The notes under the pieces: model-generated
Database searches by the model: none
Seen by the model: the letters and a program-made list of their open reading frames with translations, nothing else
Told to the model about the DNA's origin: nothing
In this document: one piece after another, positions 1 through 64,000 of the stretch
Layout: every line of letters starts with the position of its first letter
Position numbering within the stretch: the first letter of the stretch is position 1
Translations under genes and position numbers: made by a program
From: a phage
Reading direction: 5' to 3' (one strand)
Assembly: GCA_037574385.1 (NCBI GenBank)
Contig: GCA_037574385.1_4529.1
DNA length: 64,000 nucleotides

Positions 1-363
1 CCCGATGGAAGCCCTGTTATTGTAAAAGTTTATGGACTTCCTGTTAATGCTACTGTAGGTATGACCGCCGACGAATTTGTTGTACAATTACGTACTACTC
101 TCCGGAATGCGATTTCCGACCAATTGGCTATTGCAGAGTATAAAGATGACCCTACTGTTGGGACTAAATTACAAATAACATATTTAGATAACCAAAGACA
201 CGTACTCCCAACGTATTCCTCTTATGGTATCACGGTTTCTCAAGAAATAGTGTCTCAGGCTAAGTCCGGGTACGGCACTTGGAATTTACTAGGTGCGCAA
301 ACCATTACTCTTGACAACCATATTTCACCTACAACCTTTTATTATTTTGTGAGAACCGCATGA
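1..363 (+). CDS. 11: baseplate wedge / short tail fibre attachment protein gp11, C-terminal fragment (5' end outside window)
   Basis: Frame 1 open from base 1; stop overlaps gp12 start (ATGA); sits immediately upstream of gene 12 as in T4. Assigned by synteny, not by recognised sequence. Confidence 0.7.
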
Positions 364-1910
364 GTAACAATACATATCAACACGTTTCGAACGAATCTGT
401 ATATGTTGAATTTGACCCGGTAGGGTCAAATTTTGATAGTTCAATAACCAATGTCCAGGCAGCCTTAGCCTCAATTAGCGCATATGGTGTTAAAGGTGTT
501 CCAGACGCAAGCGAAGCAGAAAAAGGTGTAATTCAATTAGCGACAGAACAAGAAGTTCTTGATGGATTTAATAGTACTAAAGCCGTTACACCCGCCACAT
601 TAAATGCAAGACTTCAGTATCCGAACGCGTCAGAAACACAATACGGTGTAACTAAATACGCAACACAAGAGGAAGCCATTGCCGGCACTTTAGACACTGT
701 TTCTATTACTCCGCTTAAATTAAACCAAACTATTGATAACACGTTCTCTACTCGTTATTCCACCGAAACAACTAATGGTGTTATTAAAATTGCAACTCAA
801 ACCGCTGCACTTGCCGGGTCTGATGATACCACAGCAATGACACCGCTTAAAACTCAGCAATTAGCAATAAAATTAATTTCTCAAATAGCTCCTAATAACG
901 ACCCGGCTTCGGAAGCTATTACTGGCGTTGTGCGTTTAGCTACAGTGGCCCAAACACGTCAAGGAACTCTTCGCGAAGGATATGCAATTTCCCCATATAC
1001 CTTTATGAATTCTGTTGCAACACAAGAATATAAAGGTGTTATACGTCTAGGAACACAAACGGAAATTAATAGTAATTTAGGAGATGTTGCTGTAACAGGT
1101 GAAACGCTAAATGGTAGAGGAGCTACCGGTTCTATGCGCGGAGTCGTAAAATTAACGACGCAGGCCGGTGTTGCACCAGAAGGCGATAGCTCTGGAGCAT
1201 TAGCATGGAACGCAGATGTAATTAATACACGCGGTGGGCAAACTATTAATGGTTCTTTAAATTTAGACCATCTCACAGCAAACGGAATTTGGTCACGTGG
1301 CGGAATGTGGAAAAACGGTGACCAGCCGGTTGCAACAGAGCGATATGCATCTGAACGTGTTCCTGTTGGAACAATTCAAATGTTCGCAGGTGATAGCGCT
1401 CCTCCAGGTTGGGTTTTATGTCATGGTGGGACCGTTTCTGGGAACCAATTTCCGGACTATCGAAATGTGGTTGGAACGAGATTTGGCGGTGATTGGAATA
1501 ATCCTGGAATTCCAGACATGCGCGGTCTTTTTGTTAGAGGAGCTGGTACAGGCAGCCATATTTTAAATAATCGCGGCCAAGACGGCTATGGAAAGGATAG
1601 ATTAGGTGTAGGATGTGACGGTATGCATGTTGGTGGTGTCCAAGCACAGCAAATGTCATATCATAAACACGCTGGTGGATGGGGTGAATATCAACGTCAT
1701 GAGGCACCGTTCGGAGCATCCGTATATCAAGGTTATTTGGGTACTAGAAAATACTCTGATTGGGATAACGCATCGTATTTCACAAATGACGGCTTCGAAT
1801 TAGGCGGTCACCGCGACGCAACAGGCACTCTTAACCGTGAAGGACTTATCGGATATGAGACTCGTCCATGGAATATATCTTTAAATTATATTATTAAAGT
1901 CCATTACTAA
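360..1910 (+). CDS. 12: short tail fibre protein gp12
   Basis: 516 aa; N-terminus [13 protein letters not shown], repeated G(V/I)xxLAT motifs and C-terminal [13 protein letters not shown] match T4 gp12 as recalled. Confidence 0.95.
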
Positions 1911-1919
1911 GGGTAAAAA

Positions 1920-3362
1920 ATGATCGAATTAAAAAGTCTACCATACGTTGATGGCCCTCCTGATGAGGGTCAAAAACGTTTAAACTGGATTAAAAATTCA
2001 GAAGAAATAACTGGCGCTGATACGTTATACGGTTCTGAAGGAGTAATGAACCGTCCAATAACAGAAGTTCAACGAAATGTAGAAACAATTAACGATAACG
2101 TTAAGACTATCGCAGAATCTTTAGATACCGCTAATGCTGATATTGTCACAATTAAAAGTATCTTAGATGTTTCTGGTGATGTAGATGCTTTAGCACAAAT
2201 TGGACATAACACTGATGATATTGAAGTATTAAAACACACTGTAAATTCACACAGTGTTGATATTTTAAACACTGAAGAAAAACTAGATGATACTATTGCT
2301 AATATCGGAGTAGTTAATCCAGAAACAGATTCAGTGTATCGTACGGTGCGTAACGACCTTCTTTGGATTAAAACCGAATTAGGGCAATATACTGGGCAAG
2401 ATATTAATGGTGTCCCAACCGAAGGTAATGAAAGCACCGGCATGAAACGACGTATTATTACTAACAGCTCAGTGTTGGTTGACCAAGGCGTTCGTTTAAC
2501 TGAGTTAGAAAATAAATTTGCCGATTCTGATGTTGGGGCTCTGACAACCGAAGTTGAAAACCTCCGTCAAGAAATAGGTCCTAGACCATCGTTAACAGTA
2601 CCGGTTTACACTCGTTTATCCGGTATTGATTCATCCATTTCTATCCAAACTAGAGATATTGCGGCATTAAAAGATTTTGTTGGATATCCTAATTCAACCG
2701 CTATTAAAACTCAAGTCGAGGCCAATCGTCTTTCTATATCAACAATAAATTCAGACATTAACTCGCCTGGCGGTATTAAACCACGTTTGACAACGTTAGA
2801 AACTACTATAGGCTCCCCAGATTTACCAACTACTCTTCAGGGTAGGATCAAATTAAATACCGATTCCATTTCAGGTATTAACACAGTTTTAGGTGTTGAT
2901 TCTTCTAGTGGTTTACGTTTTAATGTAGCATGGCTTAATCAGGTGGTTGGCGTTGATTCAAATGGTGGACAACCCGAACCGGCTGGTTCACTTTTATATA
3001 GGACTCGTATTCTTGAAACTGGTGTTACTGACCTAGACAATAACATTCAAAACGTTCAAACCGAATTGGGAACTAATTCGTCAGGTATTAAAGGACAAGT
3101 AACTAGTTTAAATAAACTTATAAGCGGCACTAACCCAAATGGTCAAACCATAGAAGAACGTGGTATATTGCCAACAGTTAAAAACCATGACACAACAATT
3201 ATGGCTTTAACTACGCGTGTTACCACTTTAGAAACCGACCTTGCTGCAGCAGAAGCAGAAATTCAGGCCCTTAAAGAGGCTGGATATATTGAAGATGCTC
3301 CTTCAGACGGTAAATTCTATGTTCGCAAAGATGGTGCATGGGTTGAACTTCCTACAGCTTAA
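1920..3362 (+). CDS. wac: fibritin (whisker / neck fibre)
   Basis: 480 aa; C-terminal foldon GYIEDAPSDGKFYVRKDGAWVELPT; position after gene 12. Confidence 0.95.
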   Translation: MIELKSLPYVDGPPDEGQKRLNWIKNSEEITGADTLYGSEGVMNRPITEVQRNVETINDNVKTIAESLDTANADIVTIKSILDVSGDVDALAQIGHNTDDIEVLKHTVNSHSVDILNTEEKLDDTIANIGVVNPETDSVYRTVRNDLLWIKTELGQYTGQDINGVPTEGNESTGMKRRIITNSSVLVDQGVRLTELENKFADSDVGALTTEVENLRQEIGPRPSLTVPVYTRLSGIDSSISIQTRDIAALKDFVGYPNSTAIKTQVEANRLSISTINSDINSPGGIKPRLTTLETTIGSPDLPTTLQGRIKLNTDSISGINTVLGVDSSSGLRFNVAWLNQVVGVDSNGGQPEPAGSLLYRTRILETGVTDLDNNIQNVQTELGTNSSGIKGQVTSLNKLISGTNPNGQTIEERGILPTVKNHDTTIMALTTRVTTLETDLAAAEAEIQALKEAGYIEDAPSDGKFYVRKDGAWVELPTA

Positions 3363-3368
3363 TGAAAA

Positions 3369-3382
3369 GGGCCTTCGGGCCC
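3369..3382 (+). terminator. stem-loop GGGCC-UUCG-GGCCC downstream of wac
   Basis: GC stem with UUCG tetraloop directly after wac stop; also overlaps the gene 13 RBS region. Confidence 0.5.
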
Positions 3383-3394
3383 TAAAGGATTTAT

Positions 3395-4321
3395 ATGTCA
3401 GGTTATAATGCACAAAACCCTAAAGAATTAAAGGATGTAATATTACGTCGTTTAGGCGCTCCTATTGTAAATGTCGAATTAACTACAGACCAAATTTATG
3501 ATTGTATTTCACGAGCGTTAGAACTTTATGGCGAATACCATTTTGACGGGTTGAATAAAGGTTTCCATGTATTTTTTGTTGATGACGAAGAAAAATACCG
3601 TCACGGCGTATTTGATATGCGTGGTTCTAATGTATTTGCTGTAACAAGAATTATAAGAACAAACGTTGGCTCTATTACTTCAATGGATGGTAACGCAACT
3701 TATCCATGGTTCACTGATTTCCTTTTAGGAATGGCAGGCGTTTCTGGTGGTATGGGTAGTAATTGTGGTAAATTCTACGGTCCGAACGCTTTTGGTGCCG
3801 ACCTCGGGTATTATTCTCAATTAGTATCTTATATGGGTATGCTTCAAGATATGATTGCTCCTCTTCCAGATTTTTGGTTTAACTCTGCAAACGAGCAATT
3901 AAAAGTAATGGGTAACTTTAGACAGAAAGATGTTATTATCGTTGAATCGTATGTTCGCTCTTATATTGAGACACATAAGATGGTAGGAAATACAGTAGGT
4001 TATGGTCAGGTCGGTCCTCGTGATTCATGGTCTATTTCTGAACGTTATGATAATCCAGACCATAATTTAGTCGGACGTCGAGTTGGTGAAGATCCTGCAA
4101 CTAAACAAGGCGCATATAACAACCGCTGGGTTAAAGATTATGCAACTGCATTAGCTAAAGAGCTTAATGGACAAATTCTTGCTAAACATCAAGGTATGAT
4201 GTTACCTGGTGGTGTCACTGTTGATGGTGTTCGATTAATTGAAGAAGCCCGTTTAGAGAAAGAAGCTTTACGAGAAGAGTTATATTTACTGGACCCTCCT
4301 GCAGGTATTTTGGTAGGTTAA
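3395..4321 (+). CDS. 13: neck protein gp13
   Basis: 308 aa, collinear with T4 gp13 ([23 protein letters not shown]...). Confidence 0.93.
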
Positions 4322-4322
4322 T

Positions 4323-5087
4323 ATGGCGACTTATGATAAAAATCTTTTCGCCAAACTAGAAAATCGCGGCGGGTATTCTCAGACAAATGAGACCGAAATC
4401 CTCAATCCATTTGTCAATTTTAATAACTATGAGAATAGTCAGACATTAGCTGATGTTCTAGTGGCAGAAAGCATACAAATGCGCGGTATTGAATGTTTTT
4501 ATGTTCCACGTGAATATGTTGCAGTGGATCTTATCTTTGGTGAGGACCTTAAAAATAAATTTACTAAAGCATGGAAATTTGCTGCGTATCTGAACTCTTT
4601 TGAAGGTTATGAAGGAGCGAAATCGTTCTTCAGCAACTTCGGAATGCAAGTTCAAGATGAAGTTACATTATCTATTAACCCAGGTCTTTTCAAACACCAG
4701 GTTAACAATCAGGAGCCTAAGGAAGGTGATTTAATATACTTCCCAATGGATAACAGTTTGTTTGAGATTAACTGGGTTGAACCATATGACCCATTCTATC
4801 AAGTAGGTAAAAATGCAATTCGTAAAATTACTGCAGGCAAGTTTATTTACTCTGGCGAAGAAATCAATCCGGTGCTTCAGAAAAATGAAGGTATCAATAT
4901 ACCTGAATTTAGTGACTTGGAACTTAACCCTGTTAGAAATCTTGACGGTATCCATGACATTAATATCGATGAATATTCTGAAGTTGAGCAAATCAATTCA
5001 GAGGCAAGTGAATACGTTGAGCCGTATGTAGTAGTTAACAACCGTGGTAGACAAAATTCACCATTTGACGATGGGTTTATGAATTAA
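4323..5087 (+). CDS. 14: neck protein gp14
   Basis: 254 aa, T4 gp14-like N-terminus [15 protein letters not shown]; synteny. Confidence 0.92.
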
Positions 5088-5136
5088 TAAATAGATAAGA
5101 TAAAGCAAACACCGGTCGAAAGGCCGGTTAGGAGAA

Positions 5137-5961
5137 ATGATGTTTGGTTATTTTTACAACTCGTCGTTCAGGCGATATATCACAATGATGGGCGATTTGT
5201 TTTCAAATATCCAAGTTAACCGTCAATTGTCTACAGGCAATAAATTAATTAGAGTTCCTATTACGTATGCATCTAAAGAGCACTTTATGATGAAACTTAA
5301 TAAATGGACCTCTATAAACTCACAAGAAGATGTGGCTAAAGTCGAAACTATTCTACCACGTATAAATCTCCAAATGGTAGATTTCGTTTATAACCCGACT
5401 TTTAAAACGAATATATTGAATAACTCTCTTTTGAGTAAATCGACTAAGGATATTGTAGACCAATACAACCCATCACCAATTAAAATGATTTTTGAACTGA
5501 GCATCTTTACTCGTTATGAAGATGATATGTTTCAAATCGTTGAGCAAATTATTCCGTATTTTCAGCCGCATTTTAATACGACTATGATTGAGCAGTATGG
5601 ACAGGATATTCCATTTGAAAGGGATATTAAAGTCGTATGGATGTCAGCAGCAATGGATGAACAAATAGATGGTGATAATTTATCCCGTCGACGTTTAGAG
5701 TGGTCATTAACATTTGAAGTAAATGGATGGATGTATCCTCCGGTAGGCGCAGCCGAAGGCCTTATTAAAACGACTTATCTTGATTTTCATGCTAATGAAC
5801 GAGACCTTCAAACAGCCGCCAGTGTTTTTGAATCAGTTGATACAGAAATTAAACCGAGAGACGTTGAAGCACAAGATTGGAATGGTGAAGTTGAACAAAC
5901 TTATACTCATGATATTCCAATCCCGACTCCACCAACCCCTCCTGGTCCTAGAAAACAATAA
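5137..5961 (+). CDS. 15: tail sheath stabiliser / tail completion protein gp15
   Basis: 274 aa; MFGYFYNSSFRRY... matches T4 gp15; start may be the second ATG at 5140. Confidence 0.93.
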   Translation: MMFGYFYNSSFRRYITMMGDLFSNIQVNRQLSTGNKLIRVPITYASKEHFMMKLNKWTSINSQEDVAKVETILPRINLQMVDFVYNPTFKTNILNNSLLSKSTKDIVDQYNPSPIKMIFELSIFTRYEDDMFQIVEQIIPYFQPHFNTTMIEQYGQDIPFERDIKVVWMSAAMDEQIDGDNLSRRRLEWSLTFEVNGWMYPPVGAAEGLIKTTYLDFHANERDLQTAASVFESVDTEIKPRDVEAQDWNGEVEQTYTHDIPIPTPPTPPGPRKQ

Positions 5962-8287
<2,326 letters not shown>

Positions 8288-8314
8288 AAATAAAGCAAAT
8301 TAAGAGGAATTAAA

Positions 8315-10297
8315 ATGGCACTTCTCTCTCCGGGCGTTGAGCTCAAAGAAACTACCGTACAGAGTACTGTAGTTAATAACTCCACTGGTACTGCTGCCCT
8401 GGCTGGAAAATTCCAATGGGGACCTGCATTCCAGATTAAACAAATCACCGATGAAGTTGCGTTGGTTGATATGTTTGGTACTCCTAACACAGACACCGCA
8501 GATTATTTCATGTCTGCTATGAACTTCCTTCAATATGGTAATGACCTTCGTGTTGTACGCGCTGTTGATCGTGATACTGCTAAGAACTCATCTCCTGTGG
8601 CAGGAAACATTAATTTTACTATTTCTTCGGCTGGCACCAACTACAGAGTCGGTGATAAAGTTGTAGTTAAATATTCTACAGATGTTATCGAACCAGACGG
8701 TGAAGTTACTTCGGTTGATTCTGACGGTAAAATTTTGAATATCTTTATTCCTTCAGGTAAAATTATCGCTAAAGCGAAAGAAATCGGCGAATATCCTGAA
8801 TTAGGTTCAAACTGGACTGCCGAAATGTCTGGGTCTTCTTCTGGTCTATCTGCAGTAATTACTATTGATTCCGTTGTAATGGATTCTGGTATTCTGTTGA
8901 CTGAAGTTGAAACTTCAGAAGAAGCTATTACTTCTCTAACTTTCCAAGAATCTATTAAAAAATATGGTGTCCCGGGTGTAGTTGCTCTTTATCCAGGTGA
9001 ACTTGGAGACCAGCTCGAAATTGAAATCGTATCTAAAGCAGACTATGACAAAGGTGCTTCAGCCCAGTTAAAAATTTATCCTGATGGTGGCACTCGTTAT
9101 TCTACTGCTAAAGCAATCTTTGGGTACGGTCCACAGACCGATGACCAATATGCAATTATCGTTCGTCGCAACGACGCGGTAGTCCAGAGCGTAGTTCTTT
9201 CTACTAAACGTGGTGAACGAGATATTTATGGTAGCAATATCTTCATTGACGATTTCTTTGCTAAAGGCGCAAGCAATTATATTTTCGCTACGGCACAAGG
9301 TTGGCCAAAAGGTTTCTCTGGCGTAATCAAACTGAATGGTGGCTTATCATCTAATGAAACGGTTGAAGCCGGTGATTTAATGGAAGCTTGGGATTTGTTT
9401 GCTGACCGCGAATCTGTTAATGCGCAGTTGTTTATTGCCGGTTCTTGTGCAGGCGAATCTTTAGAAGTTGCTTCCACTGTTCAGAAACATGTTGTAGCAA
9501 TTGGTGATTCTCGCCAAGATTGTTTGGTTCTTTGCTCACCGCCACGTGCAACTATAGTCGGTATTCCTGTTAATCGTGCAGTTGATAATCTGGTTGATTG
9601 GCGTACTGCGTCAGGAACTTACACCGATAATAACTTTAATGTAAGTTCTACTTATGCTGCTATTGACGGTAACTATAAATATCAATATGACAAATATAAT
9701 GACGTGAATCGTTGGGTTCCATTAGCTGCTGATATCGCTGGTCTTTGTGCTCGCACAGACAATATTTCTCAGCCTTGGATGTCTCCTGCCGGTTATAACC
9801 GTGGACAAATTCTTAACGTTATTAAGCTTGCAATTGAAACTCGCCAAGCGCAGCGTGATCGTTTATATCAGGAAGCTATTAACCCTGTTACTGGTACTGG
9901 TGGTGATGGGTATGTTCTGTACGGTGATAAAACTGCCACTTCTGTTCCTTCGCCATTTGACCGTATTAACGTTCGTCGTTTGTTCAATATGGTTAAAACG
10001 AACATTGGTTCAGCATCTAAATATCGCCTGTTTGAATTGAACAACGCATTTACCCGTTCTTCTTTCCGTACAGAGACTTCTCAATATCTACAGGGTATTA
10101 AAGCTCTCGGTGGTGTATATAACTTTAAAGTTGTTTGTGATACTACCAATAACACCCCGGCAGTTATCGACCGTAATGAATTTGTAGCTACTTTCTACTT
10201 ACAACCTGCCCGCTCGATAAATTATATTACGTTGAACTTTGTAGCAACAGCAACTGGTGCTGATTTCGACGAACTAATTGGTGCTGTAGGTGGCTAA
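8315..10297 (+). CDS. 18: tail sheath protein gp18
   Basis: 660 aa; T4 gp18 length and sequence pattern; synteny. Confidence 0.96.
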   Translation: MALLSPGVELKETTVQSTVVNNSTGTAALAGKFQWGPAFQIKQITDEVALVDMFGTPNTDTADYFMSAMNFLQYGNDLRVVRAVDRDTAKNSSPVAGNINFTISSAGTNYRVGDKVVVKYSTDVIEPDGEVTSVDSDGKILNIFIPSGKIIAKAKEIGEYPELGSNWTAEMSGSSSGLSAVITIDSVVMDSGILLTEVETSEEAITSLTFQESIKKYGVPGVVALYPGELGDQLEIEIVSKADYDKGASAQLKIYPDGGTRYSTAKAIFGYGPQTDDQYAIIVRRNDAVVQSVVLSTKRGERDIYGSNIFIDDFFAKGASNYIFATAQGWPKGFSGVIKLNGGLSSNETVEAGDLMEAWDLFADRESVNAQLFIAGSCAGESLEVASTVQKHVVAIGDSRQDCLVLCSPPRATIVGIPVNRAVDNLVDWRTASGTYTDNNFNVSSTYAAIDGNYKYQYDKYNDVNRWVPLAADIAGLCARTDNISQPWMSPAGYNRGQILNVIKLAIETRQAQRDRLYQEAINPVTGTGGDGYVLYGDKTATSVPSPFDRINVRRLFNMVKTNIGSASKYRLFELNNAFTRSSFRTETSQYLQGIKALGGVYNFKVVCDTTNNTPAVIDRNEFVATFYLQPARSINYITLNFVATATGADFDELIGAVGG

Positions 10298-10308
10298 TAA
10301 GACGCCTG

Positions 10309-10330
10309 ATGGGCTATTTAGGTAGCCCAT
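10309..10330 (+). terminator. 8-bp stem-loop AUGGGCUA/UAGCCCAU after gene 18
   Basis: Perfect inverted repeat 12 nt after gp18 stop, abutting the gene 19 late promoter. Confidence 0.5.
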
Positions 10331-10337
10331 ATAAATA
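10330..10337 (+). promoter_or_regulatory. late promoter TATAAATA for gene 19
   Basis: Exact TATAAATA about 70 nt upstream of gp19 ATG. Confidence 0.65.
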
Positions 10338-10362
10338 TACTATATCGTTTAAAAATTAATTC

Positions 10363-10392
10363 TATGGGCATCCGGTTAATCCTAAGCCCATA
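10363..10392 (+). promoter_or_regulatory. stem-loop in gene 19 5' leader
   Basis: Inverted repeat UAUGGGC...GCCCAUA with the same stem sequence as the upstream hairpin. Confidence 0.4.
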
Positions 10393-10409
10393 TTACTACA
10401 GAGGCTAAT

Positions 10410-10901
10410 ATGTTTGTAGATGACGTAACTCGTGCCTTCGAATCTGGTGATTTCGCTCGCCCTAACCTGTTCGAAGTAGAAATCTCTTATCTTGGGCAAA
10501 ACTTTAGCTTCCAGTGTCGTGCTACGGCTCTTCCTGCTGCGATCGTTGAAAAGGTTCCTGTTTCTTATATGAACCGTAAAATTAACGTGGCCGGTGACCG
10601 TACATTTGACGATTGGACTATTACAGTAATGAATGACGATGCTCATAGTATTCGTCAGAAATTTGTTGATTGGCAAGGTATTGCAGCAGGACAAGGTAAT
10701 GAAATTACCGGTGGTAAACCTGCTGAATATAAAAAGACTGCTATCGTTCGTCAATTTGCTCGTGATGCTAAAACGGTCACTAAAGAAGTTGAAATTGTTG
10801 GCTTGTGGCCTACTAACGTTGGCGAAGTATCTCTTGACTGGGACAGCAATAACGAGATTGAAACGTTCGAAGTAACTCTTGCTCTTGATTGGTGGGAATA
10901 A
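10410..10901 (+). CDS. 19: tail tube protein gp19
   Basis: 163 aa; MFVDDVTRAFESGDFARPNLF... as T4 gp19. Confidence 0.97.
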   Translation: MFVDDVTRAFESGDFARPNLFEVEISYLGQNFSFQCRATALPAAIVEKVPVSYMNRKINVAGDRTFDDWTITVMNDDAHSIRQKFVDWQGIAAGQGNEITGGKPAEYKKTAIVRQFARDAKTVTKEVEIVGLWPTNVGEVSLDWDSNNEIETFEVTLALDWWE

Positions 10902-10907
10902 TCTGGT

Positions 10908-10923
10908 TGGGGAGAAATCCCCA
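10908..10923 (+). other. stem-loop UGGGGA-GAAA-UCCCCA downstream of gene 19
   Basis: 6-bp GC-rich stem with GNRA loop; no U-tract, so probably an RNA stability or processing element rather than an intrinsic terminator. Confidence 0.4.
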
Positions 10924-10949
10924 GCTTCCCGTGATGACGGAGAAGTCCA

Positions 10950-10957
10950 TATAAATA
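10950..10957 (+). promoter_or_regulatory. late promoter TATAAATA for gene 20
   Basis: Exact TATAAATA about 28 nt upstream of gp20 ATG. Confidence 0.7.
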
Positions 10958-10985
10958 TAACTATAATTCCCATTCGGAGAATACA

Positions 10986-12557
10986 ATGAAATTTAATATC
11001 TTAAGTTTGTTTGCTCCATGGGCAAAAATGGACGAACGTGATTACAAAGACCAAGAAAAAGAAAATTTAGAATCGATTACCACACCAAAATTAGATGATG
11101 GTGCTAAAGAATACGAAGTATCTGAAAATGAAGCACAGCAAACATATAATGCTATGTTTCAGAGAATGTTTGGTAGCCAAGAACCAGGGCTCAAATCAAC
11201 CCGTGAATTAATCGATACATACCGAAATTTGATGACGAACTATGAAGTAGACAATGCAGTCTCTGAAATAGTTTCCGATGCTATCGTATACGAAGATGAT
11301 ACAGAAGTCGTTTCTATAAATTTAGACAACACAAAATTTAGTCCAAATATCAAATCAATGATGTTGGATGAATTTAACGAAGTGTTAAATCATTTATCTT
11401 TCCAACGTAAAGGTTCAGACCATTTTAGACGTTGGTATGTGGATTCTCGAATTTTCTTCCATAAAATTATTGACCCTAAACGCCCTAAAGAAGGTATTAA
11501 AGAGCTTCGTCGTTTAGACCCACGTCAAGTTCAATATGTCCGTGAAGTTATTACAACCACTGAAGCCGGTGTTAAAATAGTCAAGGGTTATAAAGAATAT
11601 TTCATTTATGACACATCACACGAATCTTATGCTTGTGACGGTCGCATATATGAAGCTGGCACAAAAATAAAAATCCCTAAAGCCGCGATTGTTTATGCCC
11701 ATTCTGGTTTAGTTGATTGTTGTGGTAAAAATATCATTGGTTATTTGCATCGGGCTATTAAGCCGGCGAACCAATTAAAACTTCTTGAAGATGCTGTCGT
11801 AATTTATCGTATTACTCGTGCTCCCGATCGTCGTGTATGGTACGTTGATACAGGTAATATGCCTTCAAGAAAAGCAGCAGAACATATGCAACATGTTATG
11901 AATACGATGAAAAACCGTATTGCATATGATGCTACTACAGGCAAGATTAAAAACCAGCAGCATATTATGTCGATGACCGAAGATTATTGGTTACAACGAC
12001 GTGATGGTAAAGCAGTAACAGAAGTTGATACATTACCGGGGGCAGATAATACTGGAAATATGGAAGATGTACGTTGGTTCCGTAATGCGCTTTATATGGC
12101 TTTACGTATTCCAATTACCCGTATTCCAAGCGACCAAGGCGGTATACAGTTTGATGCCGGTACTTCTATTACACGAGATGAATTGACATTTGGTAAATTT
12201 ATTCGTGAGCTGCAACATAAATTTGAAGAGATATTCCTAGATCCGCTTAAAACTAATTTAATTCTTAAAGGAATTATTACAGAAGATGAGTGGAATGATG
12301 AAATAAATAATATTAAGATAAAATTTCATCGGGATAGTTATTTCTCGGAATTAAAGGATGCTGAGATTCTGGAGCGTCGCATTAATATGCTTCAGATGGC
12401 CGAACCATTTATTGGTAAATATATTTCCCACAGAACAGCTATGAAAGATATTCTTCAGATGTCTGACGAGGAAATTGAACAAGAGGCTAAGCAAATTGAA
12501 GAAGAGTCGAAAGAGGCTCGTTTCCAAGACCCCGACCAAGAACAAGAGGATTTTTAA
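10986..12557 (+). CDS. 20: portal vertex protein gp20
   Basis: 523 aa; [18 protein letters not shown]... as T4 gp20. Confidence 0.97.
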
Positions 12558-12793
12558 TGGACGATTTAATTCAAGCTATTAAATCAAACGACCTCGTTGC
12601 TACTCGAAAGTTTTTTGAAAGTGCAATGGCAGAAAAAACGGTTCGTTTGATTGAAGCACGCAAAGCAGAAATCGCTTCTCAATTTTTGATTGAAGGCGAA
12701 GAACCTGAAGAAGAAAAGAAAGCTAAAGCTTCGGAAGACGACGCTGATGAAGGCGATGACGACGAAGACGAAGATGATGAGGACGATGAATAA
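12557..12793 (+). CDS. 67: prohead core protein gp67
   Basis: 78 aa with acidic D/E-rich C-terminus; position between 20 and 68. Confidence 0.85.
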
Positions 12794-13218
12794 TGTATCT
12801 TATCCCTGAATCTTATGAATTAGTACTCGAAAATGTCGAAGCACTTATTCCTGAAGCACAGGGCCGAATCGATGCATTGTCTTCTGCTCTCGATATTGAC
12901 GATATAAATACTATTATCGAGAACATGCTTGAAACTGAAACGGATTTAGCTGTTGCAATGGCTTCCATTATTAATGAAGAACAGTTAAATGAGTTTATCG
13001 TTAAACATGTTTCTTCTCGTGGTGAAGTCACCCGCACTAAAGACCGTAAAACTCGTGAACGTAACGCGTTCCAAACAACTGGTCTTTCTAAAGCAAAACG
13101 TAGACAAATCGCTCGTAAGGTCGTTAAAGCTAAAAAAGCTAACCCTTCAGGCCAAGTTAAAGGCTTGCGTAAGCGTAAAAAAGCTCTTAAACGTCGTAAA
13201 GCATTAGGATTAAGCTAA
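12793..13218 (+). CDS. 68: prohead core protein gp68
   Basis: 141 aa with basic C-terminal tail; synteny. Confidence 0.85.
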
Positions 13219-13859
13219 TGAATAAACCCGAGTTACTTATTGAAACTTGGGGTCAACTCGGTGAGATTATTGATGGCGTTCCAATGTTGGAATCTCATGA
13301 TGGAAAAGATTCTGGCTTAAAACCAGGGCTTTATATAGAAGGTATTTTTCTTCAGGCAGAGGTTGTTAACCGAAATAAACGTTTATATCCTAAACGCGTT
13401 TTGGAAAAAGCAGTAAGTGACTATATTAAAGAACAAGTCGCAACTAAACAGGCCCTTGGAGAATTAAACCATCCACCTCGCGCAAATGTTGACCCTATGC
13501 AAGCCGCTATCATTATTGAAGATATGTGGTGGAAAGGAAACGATGTATATGGACGCGCTAGAATTATTGAAGGCGACCATGGTCCCGGCGATAAATTAGC
13601 TGCTAATATACGAGCTGGTTGGATTCCAGGTGTTTCCTCTCGTGGTCTTGGTTCTTTAACCGACACCAATAAAGGGTACCGTATCGTGAACGAAGGATTT
13701 AAATTAACCGTCGGCGTAGATGCCGTATGGGGACCTTCTGCTCCAGATGCTTGGGTTACTCCTAAACAAATATCAGAATCAGAAAATTCGGTGGAAATCA
13801 CCAAAAACAGTGCTGATGAAGCATTTAAAGCTCTCGCAGAGAGTTTAAAAGCATTATAA
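13218..13859 (+). CDS. 21: prohead core protease gp21
   Basis: 213 aa; LLIETWGQLGEIIDGVPMLESHDGKD... as T4 gp21. Confidence 0.96.
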   Translation: MNKPELLIETWGQLGEIIDGVPMLESHDGKDSGLKPGLYIEGIFLQAEVVNRNKRLYPKRVLEKAVSDYIKEQVATKQALGELNHPPRANVDPMQAAIIIEDMWWKGNDVYGRARIIEGDHGPGDKLAANIRAGWIPGVSSRGLGSLTDTNKGYRIVNEGFKLTVGVDAVWGPSAPDAWVTPKQISESENSVEITKNSADEAFKALAESLKAL

Positions 13860-13862
13860 ATA
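13855..13862 (+). promoter_or_regulatory. late promoter TATAAATA for gene 22
   Basis: Exact TATAAATA overlapping gp21 stop, about 30 nt upstream of gp22 ATG. Confidence 0.7.
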
Positions 13863-13892
13863 ATAATGTAATCTAAACCACAGGACACTAAA

Positions 13893-14705
13893 ATGATCAA
13901 AGAACAACTTTTGAAAGAAGCTCAGAATATCGAGACTTCAGTTGCTCTTAATAGTGTTTTCGAATCAGTAGAACTGTCTCCGGACGTTAAAGCTAATTTC
14001 AGCACTGTATTCGAAGCCACCGTTAAGCAGGAAGCAGTCAAACTTGCTGAATCTCATATCAAAGCCATCGCCGAAAAAGCCGAAGAAGAAGTTGAAAAGG
14101 CTAAAGAAGATGCTGAAGAGAAAGCTGATAAAAAATTGGCTGAACAAGCTTCTAAATTCCTGGACCATCTTGCAAAAGAATGGCTCGCAGAAAACCAAAT
14201 CGCAGTTGATAAAGGCATTAAAGCTGATTTGTTCGAATCCATGCTTGGTGGTCTGAAAGAACTGTTTGTTGAACATAACGTTGTTGTTCCAGAAGAATCT
14301 GTAGATGTTGTAGCAGAAATGGAAGAAGAGCTGGCCGAACATAAAGAAGAAACCGCTCGTTTGTTCGAAGAAGTTACCAAACGTGATGCATATATCAATT
14401 ACGTTCAGCGTGAAACCGCTATTAATGAAAGCGTGAAAGACCTGACTGAATCTCAGAAAGAAAAAGTTATTGGCCTGGTTGAAGGTATGGATTATTCTGA
14501 CGCATTTGGTACTAAGTTAACTGCTATTGTAGAAATGGTTAAAGGTTCTACTAAAGAAGAAGCCGCTATTACCGAAAGTATAAATACAGTTGACAATGAC
14601 GCTGCCGGTCTTAATTTTGTTGCCGAAGCAGTTGACACTACCACAACTCAGGTAGAACAGAATTCTAATGTAAGTTTATATGCGAAAGTCGCATCTCGTT
14701 TCTAA
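13893..14705 (+). CDS. 22: prohead scaffolding core protein gp22
   Basis: 270 aa, highly acidic coiled-coil protein; synteny. Confidence 0.92.
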   Translation: MIKEQLLKEAQNIETSVALNSVFESVELSPDVKANFSTVFEATVKQEAVKLAESHIKAIAEKAEEEVEKAKEDAEEKADKKLAEQASKFLDHLAKEWLAENQIAVDKGIKADLFESMLGGLKELFVEHNVVVPEESVDVVAEMEEELAEHKEETARLFEEVTKRDAYINYVQRETAINESVKDLTESQKEKVIGLVEGMDYSDAFGTKLTAIVEMVKGSTKEEAAITESINTVDNDAAGLNFVAEAVDTTTTQVEQNSNVSLYAKVASRF

Positions 14706-14722
14706 TTTAAAGGTTAACACAA

Positions 14723-16291
14723 ATGACTACTATCAAAACTAAAGCTCAGCTCGTAGACAAATGGAAAGAACTGCTGGAAGGTGAAGGCCTGCCGGAAATC
14801 GCTAATAGCAAGCAGGCTATTATCGCTAAAATCTTCGAAAACCAGGAAAAAGATTTCGAAGTATCCCCTGAATATAAAGACGAGAAAATCGCTCAGGCAT
14901 TTGGTTCTTTCTTGACCGAAGCTGAAATTGGTGGTGACCACGGTTATAATGCTCAGAACATCGCAGCAGGTCAAACCTCTGGTGCAGTAACCCAGATTGG
15001 GCCAGCAGTTATGGGTATGGTTCGTCGTGCTATTCCTAATCTGATCGCTTTTGATATTTGTGGTGTTCAGCCTATGAACAGCCCTACCGGTCAGGTATTT
15101 GCTCTTCGTGCAGTATATGGTAAAGACCCTATCGCTGCTGGCGCTAAAGAAGCTTTCCATCCGATGTATGCTCCGGATGCAATGTTCTCTGGTCAGGGCG
15201 CTGCTAAGAAATTCCCGGCGTTGGCTGCTAGCACACAAACCGTTGTAGGTGATATCTATACTCACTTCTTCCAGGAAACTGGTACTGTATATCTGCAAGC
15301 TTCCGCTGTAGTAACAATCGATGCTAGTGCTAACGATGCAACTAAATTAGATGCTGAAATTAAGAAACAAATGGAAGCGGGTGTACTGGTAGAAATCGCT
15401 GAAGGTATGGCTACTTCTATTGCTGAACTTCAGGAAGGTTTCAACGGTTCTACTGATAACCCATGGAATGAAATGGGCTTCCGTATCGATAAACAAGTTA
15501 TCGAAGCTAAATCTCGCCAGCTGAAAGCTGCTTACTCTATCGAATTAGCACAAGACCTCCGTGCAGTACACGGTATGGATGCTGATGCTGAACTGAGCGG
15601 TATCCTGGCTACAGAAATTATGCTAGAAATCAACCGTGAAGTTGTTGACTGGATTAACTACTCTGCTCAGGTTGGTAAATCTGGTATGACCCTGACTCCG
15701 GGTTCTAAAGCTGGTGTATTTGACTTCCAGGACCCGATTGATATCCGTGGTGCTCGTTGGGCCGGTGAAAGCTTTAAATCTCTGTTGTTCCAGATTGATA
15801 AAGAAGCAGTTGAAATCGCTCGTCAAACCGGTCGTGGTGAAGGTAACTTCATTATCGCTTCCCGTAACGTAGTTAACGTACTGGCTTCAGTTGATACTGG
15901 TATTTCTTACGCTGCACAGGGTCTGGCTTCTGGTTTTAATACTGACACTACTAAGTCTGTATTTGCCGGTGTACTTGGTGGTAAATACCGCGTATACATC
16001 GACCAGTATGCTAAACAGGATTACTTCACCGTTGGTTATAAAGGCGCTAACGAAATGGATGCAGGTATTTACTATGCTCCTTACGTTGCACTTACCCCGC
16101 TGCGTGGTTCCGATCCTAAGAACTTCCAGCCGGTAATGGGCTTTAAAACTCGTTACGGTATCGGTGTTAACCCGTTTGCTGAAAGTTCCCTGCAGGCTCC
16201 AGGTGCTCGCATCCAGTCCGGTATGCCGTCTATCCTGAACAGCCTTGGTAAGAACGCTTACTTCCGCCGTGTATATGTAAAAGGCATCTAA
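14723..16291 (+). CDS. 23: major capsid protein gp23
   Basis: 522 aa; matches T4 gp23 (521 aa) as recalled. Confidence 0.97.
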   Translation: MTTIKTKAQLVDKWKELLEGEGLPEIANSKQAIIAKIFENQEKDFEVSPEYKDEKIAQAFGSFLTEAEIGGDHGYNAQNIAAGQTSGAVTQIGPAVMGMVRRAIPNLIAFDICGVQPMNSPTGQVFALRAVYGKDPIAAGAKEAFHPMYAPDAMFSGQGAAKKFPALAASTQTVVGDIYTHFFQETGTVYLQASAVVTIDASANDATKLDAEIKKQMEAGVLVEIAEGMATSIAELQEGFNGSTDNPWNEMGFRIDKQVIEAKSRQLKAAYSIELAQDLRAVHGMDADAELSGILATEIMLEINREVVDWINYSAQVGKSGMTLTPGSKAGVFDFQDPIDIRGARWAGESFKSLLFQIDKEAVEIARQTGRGEGNFIIASRNVVNVLASVDTGISYAAQGLASGFNTDTTKSVFAGVLGGKYRVYIDQYAKQDYFTVGYKGANEMDAGIYYAPYVALTPLRGSDPKNFQPVMGFKTRYGIGVNPFAESSLQAPGARIQSGMPSILNSLGKNAYFRRVYVKGI

Positions 16292-16315
16292 TCTTAATTG
16301 ATTAAATCTTATTTT

Positions 16316-16333
16316 GGGAGACTTCGGTCTCCC
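16316..16333 (+). terminator. intrinsic terminator GGGAGAC-UUCG-GUCUCCC + U-tract after gene 23
   Basis: 7-bp GC stem, UUCG loop, followed by AUUUUUGG. Confidence 0.8.
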
Positions 16334-16343
16334 ATTTTTGGTT

Positions 16344-16613
16344 TTATTTCTGGGCAATTTCGATGTAAGTTTTCAAAATATTTTGCCAATTAGGCATACC
16401 TTCTTGGACATATGCTGGAGAACCGTCTTTGTTTTTGAATGATGCAAGTTTATCAGTGGCCCAATAGCCTTTAGCTCGAGCTTCAGAATCAACTTTCATC
16501 CATACTTTGTTGAAGGCATTACCATTAACTTTTGCACCATATTTTTCTACTAACTTAACCGCTTCAGCTTCCAGAACTTTTAAAGTATCTCGTAAGAAAC
16601 GTGCTTTAGTCAT
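16344..16613 (-). CDS. hypothetical protein (89 aa), convergent to gene 23
   Basis: ORF preceded by early-type promoter and AGGAG RBS; sits at the 23/24 junction where T4 carries segD. Confidence 0.6.
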   Translation of the reverse strand: MTKARFLRDTLKVLEAEAVKLVEKYGAKVNGNAFNKVWMKVDSEARAKGYWATDKLASFKNKDGSPAYVQEGMPNWQNILKTYIEIAQK

Positions 16614-16643
16614 TTTGTTTACTCCTCTGTAGTTGATAAGTCT

Positions 16644-16673
16644 ATAGTATCACATACCAAATACGTTGTAAAC
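16644..16673 (-). promoter_or_regulatory. early-type sigma70 promoter (GTTTAC -35, TACTAT -10)
   Basis: Reads GTTTACA-N17/18-TACTATAGAC on the minus strand upstream of the 89-aa ORF. Confidence 0.55.
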
Positions 16674-16679
16674 AATCTT

Positions 16680-16687
16680 TATAAATA
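16680..16687 (+). promoter_or_regulatory. late promoter TATAAATA for gene 24
   Basis: Exact TATAAATA about 27 nt upstream of gp24 ATG. Confidence 0.7.
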
Positions 16688-16713
16688 ATCTATATCACAT
16701 AAGGAAAAATGCA

Positions 16714-17994
16714 ATGAGTAAAATCCAAAAATTATTGCGTGAATCTACAACGTCTACTAGCAACTCAATTGGTCGCCCAAATCTTGTTGCTTTGACTCGC
16801 GCTACGACTAAATTAATATATTCTGACATTGTGGCAACACAAAGAACTAATCAACCTGTTGCTGCTTTTTATGGTATTAAATATCTTAACCCAGACAACG
16901 AATTAACGTTTAAAACTGGTGCTACTTATGCCGGCGAAGTTGGATATGTAGACCGAGAAAAAATTACTGAACTCACAGAAGAATCAAAAGTCACACTAAA
17001 TAAAGGCGATTTTTTCAAATATAATAATATCGTCTATAAAGTGTTAGAAGATACACCATTTGCAGATATTCAAGAAAGTGATCTAGAATTAGCTCTTCAG
17101 ATTGCAGTCGTTCATTTAAAGGTACGGTTATTTTCAGATGCAGCGGTGACAAGCAAATTTGAAAGCTCTGGTAGCGAAATTTCTGATGCAAGATTCCAAA
17201 TTAATAAATGGCAAACTTCGGTCAAATCTCGTAAACTTAAAACCGGTCTCACGGTTGAATTAGCGCAAGATTTGGAAGCGAATGGATTTGATGCCCCTAA
17301 CTTCTTAGAAGATTTGCTTGCTACTGAAATGGCTGATGAAATTAATAAAGATATTCTTCAGTCTTTAATTACTGTATCGAAACGTTATAAAGTTACTGGA
17401 ATTACTGACACCGGATTTATTGACTTGAGCTATGCATCCGCTCCAGAAGCAGGTCGTTCGTTATATCGAATGGTGTGTGAAATGGTATCACACATTCAAA
17501 AAGAGTCAACTTATACTGCGACGTTTTGTGTAGCTTCAGCTCGTGCAGCTGCTATTCTTGCTGCTTCAGGTTGGTTAAAACATAAACCAGAAGATGATAA
17601 GTATCTTTCACAAAATGCTTACGGGTTCTTAGCTAATGGTTTACCGCTTTATTGCGATACTAACAGCCCATTAGATTATGTGATCGTTGGCGTAGTAGAA
17701 AATATCGGTGAAAAAGAAATTGTTGGATCAATTTTCTATGCCCCGTATACAGAAGGTCTCGACTTAGATGACCCGGAACATGTTGGTGCATTTAAAGTTG
17801 TAGTTGATCCAGAAAGCTTGCAACCGTCTATTGGTTTATTGGTTAGATACGCTTTATCTGCGAATCCTTACACAGTAGCAAAAGATGAAAAAGAAGCGAG
17901 AATAATTGATGGCGGGGACATGGATAAAATGGCGGGACGTTCGGACTTGTCTGTTTTACTTGGTGTTAAATTGCCTAAAATTATTATAGATTAA
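16714..17994 (+). CDS. 24: capsid vertex protein gp24
   Basis: 426 aa, gp23 paralogue; synteny. Confidence 0.95.
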   Translation: MSKIQKLLRESTTSTSNSIGRPNLVALTRATTKLIYSDIVATQRTNQPVAAFYGIKYLNPDNELTFKTGATYAGEVGYVDREKITELTEESKVTLNKGDFFKYNNIVYKVLEDTPFADIQESDLELALQIAVVHLKVRLFSDAAVTSKFESSGSEISDARFQINKWQTSVKSRKLKTGLTVELAQDLEANGFDAPNFLEDLLATEMADEINKDILQSLITVSKRYKVTGITDTGFIDLSYASAPEAGRSLYRMVCEMVSHIQKESTYTATFCVASARAAAILAASGWLKHKPEDDKYLSQNAYGFLANGLPLYCDTNSPLDYVIVGVVENIGEKEIVGSIFYAPYTEGLDLDDPEHVGAFKVVVDPESLQPSIGLLVRYALSANPYTVAKDEKEARIIDGGDMDKMAGRSDLSVLLGVKLPKIIID

Positions 17995-18000
17995 TAAAAA

Positions 18001-18016
18001 GGGACCGTAAGGTCCC
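18001..18016. terminator. bidirectional terminator GGGACC-GUAA-GGUCCC flanked by A- and U-tracts
   Basis: Lies between convergent gp24 (+) and rnlB (-); AAAAA upstream and UUUUUU downstream. Confidence 0.8.
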
Positions 18017-18024
18017 TTTTTTCG

Positions 18025-19032
18025 TTATGATACTAATTCAATCCATGCAGGACGCAGAACATCTTGCACCATTCGGACTAATTCTTTCTTAACAAGATTC
18101 GGATTATCAGATGATGTTAATACAATACCTTCACGAGAAGTTTCTTCCAGAATATCTTGAACAGTCAATCCCATCACTTTGCCAAAATCTTTTGACGTTA
18201 CAGTCCCAATCTTAGAAATAACATTATTAACAGGATTTAATGTAACATAACAAGCTAGAACATCAAGCAAGTTTTTGTCAATTTCAGTTAATGGAACCCG
18301 GGTTTTAATAGGCTTATCAGACTTTTTCTTTTCACTGAATTTAGAGTTCTTGCACTTAATCGCTACACGAGTACCGTTTGGCAGCCATTTAGGGAAACAA
18401 GGCTTCAGAACATAACCTTCTGCCGTATTATCGCCAATAACATTAGCATCAAATACGCAATTATTTGCTTCGACAAGGTCTTCTGATGCAGTAGCGTTAT
18501 AAGCGGCTAAGACGGAATCAAGGTCGTTTGGAATCATGATAAGAGCATCAAATGTTCCACGTCCAAGCATTGGTGCCATTTTAAAACCAAACGTATTACA
18601 TAAATCTTGCATTTCGTAATCACTCATGTAATAAGTATCACCGCTTTCCGTGTTTATGATGATATCGAATACATAGAAATCTTTTTCACCGTAGTCAACA
18701 CCTTTCTGAATTCCACCACCAGCGAATTCACCAAAGACTTGATATGTCACCGGCACTGAAGTTGAAATACTGCCCATGACTTCTTGAACGCCTTTAATAG
18801 CTTTATCATACTTTTTGAGTACTATTTCATAGCCATAAAAATCTTCTGCTGGAAGAATAGGGCCTGTGCGCTTGGCGCATGTGACGTTGTCACGTTCAAT
18901 TATTAACGAGAAGTTAGTCCCATGGATTTTCTCACGTGCTACCCAAACACCAGTAGTCAAACCGTTAGTGTAGAGTTTTTCAATAAACTTAGAGTTGTAG
19001 TGGTTTTCAAGACTGCTGTATTTCTTAAACAT
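18025..19032 (-). CDS. rnlB: RNA ligase 2
   Basis: 335 aa; near-identical N-terminus to T4 Rnl2 including KIHGTN adenylation motif. Confidence 0.96.
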
Positions 19033-19123
19033 AAATCACCATTATAAATAATAATATCAAAATAATTAGCAGAGACTCTATCTCCGACCCGATGTTTAAT
19101 TTGAATGGATAGAACCTAGATTC

Positions 19124-19149
19124 ATTATACCATCAAAAAATGTAAAGCA
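19124..19149 (-). promoter_or_regulatory. middle-type promoter (MotA box TGCTTTA + extended -10 TGGTATAAT) for rnlB
   Basis: Minus strand reads aTGCTTTAcattttttgaTGgTATAAT. Confidence 0.55.
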
Positions 19150-19151
19150 TA

Positions 19152-19403
19152 TTAGAACTTGATTTCTATCCAATGTCCATCACGTTGGTCGTGATTAATT
19201 TTGTACTGAAAGCCATTATCACGTAACCACTGCCCGACTTGCTCTGTGATAGTTAAATCATTCTTTGATGGATAGTACGTGAATTGTGTCTGGCCTTTGT
19301 CAGCGGCTTTCTCTGCCATCACAGAGAAGTTAGTAATAAAATCACTCAACAAATTGGCTTTAGCGGCCAGAGCCCTTTCTCTTAATTCCTGTGCAAAACT
19401 CAT
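19152..19403 (-). CDS. hypothetical protein (83 aa)
   Basis: ORF coupled to upstream gene by ATGA overlap; in the variable 24-hoc interval. Confidence 0.6.
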   Translation of the reverse strand: MSFAQELRERALAAKANLLSDFITNFSVMAEKAADKGQTQFTYYPSKNDLTITEQVGQWLRDNGFQYKINHDQRDGHWIEIKF

Positions 19404-19600
19404 TTCTTCACCTTTTTGTTAATCAAACGTTTACGGTATACAACTTTTTCTTTTGCTTTAAACTTTGACCGAGCTGTCTCGGCTTTAGTCCATAGTAATC
19501 CAACTTCTTTAGGTTGTAAACCGATTTTTTGAGCAATTTCTACGAATGAAAATCCTGCCTCATGTAATGTATAAACTTCAACTTCAGCTCTCATAATCAA
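19400..19600 (-). CDS. small HTH protein resembling sigma-70 region 4 (66 aa)
   Basis: FSFVEIAQKIGLQPKEVGLLWTKAETARSK resembles region-4 type helix-turn-helix; Lys-rich C-terminus. Confidence 0.55.
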   Translation of the reverse strand: MIMRAEVEVYTLHEAGFSFVEIAQKIGLQPKEVGLLWTKAETARSKFKAKEKVVYRKRLINKKVKK

Positions 19601-19674
19601 TCCAGTGTTATTTGGTTTGTGCCATTATATACATCAATCTCAAGTTGTGTTTTATATGCTTTAAAACGAAGAAA

Positions 19675-19688
19675 GGGGCCGAAGCCCC
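19675..19688 (-). terminator. intrinsic terminator GGGGC-UUCG-GCCCC + U-rich tail downstream of hoc
   Basis: GC stem with UUCG loop 6 nt after hoc stop, followed on the minus strand by UUUCUUCGUUUU. Confidence 0.75.
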
Positions 19689-19694
19689 TTACGA

Positions 19695-21110
19695 TTATGG
19701 ATATGTATAAATGATACCAGTTTCTAGCGCAGTTTTATGGATGATGTATCCATTACGTGATTCTTGAACATCAACTTCTGGATAGTCTTTCATCATCTTC
19801 TGAAGAGTGTAACGATGCAGGTAGTATTTACTATCTGGATCGTCAATTTTCCAATCTTTACCTTCTTCAGTCATTTTTTGGATTTCATCCATAACCCACC
19901 AACCACACCAGATGTAAGCTGAAGTACGGTGTGGAAGAGGATGAACATAAGGTAGTTCACCTTCTGGTTCAATTGGAGTCCGTTCAGCAATAACAACTTC
20001 AGCGGTTGAACTAATTGTCTTTGAAGTATAGTTATCTTTAGTTAATACTGCTTCAACTTTAATTGTATGAGTACCAGCTGAGGAGGTATCAATACTGTAA
20101 GTATTAGTAGAATTACTTTCTGCTACGTTGTCTTTCTTCCAAGAATACACAATATTAGTATCACCTGGAGCACCAGTAACAGATGCTGTTAAAGTTGCAG
20201 TTCCACCAACAGTAGTATTAACTGATGGCGGAGATAAAGAAATGGTGGCACTATTAAATGTCGCATTATTAGTTACTACTGTTGCTTCTGCTGAAATTTC
20301 TTTTGTAACATAATTTGTTGCAGAAACAGATACGGTGCATTTAAGAGTTTTACTTCCTACCTCGGTTGGAGTGAATTTATACGTAGCAGAAGTTGCATCC
20401 GGAATATTACTGTCATCCATTGACCACTGGAATGATGTAGTAGCACCTGAAGGTGCACCAGAGACATTTGCAGTTAAAGTAATAGGAACACCAAAGACTG
20501 TAGTCGGAGACTCAGGCGTAATTTTTAGTGTTGAAGAATTAGCCTTTTTATTTACAGTCAAAGAAACCGCTGATGATTCTACTGTTTTATCAACGTAATC
20601 AGTTGCAGTCACTGTGACGGAGCAAGTTATAGACTTAGTTCCTTCAGATGTTGGTGTATATTCAAAGGTTGATTGCTTTTGACCATCAACAGCGACCCCG
20701 TCAACTTTCCATGTATAAGCAATAGCAGCACCACTAGGTTGATTGCTTACATTAGCAGTGAATGTTGTTGCTGTTCCAATTTCTACTGCAGCCGGAGAAG
20801 CCGGAGTAACAGCGACGGTAGAATTATTTTCTTTCTTATTAACAGTGATAGTTGTTGATGCTTCAGCTATTTCCGGATCTCCTGCGGAAAGTGTATTAGT
20901 TGCAACCACTTTAATTTTTTTTGTTCCTGCCGGAGAAGCAAGAGTATAATCCATTGTAGCAGCCGTAGACTCCTGTGCTATATCATCTACAGTCCAGACG
21001 TATGTAATAGTACCATCTGGAGTTTCACCTGCAGGTGTAGCAGTGAATGTTTGTGAACCTCCAATAACCCCTGTAGGAGTTAAAGGAGATAATGTGACAG
21101 TGAATGTCAT
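19695..21110 (-). CDS. hoc: highly immunogenic outer capsid protein Hoc, four Ig-like domains
   Basis: 471 aa; four ~90-aa Thr/Ser-rich Ig-like repeats plus T4 Hoc-like C-terminal capsid-binding module ending YTYP. Confidence 0.9.
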   Translation of the reverse strand: MTFTVTLSPLTPTGVIGGSQTFTATPAGETPDGTITYVWTVDDIAQESTAATMDYTLASPAGTKKIKVVATNTLSAGDPEIAEASTTITVNKKENNSTVAVTPASPAAVEIGTATTFTANVSNQPSGAAIAYTWKVDGVAVDGQKQSTFEYTPTSEGTKSITCSVTVTATDYVDKTVESSAVSLTVNKKANSSTLKITPESPTTVFGVPITLTANVSGAPSGATTSFQWSMDDSNIPDATSATYKFTPTEVGSKTLKCTVSVSATNYVTKEISAEATVVTNNATFNSATISLSPPSVNTTVGGTATLTASVTGAPGDTNIVYSWKKDNVAESNSTNTYSIDTSSAGTHTIKVEAVLTKDNYTSKTISSTAEVVIAERTPIEPEGELPYVHPLPHRTSAYIWCGWWVMDEIQKMTEEGKDWKIDDPDSKYYLHRYTLQKMMKDYPEVDVQESRNGYIIHKTALETGIIYTYP

Positions 21111-21119
21111 AAGTTATCC

Positions 21120-21788
21120 TTATTTTAATGTTACGAAAGAAGAATTACGAGTTTCACGAATTAGAACTGATCCATCGCGATTAATATAATAAATTAAGCT
21201 AAATAATGTTTGGTGAGCAGAAGCGTGCACAAAACTGGTTGGGCGAGATTTCCAATCAGGTGTTTCGGCTATCCATTGATAAATCCACCAAGGAACAGTA
21301 ACATATCCTAGGCCTTTGCCTAATTTAATGAGTGTAGGACTAAAATTTTCAGGCAGAACAAATTTTACTTCTTTATTTACCTCTGTCTCAGGCTCCTTTT
21401 CAGATTCAACAACCTGAGTAATTGCTTCTTCGAATTTATCATGGTCGAATTCTTTTTCTTGTTCGACAACTTCTAATACTTCAACTTGTTCTGTTGGAGA
21501 ATCAAACAACAGAATAGCTTCTTCTTTAACTTCTTCGTTGGTGAAATTAACACCGTCCACATCATCTGCGGCAGTAATTAAATCGGTTATAGATAATCCA
21601 TCAGTTTCAGGTAACGGTTCATCAGCCAGTGCGTTAAGAGCTTCTTCGATATCAATAACAATATTATCGAATGATTTTGTTTTCTTAACACTAATGCCAA
21701 ATTGTTTCGCATATTCGAACAGTTTAGCTTTGGCTTCCTTTTTATCAGAAAGAGCACGCAACTCTTCAATATAGTCTTTATCGATCAT
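21120..21788 (-). CDS. inh: inhibitor of prohead protease Inh
   Basis: 222 aa; position between hoc and uvsW as in T4. Confidence 0.8.
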   Translation of the reverse strand: MIDKDYIEELRALSDKKEAKAKLFEYAKQFGISVKKTKSFDNIVIDIEEALNALADEPLPETDGLSITDLITAADDVDGVNFTNEEVKEEAILLFDSPTEQVEVLEVVEQEKEFDHDKFEEAITQVVESEKEPETEVNKEVKFVLPENFSPTLIKLGKGLGYVTVPWWIYQWIAETPDWKSRPTSFVHASAHQTLFSLIYYINRDGSVLIRETRNSSFVTLK

Positions 21789-21801
21789 GGTATTTCCTCA
21801 T

Positions 21802-21809
21802 TATAAATA
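21802..21809 (+). promoter_or_regulatory. late promoter TATAAATA for uvsW
   Basis: Exact TATAAATA about 30 nt upstream of uvsW ATG. Confidence 0.65.
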
Positions 21810-21838
21810 TAACTATATTTATTACATGGTAATTTGAC

Positions 21839-23353
21839 ATGACTGACATTAAAGTACATTTTTATGATTTTAGTCACGTTCGCATTGAATGCGACGAAAG
21901 TACGTTTTACGAACTTCGTGACTTTTTTAGCTTTGAAGCTGACGGGTATAAATTTAACCCAAAATATCGCTATGGGCAATGGGATGGTAGAATTCGACTT
22001 TTAGATTACAATCGTTTGTTACCATATGGACTTGTAGGACAAATAAAAAAGTTCTGTAACAATATGAGTTATTCTGTATGGATTGACCCTAAAATCTTTG
22101 AGACCGAAGACCTTACCAGGGAAGATTTTGACGCATGGCTTTCTAAACAAGAAATTTATTCAGGCAATACCAAAATCGAACCGCATTGGTATCAAAAAGA
22201 TGCAGTATATGAAGGTCTAGTTAATCGTCGTCGAATTTTAAACCTTCCGACATCAGCAGGTAAATCACTAATCCAAGCACTTTTAGCTCGGTATTATCTA
22301 GAGAACTATGAAGGTAAAATTCTCATTATCGTCCCTACAACAGCATTGACAACCCAGATGGCTAATGATTTTGTTGATTATCGCTTGTTTAGTCATTCGA
22401 TGATTAAGAAAATTGGCGGTGGTGCTGATAAAGCGGACAAATCTAAAAACGACGCCCCAATTATTGTTGGCACATGGCAAACAGTAGTTAAGCAGCCTAA
22501 AGAATGGTTCTCTCAGTTCGGTATGATGATGAACGATGAATGCCACTTAGCAACAGGCAAAAGTATTTCTTCAATCATCTCAGGATTAAATAATTGCATG
22601 TTTAAATTCGGTTTATCCGGCTCATTAAGAGACGGAAAAGCCAATGTAATGCAGTACGTAGGTATGTTCGGCGAAATCTTCCGTCCTGTTAGCACGTCTA
22701 AATTAATGGAAGACGGACAGGTAACTGAGCTTAAGATTAATAGTATTTTCCTTCGTTATCCAGACGAATTCGCCACTAAATTAAAAGGTAAAACATACCA
22801 AGAAGAAGTTAAAATTATTACCGGACTAAAACGTCGTACAAAGTGGATTGCTCAACTTTCAGTCAAATTGGCTAAGAAAGACGAGAACGCCTTTGTAATG
22901 TTTAAACACGTTACACACGGTAAAGAAATATTTGAAGCTATTAAAGAGCTTGGATACGAAAAAGTTTATTACGTATCAGGTGAAGTTGATACTGAAACAC
23001 GTAACGCGCTTAAAGTCATGGCAGAAAATGGTAAAGGCATTATTATTGTCGCATCATATGGAGTGTTCTCTACCGGTATTTCAGTCAAGAATCTTCATCA
23101 TGTTATTTTTGCCCATGGTGTTAAATCAAAAATTATCGTACTTCAAACCGTAGGTCGCGTGCTTCGTAAGCATGGTTCTAAAGCTGTTGCTACAGTTTGG
23201 GATCTCATCGATGACGCAGGTGTAAAACCTAAATCATTAAATACTAAAAAGAAGTATACTCATCTTAATTACTTGTTAAAACACGGTATTGATCGTATCC
23301 AACGTTACGCTGATGAGAAATTTAACTATGTAATGAAAACAATTAATTTATAA
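21839..23353 (+). CDS. uvsW: UvsW RNA-DNA / DNA-DNA helicase
   Basis: 504 aa; SF2 helicase motifs (PTSAGKS Walker A, DECH); T4 UvsW-like N-terminus. Confidence 0.96.
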   Translation: MTDIKVHFYDFSHVRIECDESTFYELRDFFSFEADGYKFNPKYRYGQWDGRIRLLDYNRLLPYGLVGQIKKFCNNMSYSVWIDPKIFETEDLTREDFDAWLSKQEIYSGNTKIEPHWYQKDAVYEGLVNRRRILNLPTSAGKSLIQALLARYYLENYEGKILIIVPTTALTTQMANDFVDYRLFSHSMIKKIGGGADKADKSKNDAPIIVGTWQTVVKQPKEWFSQFGMMMNDECHLATGKSISSIISGLNNCMFKFGLSGSLRDGKANVMQYVGMFGEIFRPVSTSKLMEDGQVTELKINSIFLRYPDEFATKLKGKTYQEEVKIITGLKRRTKWIAQLSVKLAKKDENAFVMFKHVTHGKEIFEAIKELGYEKVYYVSGEVDTETRNALKVMAENGKGIIIVASYGVFSTGISVKNLHHVIFAHGVKSKIIVLQTVGRVLRKHGSKAVATVWDLIDDAGVKPKSLNTKKKYTHLNYLLKHGIDRIQRYADEKFNYVMKTINL

Positions 23354-23367
23354 GGGCTTCGGCCCTT
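23352..23367 (+). terminator. stem-loop AAGGGC-UUCG-GCCCUU after uvsW
   Basis: GC stem with UUCG loop at the uvsW stop; overlaps uvsW.1 RBS region. Confidence 0.5.
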
Positions 23368-23378
23368 AGGAGATAAAA

Positions 23379-23609
23379 ATGGTACTTGAATTTAAACAAT
23401 TTTTATACGAAGCATCTATTGACGAATTCATGGGTAAAATTGCTAGTTGTCATACCCTAGAAGGGCTTGAAGAATTGGAAGCTTATTATAAGAAACGTAT
23501 AAAAGAAACGGAATTAAAAGATACAGATGATATTTCTGTCAGGGATGCCTTAGCAGGTAAGCGTGCCGAACTTGAAGGCGACGATGAGGATGCGGAAGAA
23601 GATTTCTAA
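23379..23609 (+). CDS. uvsW.1: UvsW.1 small acidic protein
   Basis: 76 aa directly after uvsW as in T4. Confidence 0.85.
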   Translation: MVLEFKQFLYEASIDEFMGKIASCHTLEGLEELEAYYKKRIKETELKDTDDISVRDALAGKRAELEGDDEDAEEDF

Positions 23610-23612
23610 TTA

Positions 23613-23640
23613 AAAAAGGCCCGACCTTTTTGGAAGGGCC
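23613..23640. terminator. bidirectional terminator between uvsW.1 and the uvsY operon
   Basis: AAAAAAGGCCCgaccUUUUUggaaGGGCC; stems flanked by A- and U-tracts between convergent genes. Confidence 0.6.
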
Positions 23641-23665
23641 AAAACCATAGGCAAAAAAGGTAACA

Positions 23666-23833
23666 CTATAGTAAAAGTTGGGTTTCGTTCAATTGCTCTT
23701 CTGAACTTTCTGAAACCGGTAATTGTTGGACATAATTATAACAAGGACCAGGATGTGCCGGACCTTTGTCTGTTTCAACAACCAATGCAGAATCGATTGG
23801 AGTTTTACAGACAACACAAATCTTATCTGACAT
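23666..23833 (-). CDS. small Cys-containing protein (55 aa), uvsY.-2-like position; missed by ORF track
   Basis: ATG with strong GGAGG RBS at 5-nt spacing; translation MSDKICVVCKTPIDSALVVETDKGPAHPGPCYNYVQQLPVSESSEEQLNETQLLL; possible CxxC..H..C zinc-ribbon-like spacing. Confidence 0.6.
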   Translation of the reverse strand: MSDKICVVCKTPIDSALVVETDKGPAHPGPCYNYVQQLPVSESSEEQLNETQLLL

Positions 23834-23861
23834 GATTGCCTCCTCTGAATTATATATCTAT

Positions 23862-24086
23862 TTATACCACTCGCATGCACATATCGATACCCATATCTTT
23901 TGTATAAAAATACTCGTCGATGTACCCAGCAAACTTCCCTTTAATATAAAGGACGTCTTCGCCACAAGGATGGTCCGCCAGAATACGAATATCCTGGCGA
24001 CGTAGACGATACTTTTCCATTAAGAATTTAATTTCAGTTTCAAATTCTTCATCATTATTAAAGGCATCTTCAATTGAATAACGCAT
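23862..24086 (-). CDS. conserved small protein downstream of uvsY (uvsY.-1-like), 74 aa
   Basis: Start overlaps uvsY stop; position as T4 uvsY.-1. Confidence 0.7.
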   Translation of the reverse strand: MRYSIEDAFNNDEEFETEIKFLMEKYRLRRQDIRILADHPCGEDVLYIKGKFAGYIDEYFYTKDMGIDMCMRVV

Positions 24087-24499
24087 TATTGCCCCGCTTC
24101 AAATTCTCGCATATCTTGAATATGTTTAAGTGCAAAACTACGAGACTTAACTGCGTCAAGTGCACCACTACAGAACTCAAGTAAAATTCCCCAGTATTGT
24201 AAAGTAGTCTCTATTTTAAGCACATCTTTATCTGCAGCCAGGACAGTTTTCATTTCAGATTTCTCGTATCGGTCCATACTGAATTCATCACCATCACCTC
24301 GTCCCGAGTAGTAGTCTAATCTTGCTTTTAGAGCAGTTTTCTTCTGAGTCTCTATACGCAACATTTCTTTACGAATAAATGAGTGCTTACGTAGCCATTT
24401 GCTGTATAACTTAACATTATTCGCCGTCTCATATTGCAACTTTGTCGTATCAATAGCTAAGTCTGCGTCTAACTCTTCCTGTAAATCTTCCAGCTTCAT
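24086..24499 (-). CDS. uvsY: UvsY recombination mediator
   Basis: 137 aa from internal ATG (MKLEDLQEEL...) matching T4 UvsY; the track ORF has a 27-codon upstream extension that I do not accept. Confidence 0.93.
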   Translation of the reverse strand: MKLEDLQEELDADLAIDTTKLQYETANNVKLYSKWLRKHSFIRKEMLRIETQKKTALKARLDYYSGRGDGDEFSMDRYEKSEMKTVLAADKDVLKIETTLQYWGILLEFCSGALDAVKSRSFALKHIQDMREFEAGQ

Positions 24500-24579
24500 A
24501 ATGTTCTCTCTTTTAACTAATAATCTCCCGGCTGTATCGGAAGGACCTAAAACCATTATACATAGGTTGCCTTGAAGCA

Positions 24580-24978
24580 TTACACTCTATTGCTTGACGC
24601 TAACTGAAGTTTAATTTGTTCAATATCGTCAGGGTTGTCTACGACCGAAAATCTAATCTCTACTATAACCGTATAGTCATCATATACTGGCGTTACACTT
24701 ACAGAAAGTTTGTCGATGCGTGGCTCATAGTTACGAACAGCTGCTTGGATATTACGCTCAATCGTATCGGCTGTAAGTGGTGTCATGTTCTCGAAAAGTT
24801 CATCAACCAAATCGCATCCAAATTCAGGGTCGAATGGGCGTGAGCCTTTTCTGGTTGTCACTATGCCAAGAAGACTATTTTTAATAGAACGAAGTCCTAC
24901 AGAACGAGCAACGTCCTTGTTCCAATCCATACGCATTTCTGGGTCGATATCTGAATAAAGTTTATTGATATTAGACAT
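24580..24978 (-). CDS. 25: baseplate wedge protein gp25
   Basis: 132 aa; MSNINKLYSDIDPEMRMDWNKDV... as T4 gp25. Confidence 0.97.
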   Translation of the reverse strand: MSNINKLYSDIDPEMRMDWNKDVARSVGLRSIKNSLLGIVTTRKGSRPFDPEFGCDLVDELFENMTPLTADTIERNIQAAVRNYEPRIDKLSVSVTPVYDDYTVIVEIRFSVVDNPDDIEQIKLQLASSNRV

Positions 24979-25604
24979 TATAATAACTCAAAGAATTCTT
25001 TGAGGCCTCGTATTGTGTGAACGTGTGACGCCCCACATTTGGGACATTTAATAGGGGTTGCTAGATAAATTGATGGCGATACCAAAAGATTTTTAATATT
25101 GATCATGTCATCTTCTGTTATAAGGCCGTAAAGGTCATTTATTTCTGCTTCAGTTAAATCTTCAACAGGGATGGACTCTCCATTGACAAAAACAGCCTCA
25201 ATACATGAAGCAATCATTAATGCGATATTTTTATCATCAAATAATTTAGGTTGACGGAACTTAATTTTAATACCACTGAACGAATACCAGGGATCGGCCT
25301 GTTCATCTAATTGAGTGTGCAATAAATTCATATAGACTTGAAATGAATGCCCACAGGAACAATTCCAGGTGTGTTCTTGATTCACTTCACCTAATGAATG
25401 TGCCCACAGATTTACCAACAATAACTCGGCTTCTTGTTTAGACAAGTTTTTAGCATTAGAGCAATTAGTGATAATATTGTTCACTGCTGATTCAATAGTA
25501 CCGGTAGCACGAGCACCTATGAGCCCTAAATATTCTTTTAAAGTAAAGGCTCTACAATTCACTTCTTTATCGCCTAAACGTACGGTAAACGTATATTTGT
25601 ACAT
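24978..25604 (-). CDS. 26: baseplate hub protein gp26
   Basis: 208 aa; synteny and length as T4 gp26. Confidence 0.9.
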   Translation of the reverse strand: MYKYTFTVRLGDKEVNCRAFTLKEYLGLIGARATGTIESAVNNIITNCSNAKNLSKQEAELLLVNLWAHSLGEVNQEHTWNCSCGHSFQVYMNLLHTQLDEQADPWYSFSGIKIKFRQPKLFDDKNIALMIASCIEAVFVNGESIPVEDLTEAEINDLYGLITEDDMINIKNLLVSPSIYLATPIKCPKCGASHVHTIRGLKEFFELL

Positions 25605-25622
25605 GTTAACTCCTTTATTGTG

Positions 25623-25634
25623 TATTTATAAATA
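25623..25634. promoter_or_regulatory. divergent late promoters for genes 26 and 51 sharing a 12-bp palindrome TATTTATAAATA
   Basis: The palindrome contains TATAAATA on both strands, about 18-19 nt from each start codon. Confidence 0.6.
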
Positions 25635-25651
25635 ATAGAAAAGGAGTAATT

Positions 25652-26404
25652 ATGGCTAATATAATTCGTTGTAAATTACCGGATGGTGTTCATCGTTTTA
25701 AGCCGTTCACTGTGGCGGATTATAGAGACTTTTTACTAGTTAGAAATGATATCGAACATCGTTCGCCGCAAGAACAAAAAGAAATAATTGCTGATCTGAT
25801 TGATGATTATTTTGGCGAGTACCCTAAAACATGGCAACCATTTATATTCCTGCAAGTTTTTGCAGGCTCTATAGGCAAAACAAAAGTTCCCGTTATTTTC
25901 ACTTGTCCTAAATGCTCTAAAGAAAAAACTGCACCATTTGAAATATATCAAAAAGAACTAGTCGAACCTGAACTTGATGTTGCTGGTATAAAAATACGTT
26001 TTTCTTTCCCTGAAAAGTTTTATGACAACAAAGCATTAATGATAAGTGAAAACATAAAAGAAATATATTATAACGATGAATGGTACCCATGGAATGATTT
26101 GACTGAAGAGAACCAAATCCAAGTAATAGAAGCAATAGACATTGACTCGCTCGAGAAGGTTATTGCTTCTATGAATCCTATTAATTTGACCCTTAGATTA
26201 GGTTGTTGTGAACGTCATGTTAAAACATACACTGATATCTTAGAGGTTTTTAAATTGTTAGTTAACCCTGATGAGATTTTTACATTCTATCAGATAAACC
26301 ATTCACTTGTAAAGAGTCAATACACATTGGATTCTATTATGCAAATGATTCCTGTTGAACGTGGTATTGCTTTAACATTAGTAGAAAAGGACCATAAAAA
26401 ATGA
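25652..26404 (+). CDS. 51: baseplate hub assembly catalyst gp51
   Basis: 250 aa; synteny (26/51 divergent pair). Confidence 0.9.
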
Positions 26405-27573
26405 CAGTATTCCAACGTCCAGGATATCCTAACTTAAGCGTTAAATTATACCAAGATTATTCGGCTTGGCAAGAAAATAGATATGTTGAACTCGCAGCAA
26501 CAATAACAACTTTAACCATGCGAGATTCACTATATGGAAGAAATGAAGGGATTCTTCAATTTTATGACACTAAAAACATCCACACTAAAATGGATGGTAG
26601 ACAGATAGTTCAAATCTCTGTTTCAAATTCAAACACACCTCTTCAAGTTAGAACTCGAATTTACGGATGTAGACATTATTCTGTGTCTGTGGACTCAAAA
26701 GGTGACAATATTATTGCAATTGAGCTTGGAACAATACATTCTATAGAGAACCTTAAATTTGGGCGTCCATTCTTCCCAGACGCAGGAGAATCTATACGTG
26801 AAATGTTAGGTGTCATATATAAAGACCGTACGTTAATTACTCCGCCAATAAACACTATTAATGCTTATGTTCCTGATATTCCTTGGACAAGCACATTTGA
26901 TGATTATTTGGCATATGTCAGAGAATTAGGACTTGCTACAGCGAGTGATAAGTTCGTATTCGTATGGCAAGATATTTTAGGCGTAAACATGATTGACTAC
27001 GATACTCTTATTGGCCAGGAAGGCATTAAGATGGTTGTAGGCGAGCCAAATACTGTAGGTCAGTATATTCAAGAGCTTGAGTATCCATTAGTATGGGATT
27101 TTACCTGGATGACTAAAGCTAACCAATTTACAAGAGACCCTATTAAAAACGCCACAATATTCGCCCATTCATTTTTAGATACATCTATTCCGGTTATTGT
27201 TACAGGTGATGGTGATAATGCTATTCTTGTGTCAAGATCCGGCGGATATTCCGAAATGACCTATCGTAATGGATTTGAAGAAGCAAGTCGTCTTCAGACA
27301 ATGGCTCAATATGACGGATATGCTAAATGCACTACTACAGGTAATTTTAACATAACGCCTGCTACTAAAATTATATTTGTTGACCAAAAGAATCAATTCA
27401 AATCCGAATTTTACGTCGATGAAGTTATTCATGAGTTATCAAATAACAACTCACAAACTCATCTGTACATGTTTACCAACTCAATGGTGTTAGAACCTGT
27501 TAACCCAGTTAAGGTTAAAAATGAACTTAAATCTGATTCTACCTCTAAAGAAAATAATTCTACCACAGTCTAA
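26401..27573 (+). CDS. 27: baseplate hub protein gp27
   Basis: 390 aa; synteny and length as T4 gp27. Confidence 0.93.
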
Positions 27574-28054
27574 TAAAAAGGTAATGATTCCCAAATTAGG
27601 GCTCAAACATTATAATCTTTTAAAGGACGTTAAAGGTCCTGATGAAAACATGAAAATCTTAGCTGATTCTATTTGTAAAAATATGAGTCCCGCAGATTTT
27701 GATTTTGCATGTCTACACATATTGGAATTTAATAACAAACTTAAGTCTGAAGTTGAAAAAGACGGATTCACTTATAAACTAGATGACGTTTATGTATGTC
27801 AACGAACGGAATTCCAATTCCAAGGTAATACTTTTTATTTTAGACCCCCAGGCAAATTTGAACAATTCGCTACAATCAGTGAAATGCTATCAAATTGCTT
27901 AATAAAAGTTAATGACGAAGAGAAAGAAATTTCTTTCCTTGAGATGCCTGCTTTTGTAATCAAATGGGCAGAAGACCTTTCGACAACTATTGCTATTCCA
28001 GGCCCTAATGGCCCTATTAAGGGTATAGCAGAAATTATTGGATTGCTTGAATGA
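27521..28054 (+). CDS. 28: baseplate hub distal subunit gp28
   Basis: 177 aa; overlaps gp27 3' end as in T4. Confidence 0.88.
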
Positions 28055-29823
28055 AACCTGAAGAAATGAAATCCATGCGTAGAAATAAGGTCATTGCCGA
28101 TAATAAACCACAAAAAGTAGCTGCAACAGCAGCTACCGATTCATTAGAAGCATTGAATAACATTTCATCAAAACTAGACGATGTCCAAGCCGCGTCTGAA
28201 CTCACATCACAAAGTGTAGAAGATAAAGGCAATGGAATTATTGAATCAATTGGAGACTTAAAGAATTCGACAGATAATACTGCTGAAGGCACAGAGCTTA
28301 TCGCAGAAGTTATTGAAAAACAAACTGAAGTCACTAAAAGTATAAACGAAGTTTCTAGTGCAATAAGCTCTAAGTTAGACCGATTAGCTACATTATTAGA
28401 GCAAAAATTACAAACATCTACCGCTATTCAAAATACAGGAGGCACCTCTCTTGAAGTAATTGAGAACGCGATACCTGTTAAAGTGGTTGAGAACGAAACT
28501 TCTGATGAGTTGTTTAAAGCATTACCTACACCTGAAAAGATTGATAATAAGCCAGACGAAGATTTCTTCCCAGCACCGGTTCAAGAAAGCGCTAATTCTA
28601 CTTCCGATTCTAAAGGCGGGATTAGCTTTAAATTGAGCGATAAAATTGCAATGCTCACCAAAACAGTTCAAACCGGGTTTAATAAATCAATATCAATTTC
28701 AGACAGAATTGCTGGAATGCTTTTCAAATACACTATAACGGCTGCTATTGAAGCAGCAAAAATGGCCGCACTTATTCTTGGTATTGTTATCGGTATTGAT
28801 TTATTGATAGTCCATTTCAAATATTGGACAGACAAGTTCACTTCTGCCTGGGATTTATTTGATGAAAACTTTACTAAATTCTCTGATGAAGCTAAAGAGT
28901 GGGGTAAATTCTTAAGTGATATATTCACTTCTATTGACTCGATAAAACAATTGTGGGAAGCTGGAGACTGGGGTGGTTTAACCGTTGCTATTGTCAAAGG
29001 TGTAGGAACAGCATTAATGAACTTAGGTGAACTAATTCAATTAGGAATGGCTAAACTCTCTGCGTCTATATTGCGTGCTATAGGTTTTGGTGATACTGCG
29101 GACGAAATAGAAGGACGTGCTTTAGAAGGATTCCAAGAAACTACTGGGAACAAATTAAAGAAAGAAGACCAAGAGAAAGTCGCTAAATACCAAATGAAGC
29201 GTGACGATGGGGAATTAGGAACCGTTTCTAAAGGTCTTGATATGTTACAACGCGGCAAAACATTCGTTACTAACTGGGTTCGTGGTAATGACAATAAAGA
29301 AGAGTTTAGTACAAGCGATGAGCGTGCTGCGGAATCAGCAAAATTAAAAGAGCTACCTGAAGAGGAGCGTAAAGAGGCATATATAAAAGCTAATGAAACT
29401 CGGGCAGCCTTAGTTAGATTTGAGGATTATATCGATAAAATCGATATGACTAATCCGGAAAATGCTAAAAACGTTGAGAAGTCTTATGCTGATTTAAGTA
29501 AACTTATTAAAGACCCTGAACTTAATAAAACTCCTGTCGTTAAAAAGGAATTAGATGCTAGATTTGAAAAGCTAAATAATAAAATGGCTGAAGCCAAAAA
29601 AGCTCAGACAACAGTTAAGCCTGAATCTTCAACTAAATCTCCAGAAGCAAAACAAGTTCAGTCAATAGAGAAAGGACGTGCTTCTGAATCTAAACAACAG
29701 CAACCGGTAGCGACGATTAGTAACACAAACAATGTCGTCAAAAAGAATACCGTAGTCCAGAATATGACCCCTGTAACAAGTACAACGGCTCCTGGAATTT
29801 TCCATGCCACCGGTGTTAATTAA
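28051..29823 (+). CDS. 29: baseplate hub / tail length determinator gp29
   Basis: 590 aa, same length as T4 gp29; internal hydrophobic segment. Confidence 0.93.
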   Translation: MKPEEMKSMRRNKVIADNKPQKVAATAATDSLEALNNISSKLDDVQAASELTSQSVEDKGNGIIESIGDLKNSTDNTAEGTELIAEVIEKQTEVTKSINEVSSAISSKLDRLATLLEQKLQTSTAIQNTGGTSLEVIENAIPVKVVENETSDELFKALPTPEKIDNKPDEDFFPAPVQESANSTSDSKGGISFKLSDKIAMLTKTVQTGFNKSISISDRIAGMLFKYTITAAIEAAKMAALILGIVIGIDLLIVHFKYWTDKFTSAWDLFDENFTKFSDEAKEWGKFLSDIFTSIDSIKQLWEAGDWGGLTVAIVKGVGTALMNLGELIQLGMAKLSASILRAIGFGDTADEIEGRALEGFQETTGNKLKKEDQEKVAKYQMKRDDGELGTVSKGLDMLQRGKTFVTNWVRGNDNKEEFSTSDERAAESAKLKELPEEERKEAYIKANETRAALVRFEDYIDKIDMTNPENAKNVEKSYADLSKLIKDPELNKTPVVKKELDARFEKLNNKMAEAKKAQTTVKPESSTKSPEAKQVQSIEKGRASESKQQQPVATISNTNNVVKKNTVVQNMTPVTSTTAPGIFHATGVN

Positions 29824-29831
29824 GGATTATT

Positions 29832-30941
29832 ATGATTAGTGTAAAAGAAATAGTAGTAGATGCAAAGGATTTAAATAAAGCAATCCCAGTCTCAGAAAGT
29901 GCTGGGCAAAGCACTAAAACCGAAACAACTACTAAAACTTATGTTGCTCAATTTCCTACAGGAAGAGCAGCCGGAAATGACTCCACAGGAGACTTCCAGG
30001 TAACAGACCTTTATAAGAATGGATTATTATTTACCGCGTACAATATGTCTGCACGCGATTCAGGATCCCTCAGGAATTTACGTCCGGCATACGCCGGGAC
30101 TTCATCTAATGGTATCATATCAGATTTAACTGATAATGTGAAAGATGCGGTGACTAAATTCTCAAACGGATTGCTTCCTGCTGGAGCTAATAAATCTACT
30201 ATAAATAAAACTCCTGTTGCTAATATACTTTTGCCACGTTCCAAATCTGACGTTGATACAACTTCACATCGTTTTAATGATATCGGTGATAGCCTTATTA
30301 CTAAAGGTGGAGGTACTGCTACGGGCGTTTTAAGTAACATTGCTTCTACTGCAGTTTTTGGTGCATTAGATTCTATTACTCAAGGTCTTATGGCTGATAA
30401 TAACGAACAGATTTATACGACTTCTCGTAGTATGTACGGCGGTGCTGAGAACCGTACTAAAGTCTTTACATGGGATTTAACTCCACGTTCAACTGAAGAC
30501 CTTATGGCTATTATAAACATTTACCAATATTTTAACTATTTCTCATATGGCGAGACTGGTAAATCACAATACGCCCAAGAGATTAAAAGTTATTTAGACG
30601 AATGGTACCGTTCAACGTTTATTGAGCCTATGACACCAGACGATGCTGTAAAAAATAAGACATTGTTTGAAAAGATTACTGCGTCATTAACAAACGTATT
30701 AGTTGTAAGCAACCCTACAATTTGGATGGTTAAAAACTTTGGACACACGTCTAAATTTGACGGGTTAACTGATGTATTTGGCCCATGTCAAATTCAAAGC
30801 GTACGTTTTGATAAAACTCCAAATGGACAATTTAATGGTCTCGCTGTTGCTCCTAACTTACCATCAACATTTACGTTAGAGATAACAATGCGAGAAATTA
30901 TTACATTAAACCGTTCTTCACTTTATGCGGGGACTTTCTAA
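29832..30941 (+). CDS. 48: baseplate tail tube cap gp48
   Basis: 369 aa; synteny. Confidence 0.9.
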   Translation: MISVKEIVVDAKDLNKAIPVSESAGQSTKTETTTKTYVAQFPTGRAAGNDSTGDFQVTDLYKNGLLFTAYNMSARDSGSLRNLRPAYAGTSSNGIISDLTDNVKDAVTKFSNGLLPAGANKSTINKTPVANILLPRSKSDVDTTSHRFNDIGDSLITKGGGTATGVLSNIASTAVFGALDSITQGLMADNNEQIYTTSRSMYGGAENRTKVFTWDLTPRSTEDLMAIINIYQYFNYFSYGETGKSQYAQEIKSYLDEWYRSTFIEPMTPDDAVKNKTLFEKITASLTNVLVVSNPTIWMVKNFGHTSKFDGLTDVFGPCQIQSVRFDKTPNGQFNGLAVAPNLPSTFTLEITMREIITLNRSSLYAGTF

Positions 30942-31903
30942 TGTACTCTTTAGAAGAATTTAATAACCAAGCTATAAATGCAGATTTTCAACGAAACAAT
31001 ATGTTTAGTTGTGTATTTGCTACTACACCATCGACCAAATCGTCTTCACTAATTTCGTCAATTGGTAGTTTTGCTTATAATAACTTAGGGTTGGATTCTG
31101 ATTGGCTAGGATTGACTCAAGGTGATATCAATCAGGGCGTAACAACCCTGATTACAGCAGGAACACAGAAATTAATTCGAAAATCAGGTGTAAGTAAATA
31201 TCTGATTGGAGCAATGAGTCAACGTACGGTACAAAGCTTGTTAGGTGAGTTCACAGTAGGAGCTTATCTGATAGACTTCTTCAATATGGCATATAATAAT
31301 ACAGGTTTAATGATTTATTCTGTAAAAATGCCTGAGAACCGATTATCTTATGAAACAGATTTCAACTATAACTCACCGAACATCCGAATTACCGGTCGTG
31401 AAATGGACCCGTTAGTAATAAGCTTTAGAATGGATTCTGAAGCATCTAACTTTAGAGCAATGCAAGACTGGGTAAACTCGGTCCAAGACCCTGTAACAGG
31501 TCTTCGTGCTTTACCACAAGACGTCGAAGCAGATATTCAGGTTAATTTACATGCACGAAACGGTTTACCACATACCGCTGTCATGTTCACCGGATGTATT
31601 CCTGTTAGTGTCTCTTCTCCTGAGTTAACGTATGATGGTGATAATCAGATAACAGTTTTTGATGTAACATTTGCTTATCGCGTTATGCAATCAGGTGCTG
31701 TAAATAGACAGGCTGCTTTAGAATGGCTGGAATCAGGACTTATTAGTAGTGTTTCAGGAATGTTCGGAAATAATCAAAATGATTCTGGGCTAGGAAGTGC
31801 AGTATCAAGACTTTCTAGATTAGGTGGGACTGCTGGAGGTGTGTCTAATATAAACACATTGACAGGCGTGGTGAATTCTGCATCAAGAGTTTTAGGTCTA
31901 TAA
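30941..31903 (+). CDS. 54: baseplate tail tube initiator gp54
   Basis: 320 aa; synteny. Confidence 0.9.
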   Translation: MYSLEEFNNQAINADFQRNNMFSCVFATTPSTKSSSLISSIGSFAYNNLGLDSDWLGLTQGDINQGVTTLITAGTQKLIRKSGVSKYLIGAMSQRTVQSLLGEFTVGAYLIDFFNMAYNNTGLMIYSVKMPENRLSYETDFNYNSPNIRITGREMDPLVISFRMDSEASNFRAMQDWVNSVQDPVTGLRALPQDVEADIQVNLHARNGLPHTAVMFTGCIPVSVSSPELTYDGDNQITVFDVTFAYRVMQSGAVNRQAALEWLESGLISSVSGMFGNNQNDSGLGSAVSRLSRLGGTAGGVSNINTLTGVVNSASRVLGL

Positions 31904-31913
31904 GAAAAAAAAA

Positions 31914-31930
31914 GGGAGACAACGTCTCCC
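31914..31930. terminator. bidirectional terminator GGGAGAC-aac-GUCUCCC between gene 54 and the alt operon
   Basis: A9 tract upstream, UUU downstream; lies between convergent transcription units. Confidence 0.8.
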
Positions 31931-31939
31931 TTTAGGGGT

Positions 31940-32233
31940 TTATTTACGGAATGAAAGGAATGCTGGTGCTCGGAATGGAGTATCATCTTTAGAGTATTTA
32001 ACTAATACGACCATTGGTACCTCTGTTTCTAAATGTCCTGACAATACACCGATAAAAATTTGATCAGTGTGCTCAGGGTCACGAAAGTTTTTAAGAGGTT
32101 CCATAGCAATATGGAATGCACCTGGGAATACTCGATTCAATTCGTCAATCACAGCTTCGTTAAAAACATCATCTGCCGGGATAACATCTTCAACTACTAG
32201 TTCTTGACCATTAAAGCGAAGCATAGATTTCAT
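31940..32233 (-). CDS. hypothetical protein (97 aa) downstream of alt
   Basis: Start at internal ATG (MKSMLRFNGQ...) preceded by GAGGA RBS; early-type promoter upstream. Confidence 0.6.
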   Translation of the reverse strand: MKSMLRFNGQELVVEDVIPADDVFNEAVIDELNRVFPGAFHIAMEPLKNFRDPEHTDQIFIGVLSGHLETEVPMVVLVKYSKDDTPFRAPAFLSFRK

Positions 32234-32262
32234 AACGTTTTCCTCATGTTGTTGATGGGATG

Positions 32263-32292
32263 ATAGTATCACACATCCATGTGTTTGTAAAC
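32263..32292 (-). promoter_or_regulatory. early-type promoter GTTTAC-N18-TACTAT overlapping alt stop
   Basis: Minus strand GTTTACaaacacatggatgtgtgaTACTAT. Confidence 0.5.
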
Positions 32293-34379
32293 TATCCTTG
32301 GACAAATTTAAACGGAACCGATTCCAAATCCATTAAAGATGCTAACAGTTTCAATCCTTTAGGTGCACTGTTTATTTCTACGAATGAGGCAAAAGATACC
32401 GGCTCATCTGATTCGATTTCACCCGTCATAGCAACCACCTCGCCTGTTTCCATGAGAACATCACCGTCGTAAATGACTGCTTCATCCAACTGGTCAGAGG
32501 ACATGACTTCGGCTTGAATAAATTTAAGGTTGGATTCTAAACCTGCACCAGTGTCAGATGACGCATCTGTAATTTTATTTATCTGCAAGAGAATGCCTCT
32601 AGGCAAAATAATTTCTTGCTCATTAGGGTGATTACTCAACTGTCCTGGATAAATCACGTTAACTTTATGAGCACCATCAATAGCCCATCCAACGTTAACA
32701 CGGATTTGTTCTGGTGCATGCATAGCTGTTCTTACTTGACTAGGAGAAATAGTAACACCTTCGTCATTATTGTCAATGTTAAGCTCTTTGCGAACTTCTT
32801 CAGGAGCAAGTCCAAGGGCAACGTTTTCTTTAAACCCGCCAAAAATAATAGGAGCTAATGAAGTAGAAACATAGTTTCTGAAGTAGAATACCTTATTTTT
32901 AACCATTGCTTCATAAATAGGCATTCTGATAGACTGAGCTCTATACAACGTTAGTCCTTCAGGTAAACGGTCTCCGTTTAAAAACGCTGAATCAAGACCA
33001 TCAATAGCGCGTTTAACTTCATCTTCATCTGCAACATCGTAAAAATCTGGTTTATAACGTCCTAACAACATATTATTGATATCGGTATACGCAGAAGAGG
33101 CATATTCACGAATAGCTCGTTTTTCAGCAACAGAGTATTGTTTAGGGTCCCGATTCATTGTTATATTAAAGGTGCCTCTAGCCGATTCTCGTGCATAAGT
33201 ATACATCACATTAGACAAGAACGCTGATTTACGTTGTTTCCAAGTTTTTTCAGATACTTCAGCTAAAACGTCGTCAGCCAGTTGGAAATTATCTCGTCTA
33301 AAATCTTCAAACCATTCGTCTTTAATAGAGTCTGCAATTTCGTTTGCAGCTTCAACAAAAGCAGCTAATGCTTTAACAGATGTTGTTTTTTCGGTTTTAA
33401 TTTTCTTAGCAAACTTTTCTAAAGTTGGCTTAATAACACTACCATAAGAAACTTCATCAGCAAATCTAAAGGATTCATCAATACGATTATAAATCTTATT
33501 TTCGATATCAGCAACTAAAGTGCCTTTTGCTGTGGATGATGCTTGGGCTAGTACGATTTCATATGCTTCAGGAAGTAATTCGGCTGTAGCTGGGCCACTA
33601 ACTTCTTTAGCAGAATTTTCGTATTTCTGGAATAACTCACCTTCTTGGCGGTCAGCTTCTAAAGATTGGCTTGCTGCAATAGCACGACGAGAAATTTTAG
33701 TATGAGCAATAACAGGCTTATCTTTACGTTTTTCTTCTACAGCAGCAATAGAACCAGCGATAGCAGTTTCTTTGGTGACCGTTTCGCCGGTCTTTTTACT
33801 CACATAAACTTCGCCAACATCAGAATCTACTTTCGTGTACAACTCTGTGTTAATGTTAGGGATGCCTTTAATATCTTCAATGTTGGCATTTTTACGAACC
33901 ATCATCACATAGGTGTGTTTACCTGTGAATTGATACATTGCAGACAATACTTTAAAACGACCACCAGTTTTAGTAGAAACTAAACGAGCAAGAAGAGTTT
34001 GAAGCTGCTGACCACGTCCTTTCAATTTCTTGGTAGGGAATCGGAACAGAACTGCATCCATACGAAGAGCTTTAACCTGTTCATATACTGTATTGAAAAT
34101 GGTGTTGATTGCATCAATAGGAGCAGGACCAAGGCCATTTTTCAATTCAGCGAGATTACCCTTTTCAGACAGACTCATAATAACAACATGAGCATATTTA
34201 TCGCCAAGTTTAACTTGTTTTACAGCGTCGCCTTCAGAAAGGTAAGAGAATAAGCGAACTACGATGTTTGTATCGATATCACCAATTTTCCAGACTTGTG
34301 GAACTTTAGCTTTAGGGTTCAAATTGACGACAGGAAGACTGCCTTCAGATTCAAACACTTCATTTAATTGTTCAGACAT
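32292..34379 (-). CDS. alt: Alt ADP-ribosyltransferase (packaged into the capsid in T4)
   Basis: 695 aa; N-terminal and central similarity to T4 Alt; position between gene 54 and DNA ligase. Confidence 0.88.
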   Translation of the reverse strand: MSEQLNEVFESEGSLPVVNLNPKAKVPQVWKIGDIDTNIVVRLFSYLSEGDAVKQVKLGDKYAHVVIMSLSEKGNLAELKNGLGPAPIDAINTIFNTVYEQVKALRMDAVLFRFPTKKLKGRGQQLQTLLARLVSTKTGGRFKVLSAMYQFTGKHTYVMMVRKNANIEDIKGIPNINTELYTKVDSDVGEVYVSKKTGETVTKETAIAGSIAAVEEKRKDKPVIAHTKISRRAIAASQSLEADRQEGELFQKYENSAKEVSGPATAELLPEAYEIVLAQASSTAKGTLVADIENKIYNRIDESFRFADEVSYGSVIKPTLEKFAKKIKTEKTTSVKALAAFVEAANEIADSIKDEWFEDFRRDNFQLADDVLAEVSEKTWKQRKSAFLSNVMYTYARESARGTFNITMNRDPKQYSVAEKRAIREYASSAYTDINNMLLGRYKPDFYDVADEDEVKRAIDGLDSAFLNGDRLPEGLTLYRAQSIRMPIYEAMVKNKVFYFRNYVSTSLAPIIFGGFKENVALGLAPEEVRKELNIDNNDEGVTISPSQVRTAMHAPEQIRVNVGWAIDGAHKVNVIYPGQLSNHPNEQEIILPRGILLQINKITDASSDTGAGLESNLKFIQAEVMSSDQLDEAVIYDGDVLMETGEVVAMTGEIESDEPVSFASFVEINSAPKGLKLLASLMDLESVPFKFVQG

Positions 34380-34419
34380 AGTGTTTTCCTTTTAGTAATA
34401 ATTTATATTTATGCCAAAA

Positions 34420-34435
34420 AGAGCCCGAAGGCTCT
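34420..34435 (-). terminator. terminator AGAGCC-UUCG-GGCUCU + UUUUUGG upstream of alt
   Basis: GC stem, UUCG loop and U-tract on the minus strand; followed by ATAAATA late-like element before alt. Confidence 0.7.
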
Positions 34436-34623
34436 TAATCCACAATCGGGAGCAAAGTACGATAAACTTCAAAATTAGGGCCTTTTTCGTACCCATTAAC
34501 GTTATCTACGAAAACCCGATACGAATTTTCATTAGGAAAATCTAATATAATCTGAGAGCAAGAGGTGGAAACATCTCCACCATCCTTCTTAGCTACAATA
34601 ACTGTTTCTAAATAAGCTTTCAT
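34435..34623 (-). CDS. hypothetical protein (62 aa), coupled to DNA ligase
   Basis: ATG overlaps ligase stop (TAATG); track ORF extended 7 codons upstream. Confidence 0.6.
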   Translation of the reverse strand: MKAYLETVIVAKKDGGDVSTSCSQIILDFPNENSYRVFVDNVNGYEKGPNFEVYRTLLPIVD

Positions 34624-36116
34624 TATAAACCTGTCTGGGACCACGGTCCAAATACGTCTTCAAACGAATCCGCTTCTGTTTTATCAAAACGGAACCCTTT
34701 AATAATTGGAAGGAAAATACCTACAGTACCTTCACGGCCTTTAGAATGAACCCAACCATTACATTCGCAATCAGCAATACGTCCGATCAATTTACCTTCA
34801 CGAGCTTCGGTCATTAATCGTTCACGGTCTAAATCATGACGCTCGTCTAAAGGAATAAGAACCTTTACACCGTCAACTGTTTTATGAGTTGTATCTTTAA
34901 AACCTGAACCACAATCGGTTGTAATACGACGACAACGTGATACGAGTTCGACACCGCCTAATTTGTTAGGGTCTTTAGAGTGTTCATAGTATCCTACAAC
35001 TTCTAAAGCGATATCAATAACTTCTTTAAATTTAATTAGGTTCTTAGAGCGTTTGTTTTCCCAATATGAATCACGGTTTTTAAGGATAATACCTTCAAGA
35101 CCTTGGTCAACATATTTTTTATAAACCACTTTAGCTTCATCAAGATTACGAACTAACTGGTTTTCGATAGGTTCAATTCGTTTAAAGCCTTCAGCCATAT
35201 TTTCAAGAGCAGCAAAACGAACATCGTATTTCTGACCTTTAATTTTGCCATCAGAATAGACTTCATCTAAAGGAACATAGTCCCAGGCTTGAAGAACCAT
35301 ACCTTCCGCTTCTTTAGGAGAAATAGTCCCTTGAAGAGATTTATTTGCTAAACCATTTGAAGTGCTACGGTCTGCAACTTGTACTTCTTCGGATTCTTCA
35401 TTATCACCAAATAAGAACGACAGGTCATTTCCTGAGCTCACAGCCTTTTTAATATCAAATGAATGATAAACTAATTCACCATCAATTAAAACCCCATTAG
35501 GGTGTCTTTCACGAGCTTCTTTAGTCATTTCCATTAGTTCATCTGCTAATAGGGTAAGACCATGGTATTCGTTACCGGCGCGAGAAAAGAATTGAACACC
35601 ATCATCGCGAACTTCAGCGAAACAACGAGCACCATCTGCTTTTAATTGGGCAAATGCGGGCCATTTAATATTTTTAGTAATCAATTTCTCATCATATGCA
35701 GATGCTAACATCTGTGGTTGCAATTGAATAAGACCAGGCCACACCTTATTCGCGATAGACACTGAAGCACCTACTTCAAGGTCGCGCATCATTACACGAC
35801 GAAGGACTTCTACATCATCAGGTTTACCATCAGCGATATAACCCATGAGCTCTTTAATTGCAGCATTACCAGTGAGTTTACGAGTGGCTAATGTGAACTC
35901 AATAAAATCCAACATGTCATCTAATTCAAGAAGACCATATGCTTGGGACCTTTCACCTGGTCCTGGCCATTTCTTAATATAATACTGGATACCACGTGCA
36001 TATGTTAAACGATACACACGTTCAAGTAATTTGTTGTCCTTATTTTTCTTAAGGATTTCCTGTTTTGTTTTAGTAGAACCGATCGCAGCTATTTGGTTTA
36101 AAATATCTAAAATCAT
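34623..36116 (-). CDS. 30: ATP-dependent DNA ligase gp30
   Basis: 497 aa; KADGARC adenylation motif; N-terminus near-identical to T4 ligase. Confidence 0.97.
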   Translation of the reverse strand: MILDILNQIAAIGSTKTKQEILKKNKDNKLLERVYRLTYARGIQYYIKKWPGPGERSQAYGLLELDDMLDFIEFTLATRKLTGNAAIKELMGYIADGKPDDVEVLRRVMMRDLEVGASVSIANKVWPGLIQLQPQMLASAYDEKLITKNIKWPAFAQLKADGARCFAEVRDDGVQFFSRAGNEYHGLTLLADELMEMTKEARERHPNGVLIDGELVYHSFDIKKAVSSGNDLSFLFGDNEESEEVQVADRSTSNGLANKSLQGTISPKEAEGMVLQAWDYVPLDEVYSDGKIKGQKYDVRFAALENMAEGFKRIEPIENQLVRNLDEAKVVYKKYVDQGLEGIILKNRDSYWENKRSKNLIKFKEVIDIALEVVGYYEHSKDPNKLGGVELVSRCRRITTDCGSGFKDTTHKTVDGVKVLIPLDERHDLDRERLMTEAREGKLIGRIADCECNGWVHSKGREGTVGIFLPIIKGFRFDKTEADSFEDVFGPWSQTGL

Positions 36117-36382
36117 TTGATGTCCTCGATTTTGGTTACGGTTCTATTATAAGCCACTTCATCTAGAAGCGATTTCAGCGTTTTCTGATAAGTGGTAATC
36201 CGTTTACCGAGTCCTTCAACATAATATTCTGAAATGTAGATAAACCCTTGTTCAACACACTCTTTAAATATTTCTGCGTCTTTTACTGAACGAAACAACG
36301 GCCAGTCTCGAAAGAACATGTTAACGTGACCGTAGTCACGTATGGTATTTTTGCCATCTGTAATATCATGAACTACAAACAT
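36113..36382 (-). CDS. hypothetical protein (89 aa)
   Basis: ORF coupled to ligase start (ATGA overlap). Confidence 0.6.
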   Translation of the reverse strand: MFVVHDITDGKNTIRDYGHVNMFFRDWPLFRSVKDAEIFKECVEQGFIYISEYYVEGLGKRITTYQKTLKSLLDEVAYNRTVTKIEDIK

Positions 36383-36391
36383 AATTAACCC

Positions 36392-37210
36392 TTAACAATT
36401 TATAGTCCATTTAGACGAATCTAAAGGAAAGTTTTGAATCGTCCACCATGGCTGCATATCGGTTGGTCCTGGGGTTCGCCAGGTATATGGAGTACGTGTT
36501 GTCGAGGGGCCACCAATTTGATTAGGCCATGCACCTGGACTTGTTGCACCAGATTCTTTAAGCAAATCCGCCAATCGTTTTAAAAGGTCTTCACGATCTG
36601 AATCCGAATTATGCTCGGGTGGAACCAAACGAGATTCAATATCATCCCACGTGTGTACACGTTGTGCAGTACGAGGAATATCATCACGTTCACCACGGGC
36701 CAACCAATAAATCGGTACATTAAGAATTTCTGCCGCATGGTCACAATGATGAGCTAAATCGTCAACGTAACAAATTACGTTATATTTTGTTTTAGCTAGT
36801 TCGAATAATTGTTCCTTTGAAGAATCATGACCACACATCATTACTTCAGAGAAAGCGCCTGGGAACAAAGCATTCAAATTAAATTGTCTATTCAATCGAG
36901 CATCAATTGAATCACCTAACGCCGTTACGGCTACAAAATTATAGTCTTCTTTTAGTTTATTGATAACTCGAAGAGCATCCGAATAAGGCGCTAAGTAACG
37001 AATAAAATCAGAGCGATTATATTTTTCTATTAATTGTTTACCAAGGTTATCGTCGGTATTGAATAGTTTACCAGGAGAAATAAATTTTTCGTCCTGAATC
37101 ATTTTTAAAATATGTTCTAATGGAAGATTATATTTTTGGGCAAAATAAGGAAGTCCAGATTGCCAGCTTAAACATACACCATCAATATCAGTCAAAATAG
37201 TAGGCTTCAT
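36392..37210 (-). CDS. HAD-superfamily hydrolase-like protein with unusual Trp/Pro/Thr-rich C-terminal tail
   Basis: 272 aa; HAD motif I DIDGV near N-terminus and motif IV CYVDD; C-terminal ~50 aa low complexity. Confidence 0.7.
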   Translation of the reverse strand: MKPTILTDIDGVCLSWQSGLPYFAQKYNLPLEHILKMIQDEKFISPGKLFNTDDNLGKQLIEKYNRSDFIRYLAPYSDALRVINKLKEDYNFVAVTALGDSIDARLNRQFNLNALFPGAFSEVMMCGHDSSKEQLFELAKTKYNVICYVDDLAHHCDHAAEILNVPIYWLARGERDDIPRTAQRVHTWDDIESRLVPPEHNSDSDREDLLKRLADLLKESGATSPGAWPNQIGGPSTTRTPYTWRTPGPTDMQPWWTIQNFPLDSSKWTINC

Positions 37211-37674
37211 AAAGAGTCTCTTAATAGGTTTAACACATCAATAAATTCAGCTTCAGTTAGTATTGTATCATCTTTTGTTAGGTGGCTGGCCATGCTATGC
37301 TTCAAAATTTTTCCTTTAGAGGCTTGTAAGGCATCGCGAAACCCCTTGTTTTGGATCGCTGCTTCAAAATATGCATTTGTGTATAATTCTTTCCACGCTT
37401 CAGAGTATCTTGAAAATGGAACTCCTAACCAGAAGAGAGTCCCATAGTCCTGAGCTCTTGCATAAGACCTTCCAGCTTGCTGTGCAGCCAATCCAGACAA
37501 CCCAAATATACGTCTTTGATGTTCAACATTTTTCACCTTACATCCTTGGAGAAATCCTTCAAGACCTCCGAATTGAATACCATCCATGACAAAAGGCCAT
37601 TGGGCGAAATTACTTAATGCACATGACGGCCATTTGAAATTACTTCTTATTTCTAATTCAGACATCTTTAACAC
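37207..37674 (-). CDS. NADAR / YbiA-like (DUF1768) protein
   Basis: 155 aa; ALSNFAQWPFVMDG, EGFLQGCK and C-terminal LNLLR segments align with E. coli YbiA motifs. Confidence 0.7.
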   Translation of the reverse strand: MLKMSELEIRSNFKWPSCALSNFAQWPFVMDGIQFGGLEGFLQGCKVKNVEHQRRIFGLSGLAAQQAGRSYARAQDYGTLFWLGVPFSRYSEAWKELYTNAYFEAAIQNKGFRDALQASKGKILKHSMASHLTKDDTILTEAEFIDVLNLLRDSL

Positions 37675-37864
37675 TTATAATTTCAACATCAGCCCAATGA
37701 CCATAACCAGGTATACGGTCTTCGATAGATAAATTTCCGTCATTTTTAGGCATTTTAATTGACGTAATGTATGGTTCTAAACGGTTTTCTGCATAATATG
37801 GAAAAACGTCTGTTACACGATAAGTAACTTCAATCATTTCCGTACCAAACAATTTCTTAAGCAT
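37658..37864 (-). CDS. hypothetical protein (68 aa)
   Basis: ORF in co-directional array. Confidence 0.5.
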   Translation of the reverse strand: MLKKLFGTEMIEVTYRVTDVFPYYAENRLEPYITSIKMPKNDGNLSIEDRIPGYGHWADVEIISVKDV

Positions 37865-37868
37865 TTTA

Positions 37869-38156
37869 TTAGAACCTCATCTGAAAGCCATGTGATTTAA
37901 CATTACCGCCGCCAATATCAGAAATGTTAATTTCACTTGCAATCGAAGGATCGATGTCAATTTCACGATTAAGTTTAGTGATAGCTAAAGTATCATGCCC
38001 ATTTACTGTACGAAACTCCAAAGGACATACTACGTTGACATAGTGTTTAATTGACTCGCTAGTAGGTTGCAAATGGGCCGGAAGGTCTTTAGGTGCTTTA
38101 GAGAAAACAACTTCACAAAAGTTTTTGCGGGTATCAAAATAAGTGGTCATAAACAT
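37869..38156 (-). CDS. hypothetical protein (95 aa)
   Basis: ORF in co-directional array. Confidence 0.55.
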   Translation of the reverse strand: MFMTTYFDTRKNFCEVVFSKAPKDLPAHLQPTSESIKHYVNVVCPLEFRTVNGHDTLAITKLNREIDIDPSIASEINISDIGGGNVKSHGFQMRF

Positions 38157-38172
38157 AATATTTTCCTCAATA

Positions 38173-38188
38173 GGGAGCCGAAGCTCCC
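38173..38188 (-). other. stem-loop GGGAGC-CGAA-GCUCCC
   Basis: Intergenic GC hairpin between two minus-strand ORFs; no clear U-tract. Confidence 0.4.
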
Positions 38189-38195
38189 AGTTAAA

Positions 38196-38561
38196 TTAGA
38201 TATCGAATTCATTAAGAACTACATCAAAGATTGCTTCGAGATGTTCAGGTTTAGCTCGGTTACTCAGGATATGACGAATCCAAGTTTTAACCAAAAGTTT
38301 ACGATTGACACCGTTCCAGCAAGGATGAGTACCTAAATCACGCTGACGGAAATCATCATCTAATGCAATTTTGAAGTTGGAACCTTCCATCGTGATTGAA
38401 ACCGTGATGCCATTTTCAAATCGCATATAAACGTAATTAGGAGTCATGCACTGTTCGATTTCACAAACTGTACCGTTTTTGTGTTTCCATAAGCAAATAA
38501 CTTCAGAAGAACCAGCGATACCGTTAGAAACATATTTACGTTCGAAGTTGATGTAGTTCAT
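38196..38561 (-). CDS. hypothetical protein (121 aa), member of tandem cassette pair
   Basis: Preceded by early promoter + GGAGA RBS cassette nearly identical to that of the next gene upstream; contains CMTP motif shared with neighbour. Confidence 0.65.
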   Translation of the reverse strand: MNYINFERKYVSNGIAGSSEVICLWKHKNGTVCEIEQCMTPNYVYMRFENGITVSITMEGSNFKIALDDDFRQRDLGTHPCWNGVNRKLLVKTWIRHILSNRAKPEHLEAIFDVVLNEFDI

Positions 38562-38602
38562 TTTATTCTCCAGATGTTTAAGTTGTTTGTTGGTACAGGT
38601 CT

Positions 38603-38631
38603 ATAATAACATAACCTGTACCAAAGTAAAC
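38603..38631 (-). promoter_or_regulatory. early-type promoter GTTTAC-N17-TATTAT
   Basis: Minus strand GTTTACtttggtacaggttatgtTATTATagacc upstream of the 121-aa ORF. Confidence 0.5.
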
Positions 38632-38635
38632 TGTT

Positions 38636-39004
38636 TTATGCAACTTTAATCCAATTGTCTAAATTTAAAACACCTTTGGCTTTCATTTTTTCGATAAGGT
38701 TATCTGCTGTAATGCGTCCATTTTGATACCATGTAACATCTTCAGAGTAACCAGTTTCTTCGTCAACATATGTTTCTGAACGAATTTTACCGGTAATAAT
38801 AGTTTTTAATTCGTATGTGTCACCTGTGAAAAAGTTTGCTAACACAATTTTCCAAGAGAAATCATTTGAAGGACCTTCAGGGGTCATACAACCTACGATC
38901 TCAAATTGCTCTTTGTATAACATCCATTGGAATTCTTTAATTTCGATAGCTTTATAACCGTCGTGGTCTTTACATTCGATGTATGAGTTCAGATTGATTT
39001 TCAT
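38636..39004 (-). CDS. hypothetical protein (122 aa), member of tandem cassette pair
   Basis: Own early promoter (GTTTACtctcc...TACTATAGAC) and identical leader cattttattctccag. Confidence 0.65.
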   Translation of the reverse strand: MKINLNSYIECKDHDGYKAIEIKEFQWMLYKEQFEIVGCMTPEGPSNDFSWKIVLANFFTGDTYELKTIITGKIRSETYVDEETGYSEDVTWYQNGRITADNLIEKMKAKGVLNLDNWIKVA

Positions 39005-39111
39005 TTTATTCTCCAGTTTGTTTTATTGATTAGGTGGTACAAGTCTATAGTAACACATCCTACAGGAGAGTAAACATCTTTTTAAACTTTTTCTGCCCTA
39101 AACACACAAAA

Positions 39112-39129
39112 GGGAGACCGAAGTCTCCC
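39112..39129 (-). terminator. intrinsic terminator GGGAGAC-UUCG-GUCUCCC + CUUUUGUGUGUUU
   Basis: Hairpin 6 nt downstream of the 58-aa basic ORF stop on the minus strand. Confidence 0.8.
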
Positions 39130-39134
39130 TAAAA

Positions 39135-39311
39135 TTATGCAACAACCTTTCCAAAACGAGAAGCATCATCTCGAAGAACTGCACGTGCTCTGCGCATGAT
39201 CTTCTCAACTGTTTGATTAATACGAGAGTTCGACCCACGCTTGTATCCAGCGCGTTTAGAATCACCGACTTTCTTTTCAACTGCTTTCTTTGCTTTAGTT
39301 TGTTTTGCCAT
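39135..39311 (-). CDS. very basic small protein (58 aa), missed by ORF track
   Basis: ATG-to-TAA ORF translating MAKQTKAKKAVEKKVGDSKRAGYKRGSNSRINQTVEKIMRRARAVLRDDASRFGKVVA; terminator immediately downstream; track reports different frames here. Confidence 0.55.
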   Translation of the reverse strand: MAKQTKAKKAVEKKVGDSKRAGYKRGSNSRINQTVEKIMRRARAVLRDDASRFGKVVA

Positions 39312-39683
39312 TATAAATTCTCTTTAAATGAAAATGCAGGACTTATTGACATTGCCTGCTCAAGCCCTCAAGGGGAACATAGGTTTTTGGATATTTAACG
39401 ACCAGGATAACCATAAACCCGTCATCATACCTTATAGCTCTTATCTGTTGCACACCGTTAGCTTAAAGGTTCCGGGTTCGATTTCTCGAGGATAAGATAT
39501 ATACTGATGGATATATAGGCCTTGAGGCGTACTCCCGATTAGCCATCACCTCGGGGTAGCATGCACTTACCGCTATAAGAACAACATTCAAGAGGTACAC
39601 CGTAAAATTGTCGGGGCGGTACTTCTAAAACATACCGATTCGCAAATCGATAATCAGACAATTCGACGGCTCCTCGATTTAAC

Positions 39684-39932
39684 TTACTTCAGGGTAATAA
39701 CAAAATGACGAACTGCTTTACGAGCTGCTGAAGCCAGAGGCTTAGCATATTTCAATTCATCTTTCTGAGCCAGGATATCACGAAGATCGGCCTGTGCTGG
39801 ATTCAGATGTTTGAAATATCGCAGGATTTCCAGTGCTTCGGCTTCAACATCAATTGACGCGCCGTAGTTTTCGTGGCCATTATTCCATGCATGGCGTTGC
39901 AGTTCAAGAGCGTGTTGTAATTGTTTAATCAT
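39684..39932 (-). CDS. rIII: RIII lysis inhibition accessory protein
   Basis: 82 aa; MIKQLQHALELQRHAWNNGHENYGASIDVEAEALEILRYF as T4 RIII; adjacent to gene 31. Confidence 0.93.
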   Translation of the reverse strand: MIKQLQHALELQRHAWNNGHENYGASIDVEAEALEILRYFKHLNPAQADLRDILAQKDELKYAKPLASAARKAVRHFVITLK

Positions 39933-40056
39933 TTTAAATTCTCAATTCGAGATAATATTTAGTAGCCACGTTCGTCTGAATTTCACCTTCTTTCGACAGG
40001 TCTCTCAGTTGTAGGCTACCGCTTAGAAGAGTGTTCTCTTCATATAGTTATTTATA

Positions 40057-40389
40057 TCACTTATAAAGACACGGAATAGCTTTATAGTGGCATGTTACGA
40101 ATTTCTGTTTAATTTCTTTAGGTTGTTTAAGACCTAAAGCCACAAATGGATGTGGAACATTTCGAATTTGTCCAACTGGTAGTGGAGTCAAATCACCGAC
40201 TTCAACAAAACCTTCAGGAACATCAGGACCTACAGAATGAACTACACATAGTTCAGGAACTTCACCTTGAACACGTTTACCAATCACAAGTCCTGATTCG
40301 GTAACTTCTTCATCACCTGCTTGAGCGGGTTCAGAAACCAGAATGACATATTCACCAACAGCACGAATTGGGAGTTGTACTTCAGACAT
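40057..40389 (-). CDS. 31: co-chaperonin for GroEL gp31
   Basis: 110 aa; [29 protein letters not shown]... and C-terminal [15 protein letters not shown] as T4 gp31. Confidence 0.97.
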
Positions 40390-40419
40390 CTTATTTCCTT
40401 GTTGTTTGACGATAGATTA

Positions 40420-40444
40420 ATAATACCATACTATTTGTAAAGCA
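40420..40444 (-). promoter_or_regulatory. middle-type promoter (MotA box TGCTTTA, -10 TATTAT) for gene 31
   Basis: Minus strand aTGCTTTAcaaatagtatggTATTAT about 35 nt upstream of gp31 ATG. Confidence 0.5.
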
Positions 40445-40446
40445 TA

Positions 40447-40755
40447 TTACATAAGAAGCAAACGTTCCACCGGAGTACCATCAACCGAAATTACTTTATC
40501 AAGGCGGAAAGAACGCCACTGACCTAACTTGGTATCGAATGCTCGAACTGATTCACGAGGTTCATAACGAACTTCTGTTGCCGGATTGTTATTTTCGTAT
40601 TTGACTTCAAGTTCGTCGCGCGAAGCAAACATCGTACGAACATCACCGTTAGCCTTTTCAAATACAACACAATGAACGCCTACAGACAGAATAGTTTTAA
40701 TACGTTCACGAAGAACCATAGTTTCTTGTTCAGTTAAAATCATATTATTCACCAC
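40447..40755 (-). CDS. hypothetical protein (102 aa)
   Basis: ORF between gene 31 and cd. Confidence 0.6.
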   Translation of the reverse strand: MVNNMILTEQETMVLRERIKTILSVGVHCVVFEKANGDVRTMFASRDELEVKYENNNPATEVRYEPRESVRAFDTKLGQWRSFRLDKVISVDGTPVERLLLM

Positions 40756-41326
40756 AAAAGTTTCGGATTTGTTCCCAATTCAGAGAACGAAGATTATTAC
40801 GAGAGTACTGAATTACTTCAATACCAGCTTGTTTTAGAATATCTGCCCAATTTTCAGGAGATCTGTCATATAATTCTGCGTATACAACCTTTTTAATACC
40901 TGACTGCGTAATAGCTTTAGTGCAATCAGGACACGGAGAAAGCGTCGTATATAACGTAGCACCTTCAATAGAATTACCTTTACGAGCGGCAAACAAAATT
41001 GCATTCAATTCTGCGTGGATTTCATTATTAGCAGACCATGCACTATGAGCAGCTCGATGTTCTTTAGCTAAAACAAAATTATCTACCCGTCCAAATGCTG
41101 TAGTGCCTTCTTTATGACCAGCAATGATGACAGGACTCGGCTTGTTCTTCAACCAACCTTGTTCAGTAGCATGGTCACAACAGTTTATACCACCTGCCGG
41201 GCTACCGTTATACCCAGTAGAAATGATACGTCCATCTTTTTCAATGACGGCACCTACTTTCCATGAACAACATTTTGATTCTTGAGAAATCAGATATGCA
41301 ATCTGAAGGTATGTGCTAGCTTTCAT
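40745..41326 (-). CDS. cd: dCMP deaminase
   Basis: 193 aa; zinc-binding HAELNA and PCPDC motifs; length as T4 Cd. Confidence 0.95.
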   Translation of the reverse strand: MKASTYLQIAYLISQESKCCSWKVGAVIEKDGRIISTGYNGSPAGGINCCDHATEQGWLKNKPSPVIIAGHKEGTTAFGRVDNFVLAKEHRAAHSAWSANNEIHAELNAILFAARKGNSIEGATLYTTLSPCPDCTKAITQSGIKKVVYAELYDRSPENWADILKQAGIEVIQYSRNNLRSLNWEQIRNFCGE

Positions 41327-42318
41327 TATTGAACCTTATTAATATAAGTTAACAGCTCTTTAGTTTGTTCCCAACTGATGCACGCATCGGTAACGGAAAC
41401 GCCATAGGACATATTATCAGAAATTTTTTGATTTCCTTCATGTAGGAACGATTCTATCATAATTCCTTTGACCAAATCATTAGCTGCTAAATTTTTACCA
41501 ATACCAATTTGATTGCTATAATGCCCATCAGCGTTTGCATGGCTACAGTCAACCATCACATAATGATTCAGACCTACTGCCCTTGCTTTGTTAGAAGCTT
41601 CTTGAATATCAGAAGAATGATAGTTCGGGCCGTTGGTCCCGCCACGCAATACGATATGCGTATTCTGATTACCTTCAGCTTCAACAATGCCTACAGTACC
41701 ATCGACGTCCATACCCATATACCGATGAGGCCAGGCGGCACTATACATCGCGTCTGTAGCTACTTTAATAGAACCATTGGTTGCGTTCTTAAAGCCTACG
41801 CACATCGGTAGACCTGAAGCAATTTCACGATGTGTCTGACTTTCAGTCGTACGGGCGCCAATAGCAACCCATGAGAAAATACCAGAAAGATACTTAATCG
41901 TGAATGGGTCTAATACTTCAGTTGCTAATGGAAGTCCCATACGTAGAAGTTTACGACACAATGTTCGTGCAACTATAAGACCGTGGTTCATATCAAAACT
42001 TCCGTCAAGATATGGATCATTTACAAGACCTTTCCAACCTACGGTAGTTCGAGGCTTTTCAAAATAAACGCGCATCACTAACAGAACATTAGGAAGACGA
42101 GTTTGAAGTTCAGCCAGACGTTTGCCGTATTCAACAGCAGCAATAGGGTCATGAATTGAACAAGGACCTACAACAATAAGTTTGCGTGGGTCTTCACCGT
42201 TCATAATCGAATTAACTTGTTCGCGATGAGAAGCCACTTGTGATGCGTAAGCTTCCGACAAAGGAATAATCTCAGCCAGTTCTTTTGGAGAAATAAGTTT
42301 TCCGACGACAGGTAACAT
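41326..42318 (-). CDS. 3-deoxy-D-arabino-heptulosonate 7-phosphate (DAHP) synthase, class I AroG/F/H-like
   Basis: 330 aa; LIVVGPCSIHD, KPRTTVGWKGL, IGARTTESQ, CVGFKN, IVLRGG motifs align with E. coli AroG over full length; stop overlaps cd start. Confidence 0.9.
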   Translation of the reverse strand: MLPVVGKLISPKELAEIIPLSEAYASQVASHREQVNSIMNGEDPRKLIVVGPCSIHDPIAAVEYGKRLAELQTRLPNVLLVMRVYFEKPRTTVGWKGLVNDPYLDGSFDMNHGLIVARTLCRKLLRMGLPLATEVLDPFTIKYLSGIFSWVAIGARTTESQTHREIASGLPMCVGFKNATNGSIKVATDAMYSAAWPHRYMGMDVDGTVGIVEAEGNQNTHIVLRGGTNGPNYHSSDIQEASNKARAVGLNHYVMVDCSHANADGHYSNQIGIGKNLAANDLVKGIMIESFLHEGNQKISDNMSYGVSVTDACISWEQTKELLTYINKVQ

Positions 42319-42438
42319 AACAATCCTTAGGAGATATAAACAGATTCTGATTCAACAATACCTTTAACCGGATTAGACAGGTTAAGTTGGTAGTGCTCAG
42401 ATTTATGACCATTCTCGATAGTAATGAGATAGCTCTCA

Positions 42439-42675
42439 TTATAGTGTTCCATATACTCGAGTTGCTTCAACAAGACCATCACTGCCTAATTTAAGATTAG
42501 TAATTTGGTCACCATCTTTAGGATTAACGATTATGAGAAAAGAACGTGGAGATTCTTGAATAACTCGTAATGTTGCATCCTGGAAACGTTCAGACACTTT
42601 ATTGATGAGTGCTTGAGCAAATTCTTTTACTTTAATCTGAAATTCGTGTACTGTAATTGGATTTTCACTTAGCAT
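42439..42675 (-). CDS. hypothetical protein (78 aa)
   Basis: ORF in co-directional array. Confidence 0.55.
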   Translation of the reverse strand: MLSENPITVHEFQIKVKEFAQALINKVSERFQDATLRVIQESPRSFLIIVNPKDGDQITNLKLGSDGLVEATRVYGTL

Positions 42676-42732
42676 TTCAATTTCCTCATTGTTGGTAGAG
42701 TCATCATATCACAACTCTACGGTGTTGTAAAC

Positions 42733-43008
42733 TTAAATTGCAAAACATTTAATTTCTTGTGAATCGAAATCAACTTCACACTGAATTACTAGTTCAGCAT
42801 CAAGACCAAACACAACAATCACATGAGCCGAGCTGGGCAACAATGTAACAGACACAGAATCCACTTGGTCAGGCACTAGTGTATTCAAAACGTAGAGTAG
42901 TTCAGAGTGGACCTTAAGCTCGGTAGCAGTATCCAGCTTATCAAAGAAATGATTTGCGATAATCTGACTAAAAACGACCTTTACAATTTCAGAATATTTA
43001 GGGAACAT
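42733..43008 (-). CDS. hypothetical protein (91 aa)
   Basis: ORF with early-type promoter upstream. Confidence 0.55.
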   Translation of the reverse strand: MFPKYSEIVKVVFSQIIANHFFDKLDTATELKVHSELLYVLNTLVPDQVDSVSVTLLPSSAHVIVVFGLDAELVIQCEVDFDSQEIKCFAI

Positions 43009-43015
43009 AATTACC

Positions 43016-43240
43016 TCAGTGTACAGTATTTACTTTAACTCGAACAACAAATTGCTCGGTCGGTTCGCCTACAGGAACAAACTCTATATGATATTCGCCT
43101 TTGTAACGAGTATTCAGGTCGTTACGAATTTCGGTAAGCTTGTTGATTAATGTAGAACTCATATTAAGTCCTACTAGTTTACGAAGCATTTTGTATGCTT
43201 CATCTTCGATTTCATGATGTTTATCGTACATAATTTTCAT
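43016..43240 (-). CDS. hypothetical protein (74 aa)
   Basis: ORF in co-directional array. Confidence 0.55.
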   Translation of the reverse strand: MKIMYDKHHEIEDEAYKMLRKLVGLNMSSTLINKLTEIRNDLNTRYKGEYHIEFVPVGEPTEQFVVRVKVNTVH

Positions 43241-43411
43241 TTAACCATTCAATTGTCTGGTCGACGTTATCAAATATACCACCGTCCAAACGTTCTTCAT
43301 GCTCATAGTCCAGCACATCAATACCGAACTGTCCATTTACTAAAGGCCAGGCTACAAACAAATATTCTTTATGCTGTTCGATGGCCTCAATCACTTCATA
43401 TAATCGTTTCA

Positions 43412-43412
<1 letters not shown>
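43221..43412 (-). CDS. hypothetical acidic protein (63 aa)
   Basis: ORF whose stop overlaps pseT start. Confidence 0.5.
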
Positions 43413-44498
<1,086 letters not shown>

Positions 44499-44499
<1 letters not shown>

Positions 44500-44798
44500 T
44501 ATTTTATTCCTAAGAAAGCTTCAAGAATACGAATGTTATGTTCGCGCCGGTCTTTATTAATTTCAGCAACGTTTTTATTAATTGACGTACTTCTAACGTT
44601 TGAAGAAATAAATTTAATCATATGACTTTTGAGTTGTTGCAAATCCAACCCTTTTTCTTTAGCAGCTTTACGAAGAGCTTTACCTGCTTCGTCTAGGGCC
44701 TTTGCTGCATCTTTATCATAATTGACAAGTGACATTCCACGGCAGATATCAATATACTCATCTGACCGTTTGATATAATTCTCTAGTAATGTTTTCAT
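44499..44798 (-). CDS. hypothetical protein (99 aa)
   Basis: ORF with early-type promoter upstream. Confidence 0.6.
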
Positions 44799-44826
44799 TT
44801 AGATTTCCTCAATTATCCATAGGAGC

Positions 44827-44856
44827 ATTATACTCTGCTCCCGAGAGTTTGTAAAC
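44827..44856 (-). promoter_or_regulatory. early-type promoter GTTTAC-N18-TATAAT
   Basis: Minus strand GTTTACaaactctcgggagcagagTATAAT. Confidence 0.55.
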
Positions 44857-45080
44857 TATTTTACTAAAGATTCAATATACTCATGAAGAGCTTTAGTCGC
44901 TACTGCCCACTTGTTCTGATATTCATTTTTCAGATTAGCACGAGACTGAACTAACAAGCGGTCGTTAGTCGGAGGCAAAGATTCTAATCGTTGAATCTGA
45001 CGGCCATAAATCATAGCCGCCATTTCAGAGTCATAGATAAGTCCTTTAAGGTATTCATGCTGTTCTTTAGTCATTGACAT
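44856..45080 (-). CDS. hypothetical protein (74 aa)
   Basis: ORF downstream of the spanin pair. Confidence 0.55.
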   Translation of the reverse strand: MSMTKEQHEYLKGLIYDSEMAAMIYGRQIQRLESLPPTNDRLLVQSRANLKNEYQNKWAVATKALHEYIESLVK

Positions 45081-45361
45081 TTTTCCTCTTTTAAACCACT
45101 ACGATAATAACATAACATAGTCTTCTGGTCATGTACATATCTTTTTACGTCGTTTAACCAGATACGAAATTCTTGAGAGTCTTCAAATGGCATTCCAACC
45201 CATGGATTACCATCAATAACCTTTACCTGCCATTTCTGGTTATATTCAACAATAGATTCAGGCCATTGCGGATGTAAAGTTTCTTTAGGGCTTAAGGGCA
45301 CATCTTGGGCACATCCAGCCAAAATGCCAATAGATAATACAACTGCGGTTAATTTAATCAT
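45071..45361 (-). CDS. outer-membrane spanin lipoprotein (T4 pseT.2-like)
   Basis: 96 aa; signal peptide with lipobox LAGC; follows the i-spanin gene. Confidence 0.8.
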   Translation of the reverse strand: MIKLTAVVLSIGILAGCAQDVPLSPKETLHPQWPESIVEYNQKWQVKVIDGNPWVGMPFEDSQEFRIWLNDVKRYVHDQKTMLCYYRSGLKEEKCQ

Positions 45362-45714
45362 TCTGAGAGCTTCCTGAGGTCTTCTGCAAAGGAATCGAAG
45401 GACCTGTTGATTTGTTTTTCAACCAATCCTGGTTTACTTGCCACCACGTTCTTCTTCTTCGAATCCTTACGGAGCTTTTCATTTTCAGCCTTAAGTTGGT
45501 CAACTAAAACACGGTTCTTATAAGTCATTTCTTCGATTGACTGATATTGAACTTTGAAGTCGTCTAATACTTTAGCATTGTTTTTAGCAGTCTCTTTAAC
45601 AGAAGCCAATTCAGTATTCAACGAATCAACTTTGTTGTTTAAGACAACTATTGTTACAGTAGAAACTAGAGCAAAAGCTGCTACTATAGCATAAATCGGA
45701 TTTACTTTAAGCAT
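45358..45714 (-). CDS. inner-membrane spanin (T4 pseT.3-like)
   Basis: 118 aa; N-terminal transmembrane helix then coiled-coil. Confidence 0.8.
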   Translation of the reverse strand: MLKVNPIYAIVAAFALVSTVTIVVLNNKVDSLNTELASVKETAKNNAKVLDDFKVQYQSIEEMTYKNRVLVDQLKAENEKLRKDSKKKNVVASKPGLVEKQINRSFDSFAEDLRKLSE

Positions 45715-46202
45715 GTTTTAATAATCTCAATGATTTCATCTCGGGATAATCCATTGATAAGAACGGTTTTCAAACCATCACACTGGATTTTGTACGATTC
45801 AAACAATACACACAACTCTTCTGCTGTATGATACGGGCTTGAAATTCCGAGGCGGTTGAATTTGTCGGTAAGAGGGTCGCAAATAATGTAGAATTTTATA
45901 CCTGCGATATGTACGTTTGGTTGACTAATATTAATGAACACATTAGCGTCATATTTAGTCAAATTGTTTTGAAGAAATTCTACCATGGCATTAACTGCTT
46001 CCGGCATCGCTTCGCGTTTCTCTTCGGCGTATCGAGTGGAATACTCTTTTTGTTTTACTTTCTTTTTAAGATTTTTGGCCAGTGTAACACGGAGGTCAGT
46101 AAGATAACCAACTGGACGTCCTTTCTTAAAGACTCGGATTCCGTCAGTTGTGTCTCCAAAAGCGGTTACGACCATATCGTTAGTAATCAATTGCATATTC
46201 AT
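45702..46202 (-). CDS. alc: Alc-like protein (host transcription inhibitor) by position
   Basis: 166 aa from internal ATG with GAGGA RBS; located between spanins and rnlA as T4 alc; sequence match not independently verified. Confidence 0.6.
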   Translation of the reverse strand: MNMQLITNDMVVTAFGDTTDGIRVFKKGRPVGYLTDLRVTLAKNLKKKVKQKEYSTRYAEEKREAMPEAVNAMVEFLQNNLTKYDANVFINISQPNVHIAGIKFYIICDPLTDKFNRLGISSPYHTAEELCVLFESYKIQCDGLKTVLINGLSRDEIIEIIKTCLK

Positions 46203-46232
46203 AATTTTCTCCTCGTGTTGTTGATAAAAGCC

Positions 46233-46262
46233 ATAGTAACACCTTCCTTGGTGTTTGTAAAC
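46233..46262 (-). promoter_or_regulatory. early-type promoter GTTTAC-N18-TACTAT
   Basis: Minus strand GTTTACaaacaccaaggaaggtgtTACTAT just downstream of rnlA stop. Confidence 0.5.
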
Positions 46263-46264
46263 CA

Positions 46265-47398
<1,134 letters not shown>

Positions 47399-47415
47399 TC
47401 AGTTAGTTTTTTTAA

Positions 47416-47445
47416 ATTGTACCACAATCCTTGTGGTATGTAAAC
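47416..47445 (-). promoter_or_regulatory. early-type promoter GTTTAC-N18-TACAAT for rnlA
   Basis: Minus strand GTTTACataccacaaggattgtggTACAAT; overlaps denA stop codon. Confidence 0.5.
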
Positions 47446-47855
47446 TACTTTTTCTTATGTTGGATATTCCAAGGCGGGTTGAACTTTTTGATAAAAAGTG
47501 GTTCTTCAAGGTCCATTGTTGCGATGGTCATTGAACCAAGTTCATTGGTGACTGAAAGGTCAAAACATTGGCGGGCCCAGAATTCAACCTTTTTGCCTTG
47601 CATTAAGGCATCCAAAATCATAAGTGATTTTCTTGAATCTGAAGTCTGGTCTTTTCGATTTATGGCTGTTCGATAATAGTTAATGCGTTTCTTTAAATTC
47701 TTGGTTTTACCAATATACACAAGTTCGTCATCTATAGCAATAGCGTATATGACATTTTTCTTATTAGGGGCATCAATGGTTTTAATTGTTGCATCTTCTA
47801 ATAGCTCCAATTCTATATATTTAATAAAGGAATATTCGGCGGCAATATCTTTCAT
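47445..47855 (-). CDS. denA: endonuclease II (GIY-YIG)
   Basis: 136 aa; VIYAIAIDDELVYIGKTKNLKKRINYYR GIY-YIG core and C-terminal FNPPWNIQHKKK match T4 EndoII; position between rnlA and nrdB. Confidence 0.95.
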   Translation of the reverse strand: MKDIAAEYSFIKYIELELLEDATIKTIDAPNKKNVIYAIAIDDELVYIGKTKNLKKRINYYRTAINRKDQTSDSRKSLMILDALMQGKKVEFWARQCFDLSVTNELGSMTIATMDLEEPLFIKKFNPPWNIQHKKK

Positions 47856-47863
47856 AATAAAGT

Positions 47864-47877
47864 GGGACCGAAGTCCC
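47864..47877 (-). terminator. stem-loop GGGAC-UUCG-GUCCC between nrdB and denA
   Basis: GC hairpin with UUCG loop directly after nrdB stop; followed by ACUUUAUUAUG containing the denA start. Confidence 0.55.
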
Positions 47878-47881
47878 GTCC

Positions 47882-49057
47882 TTAGAAATATTTTTTGTAT
47901 GAATTGATTACATTTTGGTCTACATCATTATCAATTTGTGCAACAAGATAAGAACTGATTTCAACTTCCTGAGGAGCTGCTTGAACTAAATCAGAGTTCA
48001 GATATTCACGAATCCAAGGATACGGATGTTTGGTCGGAGCATCAGTAATTGGACACGGCAAACCACACTGTTTCATACGAGACACAGTCAAGTAATCAAC
48101 AAAAGCACACATACTCTGTGTATTGATACCTGGACATGTACCGTCTTTAAAGAGGTGCGCAGCCCATTCCTTCTCTTGACTATTTACTTCCATAAAAATG
48201 TCAACTGCTTCTTGTTCACATTCTTTAGCAATTTGAACCCACTCATCGCCGTCAGTACCAGATTGAAGTTGACGGATAATGTACTGAGTACCCTTAAGGT
48301 GGAGTTGTTCGTCACGAGCAATGAACTTCATAATCTTTGCATTGCCTTCCATAATTTCCATATTTTTATGGAAGTTGAAAGTACATGCAAATGATACGTA
48401 AAAACGAATAGCTTCTAAGGCGTTGATAACGTGCAAACAGAGATAAAGAGATTTCATTAGCTCACGCTTGGCGTTAAACATTATTTCTTCGTACATCTCA
48501 ATATCATTCTGCTGGCATGAGCCTAGTGAATACTCATAATTTTCCTTAGCATTTTCCCAATGGCGAGTCTTGACTAGAACATCATCATAATATTTACCTA
48601 TTGATTCAGCTCGTTTCATGATTGCTTCGTCTAATACAATTTCATCAAATACCTTAGATGGATCGGTATAAAGATTTCGCATAATATGAGTATATGAACG
48701 AGAGTGAATAGTTTCACTGAATGTCCATGTTGCAACCCATGTATCTAATGAAGGGTCAGAAATAAGTGCCATAAGTACCGCAGATGGGGCCCTGCCTTGT
48801 ATAGAATCTAATAATGATTGATACTTAAGATTGTTTGTAAAGATGTCCTGTTGGAACTGAGGAAGCTTATTGAACTGCGCAGAGTCCAACATCAAGTTTA
48901 CCTCTTCTGGGCGCCAGAAAAACGACAATTGCTTTTCAATAAGTTCTTCGAAAACTTTATGACGCTGAATATCATACCGTGCGAGGCCAAGACCAGAACC
49001 AAAGAACATCGGTTCATTCAAAACATCGACTTGTTGCGTGTTAAAAACTGTACTCAT
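47882..49057 (-). CDS. nrdB: ribonucleotide reductase small subunit, intron-less
   Basis: 391 aa uninterrupted ORF with di-iron carboxylate motifs. Confidence 0.96.
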   Translation of the reverse strand: MSTVFNTQQVDVLNEPMFFGSGLGLARYDIQRHKVFEELIEKQLSFFWRPEEVNLMLDSAQFNKLPQFQQDIFTNNLKYQSLLDSIQGRAPSAVLMALISDPSLDTWVATWTFSETIHSRSYTHIMRNLYTDPSKVFDEIVLDEAIMKRAESIGKYYDDVLVKTRHWENAKENYEYSLGSCQQNDIEMYEEIMFNAKRELMKSLYLCLHVINALEAIRFYVSFACTFNFHKNMEIMEGNAKIMKFIARDEQLHLKGTQYIIRQLQSGTDGDEWVQIAKECEQEAVDIFMEVNSQEKEWAAHLFKDGTCPGINTQSMCAFVDYLTVSRMKQCGLPCPITDAPTKHPYPWIREYLNSDLVQAAPQEVEISSYLVAQIDNDVDQNVINSYKKYF

Positions 49058-49112
49058 TATATTTTCTCACTTAGTTATTAACTCATCCATGAGTAAATTA
49101 TAATCAAAAGTC

Positions 49113-51368
49113 TTAAAGCTTACAAGCAGAGCAATCTTCGGCTTTAGGTGTTTCTAATTCATAGTCATCTGTACCTGACCCATCACGAGTGTTATGATAG
49201 TAGAGATTTTTTCCGCCAAAGTACCAGAAGTAAAGCAGATCGTCAAGCATTACTGACATTGGCACTTTACCTTTCTCAAATACTGTCGGGTCATAGTAAG
49301 TATTAGCAGAAGCAGATTGGCACACCCATTTCAACATGATAGCAACTTGGGTCAAATAAGGTTTATTACCTTTCTTAGCAAGTTTCCACGCGTAGTCGTA
49401 AAGACTCATGTTATGTTCGATATTAGGAACAACCTGACGGAAGTTGCCTTCTTTAGATTCTTTAATACTTACAGGTCCACGAGGTGGTTCTATACCGTTT
49501 GTGCTATTTGAGACTTGACTGCTTGATTCGCATGGCATGAGAGCACTAAGTGTACTGTTACGAATTCCATGTTCTTTGAGTTCAGCTCGAAGTTCTTCCC
49601 AGTCACAGACGTAGTTCGGGGCTGCGATTTGGTCAATCTTTTTATTGTACCAGTCGATAGGTAATTCGCCTCTAGACCATTTAGTGTCTGAATAATACTC
49701 ACAAGGTCCTTTTTCTTTGGCGAGTTTGATTGAAGCTTTGATAAGGCCATATTGCAATCTCTCAAACAATTCATGAGTCAAATCGTTAGCGTCTTCATAT
49801 GAAGCAAAGTTAGAAGCTAACCATGCAGCATAGTTCGTCACACCAACACCGAGATTTCGACGCTTTTTAGCTTTTAAAGCTTCTGGAACCGGATAATCTT
49901 GATAGTCTAACAGGTTATCAAGTGCACGTACTTGTACTTCAGCAAGTTCATTAATTTTATCTTGGTCTTGCCAATCAAATTTATCTAATACAAAAGCAGA
50001 TAACGTGCATAAACCAATTTCAGCATCAGGACCATTCACATCATTAGTTGGAATAGCGATTTCACAGCATAAGTTACTCTGACGAATTGGAGCTTTTTCA
50101 CGAATAAACGGAGTGTAGTTATTCGTGTTATCAACAAACTGTGGATAAATTCGAGCAGTACCAGAACGTTCAGTCATGAACAATTCAAAGAGTTCTAGTG
50201 CTTTGATTCTTTTCTTTCTGATTGTTGGGTCTTTTTCAGCTTTCTCATAAAGCTCACGGAATTTATCTTGATCTTCAAAGAATGAGTAATATAGTTCGCC
50301 TGACATTTCGTGAGGGCTAAATAAAGTAATATAATCATTTTTACCAAGGCGTTCCATCATAAGGTCATTAATCTGAATTCCGTAGTCCATATGTCGAATA
50401 CGGTTTTCATCCACACCTTTGTTATTTTTCAGAACCAACAGGTTCTCTACTTCTAAGTGCCACATCGGATAATACGCCGTAGCAGCACCACCACGAATAC
50501 CACCTTGAGAACAAGATTTTACTGCAGTTTGGAAATGTTTCCAGAACGGAATAACACCCGTATGTCGAACTTCACCCATACCGATCTTAGAACCTTCTGC
50601 ACGAAGCATACCAACGTTGATACCGATACCAGCTCGTTTAGAAATATATTCAATAATTGATGCTGAAGTTTTGTTAATAGATTTTAATGAATCACCGGCT
50701 TCAATAACTACGCAACTAGAGAACTGGCGAGTTGGAGTACGAGCACCTGCCATAATTGGGGTTGGCAATGAAACTTGATGAGTAGAAACAGCATCATAAA
50801 AACGAATAATATGTTTCAAACGGTCATGAGTTTCGTCTTGATGTAAGGCCATACCAATAGCCATGATAGCAAACTGTGGAGTTTCATAAATCTTCCCAGT
50901 TGTTTTATCTTTAACTAGGTATTTTTCTTTAAGCTGCATAGCACCAGCATAAGTCAGATCAAAATCTCGCTCATGTCTAATCCGAGAATCAAGATAAATG
51001 ATTTCTTCTGCAGAATATCTAGACAACAACTCAGGATCGTATTTGCCTTCATTAACACAATACGAGATATGGTCGATAAAAGCAGGAGGTTCAAACTGTC
51101 CGTATACATCTTTACGAAGCGCAAACATTAATCCTTTAGCGGCAACATATTGATAATCAGGTTCTTCAACAGAAATCGAGTTAGCTGCAACTTTAATACA
51201 AATCTTCTGGATATCTTTAGTGCTCATCCCATCAACCAGATGAGTCTTAATTTCTTCATATAATTCGTATGGGTCTATTTGTGTTCCTTCACATTGCCAA
51301 GTTAATACTTGAATAATTTTCTGTGCATCAAAATTTTGGGATACCCCACTGCTCTTAGTTACTTGCAT
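49113..51368 (-). CDS. nrdA: ribonucleotide reductase large subunit
   Basis: 751 aa; class Ia RNR catalytic and C-terminal Cys motifs. Confidence 0.96.
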   Translation of the reverse strand: MQVTKSSGVSQNFDAQKIIQVLTWQCEGTQIDPYELYEEIKTHLVDGMSTKDIQKICIKVAANSISVEEPDYQYVAAKGLMFALRKDVYGQFEPPAFIDHISYCVNEGKYDPELLSRYSAEEIIYLDSRIRHERDFDLTYAGAMQLKEKYLVKDKTTGKIYETPQFAIMAIGMALHQDETHDRLKHIIRFYDAVSTHQVSLPTPIMAGARTPTRQFSSCVVIEAGDSLKSINKTSASIIEYISKRAGIGINVGMLRAEGSKIGMGEVRHTGVIPFWKHFQTAVKSCSQGGIRGGAATAYYPMWHLEVENLLVLKNNKGVDENRIRHMDYGIQINDLMMERLGKNDYITLFSPHEMSGELYYSFFEDQDKFRELYEKAEKDPTIRKKRIKALELFELFMTERSGTARIYPQFVDNTNNYTPFIREKAPIRQSNLCCEIAIPTNDVNGPDAEIGLCTLSAFVLDKFDWQDQDKINELAEVQVRALDNLLDYQDYPVPEALKAKKRRNLGVGVTNYAAWLASNFASYEDANDLTHELFERLQYGLIKASIKLAKEKGPCEYYSDTKWSRGELPIDWYNKKIDQIAAPNYVCDWEELRAELKEHGIRNSTLSALMPCESSSQVSNSTNGIEPPRGPVSIKESKEGNFRQVVPNIEHNMSLYDYAWKLAKKGNKPYLTQVAIMLKWVCQSASANTYYDPTVFEKGKVPMSVMLDDLLYFWYFGGKNLYYHNTRDGSGTDDYELETPKAEDCSACKL

Positions 51369-51455
51369 ATATTCCTCAGTATAGGTTGATAGACATTACT
51401 CCAAACGGGATAGTATTTATCCCGTTAATTTATTATACACTTTTAAACTGAAGCG

Positions 51456-51710
51456 TTAATTATTCTTAGCAATAATTTCTTTGTATTCTTTAGGTGTCAA
51501 GACCGTGATATTGAAATAAACCAACGGTTCTTTTTCCATACCGTAACCACCACAAAATTCACGATATTCATAAATTCGTTCATGTGAATAACAAACGAAT
51601 CGTTCACCTTTAACTGTGATTTCACTATTTGGTGAAGGGATATCCAGTTCACTTGGATTTTTCATTTCAAAAATTGTGGTGCCATATGAATTAATAAAAC
51701 GTAAAATCAT
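51456..51710 (-). CDS. hypothetical protein (84 aa)
   Basis: ORF between nrdA and td. Confidence 0.6.
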   Translation of the reverse strand: MILRFINSYGTTIFEMKNPSELDIPSPNSEITVKGERFVCYSHERIYEYREFCGGYGMEKEPLVYFNITVLTPKEYKEIIAKNN

Positions 51711-51711
51711 T

Positions 51712-52572
51712 TTATACCGCCATTTTAGCTTTGATAGCTGGATGTGATTCGTAATTTTTAAGAATAAAGTCTTTAGGACGAAGTTTTAATACGTATTCGA
51801 TTTGTTCTTCGGTTGATAGATGTCTAAATTTGTATGGTAATCCGTTAATAACTAATTCACACAACTCTTTAGGTTCACGACGTAAAACTTCTTTGCATTG
51901 CTCTACGTGGTTGCTGTAGATATGCGTATTGCCGCCTGAGAACACTAAATCACCCGGGATAAGGTTACACATCTTCGCTACAATATGCGTCAAGGCAGCG
52001 TACGAGGCAATGTTGAACGGCAAGCCCAAGAAAACATCAACACTTCTCTGGTACCATTGTAAATCAAGATAACCATTACGCACATTGAACTGATAGAACA
52101 TATGGCAAGGAGGAAGAGCCATTTGATTTATTTCGGCCGGATTCCAGGCAGAAACAATTTGACGACGATCAGTTGGTAATTTTTTAATACGGTCGATTGT
52201 TTCAACTAATTGGTCCACACCACCGAAATCACGCCATTGTTTACCATATATAGGACCAAGTTCACCACTATGATAACCAAGGTCTTTTGCCTGATTTTCG
52301 TAATTATCGTCCCAAATAGTTTTACCTTCAATTAGACTACCATGAGTACGAAGACGTAATTCATTAACATTAGTAGAACCTGACATGAACCACAGTAACT
52401 CGGCAATACAAGCTTTCCATGCTAATTTCTTAGTTGTTACTGCAGGGAATCCTTTAGTCAGATCCCAACGTAATTTAGTTCCGAACAGGGCAATTGTTCC
52501 TGTGCCTGTACGGTCGTCTGTTTCGTAGCCATTTTCTAGGATATCATTAATCAGGTATTGGTATTGTTTCAT
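51712..52572 (-). CDS. td: thymidylate synthase, intron-less
   Basis: 286 aa continuous ORF; ThyA motifs including catalytic PPCH. Confidence 0.97.
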   Translation of the reverse strand: MKQYQYLINDILENGYETDDRTGTGTIALFGTKLRWDLTKGFPAVTTKKLAWKACIAELLWFMSGSTNVNELRLRTHGSLIEGKTIWDDNYENQAKDLGYHSGELGPIYGKQWRDFGGVDQLVETIDRIKKLPTDRRQIVSAWNPAEINQMALPPCHMFYQFNVRNGYLDLQWYQRSVDVFLGLPFNIASYAALTHIVAKMCNLIPGDLVFSGGNTHIYSNHVEQCKEVLRREPKELCELVINGLPYKFRHLSTEEQIEYVLKLRPKDFILKNYESHPAIKAKMAV

Positions 52573-53156
52573 TTATATACGCTCTCAGTAATTTCGGTGA
52601 GTTCATCGATTCTGTAGTAATGAGATTCTACCATAGAACGTTGAAGCATAATATCTTGGATGAAATCTTTATCAAGTTGAACGTCTGAATTAACACGACA
52701 TTTCTTAATGATTTTAGTCATAACAATTTCATCAGCATAAGGCAATGCTTGTTTAAGTAGAGCAGGACCGCCGATAACCGAGACATCGACATGTTCAGTA
52801 GAAAGTTTAAACGGTACGTCGGTTGAAGGGCTTAACAAGTTAATTTCACTACCCATTACCAAGGTAATAAATTCTGCTTGGGTGATATAGAACCGTGCAA
52901 GTTCATCAGTTTTAGTCCTAGGCAGTTTTCTGGCCATATCAGTGACAACCACATGAGTACGATCTGGTAGTAGACGAGGTAATGATGCAAAAGTCTTAGC
53001 ACCCATAACCAATACAGTGTTTTTAGTGCGAGCAACAAAGTTACTCATATCTTGTTTGATATGCTTCCATGGAAGTCCATCACCTAATCCAAAAGCATAT
53101 TCCAGATTATCATCAACTGTTTTAGTCGGAGCACACGCGAATACTAATTTAAGCAT
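52569..53156 (-). CDS. frd: dihydrofolate reductase
   Basis: 195 aa; stop overlaps td start. Confidence 0.9.
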   Translation of the reverse strand: MLKLVFACAPTKTVDDNLEYAFGLGDGLPWKHIKQDMSNFVARTKNTVLVMGAKTFASLPRLLPDRTHVVVTDMARKLPRTKTDELARFYITQAEFITLVMGSEINLLSPSTDVPFKLSTEHVDVSVIGGPALLKQALPYADEIVMTKIIKKCRVNSDVQLDKDFIQDIMLQRSMVESHYYRIDELTEITESVYK

Positions 53157-53158
53157 TT

Positions 53159-53407
53159 TTATTTCCTCAGATTTTTCTTAACAACTTTCCAATCAGCTTT
53201 AAACAATTCAACGTCAGAGTGGTGAATCCAGAATCCTGCACTTTCGCCGTCTTCGTAGAGTGGACATCCGTCACATTCTTCGTTCCAACCCATTTCACGT
53301 AAAGCTTCTTCAGCTTGTTCAAGGAGTTCAGCATCTTTACCAACGACGTTGAAGTACCATTTACCTTTAACTTCAGAATCTTTGATGCTCTGACGTTGTA
53401 ATCTCAT
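53159..53407 (-). CDS. hypothetical protein (82 aa)
   Basis: Start at internal ATG (MRLQRQS...) with GGAGA RBS; track ORF has a 21-codon upstream extension. Confidence 0.6.
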   Translation of the reverse strand: MRLQRQSIKDSEVKGKWYFNVVGKDAELLEQAEEALREMGWNEECDGCPLYEDGESAGFWIHHSDVELFKADWKVVKKNLRK

Positions 53408-53469
53408 TTTATTCTCCTTCACTTTTGATTTGATAGGGCTACTATAACATAACCCTATCTGATTATACA

Positions 53470-53862
53470 CTACTTTTTAAAAGTTTTTTGCAAAAGTTTG
53501 ATGATTTCGTCGACGTTGGTTTCATCTACGATACAATGGATTTTTGTTACACCTAAAGTTATACCTTCGTTAGTAGGTTGAGGCTTTACTAAATCTACCT
53601 CAGTAAAGTATTTGAACTCGTCAGGATAAATCTCAAAATAAGTTTCAATTTCACCACCGGCAGAACATACAGTACCATCTTCCATAGTTACACTTACTAC
53701 GTTTGGCGTATCATTATCATAATCAGGTTCCATTCCGTTTACAACAAAACTAGGCCCATGGAGTTCAATCAATTTTAACATCTTAGCGTTATTGTGTGGT
53801 GCTTCTTGAACAAAGTCGTCTTTAAATAAAGGGTTAATGATATAAGATTTTCCGATTTCCAT
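53470..53862 (-). CDS. hypothetical protein (130 aa)
   Basis: ORF with early promoter cassette upstream. Confidence 0.6.
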   Translation of the reverse strand: MEIGKSYIINPLFKDDFVQEAPHNNAKMLKLIELHGPSFVVNGMEPDYDNDTPNVVSVTMEDGTVCSAGGEIETYFEIYPDEFKYFTEVDLVKPQPTNEGITLGVTKIHCIVDETNVDEIIKLLQKTFKK

Positions 53863-53951
53863 TTTGATTTCCTCATGTTGTTGATAAGTCTATACTAACA
53901 CATCCAGGGAAGAAGTAAACAACTTTTTCGGTAATTTACAGATACTCAAAA

Positions 53952-53969
53952 GGGAGACCGAAGTCTCCC
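53952..53969 (-). terminator. intrinsic terminator GGGAGAC-UUCG-GUCUCCC + CUUUUGAG after gene 32
   Basis: Hairpin 6 nt downstream of gp32 stop on the minus strand. Confidence 0.8.
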
Positions 53970-53975
53970 GATTTA

Positions 53976-54878
53976 TTATAGACCGGCTAACAGGTCATCG
54001 AGGTCACCATCATCAGAGGATGAGGTAGAGCTCATGAAGTCATCTTCAGTTTTTGCAGAACTAAAGGCTTCCATGTCTTTATCAAAATCGTCAAGGTCAG
54101 AAGCAACTTTATCTGCAACAGAAGCTGCTGCGGCTGCTGCACCACCAAGAGCGGCAGTACCAAGAACCTTAGCGAAAGATTCATTTAATTTTTCAAAAGA
54201 TTTGAACTGGTCTTTAGCCGTCAAAGTAGTAAGGTCTACCATCTGGTCATACAGTTCTTTCTGGAATGCTTCGTCATTAATACGAGGAATTTCAGATTGA
54301 CCCAAGAATTTAGATTCGTCATAGTTGCTAAAACCGGAAACCTGCTTAGCTTTCAGAACGAAGTTAGCACCTTCAAACGGACAAGTAACATCAACTGGAG
54401 TTTCACCCATTTCGGTATCAACAGCAATCATTGCATTGATTTTGTCCCAAATCTTTTTACCGAAACGATATTTAAATACTTTACCTTCGTTATCTGGAGC
54501 TTGAGGGTCTTTAACAACCAGAATATTAGCCCAATAGGAAGTTTTACGTTTCAGTTGAGAATATTCAGTTTTGTTGGTATTGTACAGGTCATTTTTACTA
54601 ATGTACTGACATACAGGACAAGAGTCGTAATCACCATGTGTAGAAGAGCAATTTTCAATATACCATTTACCATTTTTCTTGAAACCGTGGTTAACAAGAA
54701 TTGCAAATGGTAGTGCATCATCAGTTTTTGCTGGCAAGAAACGAATTACCGCTTGACCATTACCTGATGCATCTAGCTTCAGCTTCCATTCGCCTTTATC
54801 TTCTGAAGAGAAACCTTTGTTACCGTTCAGTTTAGCCATTTGAGCAGCGAGGTCAGCAGTAGATTTACGTTTAAACAT
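53976..54878 (-). CDS. 32: single-stranded DNA-binding protein gp32
   Basis: 300 aa; zinc-binding Cys/His cluster and acidic C-terminus as T4 gp32. Confidence 0.97.
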
Positions 54879-54965
54879 TATATTTACCTTTATTTAGATT
54901 ATTTAATTTATTTACAGTTGGTTGCTACGACACTTATACCTCGTAGCTGGTATGATTTATTTATA
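54879..54965 (-). promoter_or_regulatory. gene 32 leader: late promoter TATAAATA, hairpin/pseudoknot GCUACGA...UCGUAGC and AU-rich operator
   Basis: Minus strand reads TATAAATAaatcataccaGCTACGAggtataagtgTCGTAGCaaccaactgTAAATAAATTAAATAATCTAAATAAAGG..ATG, the architecture of the T4 gene 32 translational operator. Confidence 0.75.
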
Positions 54966-54994
54966 AAGTAATTTTAACACACAAGAAATAAAGC

Positions 54995-55648
54995 TTAATA
55001 CTTACATGATTTGATTGTTTCTATGAACAATTTCTTAGCAGCATTTCCATCGATTTGAAGTATTTTTCGATATGCCTTTAATTTGGTAGAATAATTTTGC
55101 CAGACTAAATTGTCAGTAAGTTCGTCATGCTTATCTATAATATTCAAGAATGAATCCAACAACAAGAAGGTTTCAAACGAAATTATATTGCTTTGTAGCA
55201 ATTTAAATATGTAGCTCGACTGAACTTTATTATTATAATCAAATATCTCTTGAAGCGCACTAACTTCCACTTTCTTACTGAAATAGTAGATGTTACGTAC
55301 ATCTTCAGCAAACGTCTCCTTGGCCTGTTTGAGACGTCCAATATATTCCCTATAGAAAACTAATGCATCAGCGTCTGATATCTCACCAATCCATGCATCT
55401 TGGTTAGCAACTAAGTTACTGATGAATATCAAAGTGAGTTCCTTTAACTTATATTTCTCTGCTAGTTTCTCAAAGAAATATTTATCTCGGCGTTTTTGAT
55501 ACGCATTATCCGAAACACGCATGCACCAGTTATATTTGATTACGTCATACCGACCATTAAAATGTTGTTTGCACATCAAGTATAGTTTGTATACCGATTT
55601 TCCGTTAATATAACGTTCTCCATCAGGAGGCATGCGTATTTTAATCAT
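54995..55648 (-). CDS. 59: helicase loader gp59
   Basis: 217 aa; MIKIRMPPDGERYINGKSVYKLYLM... as T4 gp59. Confidence 0.96.
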   Translation of the reverse strand: MIKIRMPPDGERYINGKSVYKLYLMCKQHFNGRYDVIKYNWCMRVSDNAYQKRRDKYFFEKLAEKYKLKELTLIFISNLVANQDAWIGEISDADALVFYREYIGRLKQAKETFAEDVRNIYYFSKKVEVSALQEIFDYNNKVQSSYIFKLLQSNIISFETFLLLDSFLNIIDKHDELTDNLVWQNYSTKLKAYRKILQIDGNAAKKLFIETIKSCKY

Positions 55649-55983
55649 AATAAGAAATCTAACGTATTAGTTTTTTCACCACGAGCAACTGATGGGCGAA
55701 GCATGTTTTCGTCAATTGCTTCACTTGTAATTTTTTCAACAATTCCTGTAGGAATAAATTTAGCAAATTGTGTTTCTGGAATAGAATTTTCTTCCAAGAA
55801 AGCAGTTGTTGCTTCTAAATAAGACATACCAAATTGTTCAACCATGGATTCGATAATGAATCCGTTTTCTTGACGGTCAAGCAATTTAGCGATATCATCT
55901 TTATCGTGTTTTACTGCTAATTCTTGTTCAGATAAACCGGCCTCATCAACCGGTTTAATATCACTTAGTGAAAACTGTGTCAT
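55645..55983 (-). CDS. 33: late transcription co-activator gp33
   Basis: 112 aa; MTQFSLSDIKPVDEAGLSE... and C-terminal KTNTLDFLL as T4 gp33. Confidence 0.96.
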   Translation of the reverse strand: MTQFSLSDIKPVDEAGLSEQELAVKHDKDDIAKLLDRQENGFIIESMVEQFGMSYLEATTAFLEENSIPETQFAKFIPTGIVEKITSEAIDENMLRPSVARGEKTNTLDFLL

Positions 55984-56230
55984 AAAGCTCGACTACCTCT
56001 TCGTTTTCAGCTTCAAATTGGTCACGAGCATCTTTATGATAAAGAGCTAACAAACGATTAAACATTTTTCCATCGACGCCAAGCTCTTCTTTAGCACGAG
56101 TACGAATGTCTTTAATCAGTTCATTATAACCAGAAATTTTAAGTTTGTTATCGGAAGCTTCCTTGACTAGTTTAGCCAGTTCTTCACCATGCACATCTTG
56201 ATTAAATTCAACTGCTTCTTTCTTAGCCAT
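55961..56230 (-). CDS. dsbA: dsDNA-binding protein DsbA
   Basis: 89 aa from internal ATG (MAKKEAVEF...) with GAGGT RBS; matches T4 DsbA. Confidence 0.93.
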   Translation of the reverse strand: MAKKEAVEFNQDVHGEELAKLVKEASDNKLKISGYNELIKDIRTRAKEELGVDGKMFNRLLALYHKDARDQFEAENEEVVELYDTVFTK

Positions 56231-56237
56231 GTTTACC

Positions 56238-57155
56238 TCAGAATTCATTAATTACACTTGTTAATTTAGAAAGTCCAGATTTTACAAAGTACGAATAAAT
56301 CTTGCCTTTAGGTTGTGGTTTATATGAGTTATAATACTCTATAATGGTTGAAGCAATATTATCAGGGATATAATCAAAATCAATTAGAACCAAATTTTCT
56401 TGGTACCGTTTATATTCTTCTGCACTTAATAATACTTCAGCTTGAGAACGGTCATTAGCAATTGCTTCAATAATCGTTGTTTTCATGCTTGGAGTTCGTT
56501 CGCCTTCAACTCGAGTAAACCAGAAATCACCACGAACTCGAACAGACGCAACACCATCTTTACGGTCGCCTTTAAGAATTTTAGTCATGCAATCAATTTC
56601 GGCAGAACCATTCTTAATTTTAACCCATTTTTTCTGCGGTGGCGACCACTGTTTAACGTTAGGGTATTTGTGTAATTGTGTAAAGTCACCATCTGATGCA
56701 ACAATACACACCTTATGACCGGCTAATGACAAATATTTAGTTAATACACCGATATGGTCATCTGCTTCGTATTTGTCAATATCCATTACAACGTATGGCA
56801 TATATTTCTTAATCTCATCAACGACTTGATGGAGTGCAGTAAAATATCCTTCCCAATCCCACTTTGAAGCTTCACGATCGGTTTTACGATTTTTCTTATA
56901 ATAGTAAGCAAAGTCGCGTCGCCAATACCCAGAAGTAGCGTTATCCATGCACAATACAAATTTTGTATAACCTTGCTTACGGAACATCACTACGTTTTTA
57001 CGAATTGAATTCAAGATTACATGGCGAACCATCGGAACAGTAATTTTATCACCGTCTTCAAAGTTGTTTAATGCAGCTGCTAATGCAATGTTACTAAAGT
57101 CTGCAAGTGCAATACCTTCTTTGTAATCTTCATCCAACATCATTTCTAAATCCAT
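56238..57155 (-). CDS. rnh: RNase H (5'-3' exonuclease, FEN-1 family)
   Basis: 305 aa; MDLEMMLDEDYKEGIALADFSNIAL... as T4 RNase H. Confidence 0.97.
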   Translation of the reverse strand: MDLEMMLDEDYKEGIALADFSNIALAAALNNFEDGDKITVPMVRHVILNSIRKNVVMFRKQGYTKFVLCMDNATSGYWRRDFAYYYKKNRKTDREASKWDWEGYFTALHQVVDEIKKYMPYVVMDIDKYEADDHIGVLTKYLSLAGHKVCIVASDGDFTQLHKYPNVKQWSPPQKKWVKIKNGSAEIDCMTKILKGDRKDGVASVRVRGDFWFTRVEGERTPSMKTTIIEAIANDRSQAEVLLSAEEYKRYQENLVLIDFDYIPDNIASTIIEYYNSYKPQPKGKIYSYFVKSGLSKLTSVINEF

Positions 57156-57188
57156 ATGAACCTCTTGTTCAGTTAGTCAACTTGGACT

Positions 57189-57218
57189 ATAGTAACATAC
57201 TAGTTCGAAAGCGTAAAT
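57189..57218 (-). promoter_or_regulatory. early-type promoter ATTTAC-N18-TACTAT for rnh
   Basis: Minus strand ATTTACgctttcgaactagtatgtTACTATAGTC in the divergent rnh/34 intergenic region. Confidence 0.45.
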
Positions 57219-57233
57219 AGTCTTTTACTCATT

Positions 57234-57241
57234 TATAAATA
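57234..57241 (+). promoter_or_regulatory. late promoter TATAAATA for gene 34
   Basis: Exact TATAAATA about 35 nt upstream of gp34 ATG. Confidence 0.7.
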
Positions 57242-57275
57242 GTAAAATAGAACACATAATGATAAGAGGACTACC

Positions 57276-60200
57276 ATGGTTGACATCAAACGTAAGTTCA
57301 GGGCCGAAGATGGTCTTGACGCAGGCGGTGATAAGATAGTTAACGTTGCGCTTGCTGACCGCACAGTTGGCACCGATGGCGTGAACGTTGACTTTTTGGT
57401 GCAAGAAAACACCGTACAGAATTATGACGAGACGCGCGCGTATACAAAAGATTTTATTGTTCTTTATGATAATCGTTTTTATCAAGCTTTAAACGATATT
57501 CCAGCTCCGGCAGGCCCTTTCTCTTTGGCTAAATGGAAGGCAACTCGTACAGATGCAGAATGGATTACAGTTCAAGGCGGAGATTTCCAATTATCAGTAG
57601 GTAACTCTATCGCGGTTGATACTTCAGCTGGCACTGATATTAATTTCACTTTGCCTCAAAATCCTTTAGATGGCGATACAGTTATTTTGTCTGATATTGG
57701 TGGTAGAGTAGGCTATGTAAAAGTTCAAATTACTGCAGAGGCTCAAAGTATTGTAAACTTTAGAGGACAACAGGTTCGTTCAGTTTTAATGACGCACCCA
57801 AAATCTAAAATGGTCTTCATTTTTAGCAACCGCCTATGGCAAATGTATGTTTCTGATTACGAACGTAATGCAGTCACAGTAACTCCTGCTAAGCCATATC
57901 AGGCGCAACCTAATGATTTTATCATTCGACGTTTTACATCAGCCGCTCCTATTAATATTACATTGCCTCGTAATGCTAATAATGGCGATATTATTAATTT
58001 AGTTGATTTAGACAAATTAAACCCATTATATCACACAATTGTCAAAACTTACGATGAAACAACTTCTATACGAGAAGCTGGTGTTCATGTAGCAGAAGGA
58101 CGTAATACTGCGGAAGCATTCTTTGTTTATGATTCTGCTAATAGCTTATGGCGTGTTTGGGAAGGTGACCAGAAATCTCGTTTACGTATAGTTCGTAATG
58201 ATACTGATTTACACCCTAATGAAGAAGTTCTTGTTTTTGGAACTAATAATGATACAATCTCGACGGTAAATCTTACTTTGCCTACAGATATTTTGTCTGG
58301 CGATACTGTTAAAATATCGTTGAATTATATGCGTAAAGGGCAAACTGTAAAAATTAAAGCTGCTGAAGGCGATACAATTGCTAGCAGTATTTCTTTATTA
58401 CAGTTCCCAAAACGTTCGGAGTATCCACCTGATGCACAATGGGTTTCTGTTAGTGAGCTGGAATTTAATGGTGATACTTCGTATGTACCTGTACTTGAGT
58501 TAGCTTATATAGAAGATTATTCATCTGAAACAAAATATTGGGTAGTTCAACAAAACACCGTAACCGTCGAACGAGTCGATGCATCGAGCAATACAACTAG
58601 AGCTCGTTTAGGTGTTATTGCGCTTGCTTCTCAAGCGCAAGCAAATGTTGATTTAGAAAATGCTCCTGGTAAAGAACTGGCTATTACTCCGGAAACATTA
58701 GCAAATCGTACAGCAACTGAAACTCGTCGTGGTATTGCTCGTATTGCAACAACTGCACAAGTTAACCAGAATACCGATTTTGCATTCCAAGACGACTTGA
58801 TTATTTCTCCTAAGAAATTGAACGAACGTACAGCAACTGAAACCCGTAGAGGTGTTGCTGAAGTTGCAACTCAGGCTGAAACTAATGCTGGCATAGATGA
58901 TACCACTATTATTACTCCTAAGAAATTGGATGCCCGTCAAGGTTCTGAAGTTTTATCTGGTATTGTAAAATACACATCTACGACTGGTACTACAGCTGCT
59001 ACTATTCGTGGTAATGCTGGGACTAACGTTTATAACAAAGCTGTAGATAATTTAACTATTTCTCCAAAGGCTCTTGACCAGTATAAAGCTACCCCTACTC
59101 AACAGGGCGCAGTAATTCTTGCTATTGAAAGTGAAGTTATCGCTGGCGAATCACAAGCTGGTTGGGCTAATGCTGTAGTGACCCCTGAAACTCTGCATAA
59201 GAAAACTTCTACTGATGGGCGTATTGGTTTAATTGAAATTGCTACGCAAGCAGAAACTAACACTGGAATTGATTATACTAGAGCAGTAACGCCTAAGACG
59301 TTAAATGATAGGAAAGCTACGGAAGGATTATCCGGCATAGCCGAAATTGCTACGCAAGTTGAATTTGATACTGGAACTGACGATACTCGTATCTCGTCTC
59401 CACTGAAAATTAAAACTCATTTTGATTCTTCTGACCGTACCAGTGTTAATTCTGATTCCGGACTTATTGAAGAAGGAACCTTGTGGAACCATTATACTCT
59501 TGATATTTCTAAAGCAAATGAAACACAACGTGGTACACTTCGCGTAGCAACCCAAGCAGAATCTAATGCAGGAACTTTAGATGATGTTCTTATTACTCCT
59601 AAAAAGCTTTTAGGGACTAAGTCCACTGAAACGTCTGAAGGCGTAATTAAGGTTGCTACTCAGGCTGAAACTGTAACAGGAACTTCTGCTAATACTGCTG
59701 TATCTCCTAAGAATTTAAAATGGATTGTCCAGAATGAACCAACATGGGCTGCTACTACTGCAATAAGAGGTTTTGTTAAAACTTCATCAGGTTCAATTAC
59801 ATTCGTTGGTAATGATACAGTTGGTTCAACACAACCTTTAGAATCATATGAAAAAAATAGCTATGCGGTGTCACCATATGAATTAAACCGTGTACTTGCT
59901 AACTATTTGCCATTGAAAGCTAAAGCCGTAGATAGTAATCTGTTAGATGGTCTAGATTCTCTTCAGTTCATCCGTAGAGACATCGACCAGACGGTTAATG
60001 GTTCTTTAAGTCTTACTAAGCAGACCAACCTGAGTGCTCCTTTAGTATCTACAAGCACTGCTTCTTTTGGGTCCGAAGCATCTGTTACTCGTAGATTAAC
60101 TCTTAACGACTCTAGCGGTTCTGAAATAGTTTTCACTAAAGGAACCCAATCTCTTAGTAATAAAGAGAATTTCGTTGTTAGAGCATGGGGTAATAGCGCT

Positions 60201-61109
60201 ACAGATGGTGCCCGTGATACAGTATTTGAAGCGGGTGACGAAACAGGATACCATTTCTATTCTCAGCGCGCTTCTGATAATAAAGTATCATTTAATATTA
60301 ATGGAACACTTTATTCAACAGGCATTGTTTCTACAAATGGATTAAATGTTACAGGTGTTTCTACCTTTACCGGGCCTATTAGTGCTACAGGCGAAATTGT
60401 TTCTAGTTCTCCTATTGCATTCAGAGCTATTAACGGTAACTATGGTGTTATGCTTTATAATGCTGGTGACAGTTCTTATATTGCATTAACTAACTCAGGT
60501 GACCAGACCGGGACGTTTAATAACTTACGCCCGATCACGATTAACAATGCCACAGGATTAGTTCGTCTTGACAATGGTGTTCAAATCACAAGTGGTGCAA
60601 CAATAACTACCGGTGGGTTAACTGTAAATAACAGAATTATTTCTAACGGCGTTAAAACTGCCACGGTTTATACCGATAAACCAACAGCTTCTACTGTAGG
60701 TTTTTGGTCTATTGACATTAACGATTCTGCTGTATATAGCCAATTCCCTGGATATTGGACGCGTGATAACAAAGGTAACCGTGACCAAGAAATTAAATAT
60801 CCTGGTACTTTGACTCAATTTGGTAATAGCTTAGATTCGCTTTATCAGGATTGGATTTGTTATCCTACTGGTGCAAATGGTGGTAGTATTCGATATACTC
60901 GTACCTGGCAGAAAAATAAAGATGCTTGGACCTCATTTGCAATGGTATTTGATAGTGGCAACCCACCTTCACCTAGCGATGTCGGTGCTATCCCATCCGA
61001 TAATGCTGTGATTGGAAACCTTACTGTTCGAGACTTCTTACAATTAGGAAATGTGAGAATTGTTCCAGACCCGGTTAACAAAACCGTTAAATTTATATGG
61101 GTTGAATAA
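57276..61109 (+). CDS. 34: long tail fibre proximal subunit gp34
   Basis: 1277 aa; long collinear identity with T4 gp34 (N-terminus, ETRRG repeats, C-terminus VRIVPDPVNKTVKF). Confidence 0.97.
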   Translation: MVDIKRKFRAEDGLDAGGDKIVNVALADRTVGTDGVNVDFLVQENTVQNYDETRAYTKDFIVLYDNRFYQALNDIPAPAGPFSLAKWKATRTDAEWITVQGGDFQLSVGNSIAVDTSAGTDINFTLPQNPLDGDTVILSDIGGRVGYVKVQITAEAQSIVNFRGQQVRSVLMTHPKSKMVFIFSNRLWQMYVSDYERNAVTVTPAKPYQAQPNDFIIRRFTSAAPINITLPRNANNGDIINLVDLDKLNPLYHTIVKTYDETTSIREAGVHVAEGRNTAEAFFVYDSANSLWRVWEGDQKSRLRIVRNDTDLHPNEEVLVFGTNNDTISTVNLTLPTDILSGDTVKISLNYMRKGQTVKIKAAEGDTIASSISLLQFPKRSEYPPDAQWVSVSELEFNGDTSYVPVLELAYIEDYSSETKYWVVQQNTVTVERVDASSNTTRARLGVIALASQAQANVDLENAPGKELAITPETLANRTATETRRGIARIATTAQVNQNTDFAFQDDLIISPKKLNERTATETRRGVAEVATQAETNAGIDDTTIITPKKLDARQGSEVLSGIVKYTSTTGTTAATIRGNAGTNVYNKAVDNLTISPKALDQYKATPTQQGAVILAIESEVIAGESQAGWANAVVTPETLHKKTSTDGRIGLIEIATQAETNTGIDYTRAVTPKTLNDRKATEGLSGIAEIATQVEFDTGTDDTRISSPLKIKTHFDSSDRTSVNSDSGLIEEGTLWNHYTLDISKANETQRGTLRVATQAESNAGTLDDVLITPKKLLGTKSTETSEGVIKVATQAETVTGTSANTAVSPKNLKWIVQNEPTWAATTAIRGFVKTSSGSITFVGNDTVGSTQPLESYEKNSYAVSPYELNRVLANYLPLKAKAVDSNLLDGLDSLQFIRRDIDQTVNGSLSLTKQTNLSAPLVSTSTASFGSEASVTRRLTLNDSSGSEIVFTKGTQSLSNKENFVVRAWGNSATDGARDTVFEAGDETGYHFYSQRASDNKVSFNINGTLYSTGIVSTNGLNVTGVSTFTGPISATGEIVSSSPIAFRAINGNYGVMLYNAGDSSYIALTNSGDQTGTFNNLRPITINNATGLVRLDNGVQITSGATITTGGLTVNNRIISNGVKTATVYTDKPTASTVGFWSIDINDSAVYSQFPGYWTRDNKGNRDQEIKYPGTLTQFGNSLDSLYQDWICYPTGANGGSIRYTRTWQKNKDAWTSFAMVFDSGNPPSPSDVGAIPSDNAVIGNLTVRDFLQLGNVRIVPDPVNKTVKFIWVE

Positions 61110-61117
61110 GAGGTTAT

Positions 61118-62242
61118 ATGGAAAAATTTATGGCAAGGTTTGGACAGGGATACGTCCAAACGCCATTTTTATCGGAAAGCAATTCAGTTAGATTTAAACT
61201 AAGTATAGCGGGTTCATGCCCGCTTTCAACAACTAATCCGTATATTTTGTTCCAAAATGAGCCTTTAGGGTTGCAGTCTTTTGGTATTGGACTAAATGTT
61301 AGGGTAATAAATCCGGAAAATGGAACTATAGTTGATAGTAAATTATACAATTTTGCGCCTACAAATAATGCAACTTCAGCTGCATTTATTTCGTTTGTTA
61401 ATACATACGCAGATAATTTCATTTTCGCATTTATTTCTAATAACAAATTTAATTTGCCGCCAGAAATAATTGAATGGTTTAAAGCTGCTGGGAGTTCAGT
61501 TATACCGTCAATTGAAGTTGCTAGTCTTGTTGATATTTCATATTCAGCGTTTTATGTTTCAGGTAAAAATACTATTGCATTAGAACACATAAAATACAGT
61601 AATAAGAAAACAATTTCGGATTACTCAACTCCATTAGATATTGTATATGACTCTATTGCTGATATAGGTGCTACCGGCTATCCTAGACGTACATATGAAG
61701 CTCTAGAAACGTTTTTATCTCCTGTTGGAGGAACTAACAATGAAATAAAAAGGGTGCCTACATCATCCCTTGTTACTCCTATCGCAAACTATGGATTAAA
61801 GCCTACAGATTTTCTTTATTTGAAATTTCAATTAATGGCTGATGAAGCATTACTAGAGGAAGGAACCACAAGACTTTCAATTCGTTTCTTTAAGTCTCCA
61901 TCTAGCTCTCCTATATCGTCTAAAGATATAAACTTTGACGGAACTGCTGGTGAATGGAAGCTATATGAAGAATACGTTGAAATACCAGCTGAAGCCGATG
62001 GCTTTACAGTATATTGTTACCGTACGGCCCCAGTCGGTCAAGGTGGACTAAGAAATGTTATTTTTACTGAAGTATCATGTAACGGAAGTATAGCAAAACC
62101 TGCCGAGTTTGGCCTAAATGGTATTCGTGCTAATTACATCGATGAATCATTAACCGGTAATGATATAATGGACTTGCCTACTCAGTTATCTAACGACACA
62201 GGTAAGGTATTTGGGCAGGAATTTAAAGAGTACACAGAATAA
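61118..62242 (+). CDS. 35: long tail fibre hinge connector gp35
   Basis: 374 aa; synteny and length as T4 gp35. Confidence 0.88.
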   Translation: MEKFMARFGQGYVQTPFLSESNSVRFKLSIAGSCPLSTTNPYILFQNEPLGLQSFGIGLNVRVINPENGTIVDSKLYNFAPTNNATSAAFISFVNTYADNFIFAFISNNKFNLPPEIIEWFKAAGSSVIPSIEVASLVDISYSAFYVSGKNTIALEHIKYSNKKTISDYSTPLDIVYDSIADIGATGYPRRTYEALETFLSPVGGTNNEIKRVPTSSLVTPIANYGLKPTDFLYLKFQLMADEALLEEGTTRLSIRFFKSPSSSPISSKDINFDGTAGEWKLYEEYVEIPAEADGFTVYCYRTAPVGQGGLRNVIFTEVSCNGSIAKPAEFGLNGIRANYIDESLTGNDIMDLPTQLSNDTGKVFGQEFKEYTE

Positions 62243-62260
62243 AGGAGGCTTCGGTCTCCT
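62243..62260 (+). terminator. intrinsic terminator AGGAGGC-UUCG-GUCUCCU + UUUUCG after gene 35
   Basis: 7-bp stem with one G-U pair, UUCG loop, U-tract. Confidence 0.7.
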
Positions 62261-62267
62261 TTTCGCG

Positions 62268-62275
62268 TATAAATA
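62268..62275 (+). promoter_or_regulatory. late promoter TATAAATA for genes 36-37
   Basis: Exact TATAAATA about 27 nt upstream of gp36 ATG. Confidence 0.7.
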
Positions 62276-62301
62276 CTTTAATATTAATAAGGAGACACGA
62301 A

Positions 62302-62958
62302 ATGGCCGATTTAAAAGCCGGAAGTACAGTTGGTGGTTCCGTCATATGGCATCAAGGCAATTTTCCTTTAATGCCAGCTGGCGATGACATCCTATATAAA
62401 ACATTTAAATTATACACTGAATATAACAAGCCAAAAGCGGCTGATAACGATTTCGTATCTAAAGCAAACGGCGGGACATATCTCAAAAAGGTAATCTTTA
62501 ACGAAGGTGTTGCAGTCAAAACAGCTGATGACCAAACGAATGGTATTTTTTCTGGTGGTGGTGACGCCGCGACATTCGACCAAACAAACATGGATATTGT
62601 TTCGTGGTATGGTATTGGGTTTAAATCATCTCAAGGTACCGGTGAAAGAACTGTTGTAATTGATACTCGCACCGGTAATATAAGTTCTAAAGGCGTTATT
62701 GAAGCATCTCAATTCAGAGCCACAACGTTAGCACCTTTAAATAATTACGACCTTACTCGCAAAGATTATGTTGATAGTCAAATAAATACAGTTAATGCTA
62801 ATGCAAACAGTCGTGTACTCCGTTCAGGAGATACGATGACCGGCGCGCTAACAGCCCCAAACTTTTTCTCACAGAATCCTGCATCTCAACCCGCGCATGT
62901 TCCACGATTTGACCAAATTGTTATTAAGGATTCTGTTCAAGATTTCGGCTATTATTAA
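62302..62958 (+). CDS. 36: long tail fibre distal connector gp36
   Basis: 218 aa; synteny and length as T4 gp36. Confidence 0.9.
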   Translation: MADLKAGSTVGGSVIWHQGNFPLMPAGDDILYKTFKLYTEYNKPKAADNDFVSKANGGTYLKKVIFNEGVAVKTADDQTNGIFSGGGDAATFDQTNMDIVSWYGIGFKSSQGTGERTVVIDTRTGNISSKGVIEASQFRATTLAPLNNYDLTRKDYVDSQINTVNANANSRVLRSGDTMTGALTAPNFFSQNPASQPAHVPRFDQIVIKDSVQDFGYY

Positions 62959-62966
62959 GAGGACTT

Positions 62967-64000
62967 ATGGCTACTTTAAAACAAATACAATTTAAAAGAA
63001 GCAAAACTGCAGGAGCACGTCCTGCCGCTTCAGTATTAGCCGAAGGTGAATTGGCTATAAACTTAAAAGACCGTGTACTTTTTACCAAAGATGACCAAGG
63101 AAATATTATTGATCTAGGTTTTGCTAAAGGCGGTAGTATTGACGGGAATGTTATTCATACAGGCAATTATAACCAAACCGGCGATTATACTTTAAATGGC
63201 GTCTTCACTCAGACTGGTAATTTTAATTTAACTGGTATTGCTCGAGTAACTCGTGATATTATCGCCGCTGGGCAGATTATGACTGAAGGCGGAGAACTTA
63301 TTACAAAAAGTTCAGGTACAGCACATGTTCGTTTTTTCGATAACAATAGCCGCGAACGTGGAATCATTTATGCCCCGGCTAATGATGGTTTAACTACACA
63401 AGTACTTAATATCAGGGTTCAAGACTACGCCGCTGGTGATGAAAGCACCTATGCATTTTCGGGCAGTGGACTATTTACTTCACCTGAAGTATCAGCATGG
63501 AAATCTATTTCGTCTCCACAAATTCTGACCGACAAAGTTATTACAAATGGGAAGAAGACAGGCGATTATGACATCTATTCATTATCAAATAACACTCCAT
63601 TGGCAGAAAGCGAAACGGCTATTAACCACCTCCGTGTTATGCGAAATGCTGTAGGAGCAGGTATTTTCCACGAAGTTAATGTTAATGACGGAATAACCTG
63701 GTATTCCGGAGATGGCTTAGACACTTATCTTTGGTCGTTTACCTGGTCCGGTGGATTGAAAGCCGGTCATTCTATCGCTGTAGGTCTTCCAGGCGGTCCA
63801 AAAGGATATTCTGAATTAGGAACGGCCTCAATTGTTCTTGGTGATAATGATACCGGATTTAAGTGGCATCAGGATGGATATTTCCATACAGTAAACAACG
63901 GAACAAAAACTTTCATTTACGGTCCTGCGGAAACACAAAGCCTTAGAAAAATGGTTATGGGTTATTCTCCAGATGGGCTTCTTATGACAACGCCACCGAC
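62967..64000 (+). CDS. 37: long tail fibre distal subunit gp37, N-terminal part (3' end outside window)
   Basis: MATLKQIQFKRSKTAGARPAASVLAEGELAINLKDR... matches T4 gp37 N-terminus; open to window end. Confidence 0.93.
   Translation, partial: MATLKQIQFKRSKTAGARPAASVLAEGELAINLKDRVLFTKDDQGNIIDLGFAKGGSIDGNVIHTGNYNQTGDYTLNGVFTQTGNFNLTGIARVTRDIIAAGQIMTEGGELITKSSGTAHVRFFDNNSRERGIIYAPANDGLTTQVLNIRVQDYAAGDESTYAFSGSGLFTSPEVSAWKSISSPQILTDKVITNGKKTGDYDIYSLSNNTPLAESETAINHLRVMRNAVGAGIFHEVNVNDGITWYSGDGLDTYLWSFTWSGGLKAGHSIAVGLPGGPKGYSELGTASIVLGDNDTGFKWHQDGYFHTVNNGTKTFIYGPAETQSLRKMVMGYSPDGLLMTTPP

Follow-up and report, generated by a model that had tools for sequence, protein, structure and literature searches.

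The early promoters and ribosome-binding regions of bacteriophage T4 have long been described (Liebig and Ruger, 1989, J Mol Biol 208:517; reviewed by Hinton, 2010). They are 'uber' promoters, in which UP, −35, TGn and −10 elements are joined by additional consensus regions; use of T4-type early promoters by the sigma-70 holoenzyme, stimulation by Alt and inactivation by RegB are established. The RegB/S1 target is an intergenic, single-stranded GGAG with an A-rich 7-mer behind it (consensus GGAGAAUAAAA), and GGAGAATAAAA is the published optimal site; GGAA, GGAT and GAGGT forms are, according to the literature, either poorly cut by RegB or outside the range of its tests. For RB69, early promoters were predicted by Nolan, Petrov, Bertrand, Krisch and Karam (2006, Virol J 3:30, Additional file 3).

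Early promoters of T4-like phages have also been described as parts of PeSL (promoter-early stem-loop) cassettes (Arbiol et al., 2010; Comeau et al., 2014), reported for RB49/phi1, PST/T4 and nt-1/KVP40; RB69 goes unmentioned in the 2010 paper. In PeSLs the stem-loop is commonly located between −35 and −10, or overlaps −10, and one that was tested attenuated a reporter as strongly as rrnB T1. Crossovers between PeSLs lie between −10 and the ATG.

Here we analyse a 64,000-nucleotide stretch of phage DNA (NCBI GenBank assembly GCA_037574385.1, contig GCA_037574385.1_4529.1; the 'window'), which belongs to Mosigvirus and is 96–99% identical to RB69, phiC120 and ESh27. A first-pass annotation had pointed to a family of near-identical promoter and leader blocks in this DNA, the focal one at 53863-53930. 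As judged from the sequence, what is repeated here is the ordinary set of early promoters, with their ribosome-binding leaders, that an RB69-like (Mosigvirus) phage of the T4 type carries.

Occurrence and similarity of the repeated blocks

The block was present at all 11 coordinates given in the first-pass annotation, in each case on the minus strand and with an ATG directly downstream. Enrichment was clear: GTTTAC-N17/18-TANNAT matched 10 times, always on the minus strand, as compared with 0.55 ± 0.77 in dinucleotide shuffles (10 was reached in 0/100), while the stricter form GTTTAC..TA[C/K]TATAGAC occurred four times with 0 expected. A generic TTGACA/TATAAT sigma-70 scan of 38000-57900 gave no enrichment (77 matches versus 64.5 ± 8 in shuffles), so that the information lies in the family-specific extended motif only. 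A profile HMM trained on the 11 sites revealed one further member in the window (19485-19536, E=1.4e-4) and nothing else below E=0.4; the promoter of this twelfth member lies at 19492-19521, again on the minus strand. Applied to the complete RB69 genome, the same HMM gave 47 matches at E<0.01, none of them on the plus strand. In a leave-one-out analysis, 9/11 sites were recovered at E≤0.005, with no unrelated match ranked higher. The site at 44799 was missed and that at 57156 was marginal (E=2), indicating that these two share only core promoter elements with the family.

To call the copies near-identical, as had been done at first, overstates their similarity, because most pairs are only loosely alike. 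Just three pairs (39005/53863, 38562/39005 and 16614/53863) align over ~100–140 nt, at ~75–80% identity. The mean pairwise local-alignment score was 20 among the sites, as compared with 11 among random segments; the exact 15-mer TATAGACTTATCAAC was found only twice, and the −10 hexamer takes seven different forms.

Architecture of the cassettes

The claim that conservation extends beyond the −35 and −10 hexamers proved correct, and the conserved positions fall on known elements: an A-tract UP element, the TGn of an extended −10, a CCTATC start region, an A/C-rich leader and a Shine-Dalgarno (SD) sequence. Outside the hexamers, conservation was found in the A-tract (−43 to −39), at G −36 and G −20, in TATG (−17 to −14) and in CCTATC (−3 to +3; 0.75–1.2 bits per position), and, within the leader, in an A-rich stretch and GGA. 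A frequency at −43 to −39 was 0.55–0.79 among the 47 RB69 family members, and the window set has the same consensus. The −35 element GTTTAC(A/T) is exact in 10/12 sites, the exceptions being 53408 (GTGTAT) and 57156 (ATTTAC). The spacer is 17 nt long in nine sites and 16 nt in three; the −10 fits TAnnnT in all 12, and TGn is present at −15 to −13 in 10. GGAG forms the SD in five sites, as the exact 11-mer GGAGAATAAAA in three (38562, 39005 and 53408) and with an A-rich tail at 16614 and 46203, while the remaining seven SDs are GGAA, GGAT or GAGGT. PeSL features are also present, namely an early promoter with an AT-rich upstream region, and an SD and ATG at the 3′ end.

Each cassette reads, in order, as an A-tract UP element and −35 GTTTAC(A/T); a 16–17 nt spacer ending in TGn, and −10 TAYWAT; the start region, conserved as (A)G(A/T)CCTATCAA, and a short unstructured A/C-rich leader; and a strong GAGGA/GGAG SD, 6–9 nt ahead of the ATG. 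By analogy with T4, host RNA polymerase would fire the cassettes immediately after infection, and cleavage of the GGAG(AAUAAAA) leaders by the RegB nuclease of the phage, together with ribosomal protein S1, would come later.

T-even genomes also carry many middle and late promoters and homing-endonuclease-associated repeats. Apart from this general consideration, nothing specific suggests that the blocks are promoters of the middle (MotA-dependent) or late (gp55) class, or a family of mobile repeats with no tie to transcription, and we regard these identities as extremely improbable. Positions −36 to −31 hold GTTTAC, not a MotA box (TGCTT) centred at −30, and at −10 the sequence TAYWAT, with TGn, stands in place of the late motif TATAAATA; on this basis MotA-box and late-promoter identities are rejected. 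Furthermore, every copy lies on the early-gene strand at a fixed distance from its ATG, there are neither terminal repeats nor target duplications, and positions are orthologous across RB69 and T4. The blocks are very probably genus-typical sigma-70 early promoters, each fused to the translation initiation region of the gene that it drives.

Cassettes and their counterparts in RB69 and T4

All 12 sites are orthologous to early promoters predicted in RB69 (Nolan et al., 2006), in support of the original reading of the blocks as early promoters with leaders, and all are co-oriented with early genes, among them alt.-3, 30.7, 30.8, cd.2, alc, rnlA, frd.1, frd.2 and rnh. The proposed comparison with T4 was likewise favourable, in that nine of the 12 slots have a promoter-like T4 counterpart. 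One of these is named in the T4 GenBank record, which holds no promoter features except for one note; the other counterparts are promoter-like sequences in the matching slots.

All cassettes described below are on the minus strand. The one at 16614-16673 (RB69 Pe:109605) lies where late genes 23 and 24 leave a slot between them; it precedes an 89-aa ORF (16344-16613) and consists of GTTTACA, a 17-nt spacer, TGA, TACTAT, AGACTTATCAAC and the GGAG SD. The twelfth member (19404-19521; RB69 Pe:112451) lies upstream of 24.2 and inside the 24.3 coding region; it has GTTTACA-17-TACTAT without TGn and a long leader with a CCGAGACAGCTCGG hairpin. The cassette of alt.-3 follows at 32234-32292 (RB69 Pe:125323; T4 counterpart 123093), the G of its GTTTAC being overlapped by the alt TAG stop codon. 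The 30.7 cassette (38562-38631; RB69 Pe:131670; T4 counterpart 129918) has the RegB/S1 consensus GGAGAATAAAA as its SD block, as does its paralogue upstream of 30.8 (39005-39080; RB69 Pe:132117). About 35 nt upstream of the 30.8 promoter, at 39111-39130 on the same strand, lies an intrinsic terminator, AGGGAGACTTCGGTCTCCCT followed by a T-run.

The cassette at 42676-42735 (RB69 Pe:134561), upstream of a cd.2-like 78-aa ORF, is the one whose counterpart the T4 record names as early promoter Pe133295. At 44799-44856 (RB69 Pe:136687) a divergent member, GTTTACA-17-TATAAT without TGn, precedes a 99-aa RB69ORF231c-like ORF. The cassettes of alc (46203-46262; RB69 Pe:138093; T4 counterpart 136336) and rnlA (47390-47445; RB69 Pe:139277) come next, the denA TAG stop overlapping the −35 G of the latter. 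The frd.1 cassette (53408-53470; RB69 Pe:145300) has GTGTATA-17-TATAGT, its −35 G overlapped by the frd.2 TAG stop, and SD GGAGAATAAAA. The focal cassette (53863-53930; RB69 Pe:146013), GTTTACT-16-TAGTAT with the leader of frd.2, has the intrinsic terminator of gene 32, GGGAGACTTCGGTCTCCC followed by TTTT (53952-53969, minus strand), 32 nt upstream of its −35. The last cassette, that of rnh (57156-57218; ATTTACG-17-TACTAT; RB69 Pe:149309), is a divergent member without a hairpin, in a divergent region facing gene 34.

Evidence for recombination at the repeated leaders

The suggestion that cassettes are shuffled corresponds to the published PeSL model, in which recombination at the repeats would insert, lose or swap genes between cassettes and exchange cassette segments, and the focal site supports it directly. 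Among Mosigviruses, three states of the slot between gene 32 and frd.2 are seen, with a repeat of the leader at the bounds of each: it is empty in the window and most Mosigviruses, holds ORF245c/frd.3 in RB69, phiC120 and JN02, and holds a paralogue of frd.2 in ATK47. With ORF245c missing from the window, the focal promoter drives frd.2 directly, unlike in RB69. Sequence comparison identifies the focal leader, ATCAACAACATGAGGAAA, as the recombination joint of this polymorphic slot.

Likeness among the copies very probably has two causes: almost all positions are contacted by RNA polymerase, the ribosome or RegB/S1, and the repeated leaders and promoters, 20–45 nt long, serve as substrates for recombination. 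Functional constraint through these contacts could in principle have produced the likeness convergently by itself, with no part played by recombination between copies. The conserved columns do coincide with known contact elements, most cassette pairs are weakly alike outside them, and most differences from RB69 lie away from cassettes. Nevertheless, we think constraint alone quite unlikely. A run of 47 nt (16607-16653) is 100% identical to a paralogous, non-orthologous RB69 cassette (72487-72533), and the identity continues into the first codons. The 18-nt core of the terminator at 39111-39130 is identical to that of the terminator after gene 32, so that two cassettes have one and the same terminator hairpin on their upstream side. 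In addition to the three leader-bounded states, the spacer of the focal promoter is not the same throughout, window and ATK47 differing here from RB69 and phiC120 within flanks that are otherwise ~95% identical. Finally, PeSL-to-PeSL crossovers and mini-circles have been shown experimentally in RB49/phi1.

Constraint and recombination together thus remain our reading of the copies. The cassettes are, however, one recombination substrate among many, since 3/4 differences from RB69 (two indels and one replaced segment) lie elsewhere: no cassette was found at the borders of the differences at 23.86 kb, 39.43-39.58 kb and 41.33-42.42 kb, the last of which is bounded by TAATGA(G/A)AGCTA, a 13-nt microhomology unrelated to cassettes.

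Hairpins in and near the promoters

Hairpins with z≤−2.4 are embedded in five of the 12 window promoters, all on the minus strand. Four enclose the −10: that of 30.7 (TGGTACAGG...CCTGTACCA, 38591-38623; −17.9 kcal/mol, z=−4.6), that of the 42676 site (GTAGAGT...ACTCTAC, 42695-42720; −11.9 kcal/mol, z=−3.3), that of the 44799 site (GGGAGCA...TGCTCCT, 44821-44842; −12.2 kcal/mol, z=−2.4) and that of frd.1 (GATAGGGTTAT...GTAGCCCTATC, 53432-53459; −16.3 kcal/mol, z=−6.8). The fifth, in the rnlA promoter, is a spacer hairpin (TACCACAA-GGA-TTGTGGTA, 47420-47438; −8.3 kcal/mol, z=−2.5). Together with the two upstream terminators, a stem-loop adjoins or overlaps the promoter in 7/12 sites, and the other five have a weak one or none; folding of the focal promoter revealed no embedded hairpin. 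An Rfam search of the window gave no match anywhere.

The broader idea of a hairpin somewhere within 130 nt of every cassette was rejected: 6/12 sites reach −10 kcal/mol, as compared with 30% of random minus-strand segments, and hairpins at any position within this distance were not in excess over random (binomial p=0.12; Mann-Whitney p=0.21). Significance is thus limited to the promoter-embedded hairpins. When the two arms of a promoter's own hairpin were compared with chimeric arms, stem length differed in the window (p=0.0006), in RB69 outside the window span (p=0.0002) and in T4 (p=0.005), and energy differed likewise (p=0.0004 and 0.0002). We relied on these register-free tests because column-wise covariation was unusable. 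For 11 frd.1-promoter orthologs aligned by sequence, RNAalifold yielded no more than −0.93 kcal/mol and two compensatory pairs, a weak consensus that arises because the hairpin register shifts between lineages; eight diverged orthologs of this promoter all fold (−14.6 to −19.1 kcal/mol), with differing arm sequences.

About 40% of promoters have a promoter-specific hairpin around −10, mostly where the upstream stop codon abuts −35. In RB69, fold energy averages −9.9 kcal/mol where the upstream stop is ≤25 nt from −35, as compared with −3.3 kcal/mol for the others. Where there is room on the upstream side, a canonical terminator with a UUCG loop tends to be found there instead: of 12 RB69 promoters examined for upstream structure, a set that includes all 11 whose upstream stop is not within 25 nt, at least seven have, upstream, a T-run preceded by a GC-rich tetraloop hairpin. 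A U-tract is missing from the embedded hairpins, which are therefore not canonical intrinsic terminators. On read-through RNA that comes from upstream promoters, embedded and upstream hairpins alike would serve as attenuators, or as 3′-end or processing structures that insulate the cassettes.

Inverted repeats that enclose −10 occur in the window, RB69 and T4, and at the frd.1 promoter they persist, with arms of differing sequence, in at least eight diverged phages. We propose, very tentatively, that they form a selected, functional and as yet uncharacterised layer of T-even early promoters, in RNA insulation or coupling or in early-promoter shut-off. Within read-through RNA, neighbouring cistrons would be insulated or coupled by them; alternatively, they may take part in the shut-off. 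A variant of this arrangement is found in several RB69 early promoters that lie beyond the window span, such as the ones upstream of regB, motB.2 and denV, where an anti-SD run just after −35 pairs with the downstream SD over 10–14 bp, as is possible only in read-through RNA. In this variant the ribosome-binding site would be hidden except when the upstream ORF is translated or the promoter of the gene itself is used. Long-range pairing between spacer and SD is significant across the RB69 genome, and in the 12 window cassettes no site reaches 7 bp (p=0.36).

The same repeats might instead act as DNA, through cruciforms or single-strand hairpins that affect promoter opening or shut-off, or as hot spots for recombination or endonuclease VII. 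Several are near-perfect palindromes centred on TGn and −10, with loops of 3–6 nt; in RB49 a PeSL crossover was mapped in the stem-loop's loop, and the mechanism of early-promoter shut-off is described in the literature as not completely understood. Yet G-U pairs make up 34/237 predicted pairs and, in the hairpin subset, sense RNA is more stable than antisense (p=0.014), an asymmetry that is not expected from DNA structure. That embedded hairpins track the upstream stop and give way to ordinary terminators where there is space fits a role in read-through RNA, and the sites at 16614 and 57156, which lack an annotated co-directional upstream gene, have no hairpin. A DNA-level role is thus doubtful.

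Discussion

Both the cassette family and the PeSL idea are already known; what has been found again here is the consensus that T-even phages have for early promoters and ribosome binding. It is a real finding but an ordinary one, since the orthologous sites were predicted in RB69 as early as 2006. We infer promoter activity, the position of +1 and early timing from T4 and RB69, and co-regulation of the cassettes would follow from T4-type early promoter biology. The main worth of the analysis lies in annotation, in that 12 early transcription units are fixed in the window. Beyond this, the slot between gene 32 and frd.2 provides a clean natural case of a gene slot whose contents are exchanged at a repeated leader. 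The embedded-hairpin layer is the sole part that could add to knowledge: if functional, it would show how phage genomes that are very tightly packed accommodate transcript insulation or translational coupling within the spacers of promoters.

RB69 is the closest described system. Its predicted early promoters lie on the same strand and precede the same genes as the window sites, and the two consensus sequences are alike in GTTTAC, in a GT-rich run 5′ of −12 and in a C-rich −3 to −1. The window nevertheless represents a separate Mosigvirus isolate, with 96–98% identity to RB69, and individual cassettes differ; the focal promoter has a spacer other than that of RB69, and the −10 of the 30.8 promoter is an intact TACTAT in the window as compared with TTCTAT in RB69.

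T4 early promoters and the window sites share the 'uber' arrangement of UP element, −35 GTTTAC, TGn, −10 and extra consensus around the start, as well as GGAG SDs of the kind that are RegB targets in T4. The preferred −10 forms differ from those of T4, TACTAT and TATAGT being common in the window, and so do some of the genes behind the cassettes: segD in T4 is replaced by the 89-aa ORF in the window, and T4 frd.3 by nothing.

The window cassettes also resemble the PeSL composite, which joins an AT-rich region, a sigma-70-like early promoter, a stem-loop, an SD and an ATG. In both, the stem-loop, which in the window is found at 7/12 sites, may lie upstream of, inside or over the promoter, and genes are inserted, deleted or replaced between close relatives. 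The PST/T4 stem-loops, however, were described just upstream of the promoter, whereas in the window and in the T4 sequence that we scanned many enclose −10. In the T4 genes for lysozyme (e), soc, 49 and I-TevI, a promoter lies inside a hairpin and only long read-through transcripts mask the ribosome-binding site. This arrangement resembles that of the RB69 anti-SD promoters, with the difference that the internal promoter is late or middle in T4 and early in RB69.

Predicted early promoter cassettes precede minus-strand genes

The region round the cassette at 53863 (−), which drives frd.2, shows 99% identity to Shigella phage ESh27 and 98% to Escherichia phage phiC120 (Mosigvirus). The counterpart of the window in RB69 is 92.9–156 kb, at 93.8–97.6% identity over most of the window. 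By the RB69 annotation, the plus strand carries late genes 11 to 54, followed by the early/middle genes alt to rnh on the minus strand and then by tail-fibre genes 34–37.

The first-pass annotation held that a set of minus-strand genes shares an extended upstream block, and this was borne out at all 11 listed sites, each on the minus strand with an ATG at its end. The motif GTTTAC-N17/18-TANNAT matched 10 times, always on the minus strand, as compared with 0.55 ± 0.77 matches in shuffled sequences, none of 100 of which reached 10; stricter forms with TA[C/K]TATAGAC were found four times against none expected, while a generic TTGACA/TATAAT scan gave no enrichment. With the 11 sites as input, a profile HMM revealed a 12th member at 19485–19536 (E = 1.4e-4), which lies within 24.3 and 5′ of 24.2, and no further match below E = 0.4 in the window beyond these 12. 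Leave-one-out profiles regained 9 of the 11 sites, each at E ≤ 0.005 and ahead of any unrelated match; 44799 (E > 10) and 57156 (E = 2) were missed, and therefore have only core promoter elements in common with the rest. In the complete RB69 genome the window-derived HMM gave 47 matches at E < 0.01, and all 52 matches at E < 1 lay on the minus strand.

The description of the copies as near-identical was overstated. Pairwise local-alignment scores between cassettes had a mean of 20.2 (random segments: mean 11.4, 99th percentile 18); the 15-mer TATAGACTTATCAAC has just two exact copies, the −10 hexamer takes seven forms, and alignment extends over about 100–140 nt in three pairs only (39005/53863, 38562/39005 and 16614/53863).

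The cassettes precede, all on the minus strand, an 89-aa ORF between genes 23 and 24 (16614), 24.2 (19521), alt.-3 (32234), 30.7 (38562), 30.8 (39005), a cd.2-like ORF (42676), an ORF231c-like ORF (44799), alc (46203), rnlA (47390), frd.1 (53408), frd.2 (53863) and rnh (57156). A location inside the late cluster thus applies to 16614, in the gene 23/24 interval, whereas 32234 stands at the late/early border. The 89-aa ORF is intact (16344–16613, −); its slot is occupied in RB69 by two annotated fragments (ORF189c, ORF188c) and in T4 by segD, a homing endonuclease gene, making this another variable slot downstream of a conserved early promoter.

Starting from the T4 consensus, 58 early promoters were predicted in RB69 by fuzznuc/HMMer (Nolan et al., 2006). 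The 12 window sites correspond one-to-one to these coordinates in the homologous span (Pe:109605, 112451, 125323, 131670, 132117, 134561, 136687, 138093, 139277, 145300, 146013 and 149309). A window-derived HMM scan of T4 105–155 kb found promoter-like sites in nine of the same slots, one of which, between cd.3 and cd.2, is named early promoter Pe133295 in the T4 record. The cassettes are very likely units of early promoter and translation initiation. They represent, in a Mosigvirus, the T4-type consensus of early promoter and ribosome-binding site; the orthologous RB69 sites had already been predicted, and the recombination reading discussed below is the published promoter-early stem-loop (PeSL) hypothesis.

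Individual members differ between the phages. The −10 of the 30.8 promoter is TACTAT in the window (39047) and TTCTAT in RB69 (132103), where the −11 A is lost, and the cd.2 start is ATG in the window (42675) and AGG in RB69 (134547); these changes may be sequencing errors or may mark single cassettes that are decaying in RB69. Between frd.2 and frd.1, T4 (locus L008, about 41006–41143) has a small unannotated hydrophobic ORF (MFAPYIMAAVMLVCLYLLIKAC), the order being frd.1 early promoter, this ORF, then frd.1, which has a leader of its own, GGAGAATAAAA. The same arrangement occurs in two IMG/VR contigs (L013 and L020); the window and RB69 lack the ORF.

Conservation extends into the leader

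Information content across the 47 RB69 members, aligned on the −10, revealed a UP-like A-tract at −43 to −39, G at −36 followed by TTTAC, G at −20, TATG at −17 to −14 (an extended −10), TAnnAT at −10, CCTATC at −3 to +3 (0.75–1.2 bits per position), and an A-rich leader followed by GGA. The 12 window sites share this consensus, with TGn in 10, so that conservation past the −35 and −10 hexamers, as proposed, is upheld. These positions agree both with the description of T4 early promoters as ‘uber’ UP/−35/TGn/−10 promoters with additional regions of consensus, and with the GT-rich run upstream of −12 and the preference for C at −3 to −1 in RB69 (Nolan et al., 2006).

In T4 early mRNAs, the 11-mer GGAGAAUAAAA is needed for efficient RegB/S1 cleavage (Durand et al., 2006). 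An exact copy precedes the ATG at 38562, 39005 and 53408; at 16614 and 46203 a GGAG is followed by an A-rich tail. We attribute conservation of the 3′ part of the leader to this element, and infer RegB cleavage of these leaders in this phage.

Hairpins are embedded in the promoters

Many promoters contain an inverted repeat with one arm in the spacer and the other immediately beyond the −10, the arm sequence being promoter-specific. Own arms were compared with chimeras carrying another promoter's downstream arm, a control that keeps position-specific composition and consensus-level palindromy. The longest stem was 5.42 bp for own and 4.22 bp for chimeric arms in the window (p = 0.0006), 5.71 and 4.70 bp in the independent RB69 set outside the window span (p = 0.0002), and 5.67 and 4.58 bp at nine T4 sites (p = 0.005). 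Folding energies were −8.7 and −5.7 kcal/mol in the window (p = 0.0004) and −8.4 and −5.5 kcal/mol for all 47 RB69 members (p = 0.0002). Hairpins at any position within 130 nt showed no enrichment over random sequence.

Five of the 12 window promoters reached z ≤ −2.4: 38562 (−17.9 kcal/mol; upstream stop to −35 G, 4 nt), 53408 (−16.3; −1 nt), 44799 (−12.2; −1 nt), 42676 (−11.9; 0 nt) and 47390 (−8.3; −1 nt). No hairpin was found at 16614 or 57156, which have no annotated co-directional gene upstream. In RB69 the mean energy was −9.9 kcal/mol where the upstream stop lies within 25 nt of the −35, and −3.3 for the rest (Spearman p = 0.026). Among 12 RB69 promoters folded upstream (11 with a distant upstream stop and one with a 22-nt gap), at least seven have a GC-rich tetraloop hairpin and T-run there, as do window 39005 and 53863.

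A TAG stop overlaps the −35 G in four window cassettes (32234, 44799, 47390 and 53408), so that the whole UP-like A-tract is coding sequence. These codons, at 32292, 44856, 47445 and 53470 (−), end alt, a 74-aa ORF, denA and frd.2, respectively, at a −35 of GTTTAC or GTGTAT; such overlap is seen at about 10 RB69 promoters too.

All eight diverged orthologs of the frd.1 promoter, six of them from IMG/VR contigs and the others from T4 and RB69, fold at energies between −14.6 and −19.1 kcal/mol (z between −2.2 and −6.0), with varying arms (AGGGTA/TACCCT, AAGGCT/AGCCTT, ATAGGGC/GCCCTAT, TGGGGC/GGTCCCA). RNAalifold on the sequence alignment sees little of this because the hairpin register shifts between lineages. 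In the RB69 hairpin subset, sense RNA was the more stable in 16 cases and antisense in 7 (p = 0.014), and G-U pairs made up 34 of 237, which favours an RNA-level role. Since the upstream arm lies 5′ of +1, hairpin formation is confined to read-through transcripts, whose ends the hairpins would therefore attenuate, process or stabilize. They lack U-tracts. We put forward action on read-through RNA only tentatively, as somewhat short of an even chance.

Probable recombination at the gene 32–frd.2 slot

In RB69 and phiC120 the gene 32 terminator is followed by a promoter, ORF245c (frd.3 in another RB69 record) and frd.2, and ORF245c lies between direct copies of the leader sequence ATCAACAAATGAG(A)GGAAA. 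The window lacks ORF245c and has one hybrid leader; its promoter spacer, TCTTCCCTGGATGTGT, bears no relation to the TTTCCTTTAAACATGA of RB69 and phiC120, although the flanks are about 95% identical. A sample of 60 records, spread over 155 for Mosigvirus, showed an empty slot in most; RB69, phiC120 and JN02 carried 263 additional bp, and ATK47 carried 386. The ATK47 insert is an frd.2 paralogue bordered by a ∼45-nt repeat of the leader and first 11 codons; it is unannotated (L009 560–1120, −, between gene 32 and frd.2), and its opening 11 codons are those of frd.2 (MEIGKSYIINP). In T4 this slot holds frd.3, annotated at 72 kb in RB69. Window 16607–16653 matches a non-orthologous RB69 cassette (72487–72533) at 100% identity, from the −10 into the second codon.

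A terminator hairpin, GGGAGACTTCGGTCTCCC, is common to the upstream sides of the 39005 and 53863 cassettes. The intrinsic terminators at 39111–39130 (−), 5′ of the 30.8 promoter, and 53952–53969 (−), after gene 32, have the same hairpin, GGGAGAC-TTCG-GTCTCCC. RB69 promoter 20957 has an almost identical one upstream of it, and further early promoters of that phage follow other UUCG-loop terminators.

The PeSL model explains modular shuffling by composite cassettes of early promoter, stem-loop, Shine–Dalgarno (SD) and ATG, in which crossovers have been mapped to the interval from the −10 to the ATG. The slot states, leader repeats and common cassette segments are what this model describes, and recombination between copies probably contributes to cassette similarity. 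Shuffling, as first proposed, is supported at this slot, but three other differences between the window and RB69 lie away from cassettes, one bounded by an unrelated 13-nt microhomology; T4 recombines generally at very short homologies. This microhomology of the window, TAATGA(G/A)AGCTA, rather than a promoter cassette, stands at the borders of a 1.1-kb segment between cd.2 and cd (41329–42424) that RB69 lacks; the matching gene in phiC120 is annotated phospho-2-dehydro-3-deoxyheptonate aldolase. Between 30.9 and rIII, 153 bp (39431–39584) stand where RB69 has an unrelated 51 bp; no cassette was detected at the borders of this segment.

Comparison with PeSL cassettes

Outside the window span, a subclass of RB69 early promoters has a spacer that pairs with the downstream SD over 10–14 bp (p = 0.002–0.006 against chimeras); window promoters lack such pairing. 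An anti-SD run directly after the −35 (GTTTACT TCTCCTC...) occurs at RB69 7429, 20523, 58124, 61362 and 64920 (L005, L006), and its pairing partner is the downstream gene's SD plus an extension specific to each promoter, as in TTCTCCTCTAGTTG/CAACTAGAGGAGAA 5′ of regB; this pairing is possible in read-through RNA only.

What may be new is narrow: with proper controls, embedded hairpins of the PeSL type can be shown in the promoters of Mosigvirus and T4. The 2010 PeSL paper does not mention RB69. Arbiol et al. gave PeSL stem-loops a role on read-through transcript ends and placed those of RB49 and phi1 mostly between the −35 and −10 or over the −10. For T4 and PST, the PeSL papers place the stem-loops just upstream of the promoter, whereas our analysis finds hairpins embedded in the T4 promoters themselves.
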